A stretch of 59,518 nt of DNA, filler included, from Nitrospinae bacterium RIFCSPLOWO2_12_FULL_45_22 (GTDB lineage: Bacteria; 2-12-FULL-45-22): the NCBI GenBank assembly GCA_001803565.1. It is 6 parts of 6 records of this genome, joined end to end, with 100 filler letters (N's around TTAATTAATTAA, not from the genome) between each part and the next. Parts side by side here need not be neighbours in the genome. Positions count along the whole stretch, not along the records: positions 22,276 to 31,168 come from MHDQ01000087.1; 5 more parts are not named here. The stretch is one strand, 5' to 3'. The stretch's first letter is position 1. Every line of letters starts with the position of its first letter. The notes below the pieces were generated by a model. It did not search any database. It had not been told where the DNA came from and was given only the letters and a program-made list of their open reading frames with translations. The position numbers and the translations under genes are program-made. Shown here piece by piece: positions 1 to 59,518 of this stretch.

Positions 1-2
1 AT

Positions 3-377
3 CTGATAGCTGCCAGCATGGGTTCTGAGCTGGAAATGGTTAGTATCCCATTTGATCTGGCCCGCCCCAGCCGACCTTATACGGGGAGGAGTCACCATGA
101 AGTGCTGGATATCAACAAAATCCAAACACAATTGGGATATAAGGATATAGTAGACTGCGAGGAAGCCATACGCAGAACTGTTTCATGGTATCTTACCAAC
201 CGCCCCGAGCCAGGCGGAGAAGTGGAAAGGCAATTGGGAGATTCCTTTGATTACGATATTGAAGATAGGGTCATTCAAGAGTATCGAGACTTTTTGGCGC
301 CGGCACGGGAGCGGGTGGCAACAGGGTTTAAATATCGCCATCCTTACCCACATCCCAAAACGCAAGAAAATAAATAG
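3..377 (+). CDS. C-terminal part of an NAD-dependent epimerase/dehydratase (extended SDR); starts before the window
   Basis: Frame is open from position 3; LDINKIQTQLGY...EEAIRRTVSWY resembles the extended-SDR C-terminus. Confidence 0.55.
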   Translation: MIAASMGSELEMVSIPFDLARPSRPYTGRSHHEVLDINKIQTQLGYKDIVDCEEAIRRTVSWYLTNRPEPGGEVERQLGDSFDYDIEDRVIQEYRDFLAPARERVATGFKYRHPYPHPKTQENK

Positions 378-410
378 AATAAACCCTCATGCCCCTTGGG
401 ATATGAGGGT

Positions 411-800
411 TTATTTTGAATCCTCAACACAGGAAACGATATCCTGAATCCTGGTGCCGGGGGTAAAGACTTCTCTTACCCCCATGCCTTTTATAAGGGA
501 TATCATACTGGGAGGAATAATGCCTCCTACGATGACTTTAATATCGGGGACTCCTCTCTCCTTTAATAGGCTCATTAATCGGCCCACAAGGATATCTGGC
601 GCACCATCCATGATGCGATAGCCTATGAAGTCTACATCTTCCTCTACAGCAGTATCTACAATCTCCCGCGGTATTTGATACCCTCCAAGGACTACCTCTA
701 TCCCGGCTTCCTGTAATCCCTTGGCCACTACATAATACCCTGTGGAGTGTCCTAAAGAATCCATAACGAGAAGCACGCGTATCTTCTTCTGGTTACTCAA
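411..800 (-). CDS. Cobalamin-binding small subunit of an acyl-CoA mutase (IcmB/MCM C-terminal-like), divergent
   Basis: GHSTG...AGIEVV...EEDVDFIG...VIVGGIIP...GVREVFTPG follows the B12-binding Rossmann domain pattern; AGGAGGAG RBS; directly downstream of the large subunit. Confidence 0.85.
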   Translation of the reverse strand: MSNQKKIRVLLVMDSLGHSTGYYVVAKGLQEAGIEVVLGGYQIPREIVDTAVEEDVDFIGYRIMDGAPDILVGRLMSLLKERGVPDIKVIVGGIIPPSMISLIKGMGVREVFTPGTRIQDIVSCVEDSK

Positions 801-858
801 TCGGCTCCTCCCTTTAGCTAGTTAAATAGACCCTTGAATCTAACCGATTATATTCTGC

Positions 859-2526
859 TTACATGCCAAAGAACTTACCACCGAACCGGGACAGATCCAA
901 AGACCCAAAGACTTCCTTTCTGATCTGAACGATCTCTCCGATGCTCAAATATGCCTTTACGGCCTCTATCATAGGTTCAATGATGTTTACCCGGCTCCGG
1001 TATGCCTGAGCCAACATCTTTTTGGCTGCTTCTACTTTCTTTGGGTCTCTTTCTCGCTTAACCTTTTCCAGCCGGGCAATCTGACGGTCCCGCCAGCCCG
1101 GATCGTACTCCTGCAATTTTACGCTATGTGCAGGGACAGATTCTTCCTCTTCCATGACAAATCTATTCACCCCTACTAACACCCTTTCCCCATTATCAAT
1201 AGCCCGTTGCCGCTGATATCCGGCCTCATCCGCTTCTTCCTCCATATATCTAAAGGCCCTTTCTGGACTCAAACGGTTAAGGTAGTCCAAAATCTCCCTG
1301 GCCTGTTCCTCCAATTGATTTGTCAGAGTCTCTACGCAATAAGACCCACCCAGGGGGTCTAAAACCTTTGCTATCCCTGTTTCATAGAAGATAATCTGCT
1401 GCGTCCGAATGGAAAGGGTAGCGGAAGCCTCGGTAGGTATGGCCAACGCCTCATCGAAAGAGTTAACGGAGAGGGATTGCGCCCCACCGAGAATCGCAGC
1501 CAGCGCATGGATAGTGGAACGAATAAGGTTATTATAGGGCTGTTGAGCGGTCAAGTTTAGGGCTGTAGTCTGGACATGAAACCGCATTAGCCAGGACCTG
1601 GGGTCCTTAGCCCCCATATCTTCCCGCATGAGTCGAGCCCACACTCTCCGCATGGCTCGATATTTCGCCACCTCTTCTAAAAATTCGTTCTCTGCGCTCA
1701 GGAAGAAAGAGACTCGTGGAGCAACCTCGTCCACTCCTAATCCACGGGCCATTGCTGACTTTATTGTATAAAGCCCAAGATAAAGTCCAAAGGCAATCTC
1801 CTGCAGAGCAGATACCCCTTGATCTCGAATATTCCTGACTGAGATGCTCGTATGATTCCATAAAGGAAGGTTCTTAGAACAGTACTCAATAATATCAATC
1901 GTGCCGTTCCCTTCGAACCGCGGTCCTTCTCCGCCAGGAATTACGCAATTCTGAATGGTACCCCGCAACTTTGCCAGCTCTATCTTTCTGCGCTGGGCTT
2001 CAGCCAGGATCATAGCAAAAACCGGGATGGAGCAGCCAATCTGGTTGATACTAATCTTCTCCATATCAATACCCGCAAAGAGGGTCTCAATATCAGCCAG
2101 GGAATCAATCCATACTCCTCCACGGCCCAGCATCCCCAGGGAACGTTCATCACTAGACTCATAGGGATCATACCCCATACCACAGACACTAAAGCCGGTC
2201 TGCCCTTGTTCAAACAGGTGTTTTAATCGCTCATTGGTCTCTTCAGCCGTCCCTATCCCCACTACTTGTCTAATAGTCCACTCTTTAGTCTGGTAACCGG
2301 TTGGTGTTACTCCCTGGGTAAAGGGATATACTCCTGGAAAACCAATATCTTTCAAATAATCAACCTTAGTTATATCCAGAGGGGTATAAACCATTTTCAA
2401 TGGAATACCGGAAACAGTTGTTTCTTCTAACTCCTTTTCGCCATATTTTTTGAGGATATGCTCTATCAGTCTTTCATACTCCTTCTTTGCCTGCTCAATC
2501 TCTGCCAGGACTTCTTCGTTAAACAC
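859..2526 (-). CDS. AdoCbl-dependent acyl-CoA mutase large (substrate-binding) subunit, divergent
   Basis: SGIPLKMVY, PGVYPFTQG, WTIRQ, GTIQN, EEVAKYRAMRR, RFHVQT, LTAQQPYNN, GGAQSLSVNSFDEA, DPLGGSYCVE, LVGVNRF. Confidence 0.92.
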   Translation of the reverse strand: MFNEEVLAEIEQAKKEYERLIEHILKKYGEKELEETTVSGIPLKMVYTPLDITKVDYLKDIGFPGVYPFTQGVTPTGYQTKEWTIRQVVGIGTAEETNERLKHLFEQGQTGFSVCGMGYDPYESSDERSLGMLGRGGVWIDSLADIETLFAGIDMEKISINQIGCSIPVFAMILAEAQRRKIELAKLRGTIQNCVIPGGEGPRFEGNGTIDIIEYCSKNLPLWNHTSISVRNIRDQGVSALQEIAFGLYLGLYTIKSAMARGLGVDEVAPRVSFFLSAENEFLEEVAKYRAMRRVWARLMREDMGAKDPRSWLMRFHVQTTALNLTAQQPYNNLIRSTIHALAAILGGAQSLSVNSFDEALAIPTEASATLSIRTQQIIFYETGIAKVLDPLGGSYCVETLTNQLEEQAREILDYLNRLSPERAFRYMEEEADEAGYQRQRAIDNGERVLVGVNRFVMEEEESVPAHSVKLQEYDPGWRDRQIARLEKVKRERDPKKVEAAKKMLAQAYRSRVNIIEPMIEAVKAYLSIGEIVQIRKEVFGSLDLSRFGGKFFGM

Positions 2527-2640
2527 CGCTTACCCTCCTTATTCATCTTTATCCAATCGGGCTTATATCAAGAAATATGTGGATGCATCTTGAGAAATTA
2601 AAGGTCAACTGCAGCTATTCGCGAAAAGGTTACCAGAGTA

Positions 2641-5136
2641 TTATATTATTCCCTTAGTTTTCAATCCAGCCATTTCCTCAACGCTATATCCCAGAACTTC
2701 AGTATAAATTTCGTGGTTATGCTGTCCGAGTATCGGGGCACCCTTTATAATATACTCGGGCATCGAAGAAAATCTGGGAAAGACGCCCTGGACTTTCACA
2801 GGACCCATTACCGGGTCTTCAACCTCAATAATTGCTCTTCGGGCTTTATAGTGGGGGTCGTTAAAAATGTCCTTAACATTATTAATGGGACTAACAGGAA
2901 CTCCGGCATTAACCATTATTTCTACCACCTCGTCCAGATTATAACCCCCAACCCATTCTGCTATAAGAGCATGGAGCATATCGGCATTTTCTACCCTACC
3001 TTTCATGTCCTGATACTGAGGATCATTGGGTAAGTCTTCTCTTCCAATAACCCGGGAAAGCCTTTCGAAGAACTTATCGGTAGGGGCCTCAATAGCTACC
3101 CAGCATCCATCCTTGGTTTTAAAATGCCCTGCAGGGGCAATATTCATATAGTGGCTTCCGTTGCGGGACCTTATAATACCAAGCTTATCATACGCTACCA
3201 CGGTATATTCCAGAAGGCGAAATATAGACTCATAAAGGGAGATATCAACCCATTGCCCCGTTCCTGTTTCCTCTACATCTCTATAGTAAAGGGCAATCAT
3301 AGTAGCAAGGGCATTGGTTATCGCGGTTATATAATCGCCCAGGATCAAACCCGGCCGTATAGGTGGGGCATCAGGCTCGCCAGTCAGATATACAAAACCC
3401 CCTGCCCCTAAACCGACTATATCATACCCGGGTTTATATCTATAGGGACCGGTCTCACCAAAGGTTGTAACCCGGATCAAGATTATCCGGGGATTGATCT
3501 TCTGTAGTTCATCATAGCCAAGGTTCCACTTTTCTAATACCCCAGCACGAAAATCTGTTAATACGATATCTGATATTTTCACCAGACGCTTTACCATCTC
3601 TTGGCCTTCTTTGGACTTCAAATTCAAAGTGATGGATTTTTTACCCCGACCTTCCACCGTCCAAAAAAAACCAGAATCTTTATAGAATGGCCCTACATTA
3701 CGCAAGAGCATTTTCTTGCCCGTAGGCTCTTCGATCTTTATTACCTCGGCACCAAATTCCCCTAATATTGTGGTTCCTATAGGACCCGCGCCGGATGAGC
3801 CGAGGTCCAAAATCCTTATCCCTTCCAATGGCCGTCTTAATCCATTTTCTCCTTTGCCGAGCTCCTTATCTTTACTTATTACCCCTTTATTCGTTCCATT
3901 AGAAACTCTTTTATTATCTTTGGGGATAGGGAAGGGAATCACTATTTGTTCCCGAAAAAGGGTTTCTATCTGCTCTGGGCTATAACCTAAAAGGTCGCAG
4001 AATATTTCCTGATTATGACAACCTAAAGGTGGGCCGCTCCATCTCACTCGGCCTGGTGTTAAGGAGAAGTGGGGGCTTATCCCCTGCATCTTTGCCTTCC
4101 CGATATCTGGGTCTTCCACTTCAATAATATTCCCCCGGGCAATATAGTGGGCGTCAGAGAAGATATTGTCTATAGAATAAATAGGACCGACAGGGACTTC
4201 ATTTTCCTCCATAATACTGAGGACTTCGGCTAAGAGATGATCCTTTACCCAATCCCTTAGAATGTTATTAATGGCATCAGTATTTTTGCACCGCGACTCA
4301 TTATCTTTGAACCTGTCATCCACTATAAGCTCTTCCCGCCCTATTGCCTTAGCTAGCCTGGCAAAGATGTGGTCTATAGGCGCTCCTAGAAAAACCCAAT
4401 TCCCATCGCTGGTCTCAAAGGTATCTATAGGAGCAACGAATAAAAAGCGATTACCGGTCCGTTCTTTGACTAATCCCAGCTTATCGAAAAGAGGGACATT
4501 GTTTTCATATAGCCGAAACAGTGCCTCATACATCGCAACATCTATCCATTGTCCCATTCCGGTTTTTTTTCGATGATAGATGGCCAAAAGGGTTGCCAGG
4601 CCATTGAACAATCCCGCAATGTAAGCACCGGCACTCACGCCTGTCCTCAATGGGGCACCACCTTCATAGCCAGTAAGATATGAGAGGCCACTCATAGCCG
4701 AAGCTACCATATCATATCCTGGACGATCTCTATATGGTCCATCTTGGCCAAAGGCAGATACCGACACCAGAATTATCTTGGGATTAATCCTTTTAAGCTC
4801 CTCATATCCTAATTTCCAGGCATCTAAGGTGCCCGGCCGGAAGCTCTCTACCACTACATCAACGACGGCTACCAGGTCTCTGATGATGTTTTGTCCTGCG
4901 CTTTTACTTATATCTATGGTTATAGATTTTTTATTCCTCCCATCCACTACCCACCATAACGATTTGTCTTTATAGAAAGGTGGCAAATTCCTCAATATAT
5001 CGCCTTTTTGTGGCTGTTCAACTTTAATAACTTCTGCCCCGAAATCAGCTAAGATAGTGGGTCCAAAGCCACCTGCCAGCCCATTCCCCATTTCTAAGAC
5101 CCTTAATCCTGCTAAAGGTAATTTATTTGCCGTCAT
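2641..5136 (-). CDS. Tandem two-domain class III (CaiB/BaiF) CoA-transferase
   Basis: Two complete repeats of PL.G.R.L...GAEVIK.E...K(K)SIT...FG..GPY...PGYD; 831 aa. Confidence 0.92.
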   Translation of the reverse strand: MTANKLPLAGLRVLEMGNGLAGGFGPTILADFGAEVIKVEQPQKGDILRNLPPFYKDKSLWWVVDGRNKKSITIDISKSAGQNIIRDLVAVVDVVVESFRPGTLDAWKLGYEELKRINPKIILVSVSAFGQDGPYRDRPGYDMVASAMSGLSYLTGYEGGAPLRTGVSAGAYIAGLFNGLATLLAIYHRKKTGMGQWIDVAMYEALFRLYENNVPLFDKLGLVKERTGNRFLFVAPIDTFETSDGNWVFLGAPIDHIFARLAKAIGREELIVDDRFKDNESRCKNTDAINNILRDWVKDHLLAEVLSIMEENEVPVGPIYSIDNIFSDAHYIARGNIIEVEDPDIGKAKMQGISPHFSLTPGRVRWSGPPLGCHNQEIFCDLLGYSPEQIETLFREQIVIPFPIPKDNKRVSNGTNKGVISKDKELGKGENGLRRPLEGIRILDLGSSGAGPIGTTILGEFGAEVIKIEEPTGKKMLLRNVGPFYKDSGFFWTVEGRGKKSITLNLKSKEGQEMVKRLVKISDIVLTDFRAGVLEKWNLGYDELQKINPRIILIRVTTFGETGPYRYKPGYDIVGLGAGGFVYLTGEPDAPPIRPGLILGDYITAITNALATMIALYYRDVEETGTGQWVDISLYESIFRLLEYTVVAYDKLGIIRSRNGSHYMNIAPAGHFKTKDGCWVAIEAPTDKFFERLSRVIGREDLPNDPQYQDMKGRVENADMLHALIAEWVGGYNLDEVVEIMVNAGVPVSPINNVKDIFNDPHYKARRAIIEVEDPVMGPVKVQGVFPRFSSMPEYIIKGAPILGQHNHEIYTEVLGYSVEEMAGLKTKGII

Positions 5137-5316
5137 CTTATGGGCCTCCTCTTTTTAATAGCCAAATCAAGGTTATAAATGTTATAGATGAAAAAATCGC
5201 CAGATATGCGCAGGCAACAAGAAGATGAGGCGTATTATGTGGGCTATCAGGACTTGCCTGGATCAGGGAAGCTCAGCATCAGTTAGTCGCTAGAATTCTG
5301 AACCAATTCAGGCAGA

Positions 5317-5345
5317 AGAATAGTGTAATTCTTTTGGCCTGTCAA
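5317..5345 (-). promoter_or_regulatory. Candidate sigma70 promoter for the CoA-transferase/mutase operon
   Basis: Minus strand TTGACA-17 nt-TATTCT. Confidence 0.55.
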
Positions 5346-5493
5346 CAAATTTTTCTCTTGATATTTCCCAAAAATTTCAGAAAAATAGGACACCTTCTAT
5401 TTTCCCATTAATTTGTTGGCTAACAAAAATTTGAGTAGAAGGTGATGAAGAGATAAAGTGAATAGTCGGAACAATTTTGCGGGAGGGAGCTAA

Positions 5494-6657
5494 ATGACTG
5501 CTTATTTACAGGATATAAGGGTTATAGATTTCTCTATCATGTTACCCGGGCCTTATTGTAGTATGCTCTTAGGGGATCTAGGTGCCGAGGTAATAAAGAT
5601 TGAGCAACCACCGGACGGAGACCCTGCCAGGATAATGATCCCGGGTTATTTCGAAAGTCTGAACCGGAATAAAAAGAGCCTGACTTTGGATCTCAAATCC
5701 GTACCGGGTAAGGAGATATTCTGTCAGCTTATTCGCTCGGCCGATATTCTTTTGGAAGGATTCCGGGGTGGGGTACTTAAACGACTCGGCTTTGGTTATG
5801 ATCAACTGCTCCAGATAAACCCCAGGATAGTCTTTTGCTCTATAGCCGGTTATGGTCAGGATAGTCCTTGGGCGAGCAGACCCGGGCATGATATCAACTA
5901 CCAGGGGGTAGCAGGGGTATTAAGTCTGAGTGGGGCACCTGATGGCCCGCCAGATTATACCATCGGAGTAGCCGCAGCAGACCTTACTGCTAGCTTATTT
6001 GCCCTCTCTTCTATTATAGCGGCCCTGTTTCATAGAGAAAAGACCGGGAAGGGCAATTGCATTGAAGTAGCTATCGCGGATGTAGCAGTATCCTTGATGT
6101 CTAACCGGATAGGAGAATTTTTTGCCCGAGGAAAACCATCTAAGAGCCAGCAGATGGGTAGGGCTGCTGCTGGGGTCTTTGAGACTAAAGATGGTAAATA
6201 TATCACGCTGGCGGCTGCGGAAGAACATTTCTGGAAGAGGTTATGTCAGGTTCTTGATCTAAAGGAGCTGAGCCAGGACCAAAGATTCTCTTCCACCCTG
6301 AATAGGAGTAAGTATCGCAAAGAGATCAATGAGCGTTTAGCAGAAGTATTTCGGACCCGGGAACAAAAGGAATGGTCAAATATATTAGAAAAGGCCGATT
6401 TACCGTGGGGGCCGGTAAACACCATCGAAGACCTCCCCAATGACCCGTATATCTCGTCTCGGCAATTAGTCCTCCCTCAAGAACACCCTTCATTGGGGAA
6501 TATATGGCAGGTCGCCTTCCCGGTAAAATTCCTCTCGGAACAACCTGAGATTAAACACCCGGCCCCCTCTTTAGGGCAACATAACCGGGAAATCCTGAAT
6601 TCATTAGGATACAGAGATGAAGATATGGCAATCTTTAAAGAGGAAAAAATTATTTAG
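5494..6657 (+). CDS. Class III (CaiB/BaiF) CoA-transferase
   Basis: LPGPYC...LGAEVIKIE, NRNKKSL, GHDINY, AADL (catalytic Asp retained). Confidence 0.92.
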   Translation: MTAYLQDIRVIDFSIMLPGPYCSMLLGDLGAEVIKIEQPPDGDPARIMIPGYFESLNRNKKSLTLDLKSVPGKEIFCQLIRSADILLEGFRGGVLKRLGFGYDQLLQINPRIVFCSIAGYGQDSPWASRPGHDINYQGVAGVLSLSGAPDGPPDYTIGVAAADLTASLFALSSIIAALFHREKTGKGNCIEVAIADVAVSLMSNRIGEFFARGKPSKSQQMGRAAAGVFETKDGKYITLAAAEEHFWKRLCQVLDLKELSQDQRFSSTLNRSKYRKEINERLAEVFRTREQKEWSNILEKADLPWGPVNTIEDLPNDPYISSRQLVLPQEHPSLGNIWQVAFPVKFLSEQPEIKHPAPSLGQHNREILNSLGYRDEDMAIFKEEKII

Positions 6658-6687
6658 AGCGAGCAATAATTGCTTTTTTATCTTTAC

Positions 6688-7785
6688 CTAAGCCTCTGCA
6701 TCGACATAGCATGCCAGGCCCCTATCCAAAAACCGGAGACATTTATTGCAGGATATACAAGTTACCGGATCCTCCTGACCTTGCTCGATCTTGTTTACTA
6801 GATCGGGTTCCCGAATAAAAGGTCGGCATAATGATATAAAGTCAGCCTTTTTTTGTTGCAGTATTTCTTCCATGAGGGCTGGTGTCCGCATGCCGCCCAC
6901 AAGGATCAGAGGACAACGGATTTCAGATTTTATTTCTGGTGCGTATGGCAAGAAATACGCCTCCTGTTCTCTGCTCTTAATACCAGGGACGAGACATTTC
7001 CAGATAGATAATTCCAGTGTCCCACCGCTGATCTCAATGGCATCCATTCCGAGGTCAGATAGCAATCTGGCTGTCTTTCTTGTCTCTTCAAGGGTAAGAC
7101 CGCCTTCCACATAGTCATCTATATTCATCTTGATAAATAACGGATAATCCTGCCCTGCTACTTGCCTGATCCGTTTGTATACTTCGGTCACTAACCGCTG
7201 GCGGTTCTCAAAACTCCCGCCCCACTGATCGGTTCTCCGATTGGAATAGGGGGATAAGAACTGACTGATCAGGTAGCCATGAGCACCATGGAGCTGGACG
7301 CCATCGAATCCTGCCTCTCTTGCCCTTCGGGCGGCTTCTCCGAAAGCCTCTATAAGCTCCCATATCTGCTCATCCGTCATCTCTCTGGGGGTAATCCCGG
7401 TCCTTTTATAAGCGATAGGTGACGGTGCAATGGGTGGAAAATCTTGGGCACTATCGGCTTGCATCTGGCGGCCACAATGGAAAATTTGAGGAACTATTTT
7501 TGCTCCATAATTATGGGCCTGCTTGATAAGCCTCTGCCATCCGGGTATCATCTCATCCTTATGCAGACCAGGCATTTTGTAGCCTGAACGTCCACTCTCG
7601 TGCACAAAGGCCACTCCAGTAACAATCAGACCCACACCCCCTTTGGCTAATTCCGTATAGCGCGATACCAGGGCATCGGTTACCTGCCCATCGGCAGCGG
7701 CCAAGCTCTCGCCCGTTGCAGACCGCACAAAACGATTCTTTATCTCCATATTGCCTATCTTTCCTGGGGTAAATAATAGCTTCAT
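6688..7785 (-). CDS. NADH:flavin oxidoreductase (Old Yellow Enzyme family)
   Basis: KNRFVRSAT, GFDGVQLHGAHGYLISQFLSP, C-terminal CISCNKC. Confidence 0.92.
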   Translation of the reverse strand: MKLLFTPGKIGNMEIKNRFVRSATGESLAAADGQVTDALVSRYTELAKGGVGLIVTGVAFVHESGRSGYKMPGLHKDEMIPGWQRLIKQAHNYGAKIVPQIFHCGRQMQADSAQDFPPIAPSPIAYKRTGITPREMTDEQIWELIEAFGEAARRAREAGFDGVQLHGAHGYLISQFLSPYSNRRTDQWGGSFENRQRLVTEVYKRIRQVAGQDYPLFIKMNIDDYVEGGLTLEETRKTARLLSDLGMDAIEISGGTLELSIWKCLVPGIKSREQEAYFLPYAPEIKSEIRCPLILVGGMRTPALMEEILQQKKADFISLCRPFIREPDLVNKIEQGQEDPVTCISCNKCLRFLDRGLACYVDAEA

Positions 7786-8212
7786 CTTCCTCCCCTCCTA
7801 CGAAATCCATTTTAACCTGAATCCAGAGCGAATCGTCGGGCCTACAATAATTTAGCAGAACTGGTCTATTATTCGGTATTAAGTTAATCAATTTTTTAGG
7901 ATTGTCTTATCCCAGCTAAAGCCCAGAGTTACAGCTTGCTCATCTAACCCCTTTCAGATTGATCAATTCCTAAGCCTTGGGTCATAAGACCTGTCTTGAA
8001 TAAGTCTGACATCAGAATTTTGAACTTTAATACCTGGCTTTGGTGTTTTCGTACCCCTAGAAGCAAATAGGGTTTACCCGGACGAACAAATACTTATGTG
8101 GAATGGGCTAAGCCCATTTGATGATCAAAAAGAAGCGATAATAATGCGGTGTTAGAAGCGGTACGTAAATTTTTCAGTAATGATAAAGTCATGAGCCTTA
8201 GTCCATACAGTA

Positions 8213-9346
8213 TTAGAATGGCCTTGCCCAGAGGATGCCTCCAGAGTCGTTTAGTAATTTCTTTAGTGCCTCTCCAGAGCTATTCACGCGATATATAAAA
8301 TGCTTGTCTTTTTCCCTAGAGATAAAAATTATCCCCTCTCCATTCTTTAACCACTCCGGATAGGCGCACCCTTCCACCTTTTGGGCAATTTTAACCGTGC
8401 TTTTGTCTTTAAGATTTAATATAGATAACCTCTGATTTCTCGAAGATATGAACACTATCCTATTTCCATTGGGAGACCAGGAAATCTGATTCCTTATCAC
8501 TCCTTTTTGCAATAACCTTGGCTTGGGCATTCCGGTTTCTGACAAATTCAGGAGATATAGGTCATCTTCCCCCTTTTCCTTATTGAATCGATACAAACAG
8601 ACTTTTTTTCCATCAGGAGACCAAGATCCTCCACTCTCGTAAAGGAAAGGGTCCGTCCCTAATCTCCTCCTTCTTCCATCTTTTAGGCTGATTAGATATA
8701 TCTCTTTCTTGGCACCCAAAATGGAGATGATATTATCAGTTTTGGGAGAGACTAGAATGAATGGTGAATCAACGCCATCGATCCTCTTCGCATTTTCATT
8801 GCCTATTTTTACCTCATATCTCTTAACCACATTTGACCACTCGGCTGGGCCTACCATAATGGTGTCATGATTTTTCTTCACCAAATACCATGATGGAGTA
8901 GGATAACTAAAAGGAATAAATACTCCGGTGCTATCCCACGACCACGGTATAGCTTTAGATAATATATGGACATTTACATAATGGTCTTTGGAGACCATGC
9001 TTTGGTTAGTGGTTAACAATTCCTGCTGACCTGTTCCATCGATATTTAAAATGTATACTGTGTCAGGAGGGGAGCCCACATACGCTATCTCTTTCTTATC
9101 TGGTGATATAGAAACTAATATCTCTTGAAAGGAATTATATGTTATCCTTTTAAGATTATCTCCGTATATATCTACTGTATACAACTCTACATCACTTTGA
9201 TCCACTACGCCGTCTCTATTCACATCTTCTCCGCGTAAAGAGGCAAATAGAATCCTTTCTTTTTTGGGCTCCCCTCCTCTTCCGGGCGAAGCTACTATAA
9301 ATAGAGTAAAGAATAGGTTTAAAAATAAAGTCAAACGCCACAACAT
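8213..9346 (-). CDS. Secreted TolB-like beta-propeller protein (PD40 repeats)
   Basis: N-terminal signal peptide; repeated SPDKKEIAY / WSPDGKKV / WSPNGNRIVF / WLKNGEGIIF. Confidence 0.75.
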   Translation of the reverse strand: MLWRLTLFLNLFFTLFIVASPGRGGEPKKERILFASLRGEDVNRDGVVDQSDVELYTVDIYGDNLKRITYNSFQEILVSISPDKKEIAYVGSPPDTVYILNIDGTGQQELLTTNQSMVSKDHYVNVHILSKAIPWSWDSTGVFIPFSYPTPSWYLVKKNHDTIMVGPAEWSNVVKRYEVKIGNENAKRIDGVDSPFILVSPKTDNIISILGAKKEIYLISLKDGRRRRLGTDPFLYESGGSWSPDGKKVCLYRFNKEKGEDDLYLLNLSETGMPKPRLLQKGVIRNQISWSPNGNRIVFISSRNQRLSILNLKDKSTVKIAQKVEGCAYPEWLKNGEGIIFISREKDKHFIYRVNSSGEALKKLLNDSGGILWARPF

Positions 9347-9368
9347 CTTTTAAACCAGCTATTTTCGG

Positions 9369-10061
9369 TTATTCTTCAATTATCTTGAATTCGACTCTTC
9401 GGTTTAGCATTCTTCCTTCGCTTGTTTCATTGTCTGCAACCGGATTTTCCTCACCGAATCCTTTCGTCATCAGCCTATTCTCTTCTATATCCTCAGTTAT
9501 CAGATAATTTTTTATACTCTCTGTCCTCCGCTCTGAAAGTTTTTGATTATATGTATCTGGCCCAATCCAGCATGCATGCCCTTCTATAGATAACTCAACA
9601 CTAGGATTATCCTTTAAATAATCCACAACTTCCTTAAGTATCGGCATGGATTCAGGTTTTATAGTGCTTTTATCAAAATCAAATTGGATATTTTGGAAAA
9701 CCATCCTCTTGGGTGGTGCTGGAGGGGGAGGTGGTGAAGGTGGAGCTTCTTCTACCTTGGGTGGAAGTGGCGAAGGTGGAGCTTCTTCTACTTCAGGAGG
9801 TGGCGGAGGTGCCTCCTCTGCTGTCATTATCCCTATAATGCCTCCAACTATACCACCGATTACTGCACCAATCCCCGCCCCGATCGCGGCTTCTTCCCTT
9901 TCTCTATCACTTGGTGCTGCCGCAGCGCCTATGCCTGCACCGATAACACTTCCAGATGCCGCACCTATCAAAGCACCCTTCTGCCACTTTTTCATCCCAG
10001 CACAACCATGTGTAATTAACGCAAGAGATATTAAAAAAACGAATAATTTGCCCTTTTTCAT
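9369..10061 (-). CDS. OmpA-family lipoprotein with glycine zipper and Pro-rich linker
   Basis: Lipobox THGC, GALIGAASG/AAIGAGIGA zipper, IQFDFDKS...IEGHA...NQKLSERR...NRRVE; AAAGGAGG RBS before ATG 10061. Confidence 0.88.
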   Translation of the reverse strand: MKKGKLFVFLISLALITHGCAGMKKWQKGALIGAASGSVIGAGIGAAAAPSDREREEAAIGAGIGAVIGGIVGGIIGIMTAEEAPPPPPEVEEAPPSPLPPKVEEAPPSPPPPPAPPKRMVFQNIQFDFDKSTIKPESMPILKEVVDYLKDNPSVELSIEGHACWIGPDTYNQKLSERRTESIKNYLITEDIEENRLMTKGFGEENPVADNETSEGRMLNRRVEFKIIEE

Positions 10062-10333
10062 TTTATAGCCTCCTTTCATTTTCGGGATAATTTTACACCC
10101 CCCAAATATGAGCTTTATCCTGGAATGATACGCGCATTATGCCCCAACTTTCAAGCTATTCTATCGTCATGGGGGGGGGGACGGGGAAGCAAACTGGGAA
10201 ATCCTTTAACGACCCATTTAGGGAGGAGAGATTGCCTGAATATTCTCATCCGAAACCTCCTTTTTGTCGGATTAGAAAACCCTGCGTGTTTATGGGCAAG
10301 TATATTATAATTTTTTTGCGGATGCAATATTTT

Positions 10334-10485
10334 GGTTCTTTCTCATTTCAAATGGGTAAACCGACTTTGCTGTAGTCCAATTTACCTGTAAGCATATAGA
10401 TTATTGTTTTAAGATTCTTGAATGTTCTATAGCCCCTTGCTTTCGCCTTCGCGGCCTGCACCAAACTATTAAGTCCTTCCAATAT
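10334..10485 (-). mobile_element. ISL3-family remnant: transposase C-terminus plus right end
   Basis: Minus-strand translation ILEGLNSLVQAAKAKARGYRTFKNLKTIIYMLTGKLDYSKVGLPI* (stop 10348-10350) followed by ...GAGAAAGAACC terminus; not in the ORF track. Confidence 0.8.
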
Positions 10486-10500
10486 TATATATTATTTTAT

Positions 10501-10647
10501 TGCTTACTGACTTAGCTGACCCAAAATATCTTTAACGCTTTAATTTATAAGGCTTTTTTGCGATATCCATTGAGAAAATCTAAAAGCAAAATTTCCCTTT
10601 TAAGATAAGCGGTTAAGCCCATATTAGGTCAGCTAAGTCAATAAGCA
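10501..10647. mobile_element. MITE-like element, 147 bp, 21-bp terminal inverted repeats
   Basis: TGCTTACTGACTTAGCTGACC (10501-10521) vs GGTCAGCTAAGTCAATAAGCA (10627-10647): 20/21 complementary; AT-rich non-coding interior. Confidence 0.6.
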
Positions 10648-10669
10648 GTTATTTTTTATTAATTATTAT

Positions 10670-10923
10670 TAAGGTGGACCCCTTTGTCAAGACAATTTTT
10701 TAAGATATTTAAGTTACACTTTGGGGTCTAAAGTTATTCATTTCGGAAGAGAGGAATGACGTCTTTTTTCTCTTCCTGGTCATGCCGCTCTTTGATTGCA
10801 TCTAATGCAACCTTTGCTTTAAATGATGGCGGATAACTCTTTCTCATTTTTTCCCCTTGGCCCTCCTGTTTCTGATCTCCAAGTGTAACTTATCACGTTG
10901 TCCAAATTTTGGGGTCCATTATA
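10670..10923 (-). mobile_element. Internally deleted IS3-family element (both ends plus start of orfA)
   Basis: Left end TATAATGGACCCCAAAATTTGGACA and right end (reverse complement) TAAGGTGGACCCCTTTGTCAAGACA; orfA stub MRKSYPPSFKAKVALDAIKE from 10847. Confidence 0.75.
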
Positions 10924-11264
10924 AGTTTTTTAAATTGGGTGTAGGAGCTATTAATTACTGTTGGAGAAATCGAGTACTGGATAAACATAAATACGGCGAG
11001 TGCAATAAGCCCGCAACTAATCAATAATGATACTTTTTTCCATGAAGCTCACTTCTAGGCGGGTTCCGGGGATATTGGACAGTCATTCTCTCTGAGTTGA
11101 GCATATCAGAATCGGGAATAGCTAATTACTTCTTCTGGCTCGATAAATAGAAATTTCGTGTCAAAGTTAGGGAAAAAGGTTGCCATCTTCCTTATCGCTA
11201 TGTTAATCTTTCTTAAACAAAAAAGAAATTCCTTATCATCTAAACATATTTTAATCAGATTAAG

Positions 11265-13388
11265 TTGTGCAAGAAAGAAGGGATTGTAGTGAAGTGGAAA
11301 TGGGTTTTAGGAGTTGTTTCCGCCGCGATTGTGTTACTGGTTGTGGCAGTTTACGTGATCCTGTTAAGATACAATTATAATGGCCTCAAGCCGGAAATCA
11401 CACGAGCAGTCAAGGATGACACGGGGCGAGAGTTAACCTTAGGGGGTGACATAAGCCTCAAAATAGGCTTTACACCGGCGCTTGTTGTTGAGGATGTGAT
11501 CTTCCAGAACGCACCCTGGGGGTCGCAGCCCGAGCTGGCGAAGATCAAACGCTTCGAGATAAAAGTGAGGCTTTTCCCACTTCTTTATCGCCGAATCGAG
11601 GTCAAACGGTTGATCTTGATTGAGCCTAAGATCCTGTTTGAAACGGACATCTCAGGCAAGTCAAACCTCGCATTCGAAACTACGAAGAAACAAGACCTCA
11701 CTAAAGGAAAAGACGAGACGAAGGTCGGGGGCGATTGGAACCTGGCGGCACTCACTTTCAACGAACTGCAGATAGAGAAGGGCCGTATCACCTACATAGA
11801 TCATGGATTGAAAAAAACTTATGTAGCGACAGTGGGCACCCTCATGGCAACCGCTACAAGTAGCGAAAGTCCGACCAAGCTGAATCTAAAGGGAGCATAT
11901 AACGACGGACCTTTCGAAGTCAGGGGGAATTTGTGCCCCTTGACAGCCTTCATCAACCCTATCAAAGTTTGGCCGGTCAATCTTGCGGTCAAGACAGAGA
12001 GTGCCACCCTCACCCTTGATGGTACGGTTAAGGATCCACTGGCCCGGCATGGTATCGAATTAAATTTCACGCTGAAGGGTAAGGACTTGGCAAGCTTCAA
12101 ACAACTTTCCGGTGAGGCGTTACATCTCAAGGGACCATTCGATATCTCTGGTCGAATTGCTGATACTGCCCGTAATGCCTATTCGATTTCTAACCTCAAG
12201 ATCATGCAAGGCGAAAACGATCTCAGTGGGAGGGTTGAGTTGAATTTTGCTGAAAATCGGCCGAAGGTGACAGCAGTGCTATCGGCACAGAAATTGGACC
12301 TTCGACCCTATTTTCAGGTGGGTCCGAACATAGAGAAGGCGCCAAAGAATTCAAGCAAAAGGGCTGGAAAGGGAGACAAAATCTTTCCTGATCATCCTCT
12401 GCCCCTGGATACCCTAAGGCAGGCCGATGCAGATGTTAAGATCCAAGCTGCTCAAGTCCTGCTGCCGAATCTTCCTCTCAACGGCCTTGACATGGACACG
12501 GTCCTCAAGAATGGAGCGCTTACAGTGAAGCCCTTCAAGGCAGTTGTTGGAAAAGGTTCCATGGATGGCCACCTTTCTCTCCAATCTCAGGGGAAGGTTG
12601 CATCGCTGACAATCGTCTTGAAAATCAATAAGCTTGACATTAGCTATTTGACGAAAGAGCTTAAGAGTACCAAGGGCCTCGAAGGAAATCTTGATGTAGA
12701 CATTGACATCAGAGCCCGGGGTGCCTCAATAGCAGGATTCATGGGAGACCTTAATGGTAAGACGGTTTTGGTGATGGGCAAGGGAAGGGTCGTCAACAAG
12801 TATATCGACATACTCGGTGGTGATCTCAGCGCCAGTCTCTTTCGTCTCCTCAATCCATTTCGGGAGGAGAAGCCATACACTTCAATTAATTGCTTTGTCA
12901 GCGGTTTCAATATAAAAGATGGGGTAGCAAGCACGACTGCACTCGCATTGAACACGGATTACATGGTTGTGGTTGGCGAGGGCGAGATCAATCTGAAGAC
13001 AGAAAGACTTAACCTATCCCTCAAGCCTGTTCCGAAGGAAGGTATTGAGACCCGAGTTACGGGCAAGTTAAATGTAAGTTTAAGCGAGTTAACGAGACCT
13101 TTCAAACTGGGCGGCACGCTTGCTCATCCCTCACTCGCTGTTGATCCGACCCAAACTGCAATTGCCTTCGGCAAGGCGATTGAAGGAGTAGTGCTATTTG
13201 GGCCGATCGGTATTGCCGCAGCACTGGTTGGTAGCAGTTCGGGTGACGAAAACTCTTGCCTTGCAGCCATTGAGGCCGCAAATAAAGGGGTTAGGGTCAA
13301 CAAAGGCCTTGTTGGTAAGGTCACGGAGGGCGCCAAAGATGTCCTTAAGGGCGCCGGCAAGGAATTCAAGAAGCTGTTCGGCAAATAA
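11265..13388 (+). CDS. AsmA family protein
   Basis: N-terminal TM anchor, LKPEITRAVKDDTGRELTLGGDI, NAPWGSQP; C-terminal INCFV...GEINLKTERL...LGGTLAHP. Confidence 0.85.
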   Translation: MCKKEGIVVKWKWVLGVVSAAIVLLVVAVYVILLRYNYNGLKPEITRAVKDDTGRELTLGGDISLKIGFTPALVVEDVIFQNAPWGSQPELAKIKRFEIKVRLFPLLYRRIEVKRLILIEPKILFETDISGKSNLAFETTKKQDLTKGKDETKVGGDWNLAALTFNELQIEKGRITYIDHGLKKTYVATVGTLMATATSSESPTKLNLKGAYNDGPFEVRGNLCPLTAFINPIKVWPVNLAVKTESATLTLDGTVKDPLARHGIELNFTLKGKDLASFKQLSGEALHLKGPFDISGRIADTARNAYSISNLKIMQGENDLSGRVELNFAENRPKVTAVLSAQKLDLRPYFQVGPNIEKAPKNSSKRAGKGDKIFPDHPLPLDTLRQADADVKIQAAQVLLPNLPLNGLDMDTVLKNGALTVKPFKAVVGKGSMDGHLSLQSQGKVASLTIVLKINKLDISYLTKELKSTKGLEGNLDVDIDIRARGASIAGFMGDLNGKTVLVMGKGRVVNKYIDILGGDLSASLFRLLNPFREEKPYTSINCFVSGFNIKDGVASTTALALNTDYMVVVGEGEINLKTERLNLSLKPVPKEGIETRVTGKLNVSLSELTRPFKLGGTLAHPSLAVDPTQTAIAFGKAIEGVVLFGPIGIAAALVGSSSGDENSCLAAIEAANKGVRVNKGLVGKVTEGAKDVLKGAGKEFKKLFGK

Positions 13389-13532
13389 ATTATAGGCTTA
13401 GCAGGTTTTTAAGCAGCCTCTTAGTGGACAAGCGGGGGGCAACGGACAGGCGGGTTTGGGGCATTAAAATATCTTTCCGGCGCTGTCAGAATTCATACCA
13501 GAGATCCTTAATAACCTTGAATAGAAGATTGA

Positions 13533-13631
13533 TCATAACCAATGGCCAAACAAATTTATGAACCATTCCTTAACACGATCAGTGAATGGCCGTTTCTTCC
13601 ACTCTTCTAAATGGATCTGATTGGACTCCCT
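13533..13631 (-). CDS. Extreme C-terminus of a probable cardiolipin synthase, truncated by the contig end
   Basis: Minus-strand RESNQIHLEEWKKRPFTDRVKEWFINLFGHWL* resembles the Cls C-terminal W..RP...R..E motif. Confidence 0.55.
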   Translation of the reverse strand, partial: RESNQIHLEEWKKRPFTDRVKEWFINLFGHWL

Positions 13632-13633
13632 GA

Positions 13634-13733
13634 NNNNNNNNNNNNNNNNNNNNNNNNNNNNNNNNNNNNNNNNNNNNTTAATTAATTAANNNNNNNNNNN
13701 NNNNNNNNNNNNNNNNNNNNNNNNNNNNNNNNN
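13634..13733. other. Artificial contig linker
   Basis: N44-TTAATTAATTAA-N44, stops in all six frames. Confidence 0.98.
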
Positions 13734-14315
13734 AATTTGGAGGTGTGGCATCCTGCCTACTTTCACGCCGTATGCCCAGGCAAGGACACGGTGCCTGGCA
13801 GAGATAAATGGCTGCAGGCGCTGAAGTGGGCGGTGGAGATCTTTAACAAGGGCCGTGTGGGGAGCGTGTTTGTGGCTGGGATTGAGCCCATGGAGTATAC
13901 ATTGGAAGGTATGGAATACTGCTGTTCCATCGGTGTGTGGCCTGCGTGTACCGTGTGGAGTCCAGCGGTCGGTTCCAAGTTTGCGGGCCATCGCCCACCC
14001 AATATTGACTGGTATCGGGAGCTGAATGAGAAATACGTTGACCTGCTGTTCAAATATGGCTTTGCCAGCCCCGAGATCTTGGATGATGAGGCAATGGTGG
14101 CTAATTGTTTCGTCTGCCGCAGGTGCAACGTAAACTTTGTGTATCAGGATGAAATAATGCGCCGAAAGCTGCTGGATGACCCAAATTGGAGGGGATGGCG
14201 GGAATCGCAGCCACTCAACACCCTCTCCACAAAAGGGGAACGGATAGCATTTTCCGAGGCCGGGGGGGCGACGGCTCTCTCTGACATACCTCTTGAGGCT
14301 GACAGGAGAGCCTAA
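13734..14315 (+). CDS. C-terminal part of a radical SAM protein (biotin-synthase-related type), 5' truncated
   Basis: EVW...F...CPGK...W...L..AVEIF..G.V.S.FVAGIE; the CxxxCxxC motif is not in the visible part. Confidence 0.55.
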   Translation, partial: NLEVWHPAYFHAVCPGKDTVPGRDKWLQALKWAVEIFNKGRVGSVFVAGIEPMEYTLEGMEYCCSIGVWPACTVWSPAVGSKFAGHRPPNIDWYRELNEKYVDLLFKYGFASPEILDDEAMVANCFVCRRCNVNFVYQDEIMRRKLLDDPNWRGWRESQPLNTLSTKGERIAFSEAGGATALSDIPLEADRRA

Positions 14316-14665
14316 GATTCAGGGCCGATTGCGAGGACTCTGTGTGCTGGGGGGAGGGAGCTATCGGTCAAGGAGGCATTGCTTACGCCTGAGGCTGTGT
14401 AGCTTGGGAAGCGGGGTGCTCCCGGGGCAGGGGTGAGCCCGCCGCAGCCTTGTCGGTTATGTGTGGCTTGCTCCACCACCTGCTCATCCGTGGCGGCTCA
14501 CCGAGCCAGGTCAACAATCTCCTTGGCGAGGCCAATGCCTCAGTGATACATCGGCCGCCCTGGCTTCCCCAAGGGTTCATTGTAACCCAGTGGTTGACTG
14601 GGAGTATTCGAATTTGACTACAGAGGCCTTTTAGAAATAGGGACTAATTTTCCCGGCCCTCTGTT

Positions 14666-15146
14666 GAGAGGGTTTCAGGGAAGGGTTTTCCTCTCATTTG
14701 TCGAATTAGTGCAGATGAATTCGTGGACGGGGGTAACCCTGACTGAAACTAGAGAGATAGCGGCCCTACTTATGGAGAAAGGGGTGGATATTATCAGTGT
14801 CTCTGGAGGGGTGGCCGAATCCAGGCCTCGCCGGGATGAGGCTATGAAACAGGGCAGGTTCTTGGAGCTGGCTAAAGGGATTAAAGAAGTGGTGCAGATA
14901 CCGGTCATAGCCGTAGGTAAGATCATGAGTTTAGAGCAAGCTGAAAGGGTCTTAGAGGAGGGCAGGGCTGACCTAGTGGCTATTTGCCGGGCCTTAATTG
15001 CTGATCCAGAATTAATTACCAAAACCCTGGAAAATAGGGTGGAAGAGATCAGGAAATGTATCGAATGCGGTGAATGCGTAGCTACCCTGATGAAAGACGA
15101 TATGCGGATGCGCTGTTCAGTGAATAAAGAGTGGGGGCGATTTTAG
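14666..15146 (+). pseudogene. 5'-truncated, frameshifted OYE-family flavin oxidoreductase
   Basis: GKGFPLICRISADEFVDGG in one frame, shift at the G-run near 14730 into VTLTETREIA...IPVIAVGKI...RALIADP...CIECGEC. Confidence 0.75.
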
Positions 15147-15191
15147 TTTTCCCACATAATTTGAGGTTATTAGAGGAAGGAGGGACTAATC

Positions 15192-16379
15192 ATGCCAGCT
15201 AAATTGGAAAAACTCTTTGAGCCCATAAAGATAAAAAATTTGCCCATTGAGAATCGTATTTGCTATGCCCCTACAGGCAAGGCCCATTGTACAGAAGATG
15301 GTCATCAGGTAACTGATCAAGCAATCTGCTATTATGTAGCCCGGGCAAAAGGTGGGACTGGCTTGTTGATAGTGGAGGCATGCATAGCGCTGCCCAAATA
15401 TGCCTGGCTAGGAAGAATATTGGGCTGCTGGGATGATAGTCAATTGGCTGGCCTAAGGAATTTAGCTGAGGCAATCCATGCAGCCGGGGCTAAGGCAGTG
15501 GTGCAAGTAACTTTAGGCTTAGGCAGTCAGGCTATGTTCCCTATTAAGGGAGAGGTAGTTGCCCCGTCAGATGTCCCTTCCCGTATTGGTAAAGGGACAG
15601 CTCCCAGAGGGTTAGGGTTTATGGATGGGGTTGTGGGGACTACTCCTAGACCATTGACCAAGGAGGAGATAGTAGAATTAGAAGATGCCTATGTGGCTGG
15701 GGCAGAGAGGATAAAGAAGGCGGGTTTTGATGGTATAGAGGTTCATGGCTGCCACGGCTATCTCATCGCTGAATTCATCTCCCCTTATAGTAATAAGCGC
15801 CAGGATGAATATGGTGGTTCTTTTGAAAATAGATTAAGATTAGCAAAAAACCTCTTACACAAGACCCGAGAGAAAGTTGGGGCTGATTTCATTATCGGGT
15901 TTAGGATGAGTGGTGATGAGCATATCGAGGGAGGGTATAACATAGAAGAGGGTCAAAGAATTGCCAAGGAATTAGAAAAGGCGGGGGTAGATTATATCCA
16001 TATGTCTTCTGGCCGATATGAGGTATGGAACCGGATGTTTCCAGATGAAGAGGGGACTATGCTGGATGATACCAAGGCTATAAAGCAGGCCGTAGGTATA
16101 CCGGTAATATGCCCTAATATCCATAATCCGTTAACGGGCGAAAAGGCCCTCCAAAAAGGGATAGTCGATATGATATCCCTCTCGCGGGGCTTGATCGCTG
16201 ACCCGGCATGGGCTAATAAGGCACGGGCAGGTAAATTAGAGGAAATAAGGCGATGTATCCTGTGCAATACTTGTCTTAAGACTGTATTCGGTGGTTTCAG
16301 TATCCGCTGCGCAGTTAACCCAGAAGTTGGCTGGGAGAGGTTCATTCCGGAATACTTTCCACCCATCAAAGGCAGGTAA
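15192..16379 (+). CDS. NADH:flavin oxidoreductase (OYE family) with Fe-S motif
   Basis: ARAKGGTGL, GFDGIEVHGCHGYL, CILCNTC...CAVNP. Confidence 0.92.
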   Translation: MPAKLEKLFEPIKIKNLPIENRICYAPTGKAHCTEDGHQVTDQAICYYVARAKGGTGLLIVEACIALPKYAWLGRILGCWDDSQLAGLRNLAEAIHAAGAKAVVQVTLGLGSQAMFPIKGEVVAPSDVPSRIGKGTAPRGLGFMDGVVGTTPRPLTKEEIVELEDAYVAGAERIKKAGFDGIEVHGCHGYLIAEFISPYSNKRQDEYGGSFENRLRLAKNLLHKTREKVGADFIIGFRMSGDEHIEGGYNIEEGQRIAKELEKAGVDYIHMSSGRYEVWNRMFPDEEGTMLDDTKAIKQAVGIPVICPNIHNPLTGEKALQKGIVDMISLSRGLIADPAWANKARAGKLEEIRRCILCNTCLKTVFGGFSIRCAVNPEVGWERFIPEYFPPIKGR

Positions 16380-16461
16380 TTCTTTTCGAGGGGGATAGAG
16401 GGACGTCCCATCAATTCTTTGGGGTTTTTGTAAGGGGCTCAACTCCCATTCATTGTATTAT

Positions 16462-16525
16462 GTAGCGGAGACCTTTAGGTCTCCAAAAGTGGAAGGCACC
16501 CAAAGGGTACCCGGCCTTCCGCTAC
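16462..16525. repeat. GTAG-type REP-like palindromic element
   Basis: GTAGCGGAGACCTTTAGGTCTCC ... TTCCGCTAC inverted ends; related CTCCGCTAC at about 52396-52404 and GTAGTGGTCGAGCTTGCTCGAC at about 26360. Confidence 0.5.
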
Positions 16526-16572
16526 TATTGTTAATGGGTTTCTGACAGAAAATAGCCACACCCGAGAAAAAT

Positions 16573-17403
16573 ATGCGCCAGATAGCTATCTATGGTAAAG
16601 GTGGGATAGGGAAATCTACCATCACTTCCAATCTTTCTATCGCATTAGCCCAGAGGAAGTATAAAGTAATTCAGATAGGCTGCGATCCTAAAAGGGACTC
16701 TACCCGGATGTTGCTGTATGGCCAGCTCAAGCCCACTGTACTGGATACCTTACGCCAGGTAGGAGAGGTGGGGCTAACGCTTCAGATGATTATGCATGAA
16801 GGGATATATGGGATAAAATGTATTGAGTGTGGCGGCCCAGAGCCGGGTGTTGGTTGTGCTGGTAGGGGTATTATTACTACCTTTAAACTGCTGGAGCAGA
16901 TGGATGCCTTTAAGAATCAGCCAGATTTCATTCTATACGATGTCCTGGGTGATGTGGTCTGTGGTGGCTTTGCCCTGCCCATTCGGGAAGGCTATGCCCA
17001 GGAGATATATCTGGTTGCTTCGGGGGAGTTTATGTCCCTCTATGCGGCCAATAATATCTGCCAGGGCCTGGTAAAATTTGCCCGCAGGGGTGAAGGGAGA
17101 TTAGCCGGTATCATTGGCAATTCCAGAAGGGTAAGGAACGAAGAATTGTTACTAAAAACATTTGCCCAGAGAATCGGTACCACCCTGGTAGAATTTATTC
17201 CCTGGGATGATAAGGTAAGGGAAGCAGAAATATACCGGAAGCCAGTACTGGATTATGATCCTCAAGGGACGTTTTCCCACGCAATGCAGCAGCTAACTGA
17301 CAGGATCTTGACCAATAAGGATTTGGTTATACCTAAACCTTTGTCGCTGGAAGAACTAGAATCCATGATACAAGAGGGAGAGATAAGGCATGGAACTTTC
17401 TGA
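16573..17403 (+). CDS. Nitrogenase iron-protein-like ATPase (NifH/CfbC-like, probably group IV)
   Basis: YGKGGIGKST, GCDPKRDST, GGPEPGVGCAGRG, DVLGDVVCGGF, EFMSLYAANNI. Confidence 0.93.
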   Translation: MRQIAIYGKGGIGKSTITSNLSIALAQRKYKVIQIGCDPKRDSTRMLLYGQLKPTVLDTLRQVGEVGLTLQMIMHEGIYGIKCIECGGPEPGVGCAGRGIITTFKLLEQMDAFKNQPDFILYDVLGDVVCGGFALPIREGYAQEIYLVASGEFMSLYAANNICQGLVKFARRGEGRLAGIIGNSRRVRNEELLLKTFAQRIGTTLVEFIPWDDKVREAEIYRKPVLDYDPQGTFSHAMQQLTDRILTNKDLVIPKPLSLEELESMIQEGEIRHGTF

Positions 17404-17986
17404 GGCCATAAAGACCCGCCGCAGTATAAGAAAGTTTAAGGATATCCCCGTGCCCAAAGAGGTGCTGGAAGAGGTTATTGAGTTAGCCCTTTGGGCCCCA
17501 TCTAACTATAATATGCAAGGCTGGTACTTTGTAGTAGTTCAGGGTGAGAAAAAAGACCGCATAATAGCTGCTATGGCTAGACATGCCGAGACCTGGGTGA
17601 CTAATGTAAAAAATCTTTTCCCAGAAAAGATGGTAAAGATTATCCAGGAATTCTTCGCTACTATGGGTGGGGCCCCGGTAATAATCTTCGTTTACACCGA
17701 TAAGACCGAGCAACTGCTAGAGTACATGCCCTTGGATATGGAACCAGGGTATCCATCGGCTTGTGCTGCCATACAGAATCTATTGTTAGCTGCCCATGAT
17801 AGAGGATTGGGGGCATGTTGGGTTGCGGCCTGTTGCATCATTGAAGATGAGATCAACGAGATTCTGGGTATAGAAGAGGTAAGGAATAAGGTAATGGTAG
17901 CAGGCATCCCCCTCGGTTATCCCGATCAAAGACCACCCGCTCCTCCCCGGCAAGGAAACAAGGTACAATGGCTCGGCTTTGAATAG
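17390..17986 (+). CDS. Nitroreductase family flavoprotein
   Basis: IKTRRSIRKF, APSNYNMQGW, AIQNLLLAAHDRGLGACW, LGYP; overlaps the nifH-like gene by 14 bp. Confidence 0.92.
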   Translation: MELSEAIKTRRSIRKFKDIPVPKEVLEEVIELALWAPSNYNMQGWYFVVVQGEKKDRIIAAMARHAETWVTNVKNLFPEKMVKIIQEFFATMGGAPVIIFVYTDKTEQLLEYMPLDMEPGYPSACAAIQNLLLAAHDRGLGACWVAACCIIEDEINEILGIEEVRNKVMVAGIPLGYPDQRPPAPPRQGNKVQWLGFE

Positions 17987-18074
17987 TATCACATTAAAAG
18001 TAATACTTTCCTTATATGCAACCCTTATGCTATGATATGCAGAAACCTAATCGTAGAGCAAGGAGGGTACAACT

Positions 18075-20087
18075 ATGGCTAATCAATTCCAGTATTTATT
18101 TACTCCCCTGAAGATCGGTCCAGTGACCGTCAAGAACCGAATAATGATTACGGCCCATGCCACGGCCTTTGGCGATACTAATCCCGTATGTGGTGAGCCG
18201 GGGTTTTATGGGGAGCGGTATGCCCATTATTTAGCCGAGCGGGCCAAAGGAGGGGCGGGTCTGATCTATTTTGGTCAGGTAAATATCCATCCTACCAGCG
18301 CCTATGAGCTAGTAAATGCCTCTATCGGCTATGACCGGGCAGCTATCCCGGGCTATAAACGAGCTACTGAGATGATCCACCAGTATGGTGCCAAGGTATT
18401 TATCCAGTTCATGCATTCGGGTATGAACAACTCTGGTGAAGTCAGCCGCTTGTCGGTCTGGGCGCCATCCAATGTACCCGGCCCTGGTGCTATTGGCCGC
18501 GAGACACCCAAGGCTATGGAGCTAGAGGATATTCAGGAAGTGATCGAGTATTATGGCCGCTGTGCCAGCTATGCCAAAGAAGGTGGGTTTGATGGCATCG
18601 AGATCCATTCTACCCATAGCTACCTCGGACAACAGTTCCTCTCTCCTTTATATAATAAGCGCACGGATAAGTATGGCGGTTCATTAGAAAATCGTATGCG
18701 CTTCCTCTTAGAGGCATTGGAGCGGGTGCGGAAAGAGACGGGTAGAGATATGGCATTAGGATTGCGTATACCGGCTGATGAACTCGTACCGGGTGGCTTG
18801 ACCCTGGATGATATGAAGATAATAGCCCGCGAACTAGAAGCTACCGGCCTGGTTGATTATCTTAATGTGAGTGTAGGGACTATACATGCTATCCATATGG
18901 TTATCGGCCCGATGTATATCCCCCATGCCTATCTGATGCCTTTAATTGCTGGTATCAAAGAGGCGGTCAAGGATATCCCTATATTCTGCATTGGCAGGAT
19001 TGTTGATCCAATGGAAGCCGAGAAAATATTAGCTGATGGCCATGCTGATATGATTGGCATGACCCGTGCCCATATTGCTGACCCAGAGATCGGTAACAAG
19101 GCCCGTGAAGGCCGGGTAGATGATATCCGCAACTGCATCGGCTGCTGCCAGGGTTGTATCGGCCATATCATATCCTGGCATCCCATTACTTGTGTCCAAA
19201 ACCCCATAGTGGGGAAAGAAAAAGAGTGGGGAATAGGTACTATCAAGCGGGCTGAGAAGCGGAAGAAAGTTATGGTGATCGGTGGAGGTCCCGGAGGCCT
19301 GGAAGCCGCCCGGGTAGCAGCCGAAAGGGGGCACGCTGTAACCCTGTATGAGAAAGCGTCAGAGCTGGGTGGTCAAATCAATCTGGCGGCTAAACTACCT
19401 GGTCGAGATGAGATGGATGGCATAGTTAGGTATCGGAATATCCAGATGGGAAAGCTGGGCGTAAAGGTTATCCTAAACACAGAAGTAACTCCAGCATTAG
19501 TGGCAAAAGAGGCCCCGGATGCCGTGGTAGTAGCCACTGGGTCTAGGCCCATCCGCACCGGGTTCCAGGGATTTACCTGTGCTGAGATACCAGGCTATCA
19601 ACAAGATTACGTGGTGGTTGCAGAAGATATCATAAAGAACCAGGTGAAAGTAGGCAATAAGGTAGTGATACTGGATGAAGACTTGCATATTAAGGCCCTG
19701 GCGTTAGCCGATCTCTTATCAGAGCAAGGTAAACAAGTAGAAATCATAACCCGGGCCCTATATGTTGGAACCGAAGTAGATTTTGTGACTCTAGCCGCTA
19801 TTTATCAGCGCATATGCAGCAAAGGCGTAACGCTAACCCCCAATAGCTTTATCAAAGAGATCCTGCCCGGTGGTAAGGTAGTGGCTTTTAGTATCATTAC
19901 CCAGGAAGAGCGAAAGCTAGAAGGAATAGATACCCTGGTACTGGTGACCGGTAACCAACCCGAAGAGGGGCTCTATTTTGCCTTGAAAGGAAAGGTGAAA
20001 GAACTTTATCGGGTAGGGGACTGTGTGGCCCCCAGGAAGGCCGACCGGGCTATCTATGATGGCCATCAGGTAGGGAGGATGCTCTAG
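18075..20087 (+). CDS. FadH/OYE-family oxidoreductase with FMN barrel, [4Fe-4S] motif and FAD/NAD domain
   Basis: ERAKGGAGL, GFDGIEIHSTHSY, CIGCCQGC...CVQNP, VIGGGPGGLEAA, VGDCVAPR. Confidence 0.92.
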   Translation: MANQFQYLFTPLKIGPVTVKNRIMITAHATAFGDTNPVCGEPGFYGERYAHYLAERAKGGAGLIYFGQVNIHPTSAYELVNASIGYDRAAIPGYKRATEMIHQYGAKVFIQFMHSGMNNSGEVSRLSVWAPSNVPGPGAIGRETPKAMELEDIQEVIEYYGRCASYAKEGGFDGIEIHSTHSYLGQQFLSPLYNKRTDKYGGSLENRMRFLLEALERVRKETGRDMALGLRIPADELVPGGLTLDDMKIIARELEATGLVDYLNVSVGTIHAIHMVIGPMYIPHAYLMPLIAGIKEAVKDIPIFCIGRIVDPMEAEKILADGHADMIGMTRAHIADPEIGNKAREGRVDDIRNCIGCCQGCIGHIISWHPITCVQNPIVGKEKEWGIGTIKRAEKRKKVMVIGGGPGGLEAARVAAERGHAVTLYEKASELGGQINLAAKLPGRDEMDGIVRYRNIQMGKLGVKVILNTEVTPALVAKEAPDAVVVATGSRPIRTGFQGFTCAEIPGYQQDYVVVAEDIIKNQVKVGNKVVILDEDLHIKALALADLLSEQGKQVEIITRALYVGTEVDFVTLAAIYQRICSKGVTLTPNSFIKEILPGGKVVAFSIITQEERKLEGIDTLVLVTGNQPEEGLYFALKGKVKELYRVGDCVAPRKADRAIYDGHQVGRML

Positions 20088-20091
20088 TCTT

Positions 20092-20916
20092 TTGAAGGGG
20101 CAATATATAAAAGTTAATGGGTTAGAGACCTATTATATAACGCAGGGCAAAGGTTATCCCCTTATTCTCATCCACGGTCTTCCCGGTTCTACTTATACCT
20201 GGCGGAATAGTATATTGCCCCTCGCGCAGCATTTCCAGGTATATGCCTTAGACCTGAAGGGCTTCGGTTATTCAGACAAACCCGCCGGGAATTATTCCCT
20301 GCTGGCCCATGCAGAATTGATTAAGGATTTTATGGAGGGCCTTAATATCCCATCAGCGGCCTTGATAGGTAGTTCATACGGTGGTGGGGTAGGCATGACT
20401 ATGGCCTTAAAATATCCAGAACGAGCTAATCAGTTGGTCCTGATCGGCAGCATTGGATACCCTTTCGGGAGATGGATAGTGGACTTGTCCTGGCTTAACC
20501 AGTTGCAAGAGCTTGCTTTCTATGCCTTACCCTTTATCCCACCTCTAGCTAAATTGTTGATCAGAAAAGCCTATGAGATGGCCTATTATGACCCTGCCCT
20601 CATCAGTAAAGAGATGATTGAGGAGGGCTATAGATTAATCTGCCTAAAGGGGGTGGCCGGGTCTTACTTTGCCACTGTTCGGGGCCTGGATGAGCAATGG
20701 CTAGGAGAAAATATAAAATACCTAACCAAGCCTACACTGATAATTGCTGGTGCCGACGATAAGATGGTTCCTCGCTGGGTAGCAGAGAGATTGCATTCTG
20801 AGATCAAAGGTTCCAGGCTAGAAATTATCCCGCAATGTGGCCATATACCCCAGGAAGAAAAACCCCTCATAACCAACAATCTGATTATTGAATTTTTGCA
20901 GCGCCAAACATCCTAA
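20092..20916 (+). CDS. Alpha/beta hydrolase (Ser nucleophile)
   Basis: LIHG, DLKGFGYS, GSSYGG, GHIPQEE. Confidence 0.88.
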   Translation: MKGQYIKVNGLETYYITQGKGYPLILIHGLPGSTYTWRNSILPLAQHFQVYALDLKGFGYSDKPAGNYSLLAHAELIKDFMEGLNIPSAALIGSSYGGGVGMTMALKYPERANQLVLIGSIGYPFGRWIVDLSWLNQLQELAFYALPFIPPLAKLLIRKAYEMAYYDPALISKEMIEEGYRLICLKGVAGSYFATVRGLDEQWLGENIKYLTKPTLIIAGADDKMVPRWVAERLHSEIKGSRLEIIPQCGHIPQEEKPLITNNLIIEFLQRQTS

Positions 20917-20983
20917 CTACGGTTCTGCTTTAGTATCCATATTAGACCTTGCTGTGGGTGGGAGTTCCTCCAACTCTGCGTCT

Positions 20984-21035
20984 GGTGAAATTTTGAAAAG
21001 GATGATACTTGGTTTTAGAAATTTTTGGGGAAACT
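20984..21035 (+). repeat. 52-bp dispersed repeat, copy 1
   Basis: 50/52 identical to 23839-23890. Confidence 0.85.
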
Positions 21036-21130
21036 CCGGATATTGACGCAGCGGACGAGAGCTTGTTCTTGTTATTACGGTCTCCCATACAAAAGGTCAA
21101 GCATTAGGGGGGAAAAATAATAAATTTATT

Positions 21131-21176
21131 TTGACAGCCAGAGGATATTTTTGTATTATTAACTTCAAGTTGAAGT
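21131..21176 (+). promoter_or_regulatory. Sigma70 promoter with adjacent palindromic operator candidate
   Basis: TTGACA(21131)-17 nt-TATTAT(21154), then ACTTCAA-G-TTGAAGT (21162-21176). Confidence 0.6.
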
Positions 21177-21268
21177 GGCCATCAGGTGTTTGTAACCAGA
21201 TGATAAAACCCTTCCAGCTTATCAAGCCTGATCGAATGAACAATTTGTTTGAAAGGAGGTATCCCGCC

Positions 21269-22175
21269 ATGGAAGCTACTTTAAAAAAGATTTTCGCTGT
21301 GGTAACTGACCCGTATACTTCTATTGTCCAGTGGAAAGAGCAGAGCCAAAAAAAGGTAGTCGGCTGTATGCCGATGCACTTGCCGGAGGAGTTGGTGCAT
21401 GCCGCTGGGCTGCAGCCGGTAATATTTTGGCGCAGTAATGAATCCATAACCCTGGGCCATTCTCATGTGTATTCCTTCAACTGTGGATTGACCCGCAGTA
21501 TCGTGGATGATGCCGTGAAGGGAAAGCTAACCTTTCTGGATGGTATGATCTTTTATGACATCTGCCTCCAGGGTAGAGAATTGCCTTTTCTCATTAATAG
21601 GAACGCCCGCCCGGCCTTCCTTGAGGTTATGTTTATCCCCGGTATGGTGGTAGGACCCGTCTATAAAGACTTTTTCATGGAAAACCTGGAGCGCTTGAAG
21701 ACTAGCCTGGAGGGCTTTAGTGGACAAAAGATTACAGATGACGCCCTTAAAAAAAGTATCGGGCTATATAACAAACATCGGGATCTTTTAAGAGACTTGT
21801 ATGACCTGAGGAGAAAGAACCCAGGTATTCTCAAAACCCGGGAAATGGTGGCTATTGTTCAATCCGGCATGTTAATGCCAAAGGAAGAGCATTGTCAGTT
21901 ATTAGAGACCCTATTGAATGATCTCAAACAGCGCAAAGCCCTACCAGATAAGAAGCCTCGTGTAGTACTGGTCGGTTGCCTCTGCCAGACACCCCATTTT
22001 GATATCCTGGACTTGATTGAAGAAGAAGGGGCGGTAGTAGTGGATGATGATATCTATGTGGGTTCCAGATATCTGGCCCGGGATGTAGAGCTAGATGGTA
22101 ACCCGATAGAGGCCCTGGCTAAACGCTACCTGCGGCGGATACCACCCTGCCCTACCAAGGTGGATTGGGTAACTG
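21269..22175 (+). CDS. 2-hydroxyacyl-CoA dehydratase / benzoyl-CoA reductase subunit (HgdB/BcrC-like), 3' truncated
   Basis: VVGCMP...PEELVHAAG, SFNCG, DICLQ, IEEEGAVVVDDD...GSRY, PCP; AGGAGGT RBS before ATG 21269. Confidence 0.85.
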
Positions 22176-22275
22176 NNNNNNNNNNNNNNNNNNNNNNNNN
22201 NNNNNNNNNNNNNNNNNNNTTAATTAATTAANNNNNNNNNNNNNNNNNNNNNNNNNNNNNNNNNNNNNNNNNNNN
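22176..22275. other. Artificial contig linker
   Basis: N-TTAATTAATTAA-N. Confidence 0.98.
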
Positions 22276-23119
22276 CGGTTGCCAGGTCCTTTCTTATATC
22301 GCTATTGGGTGCAGATTTTACCAGATAGCGATACACCCCATTACCAGCACAGCCCTGGCCTTCTACCTGCAATACCCCGTTGACCTTTTCCAGTTCCCTG
22401 GATACCCTCTCCGGGGGCCCTTCTATTTGTAAAGAGACCCGGTGGGATTTCTGTAACTGGGCGGTTAGATTCTCTGGGGTATCTACTGCTATTAACCTGC
22501 CTTCGTTAATAATAATTACCCTCTGGCAGACCATGCTTACCTCGGGCAGGATATGGGTGCTCAAAATAACCGTCCGCTGGCCCCCCAAACCTTTAATAAG
22601 ATTCCGAATCTCTATAATCTGCTTAGGGTCCAAACCTAATGTAGGCTCATCTAAGATCAAGACCTCTGGGTCACTCAGTAGGGCCTGGGCTATCCCAACC
22701 CGCTGCCTGTATCCCTTGGAGAGCTTCCCTATAAGCCGGTTACGAACCTCTGCTATGCCACAATCCCGGATGGTCTCTTCCACCCGGCGCTGCCGTTCCC
22801 TCCTCTTGATGCCCTTTATCTCGGCGACAAAAAAGAGATAGCTAGTAACCGTCATATCGTTATAAAGGGGTACATTTTCCGGGAGATAGCCTATCCGGCG
22901 GCGGACCTCCAGGGGGTGTTTATAAATATCATAACCCGCTACCCGTACCTGACCACTGGTAGGGGGGATGAAGCACGTAAGGATTCTCATAGTAGTAGTC
23001 TTACCAGCACCATTGGGCCCCAGGAAGCCAAGTATTTCCCCTCTTTCTACCTGGAAGGAGATATCCTTTACTGCCGGTAATAGGCCATAATACTTGGTCA
23101 ATCCCTCTACTTCTATCAT
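22276..23119 (-). CDS. ABC-2 type transporter ATP-binding protein (GldA-like), 3' truncated
   Basis: GPNGAGKTT, LSKGYRQRVG, ILDEPT, STHIL. Confidence 0.92.
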
Positions 23120-23323
23120 GGAACCTATTCCTCCTCCTTATCCCGTGCTTTTATCTTCCCCCGGGCCTTTTCTGCCTCCTCACCTATGAGATTAACCTCC
23201 CCTAAAATGGGGCAATAGATTTGCAAAAAATTTATCGGTTGTTTGCTGGCGCTTGAGGGCATAACCTTTTTCTCTCTAACAATCCTGGCAGTACAGTCCA
23301 TATTATCTTACTCCTTCAAATCA

Positions 23324-23632
23324 TTACCTGCCCGTAATATCTTTCTTTTTCTTAGCCTTTTTGGGTTCCTGGGTCACCTTTTCCAGCTTTAATTTACCCT
23401 GAACAATCTCTTTACAGGCTATTTCTGTTAGCGATAATGACCGAGACTCCTCAATATCTACCAAGGGCTTAGCCCCTCTATTCAATTGTTGAACCCTATC
23501 GGAAATAATCCTTACCAATAAATATCTATTAGGGATAATCCTTAAGGCTTCTGATAGATATAAGCCGTCATCCATCCAGGCTTTCCCCCCGTAAAATTCT
23601 CTTTCCATATCTATTAAAATAAGCTCCCCCAT
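23324..23632 (-). CDS. rpoZ: RNA polymerase omega subunit-like protein (true start may be Met at 23575)
   Basis: IPNRYLLV.....RVQQLNRGAKPLV.......EIACKEI..GK matches the omega pattern. Confidence 0.7.
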   Translation of the reverse strand: MGELILIDMEREFYGGKAWMDDGLYLSEALRIIPNRYLLVRIISDRVQQLNRGAKPLVDIEESRSLSLTEIACKEIVQGKLKLEKVTQEPKKAKKKKDITGR

Positions 23633-23838
23633 CCTTATCCCATCCTTGTAGAATTACAATAACTGACCAAATATAACAAAACATAAGGTAATCAATTTAT
23701 AAGCTAAAATCCTTTTTGTCAACTTCCCTTTCCCCCATTTCTCCCCCCGGCATTCCCCAAAAGTAACCGTTCAGCCCCTCACACCTCACTTCTCACTCCT
23801 TACGATGTACGTATCTTTGTGTCCTCTGCGTTCTCGGC

Positions 23839-23890
23839 GGTGAAATTTTGAAAAGGATGATACTTGGTTGTAGAAATTTTTGGGAAAACT
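23839..23890 (+). repeat. 52-bp dispersed repeat, copy 2
   Basis: 50/52 identical to 20984-21035. Confidence 0.85.
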
Positions 23891-24008
23891 ACAGGCAGTT
23901 TCATAAGGCTTGACACTATATGTAAGTACGCTTTAAAATAGTTGATAATCTCTTGGTTAGAGTTTTCCACTGCCCCAAAAGGGTTCCCAGGAAGGGAAAA
24001 ATAAAATC

Positions 24009-24974
24009 ATGAATGAAAGGACTTATATTCTAATCCCCCTCTTTTTTTGTCTATTTTATTCAGCCTGTTACAAATCCAACTTAAAGATATACCCCTTGAA
24101 AGTAAAACCCTCTATTCACCGCAACGAGGTAAAAATGACCGTTAACTCTCTAGGAAAGGCAAAAGAATGGCTGCAAATCAATTTGACTATTAACAATACT
24201 AGTCCTTATAACCTGGAGTTAAAGACCCATAATGTTCTTTTAACTCATGGTGGTGGTAGGATTCTTTGGCCCCTGGACCAGGGAGAATTAATAATGAAGA
24301 TTAGTCAAGAGGCCCACCAATACTCTTCTCTGGCGGTAATACCAATGGTTGGCTCTTTAGTAGCCATCCAGCAGCTTATAGTAAATAATAGGGTCAGAGA
24401 CGATTCAGACGATATCATTAATACCTCACTTAAGGATATTGATATCCCACCCCGGATGACTATCAGAGGGAATGTTTATTTCCCGGCGGTAGAGAATGTA
24501 GAAGAGATCATCGTCTACCTGAAAAGAGAAAATAACCTCATTAAATTCCAGGTCCCTATAACCCAGACCCGTTCTAGCAAGCTGCCCGGAGGTAAACGCT
24601 TGCCTGAAGCAGAGATTTTATATCAGAAGGCCTTTACCCAGTATAAAGCAGCTTTATACCAGAAGGCTGTCCAGCAATTTAGTATGTTCTTAAAGAATTT
24701 CCCTCAGCATGATCTGGCCGATAATGCTCAATATTGGGTAGGAGAAAGCTATTATTCTCTAGGATTATTTCCGGAAGCTATATCTGCTTTTCAGAAAGTA
24801 ATAACCTATTATCCTAAGAGGAATAAGGCCCCTGATGCCTTATTGAAAATAGGCCTGTGTCGTCTAGTCACCAAAGATAAAGAGAAAGCCCGGACAACTT
24901 TACAGAAATTGTTGACCGAATACCCATCCACTAATGCAGCTTACTTAGCCCGAATGAAATTAGGGGAAATTTAA
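24009..24974 (+). CDS. Probable lipoprotein with a C-terminal CpoB/YbgF-like TPR domain
   Basis: Lipobox-like YSAC; FLKNFPQHDLADNAQYWVGESYY...KAPDALLKIG...EYPST. Confidence 0.75.
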   Translation: MNERTYILIPLFFCLFYSACYKSNLKIYPLKVKPSIHRNEVKMTVNSLGKAKEWLQINLTINNTSPYNLELKTHNVLLTHGGGRILWPLDQGELIMKISQEAHQYSSLAVIPMVGSLVAIQQLIVNNRVRDDSDDIINTSLKDIDIPPRMTIRGNVYFPAVENVEEIIVYLKRENNLIKFQVPITQTRSSKLPGGKRLPEAEILYQKAFTQYKAALYQKAVQQFSMFLKNFPQHDLADNAQYWVGESYYSLGLFPEAISAFQKVITYYPKRNKAPDALLKIGLCRLVTKDKEKARTTLQKLLTEYPSTNAAYLARMKLGEI

Positions 24975-25061
24975 TTTATATAATAAAATATACCCCGTCT
25001 CAGGGATGTATCGGCACCTATAGTTAATAAACCCCGAAGAGAGCCGTAGTGCTGAAAGAGG

Positions 25062-26150
25062 ATGGTAAATATGAAAAAGACTATAAAACTCGAACTGGAA
25101 ATGCTTTACACTCAACTAAAGATTTATTCTGGAGTAATTGATATTCTGGTATCTTCTTTGCACCTGGACTTTTTAGCCCGAAGGGTCTTGGAAAAGATAC
25201 TAGAGATATTACCCTTTAACGCCGGGGCCTTACACCTCTATAATCCAGAGGAGAATCTTTTAGAATTAAAGACTCATATAGGTGTTTCCGAGGAGTTTAT
25301 AAAAAAGGCTGAGCGAATAATTGTTGGGGAGGGTATTACAGGCCGTACTGCCCTATATAGAAGATCTATTATGTTAAGCGGTCAAGAAATAGATCCGCGT
25401 GCCCAACCTGATAACACCTTTCCCCCACCATCAAATATGCGCCCTATAATAAGCCTCCCAATTGTCCCTAAAATAGATACTATCCAACTACCTATAAGGA
25501 TAAAAGACGAACTTATTGGGGTTTTGACCTTTTTCCCCAATCCTGATCAAGATATAAAAGAGATGGTTTTTAAGACCCTCGATTCCTTATGTAACCCTCT
25601 GGCCTTGGGTTTTAAGAATGCTATGCTCTACGAAGAAGCAGAGCAGATGGCTACTAAAGATGGGTTAACTCGCTTGTATAATCACTCTTATTTGCAAGGC
25701 TTCCTGGAAATGGAATTGGTTCGAGGAAAGCGTTACCACAGACCATTAACTTTTGCGATGCTGGACATTGATAATTTCAAACAGATCAACGATACTTACG
25801 GCCATCAGGAAGGAGACCTGATACTGAAAGAACTAGCCGATATATTGCGTAATTTCACCCGGGCAAGTGATTTGGTGGCCCGGTATGGTGGAGAAGAATT
25901 CGCCGTTGTTCTCCCAGAGACCCTTGCGCCTCAGGCTTATATTTTAACTGAACGTTTACGGCAGCAAATAGCAGGGTATTCTTTTTCTGGTGCGGATCAT
26001 CCGCTAAAAATTACTACTAGCTGCGGGATCGCTGATTGGGAACCCCATTATCCTTTAGATCAACAAGGATTAATTGCTAGAGCAGACCAGGCACTATATC
26101 AAGCTAAGTCCCAGGGGCGGAATAAAACCTGTCTCTGGGAAAAAGATTAG
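25062..26150 (+). CDS. GAF-GGDEF diguanylate cyclase
   Basis: GEGITGRTA GAF segment; DGLTRLYN, DIDNFK.IND.YGH, RASD I-site, RYGGEEF. Confidence 0.92.
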   Translation: MVNMKKTIKLELEMLYTQLKIYSGVIDILVSSLHLDFLARRVLEKILEILPFNAGALHLYNPEENLLELKTHIGVSEEFIKKAERIIVGEGITGRTALYRRSIMLSGQEIDPRAQPDNTFPPPSNMRPIISLPIVPKIDTIQLPIRIKDELIGVLTFFPNPDQDIKEMVFKTLDSLCNPLALGFKNAMLYEEAEQMATKDGLTRLYNHSYLQGFLEMELVRGKRYHRPLTFAMLDIDNFKQINDTYGHQEGDLILKELADILRNFTRASDLVARYGGEEFAVVLPETLAPQAYILTERLRQQIAGYSFSGADHPLKITTSCGIADWEPHYPLDQQGLIARADQALYQAKSQGRNKTCLWEKD

Positions 26151-26407
26151 CCCCTGCCAAAAAAGCCCAAAAAATCTAAGGTGACAGCTTCAATTTACAT
26201 TCCGCACCCTTCCGAGAAGGCCAGAAATAATTTGTAGTGGGTTGAAAAAGGGGACACGAATTACACGAATAGACTAATGGCACGAATGAAGAAAAAAAAA
26301 CCAGCAAAGCAAGCTTTGCCACTACATAATGCTATGGCAGTGCTAGTTTATTAATATCTGTAGTGGTCGAGCTTGCTCGACACCCCCTTTTCTTCAGTAA
26401 CAACTAA

Positions 26408-27511
26408 TTAATCAAACAATCTTTTAGTAACATAGAGGTAGGGTTTTAAAAATTTCCACAACAGGATAGACCCCGCCTCCCGAAGAAATAACTGTAAATA
26501 GCTGGTCCCCCCTAAGCAACTCTGACAATAAGGGTGGATAACCCGAAAACGTTGAAACCCTTTGAGGATAGAAATGAGATCAGGGGAATTTAGGATATTA
26601 GGGAGCTCTTGATGACATAAATTACCTACTGCAGTGTGGCCATCAAAATCTCGACAACAAAGGACTAGATCGCCATTCCATAAGATGCTAAAATGATCGG
26701 CTATAGCAGGACAATAGCCAAACCTGGCTCTCTTGATAGGCTTTTGGATTAAGGTATTACCCCAATTATCCAGGATATAAGTCTCCAGAAAAATGCGGGG
26801 ATAGACTTCTAGGACATTCCATTTACGCAGAGAGACCCTTTTTATCCTTTCTAAGACCCTTTCTTCTCTGATACGGTTCTGAGCCCCTTCCAAACCATAC
26901 AGTTTCTTCGTCCATTGGGCCAAGGCACTATGCAAGTCAGGTATCTGTGTTGCGACCCCTCCCTGATCCAAGGGAGTAACTAGTAACCTTCTGTCTTTAG
27001 AGTTTAGTAAGTGGAGCTTGATGGTAGTTTCGCCTTTGTTCTGGATAAGCAAAGAGATAAAGTTAAGAATATTCTGAAAGTATTCCTCAGCGGTTAGCCT
27101 CCCCGCTTGCCTCAGAGCAAAGCTATCTTCATCAGGCGTTTGGAGAGAAATATTTATTTGATCGAGCTCTAAGGCCAACAATCTATCTATATTCTCCTCA
27201 GTAAATAGACTACCATTAGTAGTCAGTCCTACTTTGCACCTCATATCCCTGGCATAGGCTATAATCTGAAATACCTGGGGGTGGAGCATTGGTTCCCCCA
27301 TTACATGAAAAGTGATCTTTTCGGCTATATCCATCTCTTTTAAATCCGTAATGACCTTTTTGGCCAATTCCAGAGTCATATAGCCCTTTTCCCGGGTCAT
27401 TAAAGAGCTAGGGCAAAAGGTGCACCGGAAATTGCAAATATTTGTTAGTTCCATATGGACCCGGGAAATAGGGAAGGATACATATTTCTTAATAATATCA
27501 ACCTTACTCAT
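26408..27511 (-). CDS. Radical SAM protein with SPASM/twitch domain
   Basis: CNFRCTFC, MGEPMLHP, TTNG, C-terminal C...GDLVLCCRD...GNL...CQSC. Confidence 0.88.
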   Translation of the reverse strand: MSKVDIIKKYVSFPISRVHMELTNICNFRCTFCPSSLMTREKGYMTLELAKKVITDLKEMDIAEKITFHVMGEPMLHPQVFQIIAYARDMRCKVGLTTNGSLFTEENIDRLLALELDQINISLQTPDEDSFALRQAGRLTAEEYFQNILNFISLLIQNKGETTIKLHLLNSKDRRLLVTPLDQGGVATQIPDLHSALAQWTKKLYGLEGAQNRIREERVLERIKRVSLRKWNVLEVYPRIFLETYILDNWGNTLIQKPIKRARFGYCPAIADHFSILWNGDLVLCCRDFDGHTAVGNLCHQELPNILNSPDLISILKGFQRFRVIHPYCQSCLGGTSYLQLFLREAGSILLWKFLKPYLYVTKRLFD

Positions 27512-27583
27512 AGCTACCCTTTTTGTAAATCCTGGTGTCAGTGTCAGAAACTAAAAACTGACACTGAGACCAATAACCGATAT

Positions 27584-28123
27584 TTATACTCCAGGCCTGC
27601 TATATTGCTTTAGAGACCTCATAAAATTCTTTATAAAATCAATCTCTATCCCCACTGTTAACCGGATGTGTTCTGATATAGCTATCAGATAATAGGGTCT
27701 GGCCTCCTGCCGTAGGGATTTTTCTAGCTGATGTGCCCAGAGCCTAACCCGCCTCAAGCTTACTAGCCTCTCCCGGATCATTTTTAAGACGTCCACAGGT
27801 TCTAAAAATTTCAAGAAATAGAGAGACAGGTCTAGATTATGGAAGGGCCGCTGTAGGGTCAAAAAATTTCTATGAAGCAGATTGCGAAATTCTTGTCTCC
27901 CCTTTTTTGTTATCTGATATACATATCTTTCCGGCCTGCGGCCATGCTGACCCACGGTTTTGGTTACTAAGCTCCTCGATTCTAAATTTTTCAAGGCATA
28001 ATAGATAGGACCGGAAGATAGCTCCATAAACCTACCCATGTCTTCCTCTATTAGCTTCTTCATCTCATAGCCATGTTTAGGGCCATCACAAAGTAAGCCT
28101 AGAAGGACAATATCCTGGATCAT
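27584..28123 (-). CDS. PadR family transcriptional regulator
   Basis: LLGLL..GPKHGYEM...IYYALKNLE...YQITKKG. Confidence 0.9.
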   Translation of the reverse strand: MIQDIVLLGLLCDGPKHGYEMKKLIEEDMGRFMELSSGPIYYALKNLESRSLVTKTVGQHGRRPERYVYQITKKGRQEFRNLLHRNFLTLQRPFHNLDLSLYFLKFLEPVDVLKMIRERLVSLRRVRLWAHQLEKSLRQEARPYYLIAISEHIRLTVGIEIDFIKNFMRSLKQYSRPGV

Positions 28124-28255
28124 TCCCGCCCCCCAGTCTATCTTAGTGAGCAGTAAGCAAGTTAGCGGTTAACTCCTCACTACTTACCCCCGTGTGAGTT
28201 CAAGGTAGGTTAAAGGTCTTAACAAGAAATGGAAGGATATCCAAGGTCAAGTAAT

Positions 28256-29017
28256 TTACCGGGCCAATCCCCCTCCATCAACATAAATAGAATGGCCGGT
28301 AATAAAATTAGCGGCATCGGACGCCAGAAAGACCACGGCACCAGCGATTTCTTCCGGCTCAGCAATCCGGCCATAGGGTATGTTTCCGGCTACCATCTTA
28401 TAGATATCAGGATTGCTCCAGAGGGGTTTACTAAACTCCGTCCGGGTCAACCCCGGCCCCACACAATTCACATTGATCTTAAATGAGGCCCATTCTACTG
28501 CCATACACATAGAGAGCATTTTCAAGCCCGCCTTGCTGGCATGATAAGGGCCCATATTGATGCCGGCCCGCTCTGCTCCGCCAGTAGTAATATTTATGAT
28601 CCGGCCACCTCCCTGCTCCTTCATTATCTTAGCTGCTTCACGGCTGAGAAGGAATACGGCCTTAAGATTAGTATTAAAGATCTTATCCCACCCCTCTTCT
28701 TTAAAATCAAACAGAGGGCGCATATAACTTAACCCGGCATTATTCACTAATATATCTATCCGCTTAAACTCCTCCATGGTCTTTTGCACTAGGTTACTAA
28801 GTTCCTCTTTGACAGTTATATCGGTTTTTATGGCCAGTGCCTTCCGCCCCTTTTGTTGGATATCTTGAGCTACTTTTTCTAACTCTTCTGGGGTCCGACT
28901 GCAAACCACCACGTTTGCCCCCGCCTCACCTAAAGCCAGGGCAATAGCCTTACCAATACCCTTCCCACCACCGGTTACGATGGCTACTTTGCCGCTGAGT
29001 AAAAGATGGCTGCTCAT
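28256..29017 (-). CDS. Short-chain dehydrogenase/reductase
   Basis: TGGGKGIG, ILVNNAG, YHASK, VDGG; AGGAGGA RBS before ATG 29017. Confidence 0.92.
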   Translation of the reverse strand: MSSHLLLSGKVAIVTGGGKGIGKAIALALGEAGANVVVCSRTPEELEKVAQDIQQKGRKALAIKTDITVKEELSNLVQKTMEEFKRIDILVNNAGLSYMRPLFDFKEEGWDKIFNTNLKAVFLLSREAAKIMKEQGGGRIINITTGGAERAGINMGPYHASKAGLKMLSMCMAVEWASFKINVNCVGPGLTRTEFSKPLWSNPDIYKMVAGNIPYGRIAEPEEIAGAVVFLASDAANFITGHSIYVDGGGLAR

Positions 29018-29149
29018 ATCATCCTCCTTATAAATAATTCTGCCTATAAACACTGTTCAAACAAAATTGCCGCTAAAATTACCATATACAAATTACCAAG
29101 GACAATCCTCCCGGTCAAGCAAATTTAATAGCACCCATCAGTAATCATT

Positions 29150-29277
29150 TACCGCAGAGGAGCAGAGACCCAGAGAAAACTATACTTACGTGATTCGTGT
29201 CCGTAAGAATAAAAGGAAATCCGCTAAATGATCATGGTATTAGACTCTTCTCTGGGCCTCTGCGTCTGCGGTGAAAA
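29150..29277. repeat. Inverted pair of ACCGCAGA-type REP-like repeats
   Basis: ACCGCAGAGGAGCAGAGACCCAGAGAA vs TTCTCTGGGCCTCTGCGTCTGCGGT. Confidence 0.6.
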
Positions 29278-29331
29278 CTTGCAATAAAGTATATGGTTGT
29301 ATTGAGTGGCGTCTTTTGCTATAAAATTCTG

Positions 29332-29391
29332 TAGCCGCATCACATCCCGTACTTCGTCTAACAGTTTCCTTTTCTTTTTGGGTATTGACAT
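29332..29391 (-). pseudogene. N-terminal stub of an integron integrase
   Basis: MSIPKKKRKLLDEVRDVMRL resembles the IntI start (KLLD.VR...R....YS); similarity then stops; divergent from the cassette-like genes and attC. Confidence 0.5.
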
Positions 29392-29522
29392 ATTTTTTTC
29401 GCTTTGATACATATGGCATGAAAGTAGTATGATAATGGCCTAGAGAAAATTTGCCTGAAAAGATACCTAATATCATTATCCCAAGGCAAATTTTCTTGTC
29501 AATAAATGTTCCATTGCCCAAA

Positions 29523-30152
29523 ATGGGCAAGATACTTGGAGGAAGGTTTCTGTTTCTCCGCGTAAATTTACTACTGACGGCCTTGCTGGTGTGTTGCACA
29601 ACCTACCAGGGTTTAGCTCAGGAACTTCAGAGCGTTGATGGGTGGATGGTGGTAGACTCCAGAGGCAATCGCGTAGGTCGCGTGCTCGGAGTATCCAATC
29701 CCGATAACGCGGTAATAGGCTTTGAATCAGACGGTCGCGTCTTTCAGATCAACGTGTGGCCCGGCGGGTTCCGGTTTGGAGGTGGGGTCCTATTCACGTC
29801 GCCGAACTGCCAGGGGCAGCCCTATGTGCCGGTTTCGAAACCTCCGCTCTTCATGGCCTTTGGTATAATTGCTACTCCCGGACACACAGTCTGGGTCGGT
29901 CAGTTGGAAGTTCCACCCCAGACAATCACGGTCGTATCGGTGTTGAACGACACCTGTCAGGCGTCGACCTTCAGTACGTGGGCCTTGCCGGCTATCCCGG
30001 TCGTCAATTTAGATGAACTATTCCTGCCTCCTTTCAAGCTCGCCACCGACACCACGACAGGAGTGCCAGACCATGCGCATACATATCTCACCGGAAAAGG
30101 AGAGGGGCACAACAATGTCACTGCTACAACCGGAGGCATGATTCGTCGCTGA
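29523..30152 (+). CDS. Secreted hypothetical protein (possible gene cassette)
   Basis: Signal-peptide-like NLLLTALLVCC...GLAQ; visibly more GC/CpG-rich than flanks; HAH...GHNN tail. Confidence 0.6.
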   Translation: MGKILGGRFLFLRVNLLLTALLVCCTTYQGLAQELQSVDGWMVVDSRGNRVGRVLGVSNPDNAVIGFESDGRVFQINVWPGGFRFGGGVLFTSPNCQGQPYVPVSKPPLFMAFGIIATPGHTVWVGQLEVPPQTITVVSVLNDTCQASTFSTWALPAIPVVNLDELFLPPFKLATDTTTGVPDHAHTYLTGKGEGHNNVTATTGGMIRR

Positions 30153-30197
30153 AGTCGATCTGCCTCCTCCTAAGAAAACTGGCTCTGCTAAAGGAGT

Positions 30198-30551
30198 GGG
30201 GTCACCCAGTATCTGACTACTGACGCGGTGTTCAGCACCTTGCAAGATGTCGCTTCGTCCTCTGCCCCTGGCAGTGAAATCGTCTTCCAGATTATCCTGC
30301 CCCCATCGATCTTGAGTGCAGAGGACCAGGCAGTGGTGGCCGTGGCCTCCCAGCTTGCAGCACAGCGATGAGAGCCCTGGCGGAGTTTTTTCGAGCCTAA
30401 AGCCCTTGAGGCGCGGCTCAGAGCAATGGGCTTTACCCAGGTCTTCCACTTTGAGCCAGCAGAAGCCTCAAGCCGGTATTTTCAGGGACGGACGGATGGG
30501 CTCCAGTTACCGAATTACTTTGAACTCATCACAGCTAAGGTTGGTGTGTAA
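30198..30551 (+). pseudogene. C-terminal half of a class I SAM-dependent methyltransferase (LCM-like) with an in-frame stop
   Basis: GVTQYLT...APGSEIVF...AAQR*EPWRSFFEP...MGF...RYFQGRTDGL; TGA at 30369-30371 where Gly (RGEPW) is expected; not in the ORF track. Confidence 0.7.
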
Positions 30552-30634
30552 AGGTTCGCTAGAGCTGACTTCCTATTGTTGGGAAAGTACGGGGGAGCAA
30601 CAATGAAGCGTTACCCACCAAGCGGGACTCCGCC

Positions 30635-30728
30635 ACCTAACTCACTGTTCCACCTGACCGCCGCCCGCTTGCGGTTTGGGATGAATCCGAAAGGCCACGG
30701 TGGGGCGGCGGCAGGTGATCGGCAGCGT
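30635..30728 (+). other. Integron attC site, interrupted within R'
   Basis: R'' ACCTAAC, left arm TCCACCTGACCGCCGCCC, right arm GGGCGGCGGCAGGTGA, then CAGCGT broken where GTTRRRY should continue. Confidence 0.75.
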
Positions 30729-31168
30729 GTGTGCCGGGCATGGCACAGGACTGGCGAGGTGAAAGTCCTCGTACCAGGTATTATCGGAGCCGAAGGTTAG
30801 GAGAAGGGCAAGGGCGTCATCGTGAGGTGGGGTCTGGAGGAAGTCCAATCCAAAAGTGCGGGGCGACGAACAGGAACCGGATAGGAGGTGTGGTACATCC
30901 GGGACGAGTGGGCACGTGACCACGAAGTCCTCCATCCGTGATTTGGGTGTGCTTTATAAATCCGGCGTTTACGCACTGAAAGCTCCGTGTCTTACCCCGG
31001 GAGGCCTGTACAGTGTCTTAACAGAAGGTATGGCTGAGATATTGTGGCACCGCCGGGAAACCAGGTGGAAACGGAGAAGACAAAGTTCAGCCTGGAGCCA
31101 CAGTGATAGACTGAGGCACGAGCAATCGTGTCTGATCGCTGTGCAGGAGTCAGCAGAGGGCATATTAG
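30729..31168 (+). mobile_element. Group IIC intron 5' part (domains I-II and start of III), truncated by the contig end
   Basis: 5' GTGTGCCGGGCATGG, GAGGTGAAAGTCCTC, GCAAGGGCGTC...TCTGGAGGAAG, GACGAACAGGAAC, CTTACCCCGGGAGGCCTG, CAGGAGTCAGCAGAGGGCATA: colinear with IIC landmarks. Confidence 0.88.
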
Positions 31169-31268
31169 NNNNNNNNNNNNNNNNNNNNNNNNNNNNNNNN
31201 NNNNNNNNNNNNTTAATTAATTAANNNNNNNNNNNNNNNNNNNNNNNNNNNNNNNNNNNNNNNNNNNN
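31169..31268. other. Artificial contig linker
   Basis: N-TTAATTAATTAA-N. Confidence 0.98.
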
Positions 31269-34200
31269 GGTAATATTTAGTGATAGCCTTTTCCCCGAGG
31301 GGAAAGTCAGGCGAGAAGGCCAGGAGCCAGCGGACAAATCGGGCTATGGTCTCTTCTATAGCCAAAAGGGCCTGGTATTGCTCCTGGGCGCTAATAATAT
31401 AGTCTAATTGATAGAGGGCCTGGCGGTAGGTATCTGCCCCCAGGATATCATTGGCAATCAGGTAAGCCCGTATAATCCGCGGGATAGATTCCCTGGTATC
31501 CTCTATCATCTCTGGAAGGAAGGTAATGCCAGCTTGATTCACAATCTTATTGACCAATTGGGTGGCAATTATGGGCCCTTTCAAGGGATGTAAGGGAATA
31601 AATTTGCCAAACCTCTTCTGAATCTCCTGAGGGAAGTAAGAGAAGAGATATTTTTTTAGGTACTCTTCTTTTATCAACTCTGAATCTAGCAGATCACGTA
31701 CCGCTTTAATTTTTATATGGGCTAGTAATAGGGCTAGTTCTGGCCGCGTTAGGCCAGCATAGCTCTGCTTGCGGCTAATCAATTCTTTATCCGAGGGGAG
31801 GGACTCTTCTTTACGCCGCAAGGTGCCACACGCCTCCAAAAAGTCTATCGCACTAATAAAATCATCCAACCTACCCTTACTCCGTATACGATCCAGACTA
31901 ATGGCCAGGCCCTGGTGATAATTGTGCTGCACCACTAGAGAAAGCACTTCTGGGGTAATATCTTTTAGTATCTTATTCCTTACTGTATAGGTTATTTTTC
32001 CTTTTTTTATCAGTAGATCAAAGAGGATCTTTAGATTAACCTCATGATCAGAGAGGTCTACCCCGCCGGAGTTATCCAGGGCATCGGTATTTATCCTGCC
32101 ACCCTTTAAGGCATACTCAACTCTACCCAGTTGGGTGACACCCAGGTTCCCTCCCTCGGCAATTACTCTTACCTGAACCTGGGAGGCATCTACCCGGACA
32201 TTATCATTATCCTTATCCCCTACATCCAGGTTAGATTCCATAGAGGACTTAATATACGTACCTATACCACCATTCCAGAGCAGGTCTACCTCCAGGGTCA
32301 GGATGAGCCGGATAAGCTCTTCCCCATTTACTACCCCCTTTTCAGTTTGTAATAAGGACTTAGCCTGAGGTGATAACCTTATTTCCTTAGCATCCCGCTT
32401 AAAGACTCCACCACCGGGGCTGATCAGTTTTCTATTGTAGTCTTCCCAGGTAGATTCTCCCTGGCGGAATAACCGGTGCCGCTCCTTCCAGGAGCTAGCC
32501 GGATCCGGGTCTGGGTCGAAGAAGATATGCGTATGATTGAAAGCAGCCAACAGTCTAATCTTGTTAGAGAGTAAAAGACCATTGCCGAATACATCACCAC
32601 TCATATCCCCGATACCAATAACCCTAATCCCTTCTTTCTCTATATCCCGGCCCATTTCCCAGAAATGTCGCTTTACACATTCCCAGGCCCCTTTGGCCGT
32701 GATCCCTTCTTTCTTGTGGTCATAGCCAGCGGAGCCGCCCGAGGCAAAGGCATCCCCTAGCCAGAAATGATACTGGCTGGCGATAGAGTTGGCCGTATCT
32801 GACAGATGGGCAGTGCCTTTATCGGGAGCTACTACCAGATAAGGGTCTTCCTCATCATAACAGAGGCAGACCCCCGGGTGGATGGCCTGGCCATCTATCA
32901 GGTTATCTGTTATGTCTAGCATCCCTTTTATTAAAACCTTATATTTTCCGTCAGCCTTGGCCCTTTCTTCTTCCCGGGTTTGGTATTTGCCATAGATGAT
33001 AAAACCCCCTTTAGAGCCTACGGGTACTATCACCGCATTCTTAATAGTCTGGGTCTTCATCAGACCCAGGATCTCTGTGCGGAAGTCATCCAGCCGATCA
33101 CTCCAGCGGATACCTCCCCGGGCTACCTTACCACCCCTTAGATGCACACCTTCCATATCTTTCTGGTGGACAAAGATCTCATAGAGTGGTTTAGGGATAG
33201 GCATCTTTTCTACTTTGGTCCCCTCAATCTTTACCGATATATAATGTTCTGGTTTGGTGGGCTGATAAAAATTAGTCCGCACCGTCGCCTGGATAAGGTT
33301 AAAGATAGCCCGCAGGATGCGGTCTTCATTGAGCCGGGGGACCTTTTTTAAAAAGCTAAAGAACTTCTCCTCTATCATAGGTAATAAATTAGCCAGCCGA
33401 TGGTTTTGATCTCCGTATTGCTGGTCGGGACAGAATTTAGTAGTAAAATATTCGTATAGCAAAGAGACCCCTTCGGGGTTATTACTCAGGACTTCACCGA
33501 TATTCCGCTTAGTATAAATACCACTGATCTGGTGGAGATAGTTTCGATAGAGGCGGAACAGGTCAACTTCGCGCCAGGATACGTTAACCAGTAAAATCAA
33601 TTTATTAAGCCGGTCGTCTATAGCTATCTCTTTAAAGACCTGGAGGATGCCTTCCAGTAGCTGGGCCTGGGTTTCGGGCTTTATAGCTCTGGCCGGACTA
33701 TCTGCCCGTAGTATCTCAAAGCTCTTTATATAGGCCAGGGGAAGACCTTCGGGCTTTATCTCGGTAGGTACTTCATCCACCACGGTCAGGCCAAAATTGT
33801 CCAGCCGTGGGATAATATCAGTAAGATAGAGCTCTTTCTGGTGGTATAGTTTCAAAGAATAGAGGGATTTACCAGGCTCAGAAGCCTCTTTTTCTATAGA
33901 TGCCTGGGTCTCTCTCTGGGTGTAGAGTTCTTCTAATGATTGAATGTCTTTAATAGCCTGCTCTATCCGGGTGACCGCCTTATATTCCAGAGGGAAGGCC
34001 CGGCTATATTTGTCAGATAAGGCCCGGGCCTGGTTATATGGATAACTTTGCAATAAACCCTCAAACAATTGCTCTTCCCAATCCCTGGTAATATTCTTTA
34101 TGTCTTCCTTTACCTTGTCCAGGTCTATCTTAAGGATATTCTCTTTAGGGGCTCCCAGGTAGAAATGGAGCCGGGCCATAGGATAAATATCCCCCATCTT

Positions 34201-35574
34201 TAACCTAAAATCTGAATAAGTAGCATTAAGAGACTCTACCAGGTACTCTTTTATCCGCTCCTTGGTCTCGGGATTATATTTATCTTTCGGCATCAGGACA
34301 AAGGCCGAGAGGGAGCGGGCCCATTTGTCGCGCTTCAAGAATACACTTACCTCACCCCGCTGCTCGCTGAGGATCATCTGTTTAATGATGGATTGGAGTT
34401 CCTTTACATCGGTATATAAGAGATCCTCAATCGGGATGAAGTTAAAAGAGGCGGCTATATCCTTGTACTGCTGGGATGCCTCAACGGCCCCCTCCAGCCT
34501 GAGGACTTCTTCCATCTTTCTTTTCAGGATAGGGATCTTAGTCCCTTCTTGAGAGATAGCCCTTAAAGTAAAGAGGCCCAATAAAAGCTTGTAACCCACT
34601 ACTTGCCCCTGTTCATTTAGCCTCTTTATCCCTATCTGATCCACCTTGCCGCTGCGGTGCACGACGGTCTCAAAAGGACTTTTGTCAACCATTAATACAT
34701 TAGGGCTGGTAAAAATATCTTTGATCTCTTCAGGCAGCTCTGCTAGTGATTTAGCCAGAGGTATAGGCAGGTCGCCGGCCCGGCAGATGCCCAATTGACT
34801 ACCGGGATCAAGCTGTATATATCGCTCTCCATCATCGTAATAATAAGAATAAGAACAATACCCCAATAGCACCATATTCTCGGCCAGGAGCCAGCGAAGG
34901 AAATCTATGGTTTCTTTTATCTCTGCCTTCTGCTCTGGCAAGTATTGCGCCGAGTATTCCAGATCATTAATAATATCCTTTGTTTCCTTCTCCACCCGGG
35001 GAAAGTCCTGGACTACATATTGGGCTTCCAGCAGGGTCTCTCTTAAGTCATTCTCTATAGTCGCTAATCTCTCTGGGTCTGCTATCCTCTCTATATCTAT
35101 ATGGATTAAGGTTTCTTTGGGCCCGGGTTGTGTGCCCGGCTCAATTCTGATTATCTTATTCTTCCTATCCCTCTCTAGAGTAAATATGGGATGAATACAA
35201 CCGAACTCTTTGATCTTATTTCTCTTCAGGTATAGCTGGATACTATCTGTCAAGAAAGGCTGGTTTTCCAGGGTGGTTTCTATTATGGTATATGGAGAAG
35301 ACCCACCGTCTGCTTTTCCCGGTGGGGTAAAGACCCGTACTTTTATATCCCTGGGTGGTTTATTGTCTATGAATTGGAAGGAGCTTAAGAGGTTCTCTTT
35401 TAACTCGTCTGGTGAGAGCTTGGTTAAGGTATCCCAGGGGACACCAACCAGGCACAACTGGGTAAACTGCCCCAGCAGAGGAAATTTCTTGCTGCCCACC
35501 TCTTTCTGGAGCTTTTCCAAAATCTTGTTGATAAGATCACTTAGAGACTTTTCTGTCTCAACTTTATCAACCAA
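31269..35574 (-). CDS. Large NAD-specific glutamate dehydrogenase, 3' truncated
   Basis: EGVHLRGGKVARGGIRWSDR, KNAVIVPVGSKGGF, DKGTA, FASGGSAGYDHK, GDMSGDVFGNG, EGGNLG, DNSGGVDLSDHEVN. Confidence 0.95.
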
Positions 35575-35680
35575 GCTACGTCTCCCTCACTTAAATCATC
35601 CATCGGTATATTATATACCAAAACCTGGTATGCAACTATTTGGTAATTGTTCATCCACCAAGCCCCTAAGTCACTAAGAC

Positions 35681-35750
35681 CGTAAGCAGTGAGGAGTAAA
35701 GAGTGAGCCGAGATCTGTTAACTTCTTACTGCTCACTGCTCGCTCTTCAC
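35681..35750. repeat. Heptamer-period inverted-repeat hairpin
   Basis: GTAAGCA GTGAGGA GTAAAGA GTGAG ... TTACTG CTCACTG CTCGCTC TTCACG. Confidence 0.6.
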
Positions 35751-35777
35751 GGTTTGTGTCTTAGTGGTAGAGAAGGG

Positions 35778-37391
35778 TTATAAAGTCTGATCTTTTCTCA
35801 AGAATAAGGCTGGGATAATAGCCAGGAGAGAAAAGACACTGATGATGAAAAAACAGTCTTGATAAGCGGCTACCGTTAGTTGCCTAACAGAGACTCCCTT
35901 TAGAAAATCGGCCAAAAGCATCTTATTCTTAAGCACATCCCCTCCTACTACACTGAATCCTTTTAAAGGGATCAGGTTGGTCCCTGCGGCCAATTGGCTT
36001 TTACTTATGTGTTGTATAATATGAGCCTGCTGGCGGCTCACCAATAGGGCCGCTGCCAGGGCTACTCCCAGGCTCCCACCCAGCCCCTGCCGCACAATGT
36101 TTAGGAGACCAGCTCCCATACCTACTTTCTCCTGGGACAATGAGCCTAAAGAAACGGCTATAAGCGGAGACCAGATAATGGCCAGACTGGCATAGCGTGA
36201 GGCTATCATTACCGTCAGAAGCAAATAACTGCTCTGGAGGCTTAAGATGGACATCCAATAGGCGCTCCCGGATAAACAGCATAGGCCCATAATGATCAAA
36301 ATGCGCGCATCTATCCAATCAGAAATACGGCCGGATATCAGCATGATGATACCCATTAATAATGATCCGGGCATTACTAAAAGACCCGCCTCTAATGGGG
36401 TATAACCTAACAAGTCTTGAACAAAAAGGGAGATCAAAAAGATAGAGCTTAGCAAGGATAACCCGAAGAAGATACCTATTAGAGAGCCAACAGAAAAGTT
36501 AACATCTTTATAGAGGTTCAGGTCAATCAAGGGCTCCGGAATCAATTTTTCTAAGACAATGAATACCAGGAAAAAAATGAGAGCCACCAGGAGTAACGAT
36601 TGAATATAAAGAGAATCCCATCCCTTCTCATTGCCCCGTCCCAAGGCCAGGAGGAGACTAACCAAAAAGACTGTCAAAAGCAAAAGCCCGGCGTAATCTA
36701 AGCGGCCGTTTTTACGCTGCCGATTATCCGGAATAAGGTAATAAATAGCCATTAATCCCAGGAGACCAAGAGGAATATTCGAGTAGAAAACCGCACGCCA
36801 ACTGAGATATTCTGTGAGGAAGCCCGCCAGGGTTGGCCCTACAACGGGGCCAAAAGATACCCCAAAACCAAAGATGCCCATAGCTAACCCCTTCTCACTA
36901 GCAGGGAAGATATCCAATAAGATGACCATGGCTAGTGGCATAATGATCCCTGCCCCCATTCCCTGACAGACCCGGAAAAAGATCAATGACGGTAAGCTCC
37001 AGGCTAGAGAGCAGGCCCCTGAGGCCAGGATGAATAGAAATAGGGCCCCAAGAAAGAGTTTCTTGTAACCCAGGATATCACTGAGACGGCCTAGAGTAGG
37101 CATCATCACCGCCATCGCAATCATATAGGCTGATACTACCCATTGGATCTCATCAGGATTGCTCCCAAAATTTTTCATTATCTTGGGAAAGGCAATGTTA
37201 ACCCCGGTACTATTCAAAACTACCATCAAGGTGCCAAAGATTACAATCAGACTAATAACCCATTTATAGTATGAATGATCCGGGGAGAAGATTGAAGGCA
37301 GGGCGCTTTCCTCCATAGTCCCTGGGGTTTTCCTTTTGAAGCTTGATAGTATGGATAAAAATATTTCTTTAAAAATGTCTAGACGTAACAT
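35778..37391 (-). CDS. DHA2-family (EmrB/QacA) MFS efflux permease
   Basis: WVVSAY, GRLSDILG, FRVCQGMGAG, GPVVGPTLAG, WRAVFY.N.P.G; many hydrophobic segments. Confidence 0.9.
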   Translation of the reverse strand: MLRLDIFKEIFLSILSSFKRKTPGTMEESALPSIFSPDHSYYKWVISLIVIFGTLMVVLNSTGVNIAFPKIMKNFGSNPDEIQWVVSAYMIAMAVMMPTLGRLSDILGYKKLFLGALFLFILASGACSLAWSLPSLIFFRVCQGMGAGIIMPLAMVILLDIFPASEKGLAMGIFGFGVSFGPVVGPTLAGFLTEYLSWRAVFYSNIPLGLLGLMAIYYLIPDNRQRKNGRLDYAGLLLLTVFLVSLLLALGRGNEKGWDSLYIQSLLLVALIFFLVFIVLEKLIPEPLIDLNLYKDVNFSVGSLIGIFFGLSLLSSIFLISLFVQDLLGYTPLEAGLLVMPGSLLMGIIMLISGRISDWIDARILIIMGLCCLSGSAYWMSILSLQSSYLLLTVMIASRYASLAIIWSPLIAVSLGSLSQEKVGMGAGLLNIVRQGLGGSLGVALAAALLVSRQQAHIIQHISKSQLAAGTNLIPLKGFSVVGGDVLKNKMLLADFLKGVSVRQLTVAAYQDCFFIISVFSLLAIIPALFLRKDQTL

Positions 37392-37598
37392 GTAGCGGCG
37401 ATTACCAGGATTATAAAATTAAAAGGTGTCAGTAAAACCAACTTTATATGGTAGACAAATATTAACAAATTATTACCCCTTTATCAAACCCAGATCTCCA
37501 TTAGCTGCGGTCAGGAGACTCCTGGGTTCGGGATATTTCCCTTGATGTTTTGTCTAGCGCCTGTATAATAGCGGGCAAAAATAGAGGAGGGTTGAATA

Positions 37599-38777
37599 AT
37601 GGTCAGAGCGCTAGATGGTATTAAGGTACTGGATTTATCCCGGTTATTACCCGGTCCATACTGTAGTATGATGCTGGCCGATTTAGGGGCTGAGGTCTTG
37701 AAAGTCGAGGACCCGGCCCTGGGGGACTATGCCCGGCAGCGGGAGCCCCAGGTAGCTGGGGTAGGAGGTATGTTCCAAATACTTAATAGGAATAAGAAGA
37801 GCCTTACGCTTAACTTGAAGCACCCAGAAGGGGTTGAGATTTTTTATAAGCTGACTAAGGGAGCAGACGTTATCCTGGAGGGTTTTCGCCCCGGGGTGAT
37901 GGACCGCCTGGGCGTGGGCTATGAAAAGATCAGGCAGATAAACCCCAGGATCATCTACTGCTCCTTAACAGGCTATGGCCAGGATGGGCCATATAAGGAT
38001 CTGGTGGGCCATGATATCAATTACCTGAGTTATGGTGGAGTACTGGGTATCAGTGGGCCGAATGATGGTCCCCCTATGAGTGCCGGCGTGCAGATTGCCG
38101 ATATTGGTGGGGGGGGTATGATGGCGGTTATTGGAATTCTCACGGCGATTATAGCCAGGGAAAAACTGGGTAAAGGACAGTTTATTGATATATCCATGCT
38201 GGATGGAGTGATTTCCTGGATGGCCAATCATGCCGGGGATTATTTTGCCTCCGGCAAAGTGCCTAAAAAAGGCGAGGGCCGGCTGGGGGGTGGGCTGGCT
38301 TGCTATACAGTTTATGAGACCAGGGATGGTAAATATATCTCTATAGGCGCCCTGGAGGAAAAATTCTGGGCAAATCTATGCCGTATCCTGGGCAAGGAAG
38401 AGTTTATTGCCGGGCAATATGACTATGGCCCTAAACAGGAGGAGATCAAGGCTGAACTAAGCAAGCTCTTTCTTACCAAGGAACGCGATGAATGGGTAAG
38501 GCTCTTGAACCAGGTAGATATCTGTGCGAGCCCGGTTTATAACCTGGATGAGGTATTTAATGACCCTCAGGTAAGATATCGCAATATGGTATTAGAGATA
38601 GAGCACCCAACAGCAGGTAAGATCAGACAAATAAATAACCCCCTCAAACTTTCTGAAACACCGCCAGCCATCAAAACCCCTGCACCCCTTCTGGGTGAGC
38701 ATACTGATCAGATTCTTACCGAGCTAGGTTATTCTCTGGAAAAGATCAGTAGGCTCCAGCAGCAAAAAGTCATTTGA
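37599..38777 (+). CDS. Class III CoA-transferase / alpha-methylacyl-CoA racemase-like
   Basis: LSRLLPGPYC, NRNKKS, EGFRPGVMDRLG, GHDINY, QIADIGGG. Confidence 0.92.
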   Translation: MVRALDGIKVLDLSRLLPGPYCSMMLADLGAEVLKVEDPALGDYARQREPQVAGVGGMFQILNRNKKSLTLNLKHPEGVEIFYKLTKGADVILEGFRPGVMDRLGVGYEKIRQINPRIIYCSLTGYGQDGPYKDLVGHDINYLSYGGVLGISGPNDGPPMSAGVQIADIGGGGMMAVIGILTAIIAREKLGKGQFIDISMLDGVISWMANHAGDYFASGKVPKKGEGRLGGGLACYTVYETRDGKYISIGALEEKFWANLCRILGKEEFIAGQYDYGPKQEEIKAELSKLFLTKERDEWVRLLNQVDICASPVYNLDEVFNDPQVRYRNMVLEIEHPTAGKIRQINNPLKLSETPPAIKTPAPLLGEHTDQILTELGYSLEKISRLQQQKVI

Positions 38778-38783
38778 TGTCTA

Positions 38784-39206
38784 TTATGAGATTATATCTT
38801 TACCAATTTCATCCATAAACTCTTTGGGGGTAATTATCCTGATGCCCTTAAATCTTTCAAAACGGAAGTGTTTTTTATTTCCGGTGATAATAAAATCTGC
38901 TTTGGCTTTGAGGGCACATTCTAAAATGCGGTTATCAGCTTCATCCTCCGTGATGATGTCTAACTTTTTGGTTGGTTTGACTATTGTTGCTTTTTGGTTA
39001 ATTTCTTCAATTAACTCCATGATTTCATTATGGCCAAGTTTGAAACGGGGTCTTTTAAGGACTTCCTCATATTCTTTTATAAGTGCTGGAGAAATAAAAA
39101 GCCTTACTTTATCTTCTAAAGCTAAGGATAAAAGTAAGGCCGGCAGGCTTTCTTTTTTGAGAGCGGCTGAAACTATCAGATTAGTGTCATAAACTACTTT
39201 GAGCAT
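38784..39206 (-). CDS. PIN-domain toxin (VapC-like)
   Basis: VVYDTN...EYEEVL.RP.F...DEADNRILECA....ADFIITGN. Confidence 0.9.
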   Translation of the reverse strand: MLKVVYDTNLIVSAALKKESLPALLLSLALEDKVRLFISPALIKEYEEVLKRPRFKLGHNEIMELIEEINQKATIVKPTKKLDIITEDEADNRILECALKAKADFIITGNKKHFRFERFKGIRIITPKEFMDEIGKDIIS

Positions 39207-39209
39207 AGG

Positions 39210-39497
39210 TTAGCGGCCTTGCCTAAAGGTCTTAATTTCTGCGTCTATCTCCTCTAAAGCAAGTTTATTTGTTCCAGCCTTTTTAGCCTGTTCTTGAAGT
39301 TTCGTTAAGGATTTAGGTTGTTTAATAATATTTTTTAAATAATCCTCCACACTTAAAATTACCGCCGTTGCTTCCCCTTTTTTGCTAATCAAAAAACGGT
39401 CTTGATATTTCTTAACCCTTTCTAAAATTTGGCCTAATTGTGTTCTGGCTATAAGGGCCGAGATTTCTTGGGTCACTTTTAGGTCTCCTTTCCTCAC
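39210..39497 (-). CDS. Phd/YefM family antitoxin
   Basis: ISALIARTQLGQILERV......ISKKGE..AVILSVEDY; immediately upstream of the PIN gene. Confidence 0.85.
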   Translation of the reverse strand: MRKGDLKVTQEISALIARTQLGQILERVKKYQDRFLISKKGEATAVILSVEDYLKNIIKQPKSLTKLQEQAKKAGTNKLALEEIDAEIKTFRQGR

Positions 39498-39542
39498 TAT
39501 TCTCCCTCCTTTAGTAGTGATTAATTAATTAGTTGTGATTTC

Positions 39543-39570
39543 ATCTTATCATTGGGGGGTTGTTTGTCAA
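39543..39570 (-). promoter_or_regulatory. Candidate promoter of the toxin-antitoxin operon
   Basis: TTGACA-16 nt-TAAGAT with TGn extension, followed by repeated AATCAC(A/T)ACTA. Confidence 0.45.
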
Positions 39571-40077
39571 GGGATAAGTAGTTTTACGATTGAGGCAGTT
39601 GCGAAATTTTAAGAGGACTGACAAATAAGGATATGCAGGTGGGCAAAAAATATTTTACCCCAGAGGAGTGCTGTAAAATCGGGTTTTTCAGTTAGAGGTT
39701 ACTACAGGAATAAGTGTCAACAAATATCTTCTCTTGGCTATAATGACCCTGAACACTTTAGCCAGAATAAAAAGCTATCCCAGATAAAAATGAATTTCTA
39801 CACAAAACGGCGTCAGGATGACGCACGTGGATAAGTTGGGGAGTTGAGAAATAAGGGATTTAGGTAAGGAGAAAAAAATAGAATGTAGCACTTTTAGACA
39901 GGAGGCGACGGAGAGAAAGAATATAAGCTGGGTTGGCTTGAGGGTTTTTAGTTGGGCCTTTCTTTTGGTCACTCCTACTGCCTTTTATTTAGAAGAGGGT
40001 AGCTTGAAGTTTTCTTGGTTTAGATGCCTCTATCTTCTGGTCTTTCCAGAGTCCCTCTATAAGGGTATCAATGGTAT

Positions 40078-40177
40078 NNNNNNNNNNNNNNNNNNNNNNN
40101 NNNNNNNNNNNNNNNNNNNNNTTAATTAATTAANNNNNNNNNNNNNNNNNNNNNNNNNNNNNNNNNNNNNNNNNNNN
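40078..40177. other. Artificial contig linker
   Basis: N-TTAATTAATTAA-N. Confidence 0.98.
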
Positions 40178-40178
40178 C

Positions 40179-41711
40179 CGCAGGACGCGGGACGAGTATG
40201 GTATACCTACTCTTCTCCTGATGGAAAATGCCGCTTCAGGAATTACCCGTACTGTAGTGGAAATGCTGGGCTCAGTCAGCAGGAAACGGGTAACAGTCAT
40301 ATGCGGCAAGGGGAATAATGGNNNNNNNNNNNNNNNNNNNNNNNNNNNNNNNNNNNNNNNNNNNNNNNNNNNNNNNNNNNNNNNNNNNNNNNNNNNNNNN
40401 NNNNNNNNNNNNNNNNNNNNNNNNNNNNNNNNNNNNNNNNNNNNNNNNNNNNNNNNNNNNNNNNNNNNNNNNNNNNNNNNNNNNNNNNNNNNNNNNNCGG
40501 CGCTGAATCACAGCCATATGATTTTAGATGCCATGATCGGCACAGGTCTCTCTTCAACAGTCAAAGAAGAATATAAGGAAGTGATAGAACTTATTAATGA
40601 TTCCAACAGACCGGTAGTTGCAGTAGATATACCCACTGGAATCGCCTCAGATACAGGTGAGGTTNNNNNNNNNNNNNNNNNNNNNNNNNNNNNNNNNNNN
40701 NNNNNNNNNNNNNNNNNNNNNNNNNNNNNNNNNNNNNNNNNNNNNNNNNNNNNNNNNNNNNAAATAGTTGATATATCCATACCAAAATCCGCTATTGAGA
40801 AAGAGGCAATATATTTAAACCTCCTCACAGAGGAGGATATGCAAAGCATCATCCCATCCCGGCAGACTGACACCCACAAAGGGACGAATGGACATGTGCT
40901 GGTAATCGCCGGCTCCATCGGTAAAGGCGGTGCAGCAGCAATGACTGCTTTATCCTGTCTCAGGTCAGGCTCAGGGCTTGTAACACTTGCAGTGCCGGAG
41001 AGTGTACAGCCGATAGCAGCCATGAAACTTACGGAGGTCATGACACATCCCCTTGCCGAGACTGATGAGAAGTCAATCGCAGCTTCTGCTGTACACATGA
41101 TACTGGAACTATCCAGGGACAAGCAAGTCGTTGCAATAGGACCAGGGCTCACAACGCACAAGGAAACGGTGTCAGTAGTAAAGAGTCTGGTAAAAGAAAC
41201 CGGCATACCCATGGTAATTGATGCAGATGCTATAAATGCGCTTGCAGACTCACCAGGACTACTCAAGGAGAGGAAGTCTCCCACTATACTTACCCCTCAT
41301 CCGGGTGAGATGGGCAGACTTACCGGAAAGAGTACAGCAGAAGTTCAGAAGGATCGTATCGGGGTTGCCCGGGGTTTTGCTATGGAGCATGGCGTATACA
41401 TCGTGTTAAAAGGGGCACATACTGTAATTGCTGAACCCTCCGGAGCAGTGCATATCTCCGCCACCGGCAATCCGGGAATGGCATCCGGAGGGACAGGTGA
41501 TGCACTTACAGGTATAATAGCAGGGCTTATCGCACAGGGACTTGAGACTGCAGACGCAGCGAAACTTGGTGTATATCTCCATGGCCTTGCAGGGGATTTA
41601 GCAGCAGAAGAAACAGGGATGATTGGCATGATTGCAGGTGACCTTATAGGGCGTATACCGGCAGCAATAAAGCAGGTAGCAGGTAGCAGTAAGCAGGTAA
41701 ATCTAAATTAA
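40179..41711 (+). CDS. nnr: Bifunctional NAD(P)H-hydrate epimerase/dehydratase (5' truncated, gapped)
   Basis: LMENA, CGKGNN, DAMIGTG, AVDIPTG, HKG..GHV...GS, IGPGL, DADA, TPHPGEM, GGTGDAL. Confidence 0.92.
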   Translation, partial: RRTRDEYGIPTLLLMENAASGITRTVVEMLGSVSRKRVTVICGKGNNXXXXXXXXXXXXXXXXXXXXXXXXXXXXXXXXXXXXXXXXXXXXXXXXXXXXXXXXXXXXALNHSHMILDAMIGTGLSSTVKEEYKEVIELINDSNRPVVAVDIPTGIASDTGEVXXXXXXXXXXXXXXXXXXXXXXXXXXXXXXXXXIVDISIPKSAIEKEAIYLNLLTEEDMQSIIPSRQTDTHKGTNGHVLVIAGSIGKGGAAAMTALSCLRSGSGLVTLAVPESVQPIAAMKLTEVMTHPLAETDEKSIAASAVHMILELSRDKQVVAIGPGLTTHKETVSVVKSLVKETGIPMVIDADAINALADSPGLLKERKSPTILTPHPGEMGRLTGKSTAEVQKDRIGVARGFAMEHGVYIVLKGAHTVIAEPSGAVHISATGNPGMASGGTGDALTGIIAGLIAQGLETADAAKLGVYLHGLAGDLAAEETGMIGMIAGDLIGRIPAAIKQVAGSSKQVNLN

Positions 41712-41720
41712 GGAGCAAGA

Positions 41721-42179
41721 ATGGCTACAGCCAAAGACATAATGACTAAAGAGGTCATAACAGTTACAACGGACGTAACCATCGAAGGTCTCGCCCGCAT
41801 CCTTACGAAACACGACATCAGCGGGGCGCCGGTAGTTGATGAAGAGGGTAAACTCATCGGAATTGTAACAGAAAGCGACCTGATAAAGATGGAGCAGAGA
41901 CTTCATATCCCCACAGTAATCAACATCTTTGATGCAGTAATATATCTTGGAAGCTCAAAGAAATTTGAAGAGGATATCAAGAGAATGGCTGCAACCACGG
42001 TCGGGGATATATTCAAGAAAGATGTGGTAACAATAACCGAAAGCGCTACCATTGAAGAAATAGCTACAATTATGAGTGAGAAGAATATCCACCACCTCCC
42101 CGTCATCAAAAAAGGAAAGCTTGCCGGCATAGTGGGAAAGAAGGATATTGTGAAGGCAATCGCAAAAGGTGAGAGATAA
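41721..42179 (+). CDS. CBS-domain protein
   Basis: DIMTKEVITV, ISGAPVVD..GKLIGIVTESD, HHLPV...GKLAGIV. Confidence 0.9.
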   Translation: MATAKDIMTKEVITVTTDVTIEGLARILTKHDISGAPVVDEEGKLIGIVTESDLIKMEQRLHIPTVINIFDAVIYLGSSKKFEEDIKRMAATTVGDIFKKDVVTITESATIEEIATIMSEKNIHHLPVIKKGKLAGIVGKKDIVKAIAKGER

Positions 42180-42194
42180 ATACCCGAGTAAAAT

Positions 42195-42683
42195 TTGAAT
42201 TACTCGATTACAATCAAGACGACGAGTGTTAAAGAAACAATAGCAATTGGAAAAAAATTGGGGAAGCTCATGTCACCCGGCGATGTAATATACCTGACAG
42301 GCGAGCTTGGTGCCGGCAAGACCTGTNNNNNNNNNNNNNNNNNNNNNNNNNNNNNNNNNNNNNNNNNNNNNNNNNNNNNNNNNNNNNNNNNNNNNNNNNN
42401 NNNNNNNNNAGGGAAAATCCCTCTTTATCANNNNNNNNNNNNNNNNNNNNNNNNNNNNNNNNNNNNNNNNNNNNNNNNNNNNNNNNNAATTGTATACGGT
42501 AAAGGGGTCACGGCGATTGAATGGGCCGAAAGGATAAAGGATGTACTGCCGGATGAGAGGCTGGATATAACATTGAAGTGGGTGGATGATAAGACACGCT
42601 CTATTGAGATACGAGCGTTTGGACATCATCACAAAGAAATACTGGATAAACTTGGAGAAGGAAAGAGTAGTAGTCATGGATAG
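42195..42683 (+). CDS. tsaE: t6A biosynthesis ATPase TsaE (gapped)
   Basis: GELGAGKT, GVTAIEWAE; position downstream of nnr. Confidence 0.9.
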   Translation: MNYSITIKTTSVKETIAIGKKLGKLMSPGDVIYLTGELGAGKTCXXXXXXXXXXXXXXXXXXXXXXXXXXXXGKIPLYXXXXXXXXXXXXXXXXXXXXIVYGKGVTAIEWAERIKDVLPDERLDITLKWVDDKTRSIEIRAFGHHHKEILDKLGEGKSSSHG

Positions 42684-43359
42684 CGGAACAGATGCAATTG
42701 AAATAATCAAAGACATGAAGGAATATCTGCTTTCCTTGAAAGAAAGCGGTGTGGAAGAGGTCTGGGCTGAGGAAATCCCCTCTGAAACACCGGCACAAAA
42801 GCCTCGGCAGCTTGAAGCACTGCGGGAAAAAATCGGCGATTGCCATAGATGTAAGCTCTGGGAAGGGAGAACTAACATAGTCTTCGGCACAGGCAGCCCT
42901 GATGCAGCCTTGATGTTTGTCGGCGAAGGCCCTGGACAGGAGGAAGACAGGCAGGGTAAGCCGTTTGTCGGAAGGGCAGGAGACTTACTTACAAAGATGA
43001 TTGCAGCAATGGGGCTCACGCGGGATAACGTTTACATAGCAAATGTGATAAAATGCAGACCTCCGGGCAACAGGAACCCGGAGGAGGATGAGATTGCATC
43101 CTGTAAGCCATTTCTCAATGAACAGATTGACATACTCAGACCTAAGGTTATATGTGCTCTGGGGACATTTGCAGCTCAGACCTTGCTTGATACAAAGACA
43201 AGGATCAGTGACCTGAGGGAAAAGATTCATGAGAGAGGCGGTTACAAAATAGTGCCCACATTCCATCCGGCATATCTCCTGAGGAATCCAAATGAGAAGC
43301 GCCGTGCGTGGGAAGACTTGCAGATTGTAATGAAAGAATTGGGACTGGTTGGGGAATGA
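42676..43359 (+). CDS. Uracil-DNA glycosylase family 4
   Basis: CHRCKL, VGEGPG, PFVGRAG, KCRPPGNR, TFHPAYLLR. Confidence 0.93.
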   Translation: MDSGTDAIEIIKDMKEYLLSLKESGVEEVWAEEIPSETPAQKPRQLEALREKIGDCHRCKLWEGRTNIVFGTGSPDAALMFVGEGPGQEEDRQGKPFVGRAGDLLTKMIAAMGLTRDNVYIANVIKCRPPGNRNPEEDEIASCKPFLNEQIDILRPKVICALGTFAAQTLLDTKTRISDLREKIHERGGYKIVPTFHPAYLLRNPNEKRRAWEDLQIVMKELGLVGE

Positions 43360-43363
43360 TTAA

Positions 43364-43849
43364 ATGAAACAACTATGGGCGCCATGGAGGTTGAACTATA
43401 TCTTAGAAGGCACTACTGACGAGTGTATCTTCTGCGTAAAACCAAAGGAAGATAAAGACAAAGACAATCTGATCCTCTTCAGAGGAAAACATGCCTTTGT
43501 TATAATGAACCTCTACCCGTATGGCAATGGCCATCTCATGATAGTCCCTTATGAACATGCAAGAGAACTAAACGAACTGCCGGAAGGCACCCTCCTTGAT
43601 CTAATGCTTCTCACAAGGAAGTCAGAGAATGTCCTGAAGAAGATATTCCAGGCACAGGGTTTTAATATAGGGATAAACCTCGGCAAGGCAGCAGGAGCTG
43701 GAATAGATGAACATCTGCATATTCACATCGTTCCCAGATGGATAGGTGACACTAATTTTATGCCTGTACTCGCTGATATTAAGGTAATACCACAGCATAT
43801 ATGGGCAACCTATGACCTCCTTCTGCCATTTTTCAGGGAGGAAAAATAA
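43364..43849 (+). CDS. HIT-family hydrolase
   Basis: LWAPWR, CIFC, NLYPY..GH, HLHIHIVPRW. Confidence 0.92.
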   Translation: MKQLWAPWRLNYILEGTTDECIFCVKPKEDKDKDNLILFRGKHAFVIMNLYPYGNGHLMIVPYEHARELNELPEGTLLDLMLLTRKSENVLKKIFQAQGFNIGINLGKAAGAGIDEHLHIHIVPRWIGDTNFMPVLADIKVIPQHIWATYDLLLPFFREEK

Positions 43850-43861
43850 AGGAGGTAAAGA

Positions 43862-44116
43862 ATGCTGCGTATTATCTTCGCCCTTATTATTGTAATCATA
43901 CTTGCTGTTATGGCAATGGCTAATAAAGAATTGGTCAGTATCAGCTACGTCTTAGGTTCCACATCACCGCTGCCCCTCTATCTCGTGCTAATTGTGACTT
44001 TTTTTATCAGTGCATTTGTATTCACATTAATCCTGTTACCCTCATGGATTCGGGACAAGATGGAGATAAGAAAGCTGCGGCGAAGGCTCAGGGATATGGA
44101 AGAAACAAGAAACTGA
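43862..44116 (+). CDS. LapA-family small membrane protein
   Basis: Two TM segments with N...V.I.Y...PL and a basic coiled tail. Confidence 0.65.
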   Translation: MLRIIFALIIVIILAVMAMANKELVSISYVLGSTSPLPLYLVLIVTFFISAFVFTLILLPSWIRDKMEIRKLRRRLRDMEETRN

Positions 44117-44127
44117 GATAACATCAG

Positions 44128-46764
44128 ATGACAAACCAGGATCAGTTAACCCCCCTTTTACGCCAATACCAGAACATAAAAAAAGAACACAGGGATGCAA
44201 TATTATTCTTCAGGATGGGGGATTTCTATGAGATGTTTTTTGATGATGCCGTCACTGCATCAAAAATACTTGAGATAGCGCTTACTACACGGGATAAGCG
44301 AAATGAGAATCCCATTCCAATGTGCGGAATCCCATACCATGCAGCGGATTCATACCTCCCTAAGCTGATCAGGGCCGGACACAAAGTCGCTATTTGTGAA
44401 CAGACAGAAGACCCGGCAACAGCAAAGGGAATAGTAAGGCGTGAAGTGATACGGGTTGTAAGTCCGGGAACAGTGCTTGATGGGAACCTGCTTGAGTCTA
44501 AGGAAAACAATTACATTGCATCTATATATCATGGAAGGGACATGGCAGGTCTGGCTTTTGTGGACATCTCTACAGGGGATTTCTATATTGGGGAAGCACC
44601 TGTCCTGAGAGAAGTCGAAGGAGTGAGGGTGGGTCTTTCAGACGAAATATCCCGCATAGCCCCAAAAGAGTTAATAGTACCTCAAGGTCTTGACTGCTCG
44701 AAATTTCTCAAAAACAGTCAACTGCAGATGCTGTGCATCAATACATGTCCCATAGAAATGTTTGAATTCAACAGGGCTTCATCAATCTTCAATGAACATA
44801 TAAAAGAGAAGCCGCCTGAATTTGCAGGTATTGATACACTCAGCCCGGCAATAAACGCAGCCGGTGCTCTCCTGAACTATCTTTCTGAAACCCAGAAGAC
44901 ATCGCTCAGGAATATCAACAGCGTTAAGGTCTGGCGGCATGATCAATATATGATTGTAGACGACGCGGCACAACGGACTCTCGAGCTTGTTAAGTCATCA
45001 CAAACAGGTCAGCGTAAGGGCACCCTGTTTCATCTTCTGGATAAGACAATGACACCCATGGGAGGAAGACTGTTGAGACAATGGATACTCAATCCGCTCA
45101 TGGACACTAATGAGATCATTAAACGGCAGGATGCAATTGAAGAATCAAAGAATAATTTCACTCTAAGATATAAATTGAGAGAGCTTTTAAGCAATATCCA
45201 CGATATGGAGCGCACCATAAGCAGGATTACTCTCAAGTAGGCAAATGCACGCGACCTTGTATCTCTGAATCAATGCCTCGGAATTATACCTGAATTAAAA
45301 GGGCTCCTTTCCGGATCTTCGGATCCTATGATTAGCATGGCAGTTAACATGACAGATGGTGTTGGAGAACTGAGAAAGTTAANNNNNNNNNNNNNNNNNN
45401 NNNNNNNNNNNNNCTCAATCACAGACGGCGGCATTATCAGAGATGGTTATAACCGTGATCTCGATGAACTGCGTGAAATAAGCCGTGAGGGGAAGGGATG
45501 GATTGCAAGGCTTGAGGCAAAGGAACGGCAGAGGTCGGGCATAGACTCCCTGAAGATCCGCTACAACAGGGTCTTCGGGTACTACATTGAGGTTACAAAG
45601 GCAAACATTCATAATGCCCCGCAGGACTATATAAGAAAGCAGACACTTGTCGGAGCTGAACGGTTTATCACACCCGAGCTGAAGGAATATGAGGAAAAGG
45701 TGCTGGGGGCGGATGATAAGATAAAAAGGCTTGAACATCATTTATTTGAAGAAATACGGGAAACAACGGCAAGAGACGTTGAGAATATACAGAGGAGTGC
45801 AAAGGGGATTGCAGTAATAGATGTAATAGCGGCGCTGGCAGAGGCAGCCCACTCGTATCATTATGTCAGGCCTGTTGTAAGCCATGGTTTCACAATAAAG
45901 ATAAAAGACGGCAGGCATCCTGTAATAGAACAGATGGGCCTTGGTGAGCGCTTTGTACCTAATGACATGGAACTGGATTATGAGAAAAACAGGCTTATGG
46001 TCCTTACAGGTCCCAACATGGCAGGTAAATCAACCTATATGCGGCAGGCGGCAATGATCGTGCTGATGGCGCAGACAGGAAGTTTTGTCCCTGCCAGCGA
46101 GGCACGGATAGGGGTCGTTGACCGTATATTCACAAGGATTGGGGCATCGGATAATCTAAGTGAGGGGCGAAGCACATTCATGGTTGAGATGGAAGAGACT
46201 GCGAGTATTCTGCGTAACGCTACTCACCGCAGCCTTATATTGCTTGATGAGATCGGCCGCGGGACAAGCACCTTTGACGGCATAAGCATAGCATGGGCCT
46301 CTGCTGAATTCATAAACAGGATGCTGCGGGCAAAGACACTATTCGCTACCCACTATCATGAACTGACCGAACTTGCACTCACTACAGAAGGGATATTCAA
46401 TGCACACATGGCTGTACGTGAATGGAACGATGAGGTTATTTTCCTGAGAAAAGTTATGCCAGGGATGGCTGATAAGAGCTATGGTATCCAGGTAGCAAGA
46501 CTTGCAGGTATACCTATGGAGGTGATAAACAGATCTAAGGAAGTACTCGCCAACTTAGAGAAAGAGGAGCTGGACGATTCAGGTATGCCGAAATTGGCAC
46601 ACTCTGATAAAGACAAAGAGAGGCATGCCTCTCAGATAGATATATTCAGTCCACCCGATGAAACCCATCCGATATTGATTGAACTAAAAGAGATGGACAT
46701 AATGAACATGACCCCCCTTGAGGCACTGGCAAAACTTGATGCGCTCAAGAGGCGGATACCGTAA
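44128..46764 (+). CDS. mutS: DNA mismatch repair protein MutS, interrupted by one in-frame TAG at 45238-45240
   Basis: [30 protein letters not shown] continues in frame after the [40 protein letters not shown]. Confidence 0.93.
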
Positions 46765-47369
46765 TGCTTCTATGGATTGGATTCATAGCATGCACGGCAG
46801 CAATTGTCTACTCAGGAACACGCCTGTCAAAATACGNNNNNNNNNNNNNNNNNNNNNNNNGTCTGGGGAGGGCATGGATTGGTGTTGTCCTTATGGCGTC
46901 TGTTACCTCACTTCCTGAATTAGTCACAGGGATAACATCTGTTACATATGCAAATGTACCTGATATTGCTGTAGGCGATGTGCTTGGAAGTTGTGTGTTT
47001 AACATGTTAATACTTGCCTTTCTTGATGTCCTTTACAAGACAATGCCTGTATCAACAAAGGCCAATCAGGGGCATGTATTATCTGCCGGTTTCGGCATAC
47101 TCCTTTTGAGTACCATTGCATTCAGCCTGTATGCACATAGTTACATACCTTCAATATTATGGATAGGGGCATACAGTCTTTGTACTTTATTTATATATAT
47201 TATTGCAATGAGGTTGATATTCTATTATGAAAAGCGCCAGATGTCCAAATACCTGGAAGAGATTGCAACTGAAACTAAATATGAAGATATATCAACAAAA
47301 AATGCAGTCTTGCACTACACAATTAATGCATTCTTTGTAATTATTGCAGCCGCCTTTCTGCCAAAGATC
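46764..47369 (+). CDS. Sodium:calcium antiporter (YrbG-like), 3' truncated
   Basis: TSLPELVT...GDVLGSCVFN alpha-repeat. Confidence 0.85.
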
Positions 47370-47469
47370 NNNNNNNNNNNNNNNNNNNNNNNNNNNNNNN
47401 NNNNNNNNNNNNNTTAATTAATTAANNNNNNNNNNNNNNNNNNNNNNNNNNNNNNNNNNNNNNNNNNNN
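47370..47469. other. Artificial contig linker
   Basis: N-TTAATTAATTAA-N. Confidence 0.98.
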
Positions 47470-48384
47470 GAATTTTTCTATCGCCTCTTTTTCTGTTCTG
47501 GAAAATGATTGGACTACTGTAAATTTTGGTCTTTTATTTTCGTTATTAGGCGAAACCTTGAGGGCAATATATTTCCCTTTTTTTTTGCAAAGCCAGGTCT
47601 GCCTCACCAAAGGCACAACAGCACCACAAGCCGGATTTTTGCATTTAACTGTCCTTGTCCATAGATATGCAACTGGATTCAAGATATTAGTAGCTTTGAG
47701 AGTTTGTTGTTTGGGTTTTCTTTCAAAGATTTCTTTCTGCTCTGGAATCTTTATGAATTTTTCTTCCTGTATTAAATTTTTATACAAATCCCCAATCTCT
47801 TCCTTTGCCTTCTCAATGACCCACCTGCCCCATTTCTCTACTTCATCAACCAGTCTCTTGCCATATTTCTGCGGATATACCAGGGTGGCAAGGAGAACGA
47901 TATAAGCCACGGGATTTAGTTCCACGGCATAGGCATCACAGCCGAGCCTCAATGCCTCAAGGGGAATTGAACCTCCACCAGCAAACATATCCAAGATTTT
48001 TGGCCTTGGCGCCCTTCCTTCTTCAATATCCTTTGCAGTAATCTCTTTCCCAGGTTCTTTTGACAGCCTTTCTGCATGCGCCTCGTAAATGTGTTTCCGG
48101 GCCTCTTTTATTGCCTGTTCTGTCTGTAATCTCGTTTGAGATTCTCCTCCGTATTTGCATAATCTCTGGATAAATCCTGATTTTGGCCCTCTACCATTCT
48201 TCTCTTTTGGTGCAGGAATTAAAGAGGCATACACAGCCGCCCGGCAGGCAACAAGTGGCCGGCGTGCCCACCAGAGATGTAAGGTTGATATATGCCCTTG
48301 CCTGATAGACTTTTCTCTGGCAGATTCTTTACTTATCTCCTTTATCGGCAAGAAGTCCTCAATTAGCCGTTTGTCGTTTTCCAT
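47470..48384 (-). CDS. DUF1156-domain adenine-specific DNA methylase, 3' truncated
   Basis: RLIE..LP...[60 protein letters not shown]. Confidence 0.88.
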
Positions 48385-48387
48385 GTT

Positions 48388-48557
48388 TTACCCTTTTATA
48401 ACTTTTAAAAACCTTTCCTTAAAACCAATAATTGTTAATCCAACAATTTCATTTGTATCCTCTCTATAACGCACAATTATTCCCTCTCCAACATCCACAC
48501 CTATTGCCTTCNNNNNNNNNNNNNNNNNNNNNNNNCAAGTATTTTTAACGCTTCCAT
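48388..48557 (-). CDS. DUF2283-like small protein (putative antitoxin), spans a gap
   Basis: MEALKIL-[gap]-KAIGVDVGEGIIVRYREDTNEIVGLTIIGF...*; missed by the ORF track. Confidence 0.7.
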
Positions 48558-48856
48558 AAAACTTCCCTCCATTTTAATGGCTTGTTTGTAAAGTACGCTG
48601 TCAACACAAATCCATCTATCTTATTTATCTCTTTATACACTACAAGTAAGTATTTAGAAGTCAAAGGCGTTTCCGCATGGAATTTAATTGCAATCAATGT
48701 TAAATAATCACCTTTTTGTACCAAATCAGGATTGGTCAAAGCATCAATTACTTTGTCCTTTTCTTTAACCATTTCTGGATGTCTGGAAGTGATATGTTTC
48801 CATCTTTCAGTGGTCAATCTGACAGGCACACCATTGACTGAATATGCAATTATCAT
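48545..48856 (-). CDS. Small putative toxin (RelE/BrnT-like fold suspected) paired with DUF2283
   Basis: VRLT.ERW.HI...HPEM...PD....GD...KYLLVVYKE....GFVLTAYF; overlaps both neighbours. Confidence 0.55.
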   Translation of the reverse strand: MIIAYSVNGVPVRLTTERWKHITSRHPEMVKEKDKVIDALTNPDLVQKGDYLTLIAIKFHAETPLTSKYLLVVYKEINKIDGFVLTAYFTNKPLKWREVLWKR

Positions 48857-51800
48857 CGAACCCCAATCTTTTCAATTTCTCTTGCAGGTATTTCATAATG
48901 ACTTACCGGCTTTATCTCTTTTGCAGCATATTCAAGTTGATATGCTGGATTCTGGATGGTCACCATTTGATAGTCTGATTCTGTCGGATTCCAGACCACA
49001 TAGAGCCAGTAGGTATCTTTCAATTGCCGTGCCTTGAGCCATTCATTAATAGTAAGCCTTATCGGCTGACCCCGCCTCCTTCCCTTTACCTCTATCCTTT
49101 TGACCCCACGATAGCCGGTTGCCGAATCCGCCGGACTCAGGCTCCGAATATCAAAACCCAATTTGTAGGGCGAAACATCTTCTGGCTCCCAGCCCCTATT
49201 GCTTTCATATCCAATAACAATCTCCATAGCTGCCTTTTCACTCTTCTGCTTTTCTTCCTCGAATTCGATAAATTCAGAAAACCTAGACAACTCCCCGGGG
49301 GGTAAGACAAAAAAAGAGGCAATGTGACTTATTGGGCCACTACGGACAATGGAAAAACCTGCTATATCCTTGAGCTTCTCGGTCTTTGTCCGCCCCAAAT
49401 CCTCCAGTTCCTTCTCTAAATTTGAAGGTATGCTCACATCTTCACCTAATGCCAATCTAGCCTTTACCTCCATTATCCTTTTTTGCAGGGTATAGATTCG
49501 GGCGTCAAAGGATTTTTCCAAATACTCCTGGATGACCCTTGCCCGTTCCTGTCTTTCCTTGAGCATCTCCTGTCTTTTCTGAAGCTGATACCCCGCCATC
49601 AGAAAATCTTTAGCTTTATCAATATCAAACTCAGGCAACTGGTCAAAAGGCTGGGGATTTGGCGAAACATCGTGGAGGAGGTCAGGAGGTACCATTGATA
49701 ATTCGCCCTTGGCATTTTCTTTCAATGCTACCAGTTCTTTGTAGATTAGGGTATTATGGGGCTCACCGACAATGCCTAACTCGAGGAAATGGAGCCAATA
49801 CGGCTCTTGTGCATCAACATCAAGGAATGCTGACCATCTCCCATTGAAACCTTTGAGTTTATCAAACAATTTCTCATCAACTACCGCATAAAGGGAGTGT
49901 CCGGGGCTTAATAACACAGCATCAATATGAATATCCCTTTCCAGGTCCTCTTTATGAAAGGTGATCTTTCGGTATTCGTCAAGCGGCTTGCCAAACTTTT
50001 TGACCGCGGCCAATTGCTCAGAACGAAATGCCGAAGGGATGTATGGGAGCCGATATAAGCCATCAGCCCTCTTTTCAATTTTCAAGCCCACTTCCCTTGC
50101 GGCCGAAAGAAAGAATTTTTCTACATATTCAGGCATAAGTCTCTTTTCTTCGGCAAGATAGTTCGATCTCTGTAAACTTGGGAAGTCAACATACGCCTTA
50201 GCCAGGGCAATACCGGTCAGTTCCTCATACTGCCGCAGCTTATCAGGGTCAATACCTTCAATCTTATCCAGGTATTCTTCTAATCGGTGGGGATTGTAAG
50301 CGGCATCTCTCAATATTTCTGCCAGATCCACCTTGTTCAAAGCGAGGATCTCCCCGATGACATCATAAACCCGGTCTTTTCCTAAGACTGCTCTCATCCT
50401 TTCTAACTTATCAAGTAGCGTCCTCAGAACCTTTCCCTCAACAATCGGCTTGCCATTTATCGCCTCATCAGCAACAAAGTTGAAGGCATAGACATCCCTT
50501 GTTTGCCCGATCCGATGAATCCTTCCCAATCTCTGCTCCAGCCGGGTGGGATTCCAGGGGATGTCATAATTTATGATGAGATGACAGAATTGTAAGTTGA
50601 TCCCTTCACCGGCCGCTTCGGTGGCAACACAAATCTGGCTCGTGGTTCTAAAATCTTCCTGGGCCCTTTTTCTCTGATGAATATCCATTGCCCCATGAAT
50701 CTCACAGGTCAAGTATTGCCATTTTTCGATTTGATTCTTTATGTGAGTGAGGGTATCACGATGCTCGGTGAAGAGGAGGAGTTTGCCCCTGCCATCTCTA
50801 AGTTCAGAGAATTCTGCCCGCTTTAGGCAATCTTCCAGGGCCTTCAATTTTGTATCCGAGGACTGTTCGTAAATCCGTTTTGCCTGTTCCACGAGGTCTT
50901 TGAGGTTAGAAATCTCCTCTTTAAGCTGGTCAATTTCCAGAGAGGTGGTAAACTCATCCAGCAGTCGGTCTTCCTCCTGTTCATCCAGATCTCCTTCATC
51001 TAGCTCTTCATCAACCAATTTCCCCCGCATCCTCTCCAACCGCTTTCGACGGTCAGCCGGGGATAAGCTTTCGAGTTCGTCCAACATTTCTTTCTGTTTT
51101 TGAAGTCTTCTCTTGAGGGTCTCAAAGATGGCAAAGGTAGAACTGGCGAGACGTCGCTGGAAGACGGTTCGGGTAAGGGCAATGCTCTGTCGTTCCTTAC
51201 CGGTTCCTTTAATGACCAGAAACCGGTTTAGATAATTGGTTACCGCCTCATATAACTCATACTCTTCTATGCTCAATTTGAATGGAACGGTAACAGAATG
51301 CCTTTCGGTGAAGAGACGTTTTCCATTGATATCACAAAGATTTTCTTTAAGTCTTCTCAAAATCCAGGGATTATCCTTGTCCTGAAATACAAACTTTCGG
51401 ACAGCGCTCGATTCCTCTTGAAATTTGTGGGGCTCAGGAAAGAGATCAGGGTCAATGAGCCTCAGGAAATGGCTGAAGCGGTCGTCATCACCATGATGGG
51501 GAGTAGCAGTTAGTAAAAGCAGATGATTGGGGCTGAGGGCAAGTTGTTCGGCTAATATATAACGCTTGGTCTTCTCTGCTTCTGGTGAACGATTGCTTCT
51601 TCGCCTGGTATAAGCCGAGCATTTATGGGCCTCGTCGATTATGACCATATCCCATTTTTGTAACCATACCCTTTCCCGGACATCCTCTTGCTTTGCGTAG
51701 TCTAGCGAAGTAATAATCTGATTCTCTTTTTGCCAGATACTGATAGCCTGCTGTCGGTCCAATTCACTGCCCACGATCATGAAAAATTCATTGAAAAATC

Positions 51801-52305
51801 TCAAGAGTTCATCTTGCCATTGAATAGTGAGGGCTGCTGGAACCAGAATCAGGATCTTTTCTATGGCATATCTCAGCTTCATCTCTTTCACTAACAAACC
51901 AGCCATTATCGTTTTGCCGGCACCAGGGTCATCAGCCAGAAGGAAACGTAGTCTGGGCTGGGGGAGCATTTTCTCATAAACCGCCTCAATCTGATGGGGT
52001 AGGGTTCTGATACCAGAAAGGCTTACAGCAAAATAAGGGTCATAAGAGAAGGCATAGCGAATGCGGTGGGATTCTACCAATAGGGAAAGAAGCTCAGCAT
52101 CTACTGGTCTATTACTCTCCTCGGAAACGACCTTAAGTTCCTGAATTTCCCGGCTAGTCAATACAATTTCGTCCAGATAGCCATCGGATTTCCTGATCCT
52201 CAGTTTGTAATGGTCTCCTACCGGACGAACACTTTCTACTCGAACCGGGTCGGAAAAGTAGGTTGGGAGATTAACCAGTCTGTCTATAATATGTTCGTAG
52301 CTCAT
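48853..52305 (-). CDS. SNF2-family helicase with C-terminal DUF3883 nuclease-like domain
   Basis: LPHQ, LLADDPGAGKT, DEAH, LLTATPH, EAAGEGINLQ, PWNPTRLEQRLGRIHRIGQ; C-terminal GFDIRS...IEVKGR...LT.NEW. Confidence 0.92.
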   Translation of the reverse strand: MSYEHIIDRLVNLPTYFSDPVRVESVRPVGDHYKLRIRKSDGYLDEIVLTSREIQELKVVSEESNRPVDAELLSLLVESHRIRYAFSYDPYFAVSLSGIRTLPHQIEAVYEKMLPQPRLRFLLADDPGAGKTIMAGLLVKEMKLRYAIEKILILVPAALTIQWQDELLRFFNEFFMIVGSELDRQQAISIWQKENQIITSLDYAKQEDVRERVWLQKWDMVIIDEAHKCSAYTRRRSNRSPEAEKTKRYILAEQLALSPNHLLLLTATPHHGDDDRFSHFLRLIDPDLFPEPHKFQEESSAVRKFVFQDKDNPWILRRLKENLCDINGKRLFTERHSVTVPFKLSIEEYELYEAVTNYLNRFLVIKGTGKERQSIALTRTVFQRRLASSTFAIFETLKRRLQKQKEMLDELESLSPADRRKRLERMRGKLVDEELDEGDLDEQEEDRLLDEFTTSLEIDQLKEEISNLKDLVEQAKRIYEQSSDTKLKALEDCLKRAEFSELRDGRGKLLLFTEHRDTLTHIKNQIEKWQYLTCEIHGAMDIHQRKRAQEDFRTTSQICVATEAAGEGINLQFCHLIINYDIPWNPTRLEQRLGRIHRIGQTRDVYAFNFVADEAINGKPIVEGKVLRTLLDKLERMRAVLGKDRVYDVIGEILALNKVDLAEILRDAAYNPHRLEEYLDKIEGIDPDKLRQYEELTGIALAKAYVDFPSLQRSNYLAEEKRLMPEYVEKFFLSAAREVGLKIEKRADGLYRLPYIPSAFRSEQLAAVKKFGKPLDEYRKITFHKEDLERDIHIDAVLLSPGHSLYAVVDEKLFDKLKGFNGRWSAFLDVDAQEPYWLHFLELGIVGEPHNTLIYKELVALKENAKGELSMVPPDLLHDVSPNPQPFDQLPEFDIDKAKDFLMAGYQLQKRQEMLKERQERARVIQEYLEKSFDARIYTLQKRIMEVKARLALGEDVSIPSNLEKELEDLGRTKTEKLKDIAGFSIVRSGPISHIASFFVLPPGELSRFSEFIEFEEEKQKSEKAAMEIVIGYESNRGWEPEDVSPYKLGFDIRSLSPADSATGYRGVKRIEVKGRRRGQPIRLTINEWLKARQLKDTYWLYVVWNPTESDYQMVTIQNPAYQLEYAAKEIKPVSHYEIPAREIEKIGVR

Positions 52306-52485
52306 ATCCTTATGATAACTTCGGCCTACCAATGAGTTACAATTTCCTTCATGTGCCTATGTATTTTATCAGCCTTTCTCAGCCCTCGAAGGAGACTCCG
52401 CTACATAATTCTTCTGTATCCTTTGAATTTATGGATGAACTTAGGTAAAATAACAAACTAAATAATAACATAGTAAGGAGGCAAG

Positions 52486-53948
52486 ATGAAAGGAGGAGCC
52501 AGGGNNNNNNNNNNNNNNNNNGAGCCGCTTTTGAGGCCGATAAACCAGCAATCATAAACTACCCGTCTACCCAACCCGGCCCAATCCCCACTACTGCCCC
52601 TTTCTCTAGCCAGCAGGAATGGCTGGGGATATATTTTAAAGGGACTAAGATAGGCTATGCCTCCCGGAGTCTAAAGAAGATACCTCAGGGTTATTATTTG
52701 AAAGAGGTGGCGGAGCTAAAGATGAAGCTCATGGAAGCCCCCAGGCAGGTAAGCCTGGTTACTGCCGCAGAAGTAGACCCACAATTCTCCCTCAAGAGTT
52801 TTCAATTTAAAATGACCTCGCAGGATATTGAGCTGGCGGTTGAAGGTAGGGTAAGGGATAAGACTATGGAGTTATCCATTATCAGCGGCAAAGAAGTTAG
52901 GCACCAACAACTATTACTGGATCAGGTGCCCCAACTCCCGGTAAACCTGCCCTGGTACCTGGCCAGGAAAGAGATAAAAGTAGGCAATAGTTATCAATTA
53001 ACCTTTTTTGACCCTTCTACCTTAAGTAACGATACCCTGACCATAAAGGTCCTCCAGAAAGAGCAAATAGAGATCTCTGGTAAAAAAGTAGAGTCATATA
53101 AAATAGAAGAATCTTTTAAGGGCGTAGTACACCATGCCTGGATAAGCCGCGGGGGCCAGCTCTTGAAGGAAGAAGCCCCTATGGGAATAACCTTGATCCA
53201 GGAGACAAAAGAGCAGGCCTTAGAAGCCTTGCCAGAAGAAGGGGCCCAGGTAGATCTGATTTATGCCACTGCTATAGAGGTAAAGACAAAACTCCCCCAG
53301 CCCCATCTACTTAAATATCTCAAGCTCAAACTAGCTAATGCCTCTCTCGATAATCTGCCTATATCTTCTGGCCGACAGAAGCTCCAGGGCAATATCTTAG
53401 AGATTCAGGTAGAAGACTTACAAGAATTTGCCCCTACTAAACTGTCCCTTTTGGCCGGGGAGAATGGTCGGCTCCAAAAATTATTAGAATCCAGCCCCTT
53501 AGTGCAATCTAACCACCCTAAGATACAGCAGTTAGCCCGTTCGGTCATTGCCGGGGAAGATAATGCATTAAAGGCTATCCAGCGTATATCGCAGTGGGTT
53601 TATAGCAACATAGAGAAGAAACCTACGGTGAGTATCCCCAGCGCCCTGGAGGTGTTAAACTCTCGGGTAGGGGATTGTAACGAGCATACCGTCCTGTTTA
53701 CAGCATTGGCCAGGGCTGGCCAGATACCTACCAGGATGATAGCTGGCCTCTTATATAATGATAATAGATTTTTTTATCATGCCTGGGCAGAGTGCTATGT
53801 CGGGGCATGGGTAGCTATTGATCCCCTCATGAACCAGATCCCGGCCGATGCTACCCATGTAAAATTGGTAGAGGGGGATCTAAGCGAACAGGTAAGCCTA
53901 TTGAAGATTATCGGCCAACTCCAAATAGAAATCCTTGCCTATCACTAA
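52486..53948 (+). CDS. Transglutaminase-like domain protein (start upstream of the ORF-track call, across a small gap)
   Basis: Frame open from 52524 (WLGIYFKGTKIGY); GDCNEH, YHAWAE, AIDP Cys-His-Asp triad; AAGGAGG RBS before ATG 52486. Confidence 0.8.
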
Positions 53949-54014
53949 GCGAGTTTCCTATCTGATCAGTCCCAGCATTATTGTAGCGTCCAGCTTTCAA
54001 CTAAATAAAACAAT

Positions 54015-54090
54015 CGTGAGGCGTGAAAAATCCGTAAGTCGTAAGGGGTAAGGCGTGAGGAGAAATTCTTTTTACCCCTTACGCCTAACG
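54015..54090. repeat. Heptamer-period inverted-repeat hairpin between convergent genes
   Basis: CGTAAGT CGTAAGG GGTAAGG CGTGAGG ... TTACCCC TTACGCC TAACG. Confidence 0.6.
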
Positions 54091-54124
54091 ATTGCTTTAT
54101 TTAGCTGACGGCTGAACCCTTACA

Positions 54125-54955
54125 TTATTTGGTCATGGCAAGGAAGTTGTGAATTTTAAGGGCTACCTCCTCAGGCTCGTCTTCTTGCAGGAAATGGCCA
54201 GCATTGGCTATGGTATCAACTATTACCGGGCCGCCTAAGTCTTTCTGTAACCTCTGGGCTGCTTCAAAGGGTAAGAAGCGGTCTTTCAAAGCCCAGAGGA
54301 CCAGTGTAGGCACCTTGATCTTCTTCAGGTCCAGCCTCAACAACTCTTCATTACAGGGTATAGCGCAGTGATGGATCAGGGATTTAAAGCCCTCAAAAGA
54401 CTTAAAGGGTTCCATATGCTTCTGCATGATAGGGATATTCAGGCTGGTCTCGTGGGCCACGGCAAACTGCAATAGGGCAGAGAAGAACCCAATAACAAAC
54501 GGCTGGAACATCTTCAGGGTATCATCGGGGAAATTTACCAGGGTCCCCATCGCCCGCACCACATCTGGTAGGCAATAATCATAACAACAGCCATTCATAA
54601 AGATATAGTGGGAGACCTTATCCGGGTTATTACAGACCATAATCTGCGTAACTCCACCACCATGATCATGCCCGGCCAGGGCTACTTTTCCTACACCCAG
54701 GGTATCAATAAACCTGGCTAACCGCTCGGCTTGAGCATTCCAGGTATACAGGGATGCCTCCGGCGGTTTATCGGACTGGCCATAGCCCAGCATATCTATA
54801 GCATAGACCTGATATTTGTCGCCCAGACAATCCTGCACCTTACGCCAGAGATAAGAGGACATAGGCAAGCCATGGACCAGGACTATAGGATGACCTTTAT
54901 TACCCTTTTTTACGTAGTGATAATTAAAACCATTGATCTTAACAAAATCTCCCAT
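54125..54955 (-). CDS. Alpha/beta hydrolase with Asp nucleophile (epoxide hydrolase/dehalogenase-like)
   Basis: LVHG.P.SSYLW, DMLGYGQSD, GHDHGGG, GHFLQED. Confidence 0.85.
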   Translation of the reverse strand: MGDFVKINGFNYHYVKKGNKGHPIVLVHGLPMSSYLWRKVQDCLGDKYQVYAIDMLGYGQSDKPPEASLYTWNAQAERLARFIDTLGVGKVALAGHDHGGGVTQIMVCNNPDKVSHYIFMNGCCYDYCLPDVVRAMGTLVNFPDDTLKMFQPFVIGFFSALLQFAVAHETSLNIPIMQKHMEPFKSFEGFKSLIHHCAIPCNEELLRLDLKKIKVPTLVLWALKDRFLPFEAAQRLQKDLGGPVIVDTIANAGHFLQEDEPEEVALKIHNFLAMTK

Positions 54956-55084
54956 TATTGCTCCCTCCCTTTATTAGTAGTTAGCAGTGGGCGGTAAACA
55001 GCTAGTCGGCTTACGGCTCACCTATTTTTATCCTCATAATCTGCGTTCATCTGCGTCCAAAACGGAAAATCCTATGCTATGAAC

Positions 55085-56203
55085 TTAAAGACCCATCTCC
55101 TGAGCAACTATCTCTCTATGGCGGTAAGCATCACCAAGCATAAGCTCCCAGGCCTTGGCATGTTTATAATATAGATAGAGGTCATGTTCCTCAGTAAAGC
55201 CAATAGCACCATGAACCTGATGAGCAACACTGGTAACCTTCTTGAAGGCATCACTGCACCAGCTCTTAGCTATTGCTACTTCTTTTTTGCATGGTAGGTC
55301 TTCACTAACCAGCCAGGCTGCCTGATAAGTCAGATGCCGACACCCCTCTACCTCGGTAAGCATATCAGCAAGATAGTGCTGGATAGCCTGGAAGCTACCA
55401 ATCGGGCGACCGAACTGATGTCTTTCTTTGGCATACTGGACAGTCATATCCAGTACCTGCTGGGCACCACCAACCATCTCCGCACACCTGGCTACTACGA
55501 TCTTTGGCCAGACCTTTTCTATATAAGTCCAGCCGCTGCCTATTTCTCCTAATATATGCCCCGAAGGCACCATCACATTATCAAAAATTATTTCACTCTG
55601 CTTATCCCCGGCAATGGTTAAAAGCGGTGTGAGCGTAACGCCACTACTCCTGGTATCTACCAGGAACAAGGTACTCCCTCCATTGGCTGCCCGGGCAACA
55701 CAGATGACATATTGCGCTATATGGGCGTCCGGGACAAACAATTTTGTCCCATTAATGATATAATCGCCTCCCTTTAGCACGGCCTCGGTCTTGATCCCTT
55801 CCTGGCTATAGTGGCCATCCGACTCGGTCAGACCCAGAGTTACTATGAGGCTTCCTGCGGCTATGGCGGGCAAGAGTTTTTGTTTATTCTTTTCATCCCC
55901 AGACGCCATGATAGTAAGCGCCCCTAAAACTACAGTAGAGAAGAAGGGTGCAGGGAGAAGGGCCCTACCCATCTCTTCCAGGAGAAGGGCCAGGTCTAAA
56001 AAACTCCCGCCAATACCGTCATAGCTGGGGTCTAACACCAGGCCCATCCAGCCCAGCTCTGCCATCTTCCGCCACAGTTGAGGAGAGTAGCCCAGCTCAT
56101 CTCTCGCCATCTCTTTTACCAGGGACTTAGGACATTCCTTCTCAAAAAAATCCCGGCCAGTATTTTTCAGTATCTTCTGCTCCTCACTCAGACTAAAATC
56201 CAT
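55085..56203 (-). CDS. Acyl-CoA dehydrogenase family protein
   Basis: WRKMAELGW, EEMGRAL, INGTKLFV, YAKERHQFGRPIGSFQAIQH, HQVHGAIGFT.EHDL. Confidence 0.92.
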   Translation of the reverse strand: MDFSLSEEQKILKNTGRDFFEKECPKSLVKEMARDELGYSPQLWRKMAELGWMGLVLDPSYDGIGGSFLDLALLLEEMGRALLPAPFFSTVVLGALTIMASGDEKNKQKLLPAIAAGSLIVTLGLTESDGHYSQEGIKTEAVLKGGDYIINGTKLFVPDAHIAQYVICVARAANGGSTLFLVDTRSSGVTLTPLLTIAGDKQSEIIFDNVMVPSGHILGEIGSGWTYIEKVWPKIVVARCAEMVGGAQQVLDMTVQYAKERHQFGRPIGSFQAIQHYLADMLTEVEGCRHLTYQAAWLVSEDLPCKKEVAIAKSWCSDAFKKVTSVAHQVHGAIGFTEEHDLYLYYKHAKAWELMLGDAYRHREIVAQEMGL

Positions 56204-56369
56204 AACCTCTCTCCTTTCCTGGCCCAAGGTTCGCTGCTAACTATGCCCTTGCAAGGGTGTAAACCCGCAAATTATTTTATCCAGAATCCCTAAAATTTAT
56301 TCACAATAATCCAGCCTTGTGATATAAGAAACAGCCAATTTAATCTGATAGCTCCCTTATAAGCAGAAA

Positions 56370-56600
56370 AGCCCTTGAAGACTGCTCGGGATTAGATGGG
56401 CTAATCCTCTACAGAATGTCTTCAAGGGCCCCATCTACCCAAGAATGATCGTATACGTTTTTGGTATCTCTGTCAAGGATTATGCTGAGCGGGGAAAATA
56501 TAACCACTTTCCCAGGATAGAACTCTGCCCTAACTGCCGAAGAGGGAGTAAGGTCATTGGGCATGGCTTTTATAGCCGATGGTGGGGGCCAATGGTAGTT
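56370..56600 (+). mobile_element. Remnant of a DUF6431-type (transposase-associated) element
   Basis: GCCCTTGAAGAC...GTCTTCAAGGGC hairpin, then MIV...CPNC......GHGFYSRW that degenerates after about 46 codons. Confidence 0.5.
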
Positions 56601-56615
56601 TTGTCCCACCCCAAT

Positions 56616-56644
56616 TTGACAACCCCAGTATTACTCTCTATACT
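56616..56644 (+). promoter_or_regulatory. Near-consensus sigma70 promoter upstream of hemB
   Basis: TTGACA-17 nt-TATACT. Confidence 0.65.
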
Positions 56645-56772
56645 TTTGTAACTGTTTAGCCAAAATTAGGATTTTAGCCACGGATAAACACGGAAAGTGT
56701 AAAGCTTACTCTTCACTCCTTACGACTTTCGTTTCTTTGCGGCTATACTTGAATAGTTAAAAAGGGAAGGGC

Positions 56773-57747
56773 ATGTATTATCCAATTTATCGCCCCCGAA
56801 GGCTTCGACGAACCGAGGGGTTTCGCCGGATGATCCGGGAGACCATACTCCATATTGAGGAGCTTATATACCCTATCTTTGTGACTTATGGCCGGGATAA
56901 GCGGGAAGAGATCTCTGCTATGCCAGGCTGTTATCGGTTTTCTATTGATAATATCACCAAGGAGGTAAGAGAAGCAGCGGAGCTAGGTATCCCCGCTATT
57001 ATCCTCTTCGGTATACCGGATAAGAAAGACGAGATAGGCTCTGAGGCATATAACCCTAAAGGTGTAGTCCAGGAAGCTATCAGGGCCATTAAAACCGAAA
57101 TACCTAAAATAGTAGTGATAACCGATGTTTGTATTGATGAGTATACCTCCCATGGCCATTGTGGCGTAGTGAGAGATGGCGAGATTGATAATGATGCTAC
57201 CCTGGAATTGTTAGCCCAGATGGCTTTATCCCATGCCCAGGCTGGTGCCGATATAGTAGCCCCATCAGATATGATGGATGGTCGGGTTAAGGCGATAAGG
57301 AAGGTATTGGACGAGCATGGGTTCCAGCATACCCCTATTATGTCCTATGCAGCTAAATATGCCTCCAGCTTCTATGGCCCTTTCCGGGAGGCAGCCGATT
57401 CTATCCCCAAGTTTGGCGACCGAAAATCTTATCAGATGGATATAGCCAATAGCCGAGAAGCTATGCGGGAGATAAGATTGGATATTGAAGAAGGGGCTGA
57501 CATAATCATGGTTAAGCCCGCCTTACCCTATCTGGATATTATCTGGCAAGCCCGCCAAAAATTTGATCTGCCTATAGCGGCTTATAATGTCAGTGGTGAA
57601 TATGCCATGATAAAAGCCGCTGCGAGTCAAGGCTGGCTTGACGAAGAAAGGGTCATCCTAGAGTCACTGACCTGTATCAAACGGGCCGGGGCCGATTTAA
57701 TCCTAACCTATTTTGCTAAAGATGTAGCTCGCCTCTTGAGGAAATAA
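56773..57747 (+). CDS. hemB: Porphobilinogen synthase
   Basis: [53 protein letters not shown]. Confidence 0.97.
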
Positions 57748-57749
57748 GG

Positions 57750-58838
57750 ATGGTTGAGAACTATATCCCCCGGCTGATAGCCTGGGAAGTGACCCGTACC
57801 TGCAACCTTGCTTGTATACATTGCCGGGCCTCTGCCGCGCATGGCCCCTATCCTGGTGAATTGAGCACCCAGGAATGCCTGGATCTAATTGATGATATTA
57901 CCTCTTTCAGCTCCCCTATCCTGATCTTGACCGGGGGTGATCCTTTGCTGCGGCCAGATATTTTTGATATTGCCCGCTACGGGAGCAGCAAGGGCCTGCG
58001 GGTAGTCCTCTCGACAAATGGGACCAATATCACCGCCGAGAATGCCCGAGCGATGCAAGAGGCTGGTATCAAAAGGATCAGTATCAGCCTGGATGGAGCT
58101 ACTGAAGAGAGCCATGATAGATTTCGCCAGGTGCCAGGCGCCTTCAAGGGGGCATTGAGGGGTATCGAGCTAGCTAAAGAAGCGGGACTGGAACTCCAGA
58201 TAAATACTACTATTACCAAACAAAACCTGGCCGAGATAGAGGCTATTCAGGAACTGGCAGTGACTTTAGGAGCTGCCAGCCACCACATCTTCCTCTTGGT
58301 ACCCACGGGTAGGGGCAAAGACCTGGCCGGGAAAGCCCTTTCGGCTGATGATTATGAACGGACTTTAAATTGGTTCTATGATCAGAGGGATAAGGTCTCC
58401 TTACATTTAAAGGCTACTTGCGCACCTCATTACTACCGCATATTAAGGCAAAGGGCAAAAGGAGAGGGGCGCCCCTTTAATCCTGATACCTTTGGCATGG
58501 ATGCCCTGACTAAAGGGTGTCTGGGTGGGCAATCTTTCTCTTTTATCTCCCATATCGGGGAAGTACAGATCTGTGGCTATCTGGATGTCAAATGTGGTGA
58601 TATAAAAAGAGAGACCTTTCAGAATATCTGGCATAACTCGTCTACCTTTAAAGCCATGCGGGATGTAGATAATTACCATGGCCGCTGTGGCTACTGCGAG
58701 TATCGGCGGGTATGTGGCGGGTGTAGGGCCCGGGCATACGAATTTAGTGGTGATTATTTAGGGGAGGAACCCCTTTGTTCCTATCAGCCCCACAGGAAGC
58801 TAAGAGTGCAAAGCGTAACGTGTAAAGCTGAGGAATAA
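57750..58838 (+). CDS. ahbD: AdoMet-dependent heme b synthase (radical SAM/SPASM)
   Basis: RLIAWEVTRTCNLACIHCRA, LVPTGRG, KATCAPHYYRI, GCLGG, CGYCEY..VCGGCRARA; next to hemB. Confidence 0.85.
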   Translation: MVENYIPRLIAWEVTRTCNLACIHCRASAAHGPYPGELSTQECLDLIDDITSFSSPILILTGGDPLLRPDIFDIARYGSSKGLRVVLSTNGTNITAENARAMQEAGIKRISISLDGATEESHDRFRQVPGAFKGALRGIELAKEAGLELQINTTITKQNLAEIEAIQELAVTLGAASHHIFLLVPTGRGKDLAGKALSADDYERTLNWFYDQRDKVSLHLKATCAPHYYRILRQRAKGEGRPFNPDTFGMDALTKGCLGGQSFSFISHIGEVQICGYLDVKCGDIKRETFQNIWHNSSTFKAMRDVDNYHGRCGYCEYRRVCGGCRARAYEFSGDYLGEEPLCSYQPHRKLRVQSVTCKAEE

Positions 58839-58881
58839 TTCCCTGGTCTTGCGCTTTTCGCTTTAAGCTTTGCGTTTCACT
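58806..58881. repeat. Heptamer-period inverted-repeat hairpin overlapping the ahbD 3' end
   Basis: GTGCAAA GCGTAAC GTGTAAA GC ... GCTTTTC GCTTTAA GCTTTGC GTTTCAC. Confidence 0.55.
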
Positions 58882-58896
58882 CTGAGGGGATTAGCC

Positions 58897-59518
58897 ATGG
58901 ATAAAGATTATCTGTTAACAAAGATAAAAGAGTTAGTATTTCAGGGAGAAGAGGATCAGGCCAGGGAAGAGGCCATGAAGGCCCTTGAGGGTGGCATAGA
59001 ACCCCTGGATATAATTCAGACCGCTATCGTTCCCGGGATAGAAAAAGCGGGTGAATATTGGAAAGAGGGGAGATACTTTATCCCGGATATAGTCCTTAGT
59101 GCCGAGGCTTTTAAGGCCGCTATGGGGGTAGTTGAAGGAGAGTTAAAGACCGGCAAAAGCCAGAAGCGTGGCAGGATAGTAATAGGGGTGGTAGAAGGCG
59201 ATATGCACGACCTGGGTAAAAATATTGTAGTGGCTATTTTGCAAGCAGGCCAGTTTGAAGTGATAGACCTGGGTGTCAATGTAGCGGTCAATGAATTCCT
59301 GGAGGCGATAAAAAATTATAGACCCCATATCTTAGGCCTGGGTGCTTACATGAGCACTACCATGCTCAATATGAGAGAGGTGATAGAGGCATTAACTCAT
59401 AACGGGTTGCGGGATAATCTTAAGGTGATGATCGGTGGTGTCCCCATTACTCAAGTTTATGCCGATGAGATAGGGGCTGATGCATACGGCCGGGATGCCC
59501 TCGATGCCTTAGAGAAAG
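58897..59518 (+). CDS. Methyltransferase-type corrinoid protein; runs off the window end
   Basis: MDKDYLL...YFIPDIVLSAEAF...GVVEGDMHDLGKNIV...DLGVNV...MIGGVP...IGADAY; absent from the ORF track. Confidence 0.9.
   Translation, partial: MDKDYLLTKIKELVFQGEEDQAREEAMKALEGGIEPLDIIQTAIVPGIEKAGEYWKEGRYFIPDIVLSAEAFKAAMGVVEGELKTGKSQKRGRIVIGVVEGDMHDLGKNIVVAILQAGQFEVIDLGVNVAVNEFLEAIKNYRPHILGLGAYMSTTMLNMREVIEALTHNGLRDNLKVMIGGVPITQVYADEIGADAYGRDALDALEK

Follow-up and report, generated by a model that had tools for sequence, protein, structure and literature searches.

The mutase locus and its neighbours

The window analysed here is a stretch of 59,518 nucleotides from the genome of Nitrospinae bacterium RIFCSPLOWO2_12_FULL_45_22. 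On its minus strand, positions 859-2526 form an open reading frame that begins with a GTG start codon, is preceded by a ribosome-binding site (AAGGAGGG) 6 bases upstream and encodes a protein of 555 aa, the large (substrate-binding, TIM-barrel) subunit of what we term an Arg-Asn type acyl-CoA mutase. The Pfam profile PF01642 matches this product with 493.7 bits (E 7.5e-148), residues 36-541 spanning profile positions 1-512 of 512, and TIGR00641 scores 473.1 bits, above its cut-off of 303.8. An AF2 model of the product (pLDDT 74, pTM 0.80), which has low confidence around residues 62-88 and 352-380 and does not convey pocket geometry, retrieved the 2-hydroxyisobutyryl-CoA mutase (HCM) chain 4r3u_A as the top Foldseek match (E 2.9e-35, TM 0.78, 39% identity), followed by chains of methylmalonyl-CoA mutase (MCM); HCM and MCM are the best solved relatives by sequence as well as by fold. 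Judged by profile and predicted structure, the product is a full-length large subunit of the acyl-CoA mutase superfamily with the TIM-barrel mutase fold, in agreement with the B12-dependent mutase assigned to this gene in the initial annotation.

Downstream by 58 nt, positions 411-800 of the same strand encode a small B12-binding subunit of 129 aa (PF02310; TIGR00640 at 102.7 bits, above its cut-off of 57.45). Binding of the two subunits to each other would follow from homology, and a gene for the MeaB chaperone is present in this genome, on contig C153. A palindromic hairpin at 382-412, assigned to neither strand, lies between the small-subunit gene and the convergent ORF 3-377 and probably serves as a bidirectional terminator at the end of the operon. 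A terminator-like site was predicted within it at 393-409, such sites being no commoner there than in shuffled sequence; the promoter and terminator scan as a whole likewise gave a site count not above that of the shuffles.

Upstream of the mutase by 114 nt, positions 2641-5136 of the minus strand encode a tandem-fused family III CoA-transferase of 831 aa with two CoA_transf_3 domains (Pfam). Given its strand and spacing, this gene is a probable operon partner, and its product probably supplies or recycles the CoA ester used by the mutase. Its NCBIfam matches all fall under the equivalog cut-offs; the N-terminal half is nearest to SUGCT (9br7_A, 228 bits), and the C-terminal half is nearest to 4ed9_A (206 bits) and then to the benzylsuccinate CoA-transferase subunit 9fn0_B (172 bits). 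Divergent from the mutase operon, across a spacer of 357 nt, a single-domain family III CoA-transferase of 387 aa is encoded on the plus strand at 5494-6657 (PF02515, E 4.6e-115), again with no equivalog cut-off reached. An Rfam search of the contig, this spacer included, returned no family and no cobalamin riboswitch. Adjoining this transferase gene, on the minus strand at 6688-7785, is a gene for an old-yellow-enzyme (OYE) type flavin oxidoreductase of 365 aa (PF00724), with an uncertain connection to the mutase: in the genomic relative L189 the mutase pair is likewise followed by an OYE-domain protein, of 670 aa, and none was found near the mutase in 52 metagenomic loci. Pfam and NCBIfam detected no dehydrogenase or carboxylase at the window's own mutase locus. 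The genome is rich in OYE and HGD-D type genes, which are typical of anaerobic aromatic metabolism.

Residues of the active site and the cofactor site

Residue equivalences were taken from a residue-by-residue alignment of the large subunit to solved structures, including 4r3u_A and 2xij_A. The strings quoted in the initial annotation (WTIRQVVG with its Val88, GQTGFSVCGMGYD, GTIQNCVIPGGEGPRF, SISVRNIRDQG, NSFDEA and HVQT) are all present in the protein. Val88 aligns under the Ile of RQIAG in HCM and the Tyr of RQYAG in human MCM, which confirms its placement at the MCM Tyr89 position. Cys115 falls under the first Asp of the HCM motif STDFD (the HCM Asp117 position) and is followed by a loop 4-5 residues shorter than in the solved structures, and the loop after GTIQN, which in MCM bears VRNTY with Arg207, is shorter by some 7-8 residues. 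Arg231-Asn232 lie under the Tyr-His of SGYH (MCM Tyr243-His244), so that the general acid His244 is absent. The earlier proposals of an Arg at the Tyr243 position and of a rebuilt substrate pocket are both supported by this alignment. In MCM, Tyr89, Arg207, Tyr243, His244 and the Asp of the His-Asp pair are functionally important. Arg231 might merely pair with the conserved Glu/Asp of a new PxGEG loop, here Glu200, and make no contact with the substrate. Arg234 was also considered as a clade-specific substrate ligand and dropped, Arg being frequent at this position in GYH-type members.

The description of Tyr243 and His244 as normally conserved holds for the characterised MCM, isobutyryl-CoA mutase (ICM) and HCM, which carry SGYH, but not for the family at large, in which these positions vary widely (GQH in Xaut_5043, for example). 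Many of the best 150 cluster representatives have residues other than the Tyr243-His244 pair, and GYH occurs in only 2 of the other mutase paralogues of this genome, which has about a dozen.

A similar division applies to the view that the cofactor framework has been kept, which is true of the large subunit (HxQT, NxFDE) but not of the small one, where DxHxxG lacks its Asp and SxL its Ser throughout the clade. All of 25 diverse clade members share H317, Q319, T320, N355, F357, D358 and E359; we take these residues to correspond to AdoCbl contacts in MCM, with HxQT/NxxDE facing the adenosyl group and the corrin. The motifs PFTxG, WTxRQ and APRxSFF, which align with MCM and HCM, are presumably CoA contacts. 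In the small subunit, His17 lines up with the histidine of the DGHDRG motif in 2yxb_A and 4r3u_C, and this His is kept in 34 of 34 partner proteins. The motifs themselves are non-canonical, with DSLGHSTGY for xLDGHDRGA and YRIMD for xSILxG, as they are in all 27 metagenomic and all 6 genomic partners. Two residues before the His there is a Leu in the 411-800 product and never an Asp (34/34); an Asp is found four residues before it instead, with a one-residue deletion alongside. The Ser of SxL is an Arg in all 34 partners, and the GG is kept.

Homologues spanning 55-100% identity to the large subunit share its signature without exception: RQV[VMIL]G, S[VL][CTA]G[ML]GY, [VAT]R[ND]xR[DE]xG and HxQT occur in 122 of 122, and GYH in none, an agreement far beyond chance and one that speaks for selection on the signature. 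The alternative that this copy is a decaying gene whose close homologues have retained Tyr/His is ruled out by this conservation, together with the intact reading frame.

Characterised mutases and the distribution of the clade

To our knowledge, the described acyl-CoA mutase specificities amount to a handful (MCM, ICM/IcmF, ECM, HCM/RCM, PCM and IaaGH). The best solved relative by sequence is HCM of Aquincola tertiaricarbonis (HcmAB, 4R3U; E 1.7e-112, 380 bits), which has the same two-gene layout, with a large subunit of ~560 aa and a small one of ~135 aa, and the same retention of HxQT and NxxDEA. Its two specificity residues are Ile and Asp, its loops are of full length and its motif is SGYH, against Val and Cys, shortened loops and SVRN in the present protein; the paper on 4R3U reportedly treats the roles of Ile90 and Asp117. 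The HCM small subunit carries the canonical DGHDRG and SLL, unlike the 411-800 product, and HCM operons contain MeaB-like and ligase genes, both of which are missing from the window locus. A HcmAB homologue sits on the Methylibium petroleiphilum PM1 plasmid.

MCM (human 2XIJ and P. shermanii 1REQ) belongs to the same family and fold (322 and 269 bits; TM 0.72-0.74), and its reaction, a radical 1,2-shift of a CoA thioester, would by homology be shared by the 859-2526 product. The MCM equivalog NF006944 is, however, not reached (390.5 bits against a cut-off of 876), and relative to MCM the Tyr89 is replaced by Val, the Arg207 loop is deleted, Tyr243-His244 has become Arg-Asn and the subunits are separate instead of fused. 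IcmF (4XC6), a member of the same superfamily, aligns over residues 182-541 with 148.6 bits; it is a fusion with a G-protein domain, unlike the present protein, which scores 190 bits with the IcmF equivalog NF045497 against a cut-off of 1500. The C220 paralogue of this genome shows the ICM-type signature, RQF...AQKxW...GYH, whereas the 859-2526 product has Val in place of the Phe and lacks the Gln loop.

Xaut_5043 of Xanthobacter autotrophicus Py2, which we take to be the characterised pivalyl-CoA mutase (PCM), likewise has its small subunit encoded separately (Xaut_5044), carries a non-aromatic residue at the Tyr89 position, also lacks Tyr243 (GQH) and has a TetR regulator nearby, as do high-GC loci of the clade. 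Its identity to the 859-2526 product is nevertheless only 35% (300 bits), and it differs in having Leu instead of Val, in keeping His244 and in its long loops of different sequence (the GTSNQSD loop); Xaut_5044 carries the canonical DGHDRG. A PCM-like paralogue is present in this genome as well (contig C134). IaaGH is the phenylsuccinyl-/benzylmalonyl-CoA mutase of anaerobic indoleacetate degradation. According to PMC8360864, IaaGH of Aromatoleum aromaticum is accompanied by the family III CoA-transferase IaaL, the same gene logic as at 859-6657; IaaL is described there as moving CoA within and between dicarboxylates, a precedent for a module that joins a family III transferase to a B12 mutase.

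In a search of a library of 1.84 billion proteins clustered at 50% identity, the clade formed one full-length cluster (865 bits), the next relative scoring 474 bits. A tree that compared it with MCM-, ICM- and HCM-type rows recovered the clade as monophyletic with support 100 and apart from all three. Tree and alignment place it outside these groups, and it is unlike the PCM-type gene; for these four types the outcome goes against the possibility, raised in the initial annotation, that the protein falls within a characterised clade sharing its residues. Among the matches listed (two top-120 lists sharing 118 entries), all 12 organism names on clade members are those of MAGs and none is that of a cultured organism; the hosts are uncultured Thermodesulfobacteriota, Rokubacteria/NC10, Binatia and others, in which the clade is common. 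Of 401 genomes sampled in one phylum, 11 contain a clade member; among 72,556 plasmid records there is none (best identity 42.9%), and a search of the ESM Atlas returned generic mutase clusters only. Literature searches within a limited collection yielded no description of the clade or of a mutase with these residues, PMC2847961 containing no residue data and PMC11599936 nothing on natural clades. Within the methylmalonyl-CoA mutase family, the clade is a widespread branch that has escaped study and has so far been seen only in uncultured bacteria.

Gene neighbourhoods and the proposed reaction

A scan of genome contigs by whole-protein alignment, with patterns common to all mutases, gave only relatives of 40-45% identity (L001-L080); clade loci were obtained from metagenome contigs through a second alignment limited to residues 83-243. 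Across 52 related loci, the only constant neighbour of the clade mutase is the small subunit, whose gene lies directly downstream in 41 of the 52, in 17 of the 18 that are flanked by 2.5 kb or more on each side and in all 6 genomic loci, which bears out the earlier choice of 411-800 as the partner. The variable neighbours comprise family III CoA-transferases, TRAP carboxylate transporters, CoA ligases, IVD-type acyl-CoA dehydrogenases and further mutases. CoA_transf_3 genes stand beside the mutase in 6 of 52 loci and in 5 of the 18 well-flanked ones, a frequency that may be due to chance because such transferases are abundant in these genomes, and the neighbouring transferases are only 26-43% identical to those of the window. 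TRAP DctPQM genes lie directly upstream of the mutase in L094, L097-099, L188 and L189, the closest relatives (67-69% identity) stand behind TRAP carboxylate transporters, and FCD-GntR regulators and MmgE/PrpD genes are found in L188 and L189.

A different set of neighbours characterises other loci. At 12 of the 52, within the high-GC subgroup, the genes directly upstream of the mutase encode a TetR regulator and an acyl-CoA dehydrogenase; this dehydrogenase has GPI for YEG and, like IVD, places a Glu at the helix-G position. A second dehydrogenase lineage (35% identical), with SAG for YEG and the same relocated Glu, accompanies the mutase in L191 and L192. Genes for a carboxyltransferase and for a biotin carboxylase with an MCC-alpha BT domain are located just upstream in L129 and L130, and an enoyl-CoA hydratase follows the mutase in 8 of 52 loci. 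NCBIfam, run on 18 neighbour proteins, reached an equivalog cut-off with none. Because these dehydrogenases lack the Glu of YEG, an identity as IaaF-like decarboxylating enzymes was considered; it was rejected on account of GPI/SAG in place of GGG and of the IVD-type relocated Glu. In PMC8360864, the YEG site of IaaF-type dehydrogenases reads GGG and their genes are always part of iaa operons, and neither an iaa-like gene set nor a GGG-type IaaF dehydrogenase was found beside clade mutases among the annotated loci. Judged by predicted gene content, the clade mutases are housed in catabolic operons with CoA-activating enzymes. The Arg at the Tyr243 position may point to a charged or bulky substrate, as proposed in the initial annotation; the neighbourhoods suggest both carboxylates and branched neutral acyl-CoAs.

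On balance we lean, with modest confidence, to the reading that 859-2526 and 411-800 together encode a working AdoCbl-dependent acyl-CoA mutase of a distinct, uncharacterised class, the Arg-Asn type, whose substrate is most likely the CoA ester of a carboxylate. The cofactor mode and catalysis that we infer for it are those of the family: the small subunit would bind the cobamide base-off with His17 as the lower ligand, entry of the substrate into the large-subunit barrel would bring about Co-C homolysis, the 5'-deoxyadenosyl radical would take a hydrogen from the substrate, and the thioester carbonyl would undergo 1,2 migration before the hydrogen is returned. Here the His ligand would act without its canonical Asp partner, and the pocket would be a rebuilt one, with Val for Tyr89 and Cys at the HCM Asp117 position; the loss of His244 together with that of the DxHxxG Asp could mean altered or weaker radical chemistry. 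As to the class of substrate, hints of a carboxylate come from the CoA_transf_3 genes, TRAP DctPQM, the FCD-GntR regulators, MmgE/PrpD and the SUGCT- and benzylsuccinate-like transferase halves. In this genome the CoA ester used as substrate would most likely keep a carboxylate free: it would be a C5-C7 dicarboxylyl-CoA, substituted or branched, of the succinyl, malonyl or glutaryl type, which the three adjacent family III CoA-transferase domains would make.

The IVD-type dehydrogenases, in two separate lineages of which one has MCC-like carboxylase subunits, fit a neutral branched substrate better. The mutase would then be active on an acyl-CoA with a tertiary or quaternary carbon, like pivalyl- or isovaleryl-CoA mutase, and would pass its product to IVD-type and MCC-type enzymes. 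We consider this unlikely. Besides both dehydrogenase lineages, with the relocated Glu and, in the high-GC loci, the TetR gene, it would accommodate the carboxylase subunits and the hydratases, and Val88 and Cys115 would form a small, apolar wall; the high-GC loci, however, are related to one another and therefore supply few independent cases. An invariant Arg at the Tyr243 position would be odd in a purely hydrophobic pocket, the window locus has dicarboxylate-type CoA-transferases without dehydrogenase or carboxylase, the closest relatives follow carboxylate transporters, and the genome already has its PCM-like paralogue. That the protein belongs to a mutase group already assigned, be it IaaGH, ethylmalonyl-CoA mutase or the (1-methylalkyl)succinyl-CoA mutase of anaerobic alkane degradation, seems to us very unlikely. 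The pairing of a family III CoA-transferase with a B12 mutase does recall IaaL and IaaGH as presented in PMC8360864, the C-terminal half of the fused transferase resembles benzylsuccinate CoA-transferase, and OYE and HGD-D type genes are many in the genome. Against this stand the restriction of the named clade members to MAGs among the matches listed and their absence from the plasmid records, the GPI and SAG of the neighbouring dehydrogenases where IaaF has GGG, the lack of an iaa-like gene set at the annotated loci, and a full-text search for benzylmalonyl-, phenylsuccinyl-, alkylsuccinyl- and alkylmalonyl-CoA mutases that led to PMC8360864 only.

The simultaneous replacement of Tyr89, Arg207, the Tyr243-His244 pair and the Asp that partners the His ligand could instead indicate a protein that is no conventional mutase: either a paralogue that is catalytically silent or regulatory, in the manner of the MCM beta subunit, or a B12 protein that performs another chemistry. 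Inactive family members do exist, such as the MCM beta chains 1e1c_B and 6oxc_B (distant matches to the 859-2526 product), and this genome has a dozen or so mutase paralogues. The present protein nevertheless keeps HxQT and NxFDE, unlike the beta subunits, its partner keeps the His ligand, the clade mutases stand in catabolic operons with CoA-activating enzymes, and the strict conservation of the replaced positions (122/122) indicates an active site in use; we regard an inactive or non-mutase protein as highly improbable.

The preferred reading, an Arg-Asn type mutase acting on a carboxylate CoA ester, is directly testable, since both subunit genes and candidate CoA-transferases for substrate synthesis adjoin in the window. 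Each new acyl-CoA mutase specificity has opened a pathway or a biocatalytic route, and this enzyme, by its residues, probably rearranges a CoA-bound acid new to the field. Identification of the substrate would fill a gap in the degradation of branched and carboxylated acids by subsurface and soil bacteria, and would test to what extent the active site of these mutases, and their His-on site for the cofactor, tolerate rebuilding, the clade departing from two textbook features together, His244 and the DxHxxG/SxL cobalamin motif. A bolder proposal, which we rate as decidedly unlikely, is that the Arg-Asn clade represents a new mechanistic class in which Arg-Asn in the barrel, together with the small subunit's relocated Asp and its Arg within the nucleotide-loop pocket, has taken the place of both His244 and the His-Asp pair that tunes the cobalt, and which catalyses an undescribed rearrangement. 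Under that proposal the replacements may tune the enzyme to a different cobamide, and quaternary or branched dicarboxylates would be opened, for example by conversion of 2,2-dimethylsuccinyl-CoA to 3-methylglutaryl-CoA. If so, 3-methylglutaryl-CoA would enter a route of IVD-type dehydrogenase, hydratase and lyase, which would reconcile the carboxylate-type with the leucine-pathway-type neighbours.

Locus and genomic setting

The window joins six contigs of a genome bin of 3.67 Mb (321 contigs, 85% complete), with positions 1-13633 corresponding to contig C85 and the remainder, between runs of N, to contigs C86, C87, C89, C90 and C91 of the same bin. Gene context is hence valid only inside each piece, and the neighbours of the mutase are the genes in 1-13633. 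Only one of the species genomes compared belongs to the same order as this genome (G000); the remaining relatives share domain level only, so that the bin represents a sparsely sampled lineage.

Three genes lie in a row on the minus strand: a tandem-fused family III CoA-transferase of 831 aa (5136-2641), the 555-aa mutase large subunit (2526-859; Pfam MM_CoA_mutase), 114 nt past it, and a 129-aa B12-binding protein (800-411), the partner small subunit, after a further 58 nt. The large-subunit ORF starts with GTG, preceded at six bases by AAGGAGGG, and a palindromic hairpin follows the small-subunit gene that closes the row. A second family III CoA-transferase (5494-6657, plus strand) diverges from the row, and next to it lies an old-yellow-enzyme (OYE) gene (7785-6688, minus strand). 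No Rfam family, and specifically no cobalamin riboswitch, was found on contig C85. The fused CoA-transferase comprises two complete domains in one chain, each with a PGYD motif. Its N half is most similar to succinate-hydroxymethylglutarate CoA-transferase (SUGCT; 9br7), and for the C half the top matches are 4ed9 and 9fn0_B, a subunit of benzylsuccinate CoA-transferase. Such a fusion may represent the usual interlocked dimer in single-chain form. Elsewhere in the window, on contig C86 (14664-22231), there is a dense redox gene cluster reminiscent of anaerobic ring-reduction systems, encoding three OYE-family proteins, one of which (670 aa) also bears a pyridine-nucleotide-disulphide domain, together with a NifH/frxC-type ATPase, a nitroreductase, an alpha/beta hydrolase and an HGD-D type protein.

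Pocket and cofactor-binding residues in the two subunits

All sequence strings quoted in the initial annotation are present in the translation of 859-2526. The product matches Pfam MM_CoA_mutase end to end (E 7.5e-148) and scores above the cut-off of the NCBIfam subfamily-domain model TIGR00641, but falls far below those of the methylmalonyl-CoA mutase (390.5 bits, cut-off 876) and IcmF (190 bits, cut-off 1500) equivalogs. Its top solved relatives are the 2-hydroxyisobutyryl-CoA mutase (HCM) large subunit 4r3u_A (380 bits), human methylmalonyl-CoA mutase (MCM; 322), Propionibacterium MCM (269) and IcmF (149). An AlphaFold model built on 25 sequences of its clade (mean pLDDT 74, pTM 0.80) likewise has 4r3u_A as top structural match (TM 0.78, E 2.9e-35), with MCM chains next.

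In alignments to solved structures, Val88 pairs with Ile of HCM and Tyr of MCM, and Cys115 with HCM Asp117 if the numbering of the PDB chain is shifted to account for its 11-residue tag. A deletion of 4-5 residues follows Cys115, a second one (~7-8 residues) takes out the segment bearing MCM Arg207, and Arg231-Asn232 occupy the positions of MCM Tyr243-His244. We presume for the Tyr89, Asp117, Arg207, Tyr243 and His244 positions the roles described for MCM and HCM in the structural literature.

The proposal that the cofactor framework is kept holds for the large subunit, whose motifs are intact, but not for the small subunit, whose motifs are altered relative to 2yxb_A and the HCM small subunit. 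Residues of the DxHxxG and SxL motifs usually have roles in cobalamin binding. Here DS-LGHSTGY replaces GLDGHDRGA and GYRIMDGA replaces GVSILNGA: the His ligand position is retained, the Asp of DxHxxG is substituted, with an Asp four residues ahead of His and a one-residue deletion, and the Ser of SxL is Arg. The same changes occur in every partner gene compared, both from related metagenomic loci (27 of 27) and from related genomes (6 of 6), whereas canonical or near-canonical motifs mark the small subunits of Xanthobacter genes and four that belong to other mutase pairs of these loci. The two subunits have thus changed together.

Conservation and neighbourhoods of the Arg-Asn clade

A collection of 5.8 billion proteins was searched twice, the queries being the window protein and a clade member 68% identical to it, and the best 120 proteins of each search were compared. 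The two lists share 118 proteins and the second adds 2, which suggests that the clade is little larger than ~120-130 clusters at 90% identity. The motifs RQV[VMIL]G, the short loop S[VL][CTA]G[ML]GY, [VAT]R[ND]xR[DE]xG and HxQT are present in all 122 homologues; at the Arg-Asn site 95 carry VRN, 23 ARN, three ARD and one TRN, and none carries GYH. We therefore reject the reading of a decaying copy: the Arg-Asn mutase defines a conserved clade. V88, R231, N232, H317, Q319, T320, N355, F357, D358 and E359 show no variation when 25 diverse members are aligned. All 12 entries bearing an organism name are metagenome-assembled genomes (Thermodesulfobacteriota, Pseudomonadota, Spirochaetota, Rokubacteria, Methylomirabilia, NC10, Deltaproteobacteria and Binatia); most entries lack a name, so a cultured organism may be among them. 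Plasmid records contain no clade member, with a top identity of 42.9% among 432 matching records.

We used tblastn to look for neighbours up to 6 kb from the mutase in 52 related loci from metagenomes (59-77% identity across residues 83-243), and counted separately the 18 loci that extend 2.5 kb or more to either side; the counts are descriptive rather than statistical, many loci being short or related to each other. The partner small subunit was found in 41/52 loci (17/18 well-flanked), one acyl-CoA dehydrogenase type and a TetR regulator each in 12/52 (5/18), a further mutase large subunit in 11/52 (6/18), an enoyl-CoA hydratase in 8/52 (3/18), an AMP-forming ligase in 7/52 (4/18), a family III CoA-transferase in 6/52 (5/18), TRAP DctM in 4/52 (1/18) and OYE in none of either set. 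In loci of a high-GC group, TetR and an acyl-CoA dehydrogenase precede the mutase, which is followed by the small subunit (in some loci after a nested second mutase pair), an enoyl-CoA hydratase, a further mutase pair and a family III CoA-transferase. One metagenomic contig (L119:3835-15359) carries four consecutive large/small pairs flanked by a TetR regulator, an acyl-CoA dehydrogenase of isovaleryl-CoA dehydrogenase (IVD) type, an enoyl-CoA hydratase and a family III CoA-transferase, and in loci L129 and L130 genes for a carboxyltransferase and for a biotin carboxylase that bears the BT domain of methylcrotonyl-CoA carboxylase alpha lie just upstream.

Among 401 sampled genomes from the phylum of genome G061, 11 contain a clade member at 66-69% identity (G147, G181, G214, G245, G275, G305, G333, G386, G410, G434 and G458). 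These harbour 15-33 first-look mutase candidates each, versus 0-10 in the other genomes listed, suggesting a lineage-specific expansion of B12 mutases. Six of their loci (L188-L193) were annotated. Immediately upstream of the mutase, L188 has three DctP genes, DctQ and DctM, and downstream Usp, FCD-GntR, enoyl-CoA hydratase, two MmgE/PrpD, a ligase and another mutase; L189 has DctQM upstream and an OYE-domain reductase, an FAD enzyme, Usp, GntR, MmgE/PrpD and a ligase downstream. A ligase gene lies ~6 kb upstream in L190, with a second mutase pair immediately after; in L191 and L192 the mutase is preceded by genes for an acyl-CoA dehydrogenase and a metallo-beta-lactamase-fold protein, and in L193 the small subunit is the only informative neighbour. 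NCBIfam equivalog cut-offs were reached by none of 18 neighbouring proteins.

The gene is intact, both subunits are conserved, and the large subunit has the family fold and keeps the cofactor-facing MCM motifs. We infer a two-subunit AdoCbl-dependent acyl-CoA mutase, which would catalyse the 1,2-shift of the thioester group typical of the family on a substrate other than those of characterised enzymes. His17 would ligate cobalt, and Asn232, acting as hydrogen-bond rather than proton donor, would together with Arg231 do for the migrating carbonyl, or for a carboxylate of the substrate, what His244, Tyr243 and Arg207 do in MCM. We regard a non-mutase role as highly improbable. For the substrate of the G000 mutase we favour, tentatively, a carboxylated acyl-CoA supplied by the adjacent CoA-transferases. 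TRAP DctP-type binding proteins, FCD-GntR regulators, MmgE/PrpD and family III CoA-transferases typically act on di- or tricarboxylic acids. The likeness of the window's fused transferase to SUGCT and benzylsuccinate CoA-transferase belongs to this carboxylate theme. PMC8360864 documents a precedent for a family III transferase with a B12 mutase in IaaL and IaaGH (phenylsuccinyl-/benzylmalonyl-CoA). A neutral branched substrate comes next and is rather unlikely; the dehydrogenase, carboxylase and hydratase genes look like a leucine/isovalerate-type route, as after pivalyl-CoA mutase. The dehydrogenases beside clade mutases form two lineages, 35% identical to each other, both lacking the YEG Glu (GPI, SAG) and both with Glu at the helix-G position, as in IVD. 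An IaaF-like decarboxylating role for them was abandoned, since IaaF has GGG at the YEG site and is confined to iaa operons (PMC8360864). Speculatively, a branched dicarboxylyl-CoA would reconcile the carboxylate and branched acyl-CoA themes.

Relation to known mutases and paralogues

That the clade belongs to an already assigned mutase group is improbable. Searching exhaustively the 1.84 billion representatives of 50%-identity clusters yielded 16,939 hits for the whole family, among which the clade is one full-length representative (865 bits), the next relative scoring 474 bits at 46% identity. In a FastTree tree of 158 rows, a quick tree with local support values only and without labelled ethylmalonyl-CoA mutase or IaaG sequences, 14 clade rows form a single group (support 100, branch 0.24), separate from MCM-type (RQY...GYH), isobutyryl-CoA mutase (ICM)-type (RQF) and HCM-type (RQI) rows; the two representatives sister to it likewise carry Arg in place of Tyr243 (MRN, SRC). 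HCM-type genes of Methylibium and Xanthobacter plasmids are unlike the clade, with RQIAG, STDFD, full loops and SGYH, as is Xaut_5043/5044, which we take to be the characterised pivalyl-CoA mutase (35% identical; RQLIG, GQH, canonical small subunit). Full-text searches of a limited literature library returned no account of a mutase with these residues. An intermediate form, L092 (G007:C76:2058-3698; 49% identical), combines VRN and RQVCG with a full-length VVFDHPT loop, so the Arg-Asn pair predates the loss of the loops; the next gene encodes a small subunit that is near-canonical (GLDALHDRGYY, ISLLSG). Its source genome, G007, has 28 first-look mutase candidates.

The Arg-Asn clade is real and well defined, an apparently uncharacterised variant of a well-known enzyme family rather than a new kind of system. 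Textbook residues are also absent from most G000 paralogues and from many of the nearest 150 representatives of clusters, and one more unassigned clade is no great surprise in a family this diverse. It is a good target because of its catalytic pair and cobalamin-binding motif changed in concert, its breadth and its ready testability.

G000 itself encodes about a dozen MM_CoA_mutase paralogues (contigs C220, C136, C207, C134, C318, C286 with two copies, C265, C309 and C300), and a single MeaB gene was found, on C153. The paralogues include MCM-like (C136; RQY/ARGTY/GYH), ICM-like (C220; RQF/AQK/GYH) and, like Xaut_5043, pivalyl-CoA mutase-like (C134; RMLVG, GTSNQSD, GQH) copies, and several others have GVN, GYE, GAA, GYN, GVL or GFI at the Tyr243/His244 positions. 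A second, unassigned mutase type recurs beside the Arg-Asn type in metagenomic loci (L129:7378-9030, L128:8141-10240, L119:12752-14401 and L097:13565-15223); it keeps Tyr89 and the ARGTW segment, has GAH for GYH and AAWDEA or CPYDEA, and carries FGNVC or FASGG in place of HxQT.

What the first reader, a model, noticed from the sequence alone, without database searches (positions are those of the whole stretch)
16573..17986. Orphan nitrogenase Fe-protein homologue translationally coupled to a nitroreductase
Seen: an intact NifH-type P-loop, switch regions and both [4Fe-4S] cysteines; its stop overlaps the nitroreductase start by 14 bp; neighbours are OYE reductases, a hydrolase, a radical SAM fragment and an HgdB/BcrC-like gene; no NifD/K-, CfbD-, BchN/B- or MarDK-like gene is on this 8.4-kb contig. 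Established: Fe-proteins are ATP-driven low-potential electron donors usually encoded beside their catalytic partner; EFMSLYAANN departs from the canonical NifH EMMA(M/L)YAANN. Inference: a group IV-like Fe protein possibly repurposed as electron donor to flavoenzymes or an HgdB-family reductase in organic catabolism. It would also be a false positive in nifH-based diazotrophy surveys.
Basis: partly seen in the sequence, partly recalled or inferred. Interest (0 to 1): 0.8.

Follow-up and report, generated by a model that had tools for sequence, protein, structure and literature searches.

The report
Nitrogenase-type iron protein without its partner genes
An intact relative of the nitrogenase iron protein sits, without the usual catalytic partner genes, overlapping a nitroreductase gene inside a cluster of ring- and enoyl-CoA-reducing enzymes; what it delivers electrons to is still unknown.

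Summary
Window 16573-17403 encodes a complete NifH-family Fe protein (P-loop, both switches, both cluster cysteines). It scores below the curated cut-offs for NifH and for CfbC. Its stop overlaps the start of a nitroreductase-family gene (17390-17986) by 14 nt. No NifD/K-type ORF lies on the 8.4-kb contig or in the rest of the 59.5-kb window.

The protein is an isolated long branch. Its own lineage is 90-100% identical; everything else is 61% or less. It groups with an uncharacterised nitrogenase-like clade. One member of that clade (61% identical) sits next to very divergent D- and K-like genes.

Substitutions within the lineage avoid family-conserved columns (3 of 114 against 42 of 162), so the gene is under selection and is not a relic. 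Of 80 relatives with comparable flanks, 80 have a D/K-like gene nearby. None of 185 other loci carries a nitroreductase, OYE or BcrC-like gene.

The neighbours resemble an anaerobic aryl/enoyl-CoA reduction cluster. The whole genome could not be searched, so "orphan" is shown only for the contig. The repurposing idea is untested and is not conserved beyond this one lineage. Interest is moderate.

The parts
16573..17403 (+). NifH-family Fe protein (276 aa, P0001): an ATP-binding [4Fe-4S] reductase component of an uncharacterised nitrogenase-like lineage
   Evidence: PF00142 at 346 bits; TIGR01287 at 366.7, below the 394.35 cut-off; NF033200 at 355.7, below 402. Best solved relative is 6nzj, a nitrogenase iron protein, at 332 bits. 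Long-branch clade in the trees. Under purifying selection.
17390..17986 (+). Nitroreductase-family FMN protein (198 aa, P0002); its start overlaps the nifH-like stop by 14 nt
   Evidence: PF00881 at 122 bits. The RRSIR motif and 22 invariant columns are shared with 72 homologues. Best solved relatives are putative nitroreductases 3gfa and 4dn2, and a BluB-like protein, at 60-81 bits.
17374..17403 (+). Coupling region: purine-rich GAGGGAGAG (17374-17382), the ATG at 17390 and the nifH-like TGA at 17401-17403
   Evidence: Read directly from the sequence.
16459..16563 (+). Multi-copy structured intergenic repeat ending 9 nt before the nifH-like start; public assemblies break here
   Evidence: Summed contig depth is about 90 here, against 4-6 to the left and 12-16 to the right, in two runs. 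Loose ends with other flanks occur at 16459, 16497, 16530 and 16563. The fold energy is -40.7 kcal/mol with z = -2.9. No Rfam match.
15192..16379 (+). Short OYE-type flavoprotein (395 aa, P0279) with a CxxCxxC...C motif and no FAD/NAD(P)H domain
   Evidence: PF00724 at 234 bits. Cys355, 358, 361 and 373. It aligns to positions 1-366 of 645 of TIGR03997.
14664..15146 (+). Truncated OYE remnant: only the last third of the barrel plus a Cys motif
   Evidence: PF00724 profile positions 231-340 of 342 only. The upstream frames show no missing N-terminal part.
13737..14315 (+). C-terminal fragment of a radical SAM protein, cut by the contig start
   Evidence: NF045502 at 148.9 bits, profile positions 252-357 of 357.
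18075..20087 (+). FadH/OYE Fe-S flavoenzyme (670 aa, P0280); 2-naphthoyl-CoA reductase is its closest solved relative
   Evidence: PF00724 plus Pyr_redox_2. TIGR03997 at 737.6, below the 793 cut-off. 6qkg (NCR) at 314 bits is the best solved match. CxxCxxxC...C motif at 354-373.
20092..20916 (+). Alpha/beta-fold hydrolase (274 aa)
   Evidence: PF00561 at 133 bits; below every NCBIfam cut-off.
21131..22175 (+). BcrC/MbdN/HgdB-like subunit (HGD-D family), cut by the contig end
   Evidence: PF06050 at 203 bits. Best solved match is the 3-methylbenzoyl-CoA reductase gamma subunit MbdN, 9g87_B, at 147 bits.

Best explanation
The gene encodes a working Fe protein: a homodimeric, nucleotide-switched [4Fe-4S] one-electron donor. 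It belongs to an uncharacterised nitrogenase-like (group-IV-type) lineage. It is neither a nitrogenase NifH nor a CfbC.

In this organism it has been separated from NifD/K-type genes. It is now expressed from an operon-like array with a nitroreductase and aryl/enoyl-CoA-reducing Fe-S flavoenzymes.

Shown: family membership, intact motifs, selection within the lineage, the gene order, and the absence of D/K genes on the contig and in the window.

Inferred: it still docks on a D/K-type catalytic component encoded elsewhere in the unseen genome (a 'distant partner' arrangement). On this reading the overlap with the nitroreductase reflects operon packing or shared regulation, not a physical partnership.
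For: - Family and motifs are established.
- Every Fe protein with a described function in the 2026 review works on a D/K-type partner: NifDK, DPOR, COR, CfbD, MarDK and ISR (PMC13474568; sections 2.4 and 7 and passages read).
- In the careful tree the query clade (100/100) joins P0011 (97/72), then P0104 (90/81), then the P0010 group (86/84).
- P0010 is the Fe protein of L186. There it is followed by two Oxidored_nitro genes (219 and 251 bits) that fall far below all curated cut-offs. Their best solved relatives are NifEN and MarD/MarK at 95-103 bits.
- The partner-facing residues are the same as in relatives that have D/K genes: the cluster loop GPEPGVGCAGRG, Arg98 (the Arg100 equivalent), Arg138 and Tyr141 (Y in 204 of 290).
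- Separate H and DK loci are known. These include nifH copies with nifDK elsewhere on the genome (PMC8597730) and R. rubrum nflDK genes described beside marBHDK (PMC13474568).
- Only about 60 kb of the genome was visible.
Against: - 80 of 80 relatives with at least 2.8 kb upstream and 4.77 kb downstream have a D/K-like ORF inside that span; this locus has none.
- The gene is tightly packed with redox enzymes of other chemistry.
- The stem of the clade is very long (1.07 changes per site).
- The lineage has replaced residues that are 95-99% conserved among 290 relatives: R211W, Q216R, T224P, Q234F, A235S, Y238M/V, A242T. The BchL/X-like rows carry Y211 and R216 and differ at 234, 235 and 238 as well.
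- No D/K gene was found in the 59.5-kb window.
Confidence: 0.45

Rival explanations
1. Recruited donor. The Fe protein has switched partner. It now injects low-potential electrons, driven by nucleotide hydrolysis, into an enzyme of this cluster. Candidates are the short OYE protein that has a [4Fe-4S] motif but no FAD/NAD(P)H entry domain, the NCR-like 670-aa enzyme, the overlapping nitroreductase, and the BcrC/MbdN-like reductase.
For: - The array is operon-like: a 14-nt overlap with the nitroreductase, an 88-nt gap to the FadH-like gene and a 4-nt gap to the hydrolase.
- nifH, the nitroreductase and the start of the FadH-like gene lie on single public contigs in two runs.
- The same order is inferred in strain variants from shared contig lengths of 20,123, 25,623 and 1,696 bp.
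- P0279 has a Cys motif but no flavin-reductase domain.
- OYE-family type III aryl-CoA reductases need a low-potential donor. They worked in vitro only with reduced methyl viologen, and a ferredoxin is only presumed in vivo (PMC13365417, passages read).
- No D/K gene lies nearby although 80 of 80 comparable relatives have one.
- The stem branch is long and several conserved positions are changed.
Against: - The two literature searches found no paper linking NifH with naphthoyl-CoA reductase or with a nitroreductase gene cluster (0 papers each).
- The pairing is confined to one lineage with NifH identity of 90% or more.
- Nitroreductase relatives of 75-89% exist, but no NifH of 62-89% identity was found.
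- No nitroreductase, OYE, FadH or HgdB homologue occurs in the 185 other NifH-bearing loci.
- The nitroreductase shows no iron-sulfur Cys motif.
- The 670-aa enzyme has its own FAD/NAD(P)H-type domain.
- Long branches also occur in relatives that have D/K neighbours, such as L072 and L177.
Confidence: 0.25
2. Partner-independent or accessory role. The Fe protein acts alone or as a maturation or insertion factor, for example in cluster or cofactor handling for the Fe-S enzymes nearby. It is not a dedicated electron donor.
For: The protein is intact and under selection. No partner is visible. The idea that NifH has maturation roles is recalled from general knowledge and was not tested here.
Against: Nothing in the locus points to cofactor assembly. 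The only radical SAM gene on the contig is a cut C-terminal fragment. Its linkage to nifH is also doubtful, because depth changes at the repeat and its GC3 is 0.63 against 0.49.
Confidence: 0.1
3. Relic. This is a leftover of a broken H-D-K cluster that is no longer used.
For: A truncated OYE remnant and a multi-copy repeat lie just upstream. These are signs of rearrangement.
Against: - The frame is open in all 11 lineage variants.
- Among these variants, differences fall at 3 of 114 family-conserved columns against 42 of 162 variable ones (odds ratio 0.077, p = 3.5e-8).
- Base composition matches the neighbours.
Confidence: 0.05

Closest known systems
Nitrogenase Fe protein NifH (TIGR01287)
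   Same: [quoted passage not shown] It is 58-59% identical to proteins that pass the NifH cut-off (P0017, P0032). It scores 332 bits to the solved chain 6nzj.
   Different: It scores below the curated cut-off (366.7 against 394.35). It lies outside the clade holding the cut-off-passing rows. No nifD/K, nifE/N or nifB-type gene is nearby.
Fe proteins of group IV nitrogenase-like systems (MarH of methylthio-alkane reductase, ISR, and uncharacterised clades D and E)
   Same: It is a non-nitrogenase Fe protein. Its nearest relative with context (P0010, on L186) precedes D/K-like genes whose best solved relatives include MarD and MarK.
   Different: MarH itself (9fmg_D) is a more distant match, at 245 bits against 332 for NifH. 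No D/K gene lies beside it. The subclade (A to F) could not be assigned, because those labels rest on D sequences and no reference set was at hand.
CfbC (F430 biosynthesis, NF033200)
   Same: Similar size and motifs. The score is close to that for NifH (355.7 bits).
   Different: It is below the 402 cut-off. There is no CfbD-type gene. The other contigs of the window carry OmpA, AsmA-like and MutS genes, so the context is bacterial rather than methanogen. It is separate from the Methanomicrobiales clade that passes the CfbC cut-off.
'Pseudo-nifH' / T2-T3 nifH (Mise et al. 2021, PMC8597730)
   Same: It is a nifH homologue without nifD/K in its neighbourhood, from an anoxic habitat. It would be counted in nifH surveys.
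   Different: That category is defined by annotation and is mostly Clostridia and methanogens (abstract and passages). Here the absence of any Oxidored_nitro-type gene was checked by profile. The context (nitroreductase plus aryl-CoA-reductase-like genes) is specific to this locus.
ATP-driven electron activators of benzoyl-CoA reductases and 2-hydroxyacyl-CoA dehydratases (BcrAD/HgdC type)
   Same: They work alike in principle: nucleotide hydrolysis lowers the potential of a bridging [4Fe-4S] cluster in a homodimer. This is recalled knowledge. A BcrC/MbdN-like gene lies 3.7 kb downstream.
   Different: The fold family is unrelated (ASKHA rather than the NifH P-loop family). No such activator was seen because the contig ends inside the BcrC-like gene. 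This is analogy only, not membership.

Membership tests
NifH/BchL Fe-protein superfamily (PF00142) | Profile match over the full domain | tested here: met
   346 bits, profile positions 1-269 of 271.
NifH/BchL Fe-protein superfamily (PF00142) | Walker A, switch I, switch II and the two [4Fe-4S] cysteines (Cys97 and Cys132 equivalents) | tested here: met
   GKGGIGKS, CDPKRDSTR, DVLGDVVCGGF, Cys95 and Cys130. These columns are invariant or nearly so in 290 relatives. The defining residues are named in PMC13474568 section 7.
NifH/BchL Fe-protein superfamily (PF00142) | Works with a NifD/K-type (PF00148) catalytic partner | tested here: inconclusive
   None on the contig or in the 59.5-kb window. 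No whole genome is held.
Nitrogenase NifH proper (TIGR01287) | Score at or above the curated cut-off | tested here: not met
   366.7 against 394.35.
Nitrogenase NifH proper (TIGR01287) | Placement in the clade of cut-off-passing NifH sequences, with adjacent nifDK | tested here: not met
   In the quick tree a 100* branch unites 30 rows, including P0017 and P0032 (both pass the cut-off), without the query. In the careful tree the query groups first with P0011, P0104 and the P0010 group. There is no nifDK nearby.
CfbC (NF033200) | Score at or above the cut-off, with a CfbD partner | tested here: not met
   355.7 against 402. No methan_mark_13 or Oxidored_nitro gene is nearby.
BchL/ChlL and BchX | Score at or above the cut-off | tested here: not met
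   222.1 against 345.15 and 191.7 against 331.2.
Group VI NflH | About 40% identity to NifH (PMC13474568 section 7) | tested here: not met
   58-59% identical to cut-off-passing NifH proteins.
Group IV nitrogenase-like Fe protein, uncharacterised clade | Groups with Fe proteins that are encoded beside divergent, non-nitrogenase D/K genes | tested here: met
   It is sister to P0011 and P0104 and then the P0010 group, with supports 97/72, 90/81 and 86/84. P0010 is the L186 Fe protein, which has D/K-like neighbours below all cut-offs. Context is known for only this one member.
Group IV nitrogenase-like Fe protein, uncharacterised clade | Own D/K genes assignable to a lettered subclade | not testable with these tools
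   No D/K gene was found for this organism, and no labelled reference set of D sequences was available.
Nitroreductase family (PF00881), for the overlapping gene | Profile match and the FMN-phosphate motif | tested here: met
   122 bits over positions 1-167 of 167. R10, R11 and R14 are invariant in alignment A2. Below every NCBIfam equivalog cut-off, with BluB at 73.7 against 150.
Type III aryl-CoA reductase (NCR-like), for the 670-aa neighbour | OYE domain plus a [4Fe-4S] motif plus an FAD domain, with a low-potential donor | tested here: inconclusive
   The domains and the Cys motif are present, and NCR is the best solved match at 314 bits. Substrate and donor were not tested. Histamine and trimethylamine dehydrogenases score nearly as well (292-297 bits).

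The most novel reading that the evidence does not exclude
A nitrogenase-type Fe protein has left the NifD/K world. It serves as the nucleotide-driven, very-low-potential electron donor for iron-sulfur flavoenzymes of anaerobic ring or enoyl-CoA reduction: the FAD-less short OYE, the NCR-like enzyme, or the overlapping nitroreductase. This would be the first Fe protein with a partner outside the D/K family. [quoted passage not shown]
Probability: 0.22. Interest if true: 0.9.

Novelty: new variant of a known kind. Interest (0 to 1): 0.45.

Why it matters
Every Fe protein with a described function in the review read here delivers electrons to a NifD/K-type partner. How Fe proteins choose partners is listed as an open question (PMC13474568, conclusions passages).

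This Fe protein is selectively maintained. It has lost the otherwise constant D/K neighbourhood and sits in a reductive CoA-ester cluster. It is therefore a concrete, clonable test case.

Either its partner lies elsewhere, which would be an example of an NFL system split across the genome. Or it has a new kind of partner, which would widen the reach of ATP-driven electron transfer.

On the practical side, it is one more nifH-like sequence from soil and groundwater metagenomes that does not indicate nitrogen fixation.

Tried and rejected
- Complex prediction of two Fe-protein chains, one 4Fe-4S cluster and two nitroreductase chains: score 0.01, below the 0.32 mark. Verdict: no answer.
- Expression: no RNA holder was listed. 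Two runs labelled metatranscriptomic ('probably DNA') covered only four short pieces in the FadH-like and BcrC-like genes.
- Whole-genome search for PF00148 and PF00142: no genome is held.
As a result the 20,123-bp, 25,623-bp, 47,470-bp, 94,544-bp and 318,684-bp contigs that hold this locus or its relatives could not be read.
- Taxon narrowing with the MutS fragment over 401 Chloroflexota genomes: the listed matches were a flat 48-55% identical, with no close relative. That tally includes the unpublished genomes G232, G043, G150, G178 and G349, and nothing else was taken from them. The Chloroflexota guess came from names on FadH hits and is not supported. The other contigs carry OmpA, AsmA-like and PD40 genes. 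A 75% nitroreductase relative is named Nitrospinota.
- EFMSLYAANN as a diagnostic motif: rejected.
- Loss of a docking lysine (the REGYAQ segment): rejected, since Y is the majority state (204 of 290).
- Fusions as a clue to the partner: of 10 long representatives scanned, 8 are NifH plus Oxidored_nitro and 2 have unassigned N-terminal extensions. None holds a nitroreductase or HGD-D domain.
- Rfam on the contig: no match.
- The changed positions 211-242: I recall this segment lining the adenosine pocket of A. vinelandii NifH. I could not confirm this from papers, and it was not tested.
- Recent transfer judged by composition: not seen.
- Supplementary files of papers were not consulted.
Full report
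**What is there**

The window is a string of contigs separated by N spacers. The finding lies on window 13734-22175, which is identical to an 8,442-bp metagenome contig (L081). All genes of interest are on the + strand:

| Window coordinates | Gene product |
|---|---|
| 13737-14315 | Radical SAM C-terminal fragment |
| 14664-15146 | OYE remnant: only the last third of the barrel plus a Cys motif |
| 15192-16379 | 395-aa OYE protein with CxxCxxC...C and no FAD/NAD(P)H domain |
| 16573-17403 | NifH-like protein |
| 17390-17986 | Nitroreductase-family protein |
| 18075-20087 | 670-aa FadH/OYE Fe-S flavoenzyme |
| 20092-20916 | Alpha/beta hydrolase |
| 21131 to contig end | HGD-D family gene |

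The nifH-like stop (TGA, 17401-17403) lies 14 nt inside the nitroreductase frame (ATG at 17390). A purine-rich GAGGGAGAG lies 8-16 nt upstream of that ATG. The nitroreductase N-terminus matches that of 72 homologues, so the overlap is not an artefact of start choice.

**The Fe protein itself**

It matches PF00142 end to end at 346 bits. It carries the P-loop, switch I, switch II, both cluster cysteines and the Arg100 equivalent. All of these are invariant or nearly so among 290 relatives. The best solved relatives are nitrogenase iron proteins: 6nzj at 332 bits, against MarH (9fmg_D) at 245 bits and BchL/ChlL at about 153 bits. The PDB codes for MAR come from PMC13474568.

It nevertheless misses the curated cut-offs for NifH (366.7 against 394.35) and CfbC (355.7 against 402), and those for BchL and BchX by a wide margin.

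**Relatives and phylogeny**

The search covered 5.8 billion protein clusters. The protein has relatives of 92-100% identity (its own lineage) and then nothing above 61%. Cluster look-ups added lineage members that differ at up to 28 positions.

A scan of one genome per species (185,579 species) found no relative above 57%. The metagenome scan returned only the contig itself above that level.

FastTree (345 rows), IQ-TREE quick and IQ-TREE careful (62 rows each) agree on two points:
- The lineage is a single clade (100/100) on a very long stem of 1.07 changes per site.
- It joins P0011 (97/72), then P0104 (90/81), then the P0010 group (86/84).

The place of the long-branched Anaerolineae row L072 changed between the quick and the careful tree.

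Five proteins of this neighbourhood were scored against the nifH model. Four fall below the cut-off (query, P0011, P0023, P0040) and one is marginal at 396.7. P0017 and P0032, in the large other clade, pass at 461 and 469.

P0010 is identical to the Fe protein of L186, an 8.6-kb contig of a Chloroflexota-sample genome. There it is followed by two Oxidored_nitro genes. These score far below every NifD/K/E/N, Bch or CfbD cut-off. Their best solved relatives are NifEN and MarD/MarK at 95-103 bits.

So the query belongs to an uncharacterised nitrogenase-like group. In the one member whose context could be read, that group has the usual H-D-K layout.

**How unusual is the context?**

- 185 other NifH-like loci were fetched. 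Of these, 167 have at least one D/K-like ORF within 6 kb. The other 18 have less than 1.5 kb of downstream flank.
- Counting only loci with at least as much flank as this contig offers, 80 of 80 have a D/K-like ORF in the same span. This locus has none.
- These loci are a biased set, mostly Methanomicrobiales, Bathyarchaeia and Chloroflexales, and 160 of the 185 sequences are distinct.
- None of them encodes a homologue of the nitroreductase, the OYE proteins, the FadH-like enzyme or the HGD-D protein.
- No D/K-like ORF occurs anywhere in the 59.5-kb window.

**Is the gene alive?**

Eleven lineage variants all keep the frame. Their differences fall at 45 positions: 3 of 114 family-conserved columns and 42 of 162 variable ones (odds ratio 0.077, p = 3.5e-8). 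Base composition matches the neighbours and the other contigs. A relic is therefore unlikely.

Relative to 290 relatives, the lineage differs at 13 of 114 conserved columns. The median for those relatives is 1 and the 95th percentile is 8. However, the sister sequences differ at 7-15 columns, so the whole group is divergent.

The changes particular to this lineage cluster at positions 211-242: R211W, Q216R, T224P, Q234F, A235S, Y238M/V and A242T. The BchL/X-like rows carry Y211 and R216 and also depart from the NifH consensus at 234, 235 and 238. The changes therefore speak for divergence rather than for loss of function.

My recollection is that this segment lines the adenosine pocket. I could not confirm this.

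The partner-facing cluster loop, Arg98, Arg138 and Tyr141 are unchanged.

**The neighbourhood**

- The 670-aa enzyme's best solved relative is 2-naphthoyl-CoA reductase at 314 bits. Histamine and trimethylamine dehydrogenases are close behind.
- The cut HGD-D gene is closest to the gamma subunit of 3-methylbenzoyl-CoA reductase.
- With two further OYE-type genes and a hydrolase, this resembles a cluster for anaerobic reduction of aryl- or enoyl-CoA esters.
- OYE-family type III aryl-CoA reductases need a low-potential donor. That donor is only presumed to be a ferredoxin in cells (PMC13365417, passages read).
- The nitroreductase belongs to a family widespread in anaerobes at 44-54% identity. 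It matches no NCBIfam equivalog.

**Assembly caveats**

Public contigs of two runs were laid on the stretch.
- Depth is 4-6 to the left of 16272 and 12-16 to the right of 16564.
- Depth is about 90 over 16272-16553 and about 50 over 20784-21065.
- Contig breaks and alternative flanks occur at 16459-16563.

A multi-copy, structured repeat therefore sits directly upstream of nifH. This makes the linkage of the left-hand genes (radical SAM fragment, OYE remnant, short OYE) to nifH less certain. Five proteins of the locus, including the short OYE and the Fe protein, do share a longest contig of exactly 20,123 bp. That suggests an independent assembly with the same join, but this is an inference.

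From nifH rightward the order is backed by single contigs in both runs.

A 52-nt repeat in the hydrolase/BcrC-like spacer recurs at 23839-23890 on the next contig of the window.

**Conservation of the pairing**

Shared contig lengths indicate nifH plus nitroreductase in strain variants: 25,623 bp for P0550 with P0002, and 1,696 bp for P0552 with P0277. These are inferences from equal lengths.

Beyond the lineage, the nitroreductase has relatives of 89, 85 and 75%, the last named from a Nitrospinota MAG. The FadH-like enzyme has relatives of 89, 87, 74 and 73%. No Fe protein of 62-89% identity turned up.

Either the pairing is young or the intermediates are unsampled. Their contigs could not be read.

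**Verdict**

| Reading | Probability |
|---|---|
| Functional group-IV-type Fe protein separated from a D/K partner encoded elsewhere | 0.45 |
| Recruited to a new partner in this cluster | about 0.25 |
| Accessory or partner-independent role | 0.1 |
| Relic | 0.05 |
| Unassigned | about 0.15 |

That nifH-like genes without nifDK mislead diazotroph surveys is already published (PMC8597730). Two literature searches found no paper linking NifH with a nitroreductase gene cluster or with naphthoyl-CoA reductase. These searches cover only the open-access library.

Noticed in passing
window 16459-16563: A structured intergenic element of about 105 nt (fold -40.7 kcal/mol, z = -2.9) has roughly 6-fold higher summed depth than its flanks in two metagenome runs, and it has several alternative flanks. 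It is a multi-copy repeat of unknown kind with no Rfam match. It has no second copy in the window.
   Followed up: partly
window 20984-21035 and 23839-23890: A 52-nt intergenic repeat, 96% identical, is shared between this contig and the next contig of the window. The first copy lies in a high-depth bin where public contigs break.
   Followed up: partly
window 13734-16271 versus 16564-22175: Contig depth differs about threefold across the repeat upstream of nifH in two runs. The radical SAM fragment also has a higher GC3 (0.63 against about 0.49). The left end of the contig may belong to a minority strain or may be a chimeric join.
   Followed up: partly
proteins P0132-P0269 (representative search): Many proteins of about 660-840 aa are an N-terminal NifH domain fused to an Oxidored_nitro (D-like) domain; 8 of 10 scanned showed this. 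There are also tandem double and triple NifH domains (P0122-P0128). I did not check whether these are true fusions or merged gene calls.
   Followed up: partly
window 56773-59517: hemB (ALAD) is followed 3 nt later by a radical SAM/SPASM protein that passes the AhbD heme b synthase cut-off (553.6 against 500). A corrinoid-protein gene (MtgC/MtbC-like, below cut-offs) follows, cut by the window end. This points to the siroheme-dependent heme pathway.
   Followed up: partly
window 48853-52332 (-) and 47470-48384 (-): An SNF2-type helicase resembles DISARM DrmD (335 bits, below the 610 cut-off). It sits next to a DUF1156 protein. This is a possible anti-phage defence locus.
   Followed up: no
window 859-7785 and 37599-38777: There are several family III CoA-transferases, including an 831-aa tandem-domain one. 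There is also a methylmalonyl-CoA-mutase-type subunit and another 365-aa OYE. The genome appears rich in CoA-ester and ene-reductase genes.
   Followed up: no
L186 (G304:C554) 3166-6621 (-): An H-D-K cluster in a Chloroflexota-sample genome has D and K proteins that fall far below all curated cut-offs. D has only 5 cysteines and K has 7. This is an uncharacterised nitrogenase-like system worth its own look.
   Followed up: partly
window 40322-40497, 40665-40761, 42327-42487 and other N runs: Internal N runs of odd lengths (17-176) lie inside contigs, apart from the regular 44-12-44 spacers. MutS is split over two ORFs across one of them (44128-45240 and 45328-46764).
   Followed up: no

What the first reader, a model, noticed from the sequence alone, without database searches (positions are those of the whole stretch)
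30635..31168. Group IIC intron inserted into the top strand of an attC site
Seen: the attC hairpin ends ...GGCAGCGT and the intron GTGTG begins at 30729, splitting R' as GT/TRRRY. The unpaired C and A in the left arm (TCCACCTGAC vs GCAGGTGA) and the orientation of upstream genes indicate that plus is the top strand, so the intron is co-oriented with the cassettes. Established (from memory): IIC introns target DNA stem-loops, and described IIC-attC introns insert into the bottom strand, antisense to cassettes. Inference: a different attC-targeting mode that disrupts the recombination crossover site in DNA yet can splice out of the cassette transcript.
Basis: partly seen in the sequence, partly recalled or inferred. 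Interest (0 to 1): 0.74.

Follow-up and report, generated by a model that had tools for sequence, protein, structure and literature searches.

The report
Top-strand attC group IIC intron
This is the first 440 bases of a self-splicing mobile intron sitting inside an integron recombination site in the same direction as the neighbouring genes, an arrangement that is real here but has been reported before in close relatives.

Summary
A group II intron starts at 30729 (GTGTG; Rfam RF02001, 125 bits) and is cut at 31168 by a contig end. It follows a hairpin with full attC anatomy: R'' ACCTAAC, a 5/6-nt unpaired spacer, and two extra bases (C, A) on the 5' arm six bases apart, as in attC-aadA1. Only GT of R' is left.

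Three other metagenome contigs hold the same attC uninterrupted, reading ...GGCAGC-GTTAGCC or GTTATAC. One is a three-attC cassette array with plus-strand ORFs, so plus is the top strand.

The intron is about 80% identical to introns in class 1 integrons (pR148, pKC-Na-R1, pPp47). These run in the sense of the cassettes and split R' as GT|TAGAT. Of 118 genomic relatives, 113 sit after CGT. In 38 of 39 copies with both ends, the 3' exon starts with T.

The novelty claim fails. Top-strand, sense insertions were reported for E. cloacae (2012) and for this same pKC-Na-R1 intron (2022). This copy is a new, truncated environmental member of a known kind.

The survey suggests this is a large lineage, a mirror image of the bottom-strand IIC-attC lineage. 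An EBS1 loop change (ACGU versus ACAA) tracks the strand.

The parts
29523..30152 (+). 209-aa ORF with a signal-peptide-like N-terminus and no Pfam family. It lies in the G+C-rich segment upstream of the attC.
   Evidence: the G+C shift is
30198..30551 (+). Degenerate reading frame running towards the attC, with an in-frame TGA at 30369-30371. It looks like a cassette-ORF remnant.
   Evidence: Its only Pfam match is weak: Methyltransf_23, E 0.12.
30635..30641 (+). attC R'' box ACCTAAC, which fits RYYYAAC
   Evidence: geometry compared with attC-aadA1 in L001
30642..30646 (+). 5' half of the unpaired central spacer (TCACT, 5 nt)
   Evidence: attC-aadA1 has the same 5/6-nt spacer lengths.
30647..30666 (+). 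5' arm: GTT, extra base C30650, CACCTG, extra base A30657, then CCGCCGCCC
   Evidence: attC-aadA1 has the same spacing of the two extra bases (C, 6 nt, A).
30667..30702 (+). Variable terminal loop of the attC
   Evidence: variable among the four homologous attCs
30703..30720 (+). 3' arm: GGGCGGCGG, CAGGTG, ATC
   Evidence: identical in L003, L004 and L006
30721..30726 (+). 3' half of the unpaired central spacer (GGCAGC, 6 nt)
30725..30728 (+). IBS1 (GCGT). Its last two bases, GT, are all that remains of R' on the 5' side of the intron.
   Evidence: Of 118 relatives, 113 have CGT at this place. Uninterrupted homologues read GCGTTAGCC or GCGTTATAC.
30729..31168 (+). 5' 440 nt of a group IIC-type intron (domain I to the base of domain IV), cut by the contig end
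30816..30990 (+). Match to Rfam RF02001 (group II intron D1-D4-3), full model
30908..30923 (+). Hairpin GTGG-GCACGTGA-CCAC. ACGT at 30914-30917 is the proposed EBS1, pairing with IBS1 GCGT.
   Evidence: Rfam marks it as a terminal loop. The loop changes with the 5' exon across lineages.
31018..31100 (+). Stretch of about 83 nt that is absent from the pR148 and pPp47 introns but shared with L037
   Evidence: coordinates derived from the alignment columns
31169..31268 (.). N-TTAATTAATTAA-N linker marking a contig boundary, not biology

Best explanation
This is the 5' portion of a mobile group IIC-type intron that reverse-spliced into the top (cassette-sense) strand of an integron attC site, between the second and third bases of the R' core (GT|T...).

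Mechanism. When the top strand is single-stranded it folds into the attC hairpin. The intron ribonucleoprotein uses that stem-loop as its upstream landmark, as IIC introns do. It reads the four bases before the insertion point (IBS1 GCGT, 30725-30728) with a hairpin-loop sequence in domain I (EBS1 ACGU, 30914-30917). It reads the next base (IBS3 T) with EBS3, then reverse-splices in. The intron-encoded RT, which lacks an endonuclease in relatives, copies the intron using a replication-fork primer.

Strand choice. The top strand reads ...GCGT|T at R', whereas the bottom strand reads ...TTGT|T at R''. The EBS1 loop (ACGU here, ACAA or CAA in bottom-strand relatives) therefore tracks which strand is hit.

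Consequences. In DNA the insertion moves TRRRY about 1.8 kb or more away from GT, so the R box can no longer form and the site should be dead for IntI recombination. The intron lies in the sense of the upstream genes, so read-through transcripts can carry it. That should allow both splicing and expression of its own RT.

Shown: the intron identity, the attC anatomy, the strand, the insertion point in relatives, and the loop-exon correspondence. Inferred: the 3' junction of this copy, splicing, loss of recombination, and the replication-linked pathway.
For: 1. Intron. Rfam RF02001 at 125 bits with a GTGTG start. It is 80% identical over 275 nt, and alignable over all 440 nt, to plasmid introns that carry ltrA. 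It is 84-92% identical to genomic copies.

2. attC and strand. The site has R'' ACCTAAC, a 5/6-nt spacer, and extra bases C and A on the 5' arm six bases apart, the geometry of attC-aadA1 in L001. The 3' arm recurs exactly in L003, L006 and L004, where it continues GTTAGCC, GTTAGCC and GTTATAC. L006 is an array of three attCs with plus-strand ORFs. One ORF's stop codon lies inside R'', and a RibD_C gene follows.

3. Insertion point. In pR148, pKC-Na-R1 and pPp47 the intron is co-oriented with aadA1 or aac(6')-Ib and qacEdelta1-sul1. The junctions read ...GCGT|intron|TAGAT and ...ACGT|intron|TAGAT.

4. Survey of 119 genomic copies.
- The 5' exon ends in CGT in 113 of the 118 copies with at least 3 nt of flank.
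- Position -4 is G or A in 101 of 116.
- The 3' exon starts with T in 38 of 39 copies with both flanks, two of which are the plasmid copies: TA 31, TG 6.
- A plus-strand ORF of at least 60 aa ends just upstream, and is longer than any minus-strand ORF starting there, in 73 of 99 loci. The opposite holds in 17, and neither in 9.
- Integron-integrase-like genes (36-50% identity to IntI1) lie within the held 8 kb of 5 survey loci.

5. EBS1.
- Loop GCACGTGA: 37 top-strand copies, plus one with GTACGTGA. Exons end in (G/A/T/C)CGT.
- Loop GCACAAGA: 3 bottom-strand copies. Exons end in TTGT.
- Loop GCCAATGA: 3 bottom-strand copies. Exons end in TTTG or CTTG.

6. The RT of a close full-length relative (L012) has RVT_1 and GIIM domains and no endonuclease domain.

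7. A tree of the first 290 nt puts the window copy inside the 69-member top-strand group, sister to L037 (support 0.89). The six bottom-strand copies form a separate group (0.998).
Against: - The 3' junction of this copy is not in the window and was not recovered from public runs. GT|TRRRY is therefore by analogy.
- No second attC and no integrase are seen on the 8.9-kb contig or anywhere in the window. This attC is solitary as far as can be seen.
- The upstream 'cassette' is a degenerate frame with an in-frame stop.
- The attC lies in a G+C-rich 1.7-kb tail (about 57%) of a contig that is otherwise about 42% G+C. The contig could be chimeric, or the tail could be foreign DNA.
- The intron family is a high-copy repeat in the source-type metagenomes. 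Summed contig depth is 100-1600 over the intron against about 4 for the exon. The 440 nt beyond the junction may therefore blend copies.
- Logan contigs that cross the junction carry only 20-22 nt of intron, below the tool's 31-nt rule for bridging.
- The strict RYYYAAC motif was found upstream of only 34 of 110 relatives, although shuffles give about 10 and the reverse complement gives 5.
- Support for the top-strand group as one clade is only 0.67, from 290 nt and a single outgroup. The members were picked by a sequence pattern.
- One terminator-type relative (L095) has a loop that does not match its exon.
Confidence: 0.85

Rival explanations
1. It is a canonical IIC-attC intron. On this reading plus is the bottom (recombinogenic) strand of the attC, and the intron is antisense to the cassettes, as published for S.ma.I2.
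For: attC sites are imperfect palindromes, so both strands read RYYYAAC...GTTRRRY. The minus strand folds slightly better than the plus strand. The published lineage does insert after the GT of a GTT core (PMC7923331).
Against: - The exon ends GCGT, not TTGT.
- The two extra bases lie on the arm far from the intron. Bottom-strand insertions have them on the near arm, by the geometry of attC-aadA1.
- Homologous attCs sit in arrays whose ORFs read on the intron's strand.
- Close relatives are in the sense of known resistance cassettes.
- Genuine bottom-strand copies found in the same loci have a different 5' end (GTACG...), a different EBS1 loop, and form a separate clade.
Confidence: 0.03
2. 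The hairpin is not an attC but an ordinary terminator-like or repeat stem-loop of the kind most IIC introns use. The R''-like heptamer is chance.
For: Most IIC introns sit after terminators (PMC4424553). Three relatives in the survey do so (L076, L095, L114). No integrase or second attC is in the window. Folding energy is unremarkable.
Against: - No T-run follows the stem.
- R'', the spacer lengths and the two extra bases match attC geometry.
- The same element recurs in a three-attC cassette array and continues as GTTAGCC.
- 113 of 118 relatives share the CGT|T context.
Confidence: 0.06
3. The exon-intron junction is an assembly artefact. On this reading a high-copy intron sequence was joined to an unrelated attC-bearing contig end.
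For: Intron depth is 25 to 400 times the exon depth, and assemblies break inside the intron. The contig also shows a sharp G+C shift upstream.
Against: Two Logan assemblies from different studies (X1 groundwater, X2 soil) run from the attC into the first 20-22 nt of the intron with no mismatch (table 8). The junction has exactly the CGT|GTGTG form seen in 113 other loci.
Confidence: 0.05

Closest known systems
Sense-oriented intron in attC-aadA1 of class 1 integrons on IncC-type plasmids (pR148, pKC-Na-R1 and six further records with the same match statistics)
   Same: It is 80% identical over the first 275 nt. It has the same 5' GTGTG-YCGGGCATG start and the same EBS1 loop GCACGTGA. It has the same insertion point, after CGT of the top-strand R', and the same orientation relative to upstream genes.
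   Different: It is complete (1838 nt, with a 444-aa RT) and sits in a clinical resistance integron that has intI1. The window copy is truncated, environmental, carries an extra stretch of about 83 nt, and sits in a solitary attC with no integrase in view.
[quoted passage not shown]
   Same: [quoted passage not shown]
   Different: The paper itself is not held and I have no sequence of it. Whether it is the pR148-type intron, and what its authors surveyed, is unknown to me.
Group IIC-attC lineage (S.ma.I2, E.c.I7, Kl.pn.I1)
   Same: It is the same ribozyme type and also uses the attC hairpin as landmark. It inserts after the GT of a GTT core with IBS3 T. The presumed members found here are about 72% identical to the window copy over 128 nt of domain I.
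   Different: It inserts in the bottom strand at R'' (TTGT/T), antisense to the cassettes (PMC3001079, PMC7923331). The bottom-strand copies found here start GTACG, carry the EBS1 loop GCACAAGA or GCCAATGA, and form a separate clade. That these six copies belong to the named lineage is inferred from their features. No named sequence was compared.
Terminator-targeting group IIC introns
   Same: They insert just after a DNA stem-loop, use a short IBS1, and have an RT without an endonuclease. Three survey copies (L076, L095, L114) and L125 sit after G+C-rich hairpins followed by T-runs.
   Different: Their landmark is an intrinsic terminator rather than an attC. In the tree they form the sister group of the top-strand attC group (support 0.86 for the pair).

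Membership tests
Group II intron | 5' boundary GUGYG | tested here: met
   GTGTG at 30729-30733
Group II intron | Domain I-IV ribozyme fold | tested here: met
   Rfam RF02001, full model, 125 bits against a gathering score of 32
Group II intron | Domain V/VI and 3' boundary AY | not testable with these tools
   The contig ends at intron nt 440, and no other piece is in the window. Relatives end ...CCCGAT.
Group II intron | Intron-encoded RT/maturase in domain IV | not testable with these tools
   This part is cut off. The relative L012 has RVT_1 and GIIM. By their length, 15 of 44 relatives with both ends are too short (704-1505 nt) to hold an RT.
Class C (IIC) | Insertion directly downstream of a DNA stem-loop | tested here: met
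   The stem ends at 30720 and the insertion is after 30728. The same holds in the relatives.
Class C (IIC) | Short EBS1-IBS1 (3-4 bp) and no EBS2-IBS2 | tested here: inconclusive
   The EBS1 loop tracks the exon across three lineages. Absence of EBS2 was not tested.
Class C (IIC) | RT lacking the endonuclease domain and grouping with class C RTs | not testable with these tools
   There is no RT in the window. The relative's RT has no endonuclease domain. No phylogeny with named class C RTs was made.
Integron attC site | R'' RYYYAAC and R' GTTRRRY as inverted cores | tested here: inconclusive
   R'' ACCTAAC is present, but only GT of R' is visible. Uninterrupted homologues have GTTAGCC or GTTATAC, whose last positions depart from RRRY.
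Integron attC site | Unpaired central spacer and two extra-helical bases on the R''-L'' arm | tested here: met
   The spacer is 5/6 nt. C30650 and A30657 are six bases apart, as in attC-aadA1.
Integron attC site | Lies at the 3' end of a cassette in an array, or next to intI | tested here: not met
   There is no other attC-like pair near it, no IntI-like frame in the window, and the upstream frame is degenerate. Homologous attCs do lie in an array (L006).
Integron attC site | Recombined by an integron integrase | not testable with these tools
   This needs an experiment.
IIC-attC lineage as published (S.ma.I2 type) | Inserted in the bottom strand, antisense to cassettes, at TTGT/T of R'' | tested here: not met
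   The window copy is in the top strand at GCGT|, in the sense orientation. The definition comes from PMC3001079 and PMC7923331.
IIC-attC lineage as published (S.ma.I2 type) | RT monophyletic with S.ma.I2 | not testable with these tools
   There is no RT in the window and no named S.ma.I2 sequence in hand.

The most novel reading that the evidence does not exclude
The published rule 'IIC-attC introns insert in the bottom strand, antisense' may describe only one of two mirror-image lineages. The other lineage, to which this copy belongs, would be a large and widespread group specialised for the top strand of attC (CGT|T in R').

- It was found in at least 113 loci of species-representative genomes, in records labelled Gammaproteobacteria, Nitrospirales and Nitrospira, Nitrospinota, NC10, Deltaproteobacteria and Desulfobacteraceae, Sedimentisphaerales, Victivallales, Chitinivibrionales and Peptococcaceae.
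- Strand choice would be set largely by two bases of the EBS1 loop (ACGU versus ACAA).
- The two lineages can occupy the same attC back to back.
- The top-strand lineage may be favoured in chromosomal integrons, because these usually put the top strand on the lagging-strand template.
Probability: 0.4. Interest if true: 0.55.

Novelty: new member of a known kind. Interest (0 to 1): 0.36.

Why it matters
For this window it matters little. It is one more truncated copy of a mobile intron at a contig end, and it explains why the assembly broke there.

More broadly, an intron in the sense strand of an attC differs from the textbook antisense case in what it should do:
- It can be transcribed from upstream promoters.
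- It can splice out of the cassette transcript.
- In DNA it splits the R box that the integrase needs, so it may freeze the neighbouring cassette junction.

If the top-strand group is as large as the survey suggests, integron annotation tools and accounts of intron-integron interplay that assume antisense insertion will miss or misread many sites. The EBS1-to-strand correspondence also gives a simple, testable rule for how a IIC intron picks a strand of a palindromic target.

Tried and rejected
- Whole-genome search of the window's own assembly: none is held.
- First EBS1 guess (ACGC at 30971-30974). I rejected it because Rfam's structure puts those bases inside a helix, and bottom-strand copies show no complementary change there. 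The hairpin loop at 30912-30919 replaced it.
- R''-to-R' complementarity as an attC test. It did not discriminate. Best scores were mostly 5 of 7, the same as in shuffled flanks.
- Strict RYYYAAC upstream of relatives: found in only 34 of 110, so it is used only as weak support.
- Recovering the 3' part of this copy. BLAST of four full-length relatives and two RTs against the window found nothing beyond 30729-31168.
- Laying the contigs of four public runs. This gave no piece spanning the stretch, no listed loose end at 30728 showing an empty site, and junction pieces with only 20-22 nt of intron.
- Pfam on the 209-aa ORF and on the degenerate frame: nothing usable. My recollection that the frame resembles a particular methyltransferase family was not borne out.
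- Looking for named bottom-strand introns (S.ma.I2 type) among plasmid hits. H12, H20, H29 and H69 are introns outside integrons.
- Equating the pPp47 intron with Kl.pn.I3. I dropped this, because only one plasmid record holds the pPp47 intron and no paper read states Kl.pn.I3's orientation.
- Papers not held: PMC3256610, PMC6148190, PMC2714756 and PMC2747902.
Figure S2 of PMC9229058 and the supplements of PMC7923331 may show further sense-oriented cases.
- Two full-text searches for group II intron with attC, one adding 'top strand' and one 'same orientation', plus one for 'unusual target of integration' with 'group IIC' and attC. They turned up only the two mentions cited.

Full report
**What is in the window.** The window is a chain of contigs joined by N-TTAATTAATTAA-N linkers. 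The finding lies at the right end of contig 22276-31168. This contig is metagenome contig L005, 8893 bp. At 30729 the sequence turns into a group II intron. It starts GTGTG, and Rfam family RF02001 (group II D1-D4-3) matches 30816-30990 over the whole model at 125 bits, the only gathering-level Rfam hit in the window. The contig ends 440 nt into the intron. No further piece of the intron and no RT frame is elsewhere in the window. No whole genome is held for the window.

**Why the contig ends there.** I laid the contigs of four public runs on 30200-31168. Summed contig depth is about 4 over the exon and 100-1600 over the intron. Assemblies break a few bases into the intron, so the family is a high-copy repeat in these groundwater and soil communities. 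Contigs from two different studies run from the attC into the first 20-22 nt of the intron without mismatch. That is less than the tool's 31-nt rule for bridging.

**The site is an attC, and plus is its top strand.** Reading 5' to 3' on the plus strand, the parts are:

| Part | Sequence | Coordinates |
|---|---|---|
| R'' | ACCTAAC | 30635-30641 |
| 5' spacer | TCACT | 30642-30646 |
| 5' arm | GTT, extra C, CACCTG, extra A, CCGCCGCCC | 30647-30666 (extra bases at 30650 and 30657) |
| Loop | 36 nt | 30667-30702 |
| 3' arm | GGGCGGCGG, CAGGTG, ATC | 30703-30720 |
| 3' spacer | GGCAGC | 30721-30726 |
| Remnant of R' | GT | 30727-30728 |

attC-aadA1 in plasmid pR148 has the same layout on its cassette-sense strand: a 5-nt and a 6-nt spacer, and an extra C then an extra A six bases apart on the 5' arm.

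Folding energy alone is unremarkable. The plus strand gives z -1.38 and the minus strand z -2.40. The stronger evidence is homology. An exact 22-nt match of the 3' arm occurs in three other metagenome contigs. There it continues as an intact R': GTTAGCC in L003 and L006, and GTTATAC in L004. L003 and L006 carry the same cassette, so they count as one observation.

L006 is a cassette array. It has an attC ending ...GAAGCGTTAGGC, then a two-gene cassette (the first a DUF4258 protein) whose last stop codon lies inside R'', then the homologous attC, then a RibD_C gene followed by GCCTAAC. All of these read on the plus strand.

In the window itself the context is poorer. Upstream lie a 209-aa ORF without a Pfam family and a degenerate frame with an in-frame TGA, both on the plus strand. 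There is no second attC-like pair nearby and no integrase-like frame anywhere in the window. The attC also lies in a 1.7-kb tail of about 57% G+C on a contig that is otherwise about 42% G+C.

**Relatives with both junctions visible.** The 440 nt match plasmid introns at about 80% identity over the first 275 nt and align over their whole length apart from an extra stretch of about 83 nt. In pR148 and pKC-Na-R1 the intron lies between aadA1 and qacEdelta1-sul1. In pPp47 it lies after aac(6')-Ib4. In all three, ltrA is on the cassette strand. The junctions read ...CAAGCGT|GTGTG...CCCGAT|TAGAT and ...CAAACGT|GTGTG...CCCGAT|TAGAT.

**Survey of homologues.** These hold 119 copies and 115 distinct junctions.

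- **5' exon.** It ends CGT in 113 of the 118 copies with at least 3 nt of flank. The four-base endings were GCGT 73, ACGT 28, TCGT 8 and CCGT 2, out of 116.
- **Exceptions.** Three copies sit after G+C-rich hairpins with T-runs (L076, L095, L114). One ends ATGT (L021) and one CAT (L079).
- **3' exon.** I located 3' ends for 44 copies, including the two plasmid copies. Of the 39 with both flanks, 38 have a 3' exon starting with T: TA 31, TG 6.
- **Upstream ORFs.** In 73 of 99 loci, a plus-strand ORF of at least 60 aa ends 20-170 nt upstream and is longer than any minus-strand ORF starting there. The opposite holds in 17 and neither in 9. This is a crude proxy.
- **Integrases.** Five survey loci have an IntI-like gene (36-50% identity to IntI1) within the 8 kb held.
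- **Weak or failed tests.** Strict RYYYAAC upstream was found in only 34 of 110 copies, against about 10 in shuffles and 5 on the reverse complement. A test of R''-R' complementarity did not discriminate.

**The bottom-strand lineage appears in the same loci.** BLAST of domain I against all held loci found six copies of a related intron, about 72% identical over 128 nt. They start GTACGCCC and sit after ...TTGT...TTTG or ...CTTG. That matches the published description of IIC-attC introns: bottom strand, R'', TTGT/T (PMC7923331 and PMC3001079, passages read). I had no named sequence to compare. In five of the six, the same attC also carries a top-strand copy on the other strand, 44-77 nt away. 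The two introns therefore flank the hairpin back to back.

A FastTree of the first 290 nt (79 unique sequences, one terminator-type outgroup) gave these groups:

| Group | Copies | Support |
|---|---|---|
| Bottom-strand copies | 6 | 0.998 |
| Terminator-type copies | 3 | 0.967 |
| Top-strand copies | 69 | 0.67 |
| Window copy with L037 | 2 | 0.89 |

The window copy lies within a set of MAG copies labelled NC10, Deltaproteobacteria and Desulfobacteraceae, Sedimentisphaerales and Chitinivibrionales. The members were chosen by a sequence pattern, so this tree is a rough guide only.

**How the strand is probably chosen.** Rfam's structure puts GCACGUGA (30912-30919) in a terminal hairpin loop.

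| Lineage | Loop | 5' exon ending | Copies |
|---|---|---|---|
| Top strand | GCACGTGA (one copy GTACGTGA) | (G/A/T/C)CGT | 38 |
| Bottom strand | GCACAAGA | TTGT | 3 |
| Bottom strand | GCCAATGA | TTTG or CTTG | 3 |

ACGU pairs with (G/A)CGU, ACAA with UUGU, and CAA with UUG. This is the EBS1-IBS1 relation expected for IIC introns. Position -4 is G or A in 101 of 116 top-strand-type exons, which is compatible with the U of ACGU. One terminator-type copy (L095) does not fit. An earlier guess for EBS1 (30971-30974) was discarded.

The asymmetry of attC flanks (top ...GCGTT, bottom ...TTGTT) together with a two-base difference in EBS1 gives a simple account of strand choice. This is an inference from covariation, not an experiment.

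**Consequences, all inferred.**
- The insertion leaves only GT next to the L box. The R box, which integron integrases bind and cleave one base upstream of the insertion point (established knowledge), can no longer form.
- The intron is in the sense of upstream transcription, so it can be expressed and spliced. The antisense S.ma.I2, by contrast, is reported as not transcribed in its host (PMC3001079).
- The RT of a close relative lacks an endonuclease domain. Integration should therefore depend on replication forks (PMC4424553).
- Most sedentary chromosomal integrons (25 of 30) place attC bottom strands on the leading-strand template (PMC5371416). That leaves top strands on the lagging-strand template, where single-stranded DNA is available. 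This could favour a top-strand lineage in chromosomal arrays.

**Novelty.** The mode is not new. PMC7923331 cites a top-strand, same-orientation IIC intron in an E. cloacae integron. The original paper is not held. PMC9229058 remarks that the intron of S. algae KC-Na-R1 lies in the same orientation as the cassettes. That is the pR148-type intron, the window copy's 80% relative. Full-text searches found no systematic description of a top-strand lineage. However, key papers are outside the library (Quiroga and Centron 2009; Leon and Roy 2009; Rodriguez-Martinez 2012), and supplements are closed.

**Verdict.** The copy is a new, truncated member of a known kind.

Noticed in passing
L073, L079, L092, L116, L118: The same attC is occupied twice. 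A bottom-strand-type intron (5' GTACG, after TTGT or TTTG) sits at the R'' side, and a top-strand-type intron (after CGT) sits at the R' side. They point away from each other with 44-77 nt of attC between them.
   Followed up: partly
L044/L122, L070, L073, L086, L106, L085, L026, L089, L098, L061, L062 and others: Of the 44 copies with both ends located, 15 are only 704-1505 nt long. That is too short for the roughly 1.3-kb RT frame, so they are likely ORF-less or internally deleted derivatives that keep both ribozyme ends.
   Followed up: no
L037:225-2854: The window copy's nearest relative is 2630 nt long. Between its IIC 5' and 3' parts it holds a second group II intron of another type (Rfam RF02005 plus RF00029, with its own 440-aa RT). 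This is a twintron-like nesting.
   Followed up: partly
L004:1-250: The 3' end of a different group II intron (RT C-terminus and a domain V-like hairpin) runs on the top strand straight into the 5' arm of the homologous attC. This would be a third way of sitting in this attC family. Its exact boundary is not settled.
   Followed up: no
L003:1024-2283: An IS110-family transposase gene lies about 230 nt downstream of the homologous attC. The literature describes IS1111/IS110 relatives that target attC sites (PMC3001079).
   Followed up: no
window 29440-29600: G+C jumps from about 39% to about 57% next to a perfect 13-nt inverted repeat at 29444-29456 / 29484-29496. By their lengths, Logan contigs from two studies would begin at about 29460-29480. 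The contig may be chimeric, or the G+C-rich tail may be foreign DNA.
   Followed up: partly
window 30541-30557 / 30605-30621: A 17-nt inverted repeat (82% complementary) lies between the end of the degenerate frame and the attC. Its folding is not better than shuffles.
   Followed up: partly
window 30369-30371: An in-frame TGA lies in an otherwise open 117-codon frame that runs into the attC. It is either a pseudogene or a recoded stop. The only Pfam match is weak.
   Followed up: partly
window 13007-13073: This is the only other RYYYAAC...GTTRRRY pair in the window with a single mismatch between the cores (ACTTAAC / GTTAAAT, 67 nt). It lies on another contig and was not examined.
   Followed up: no
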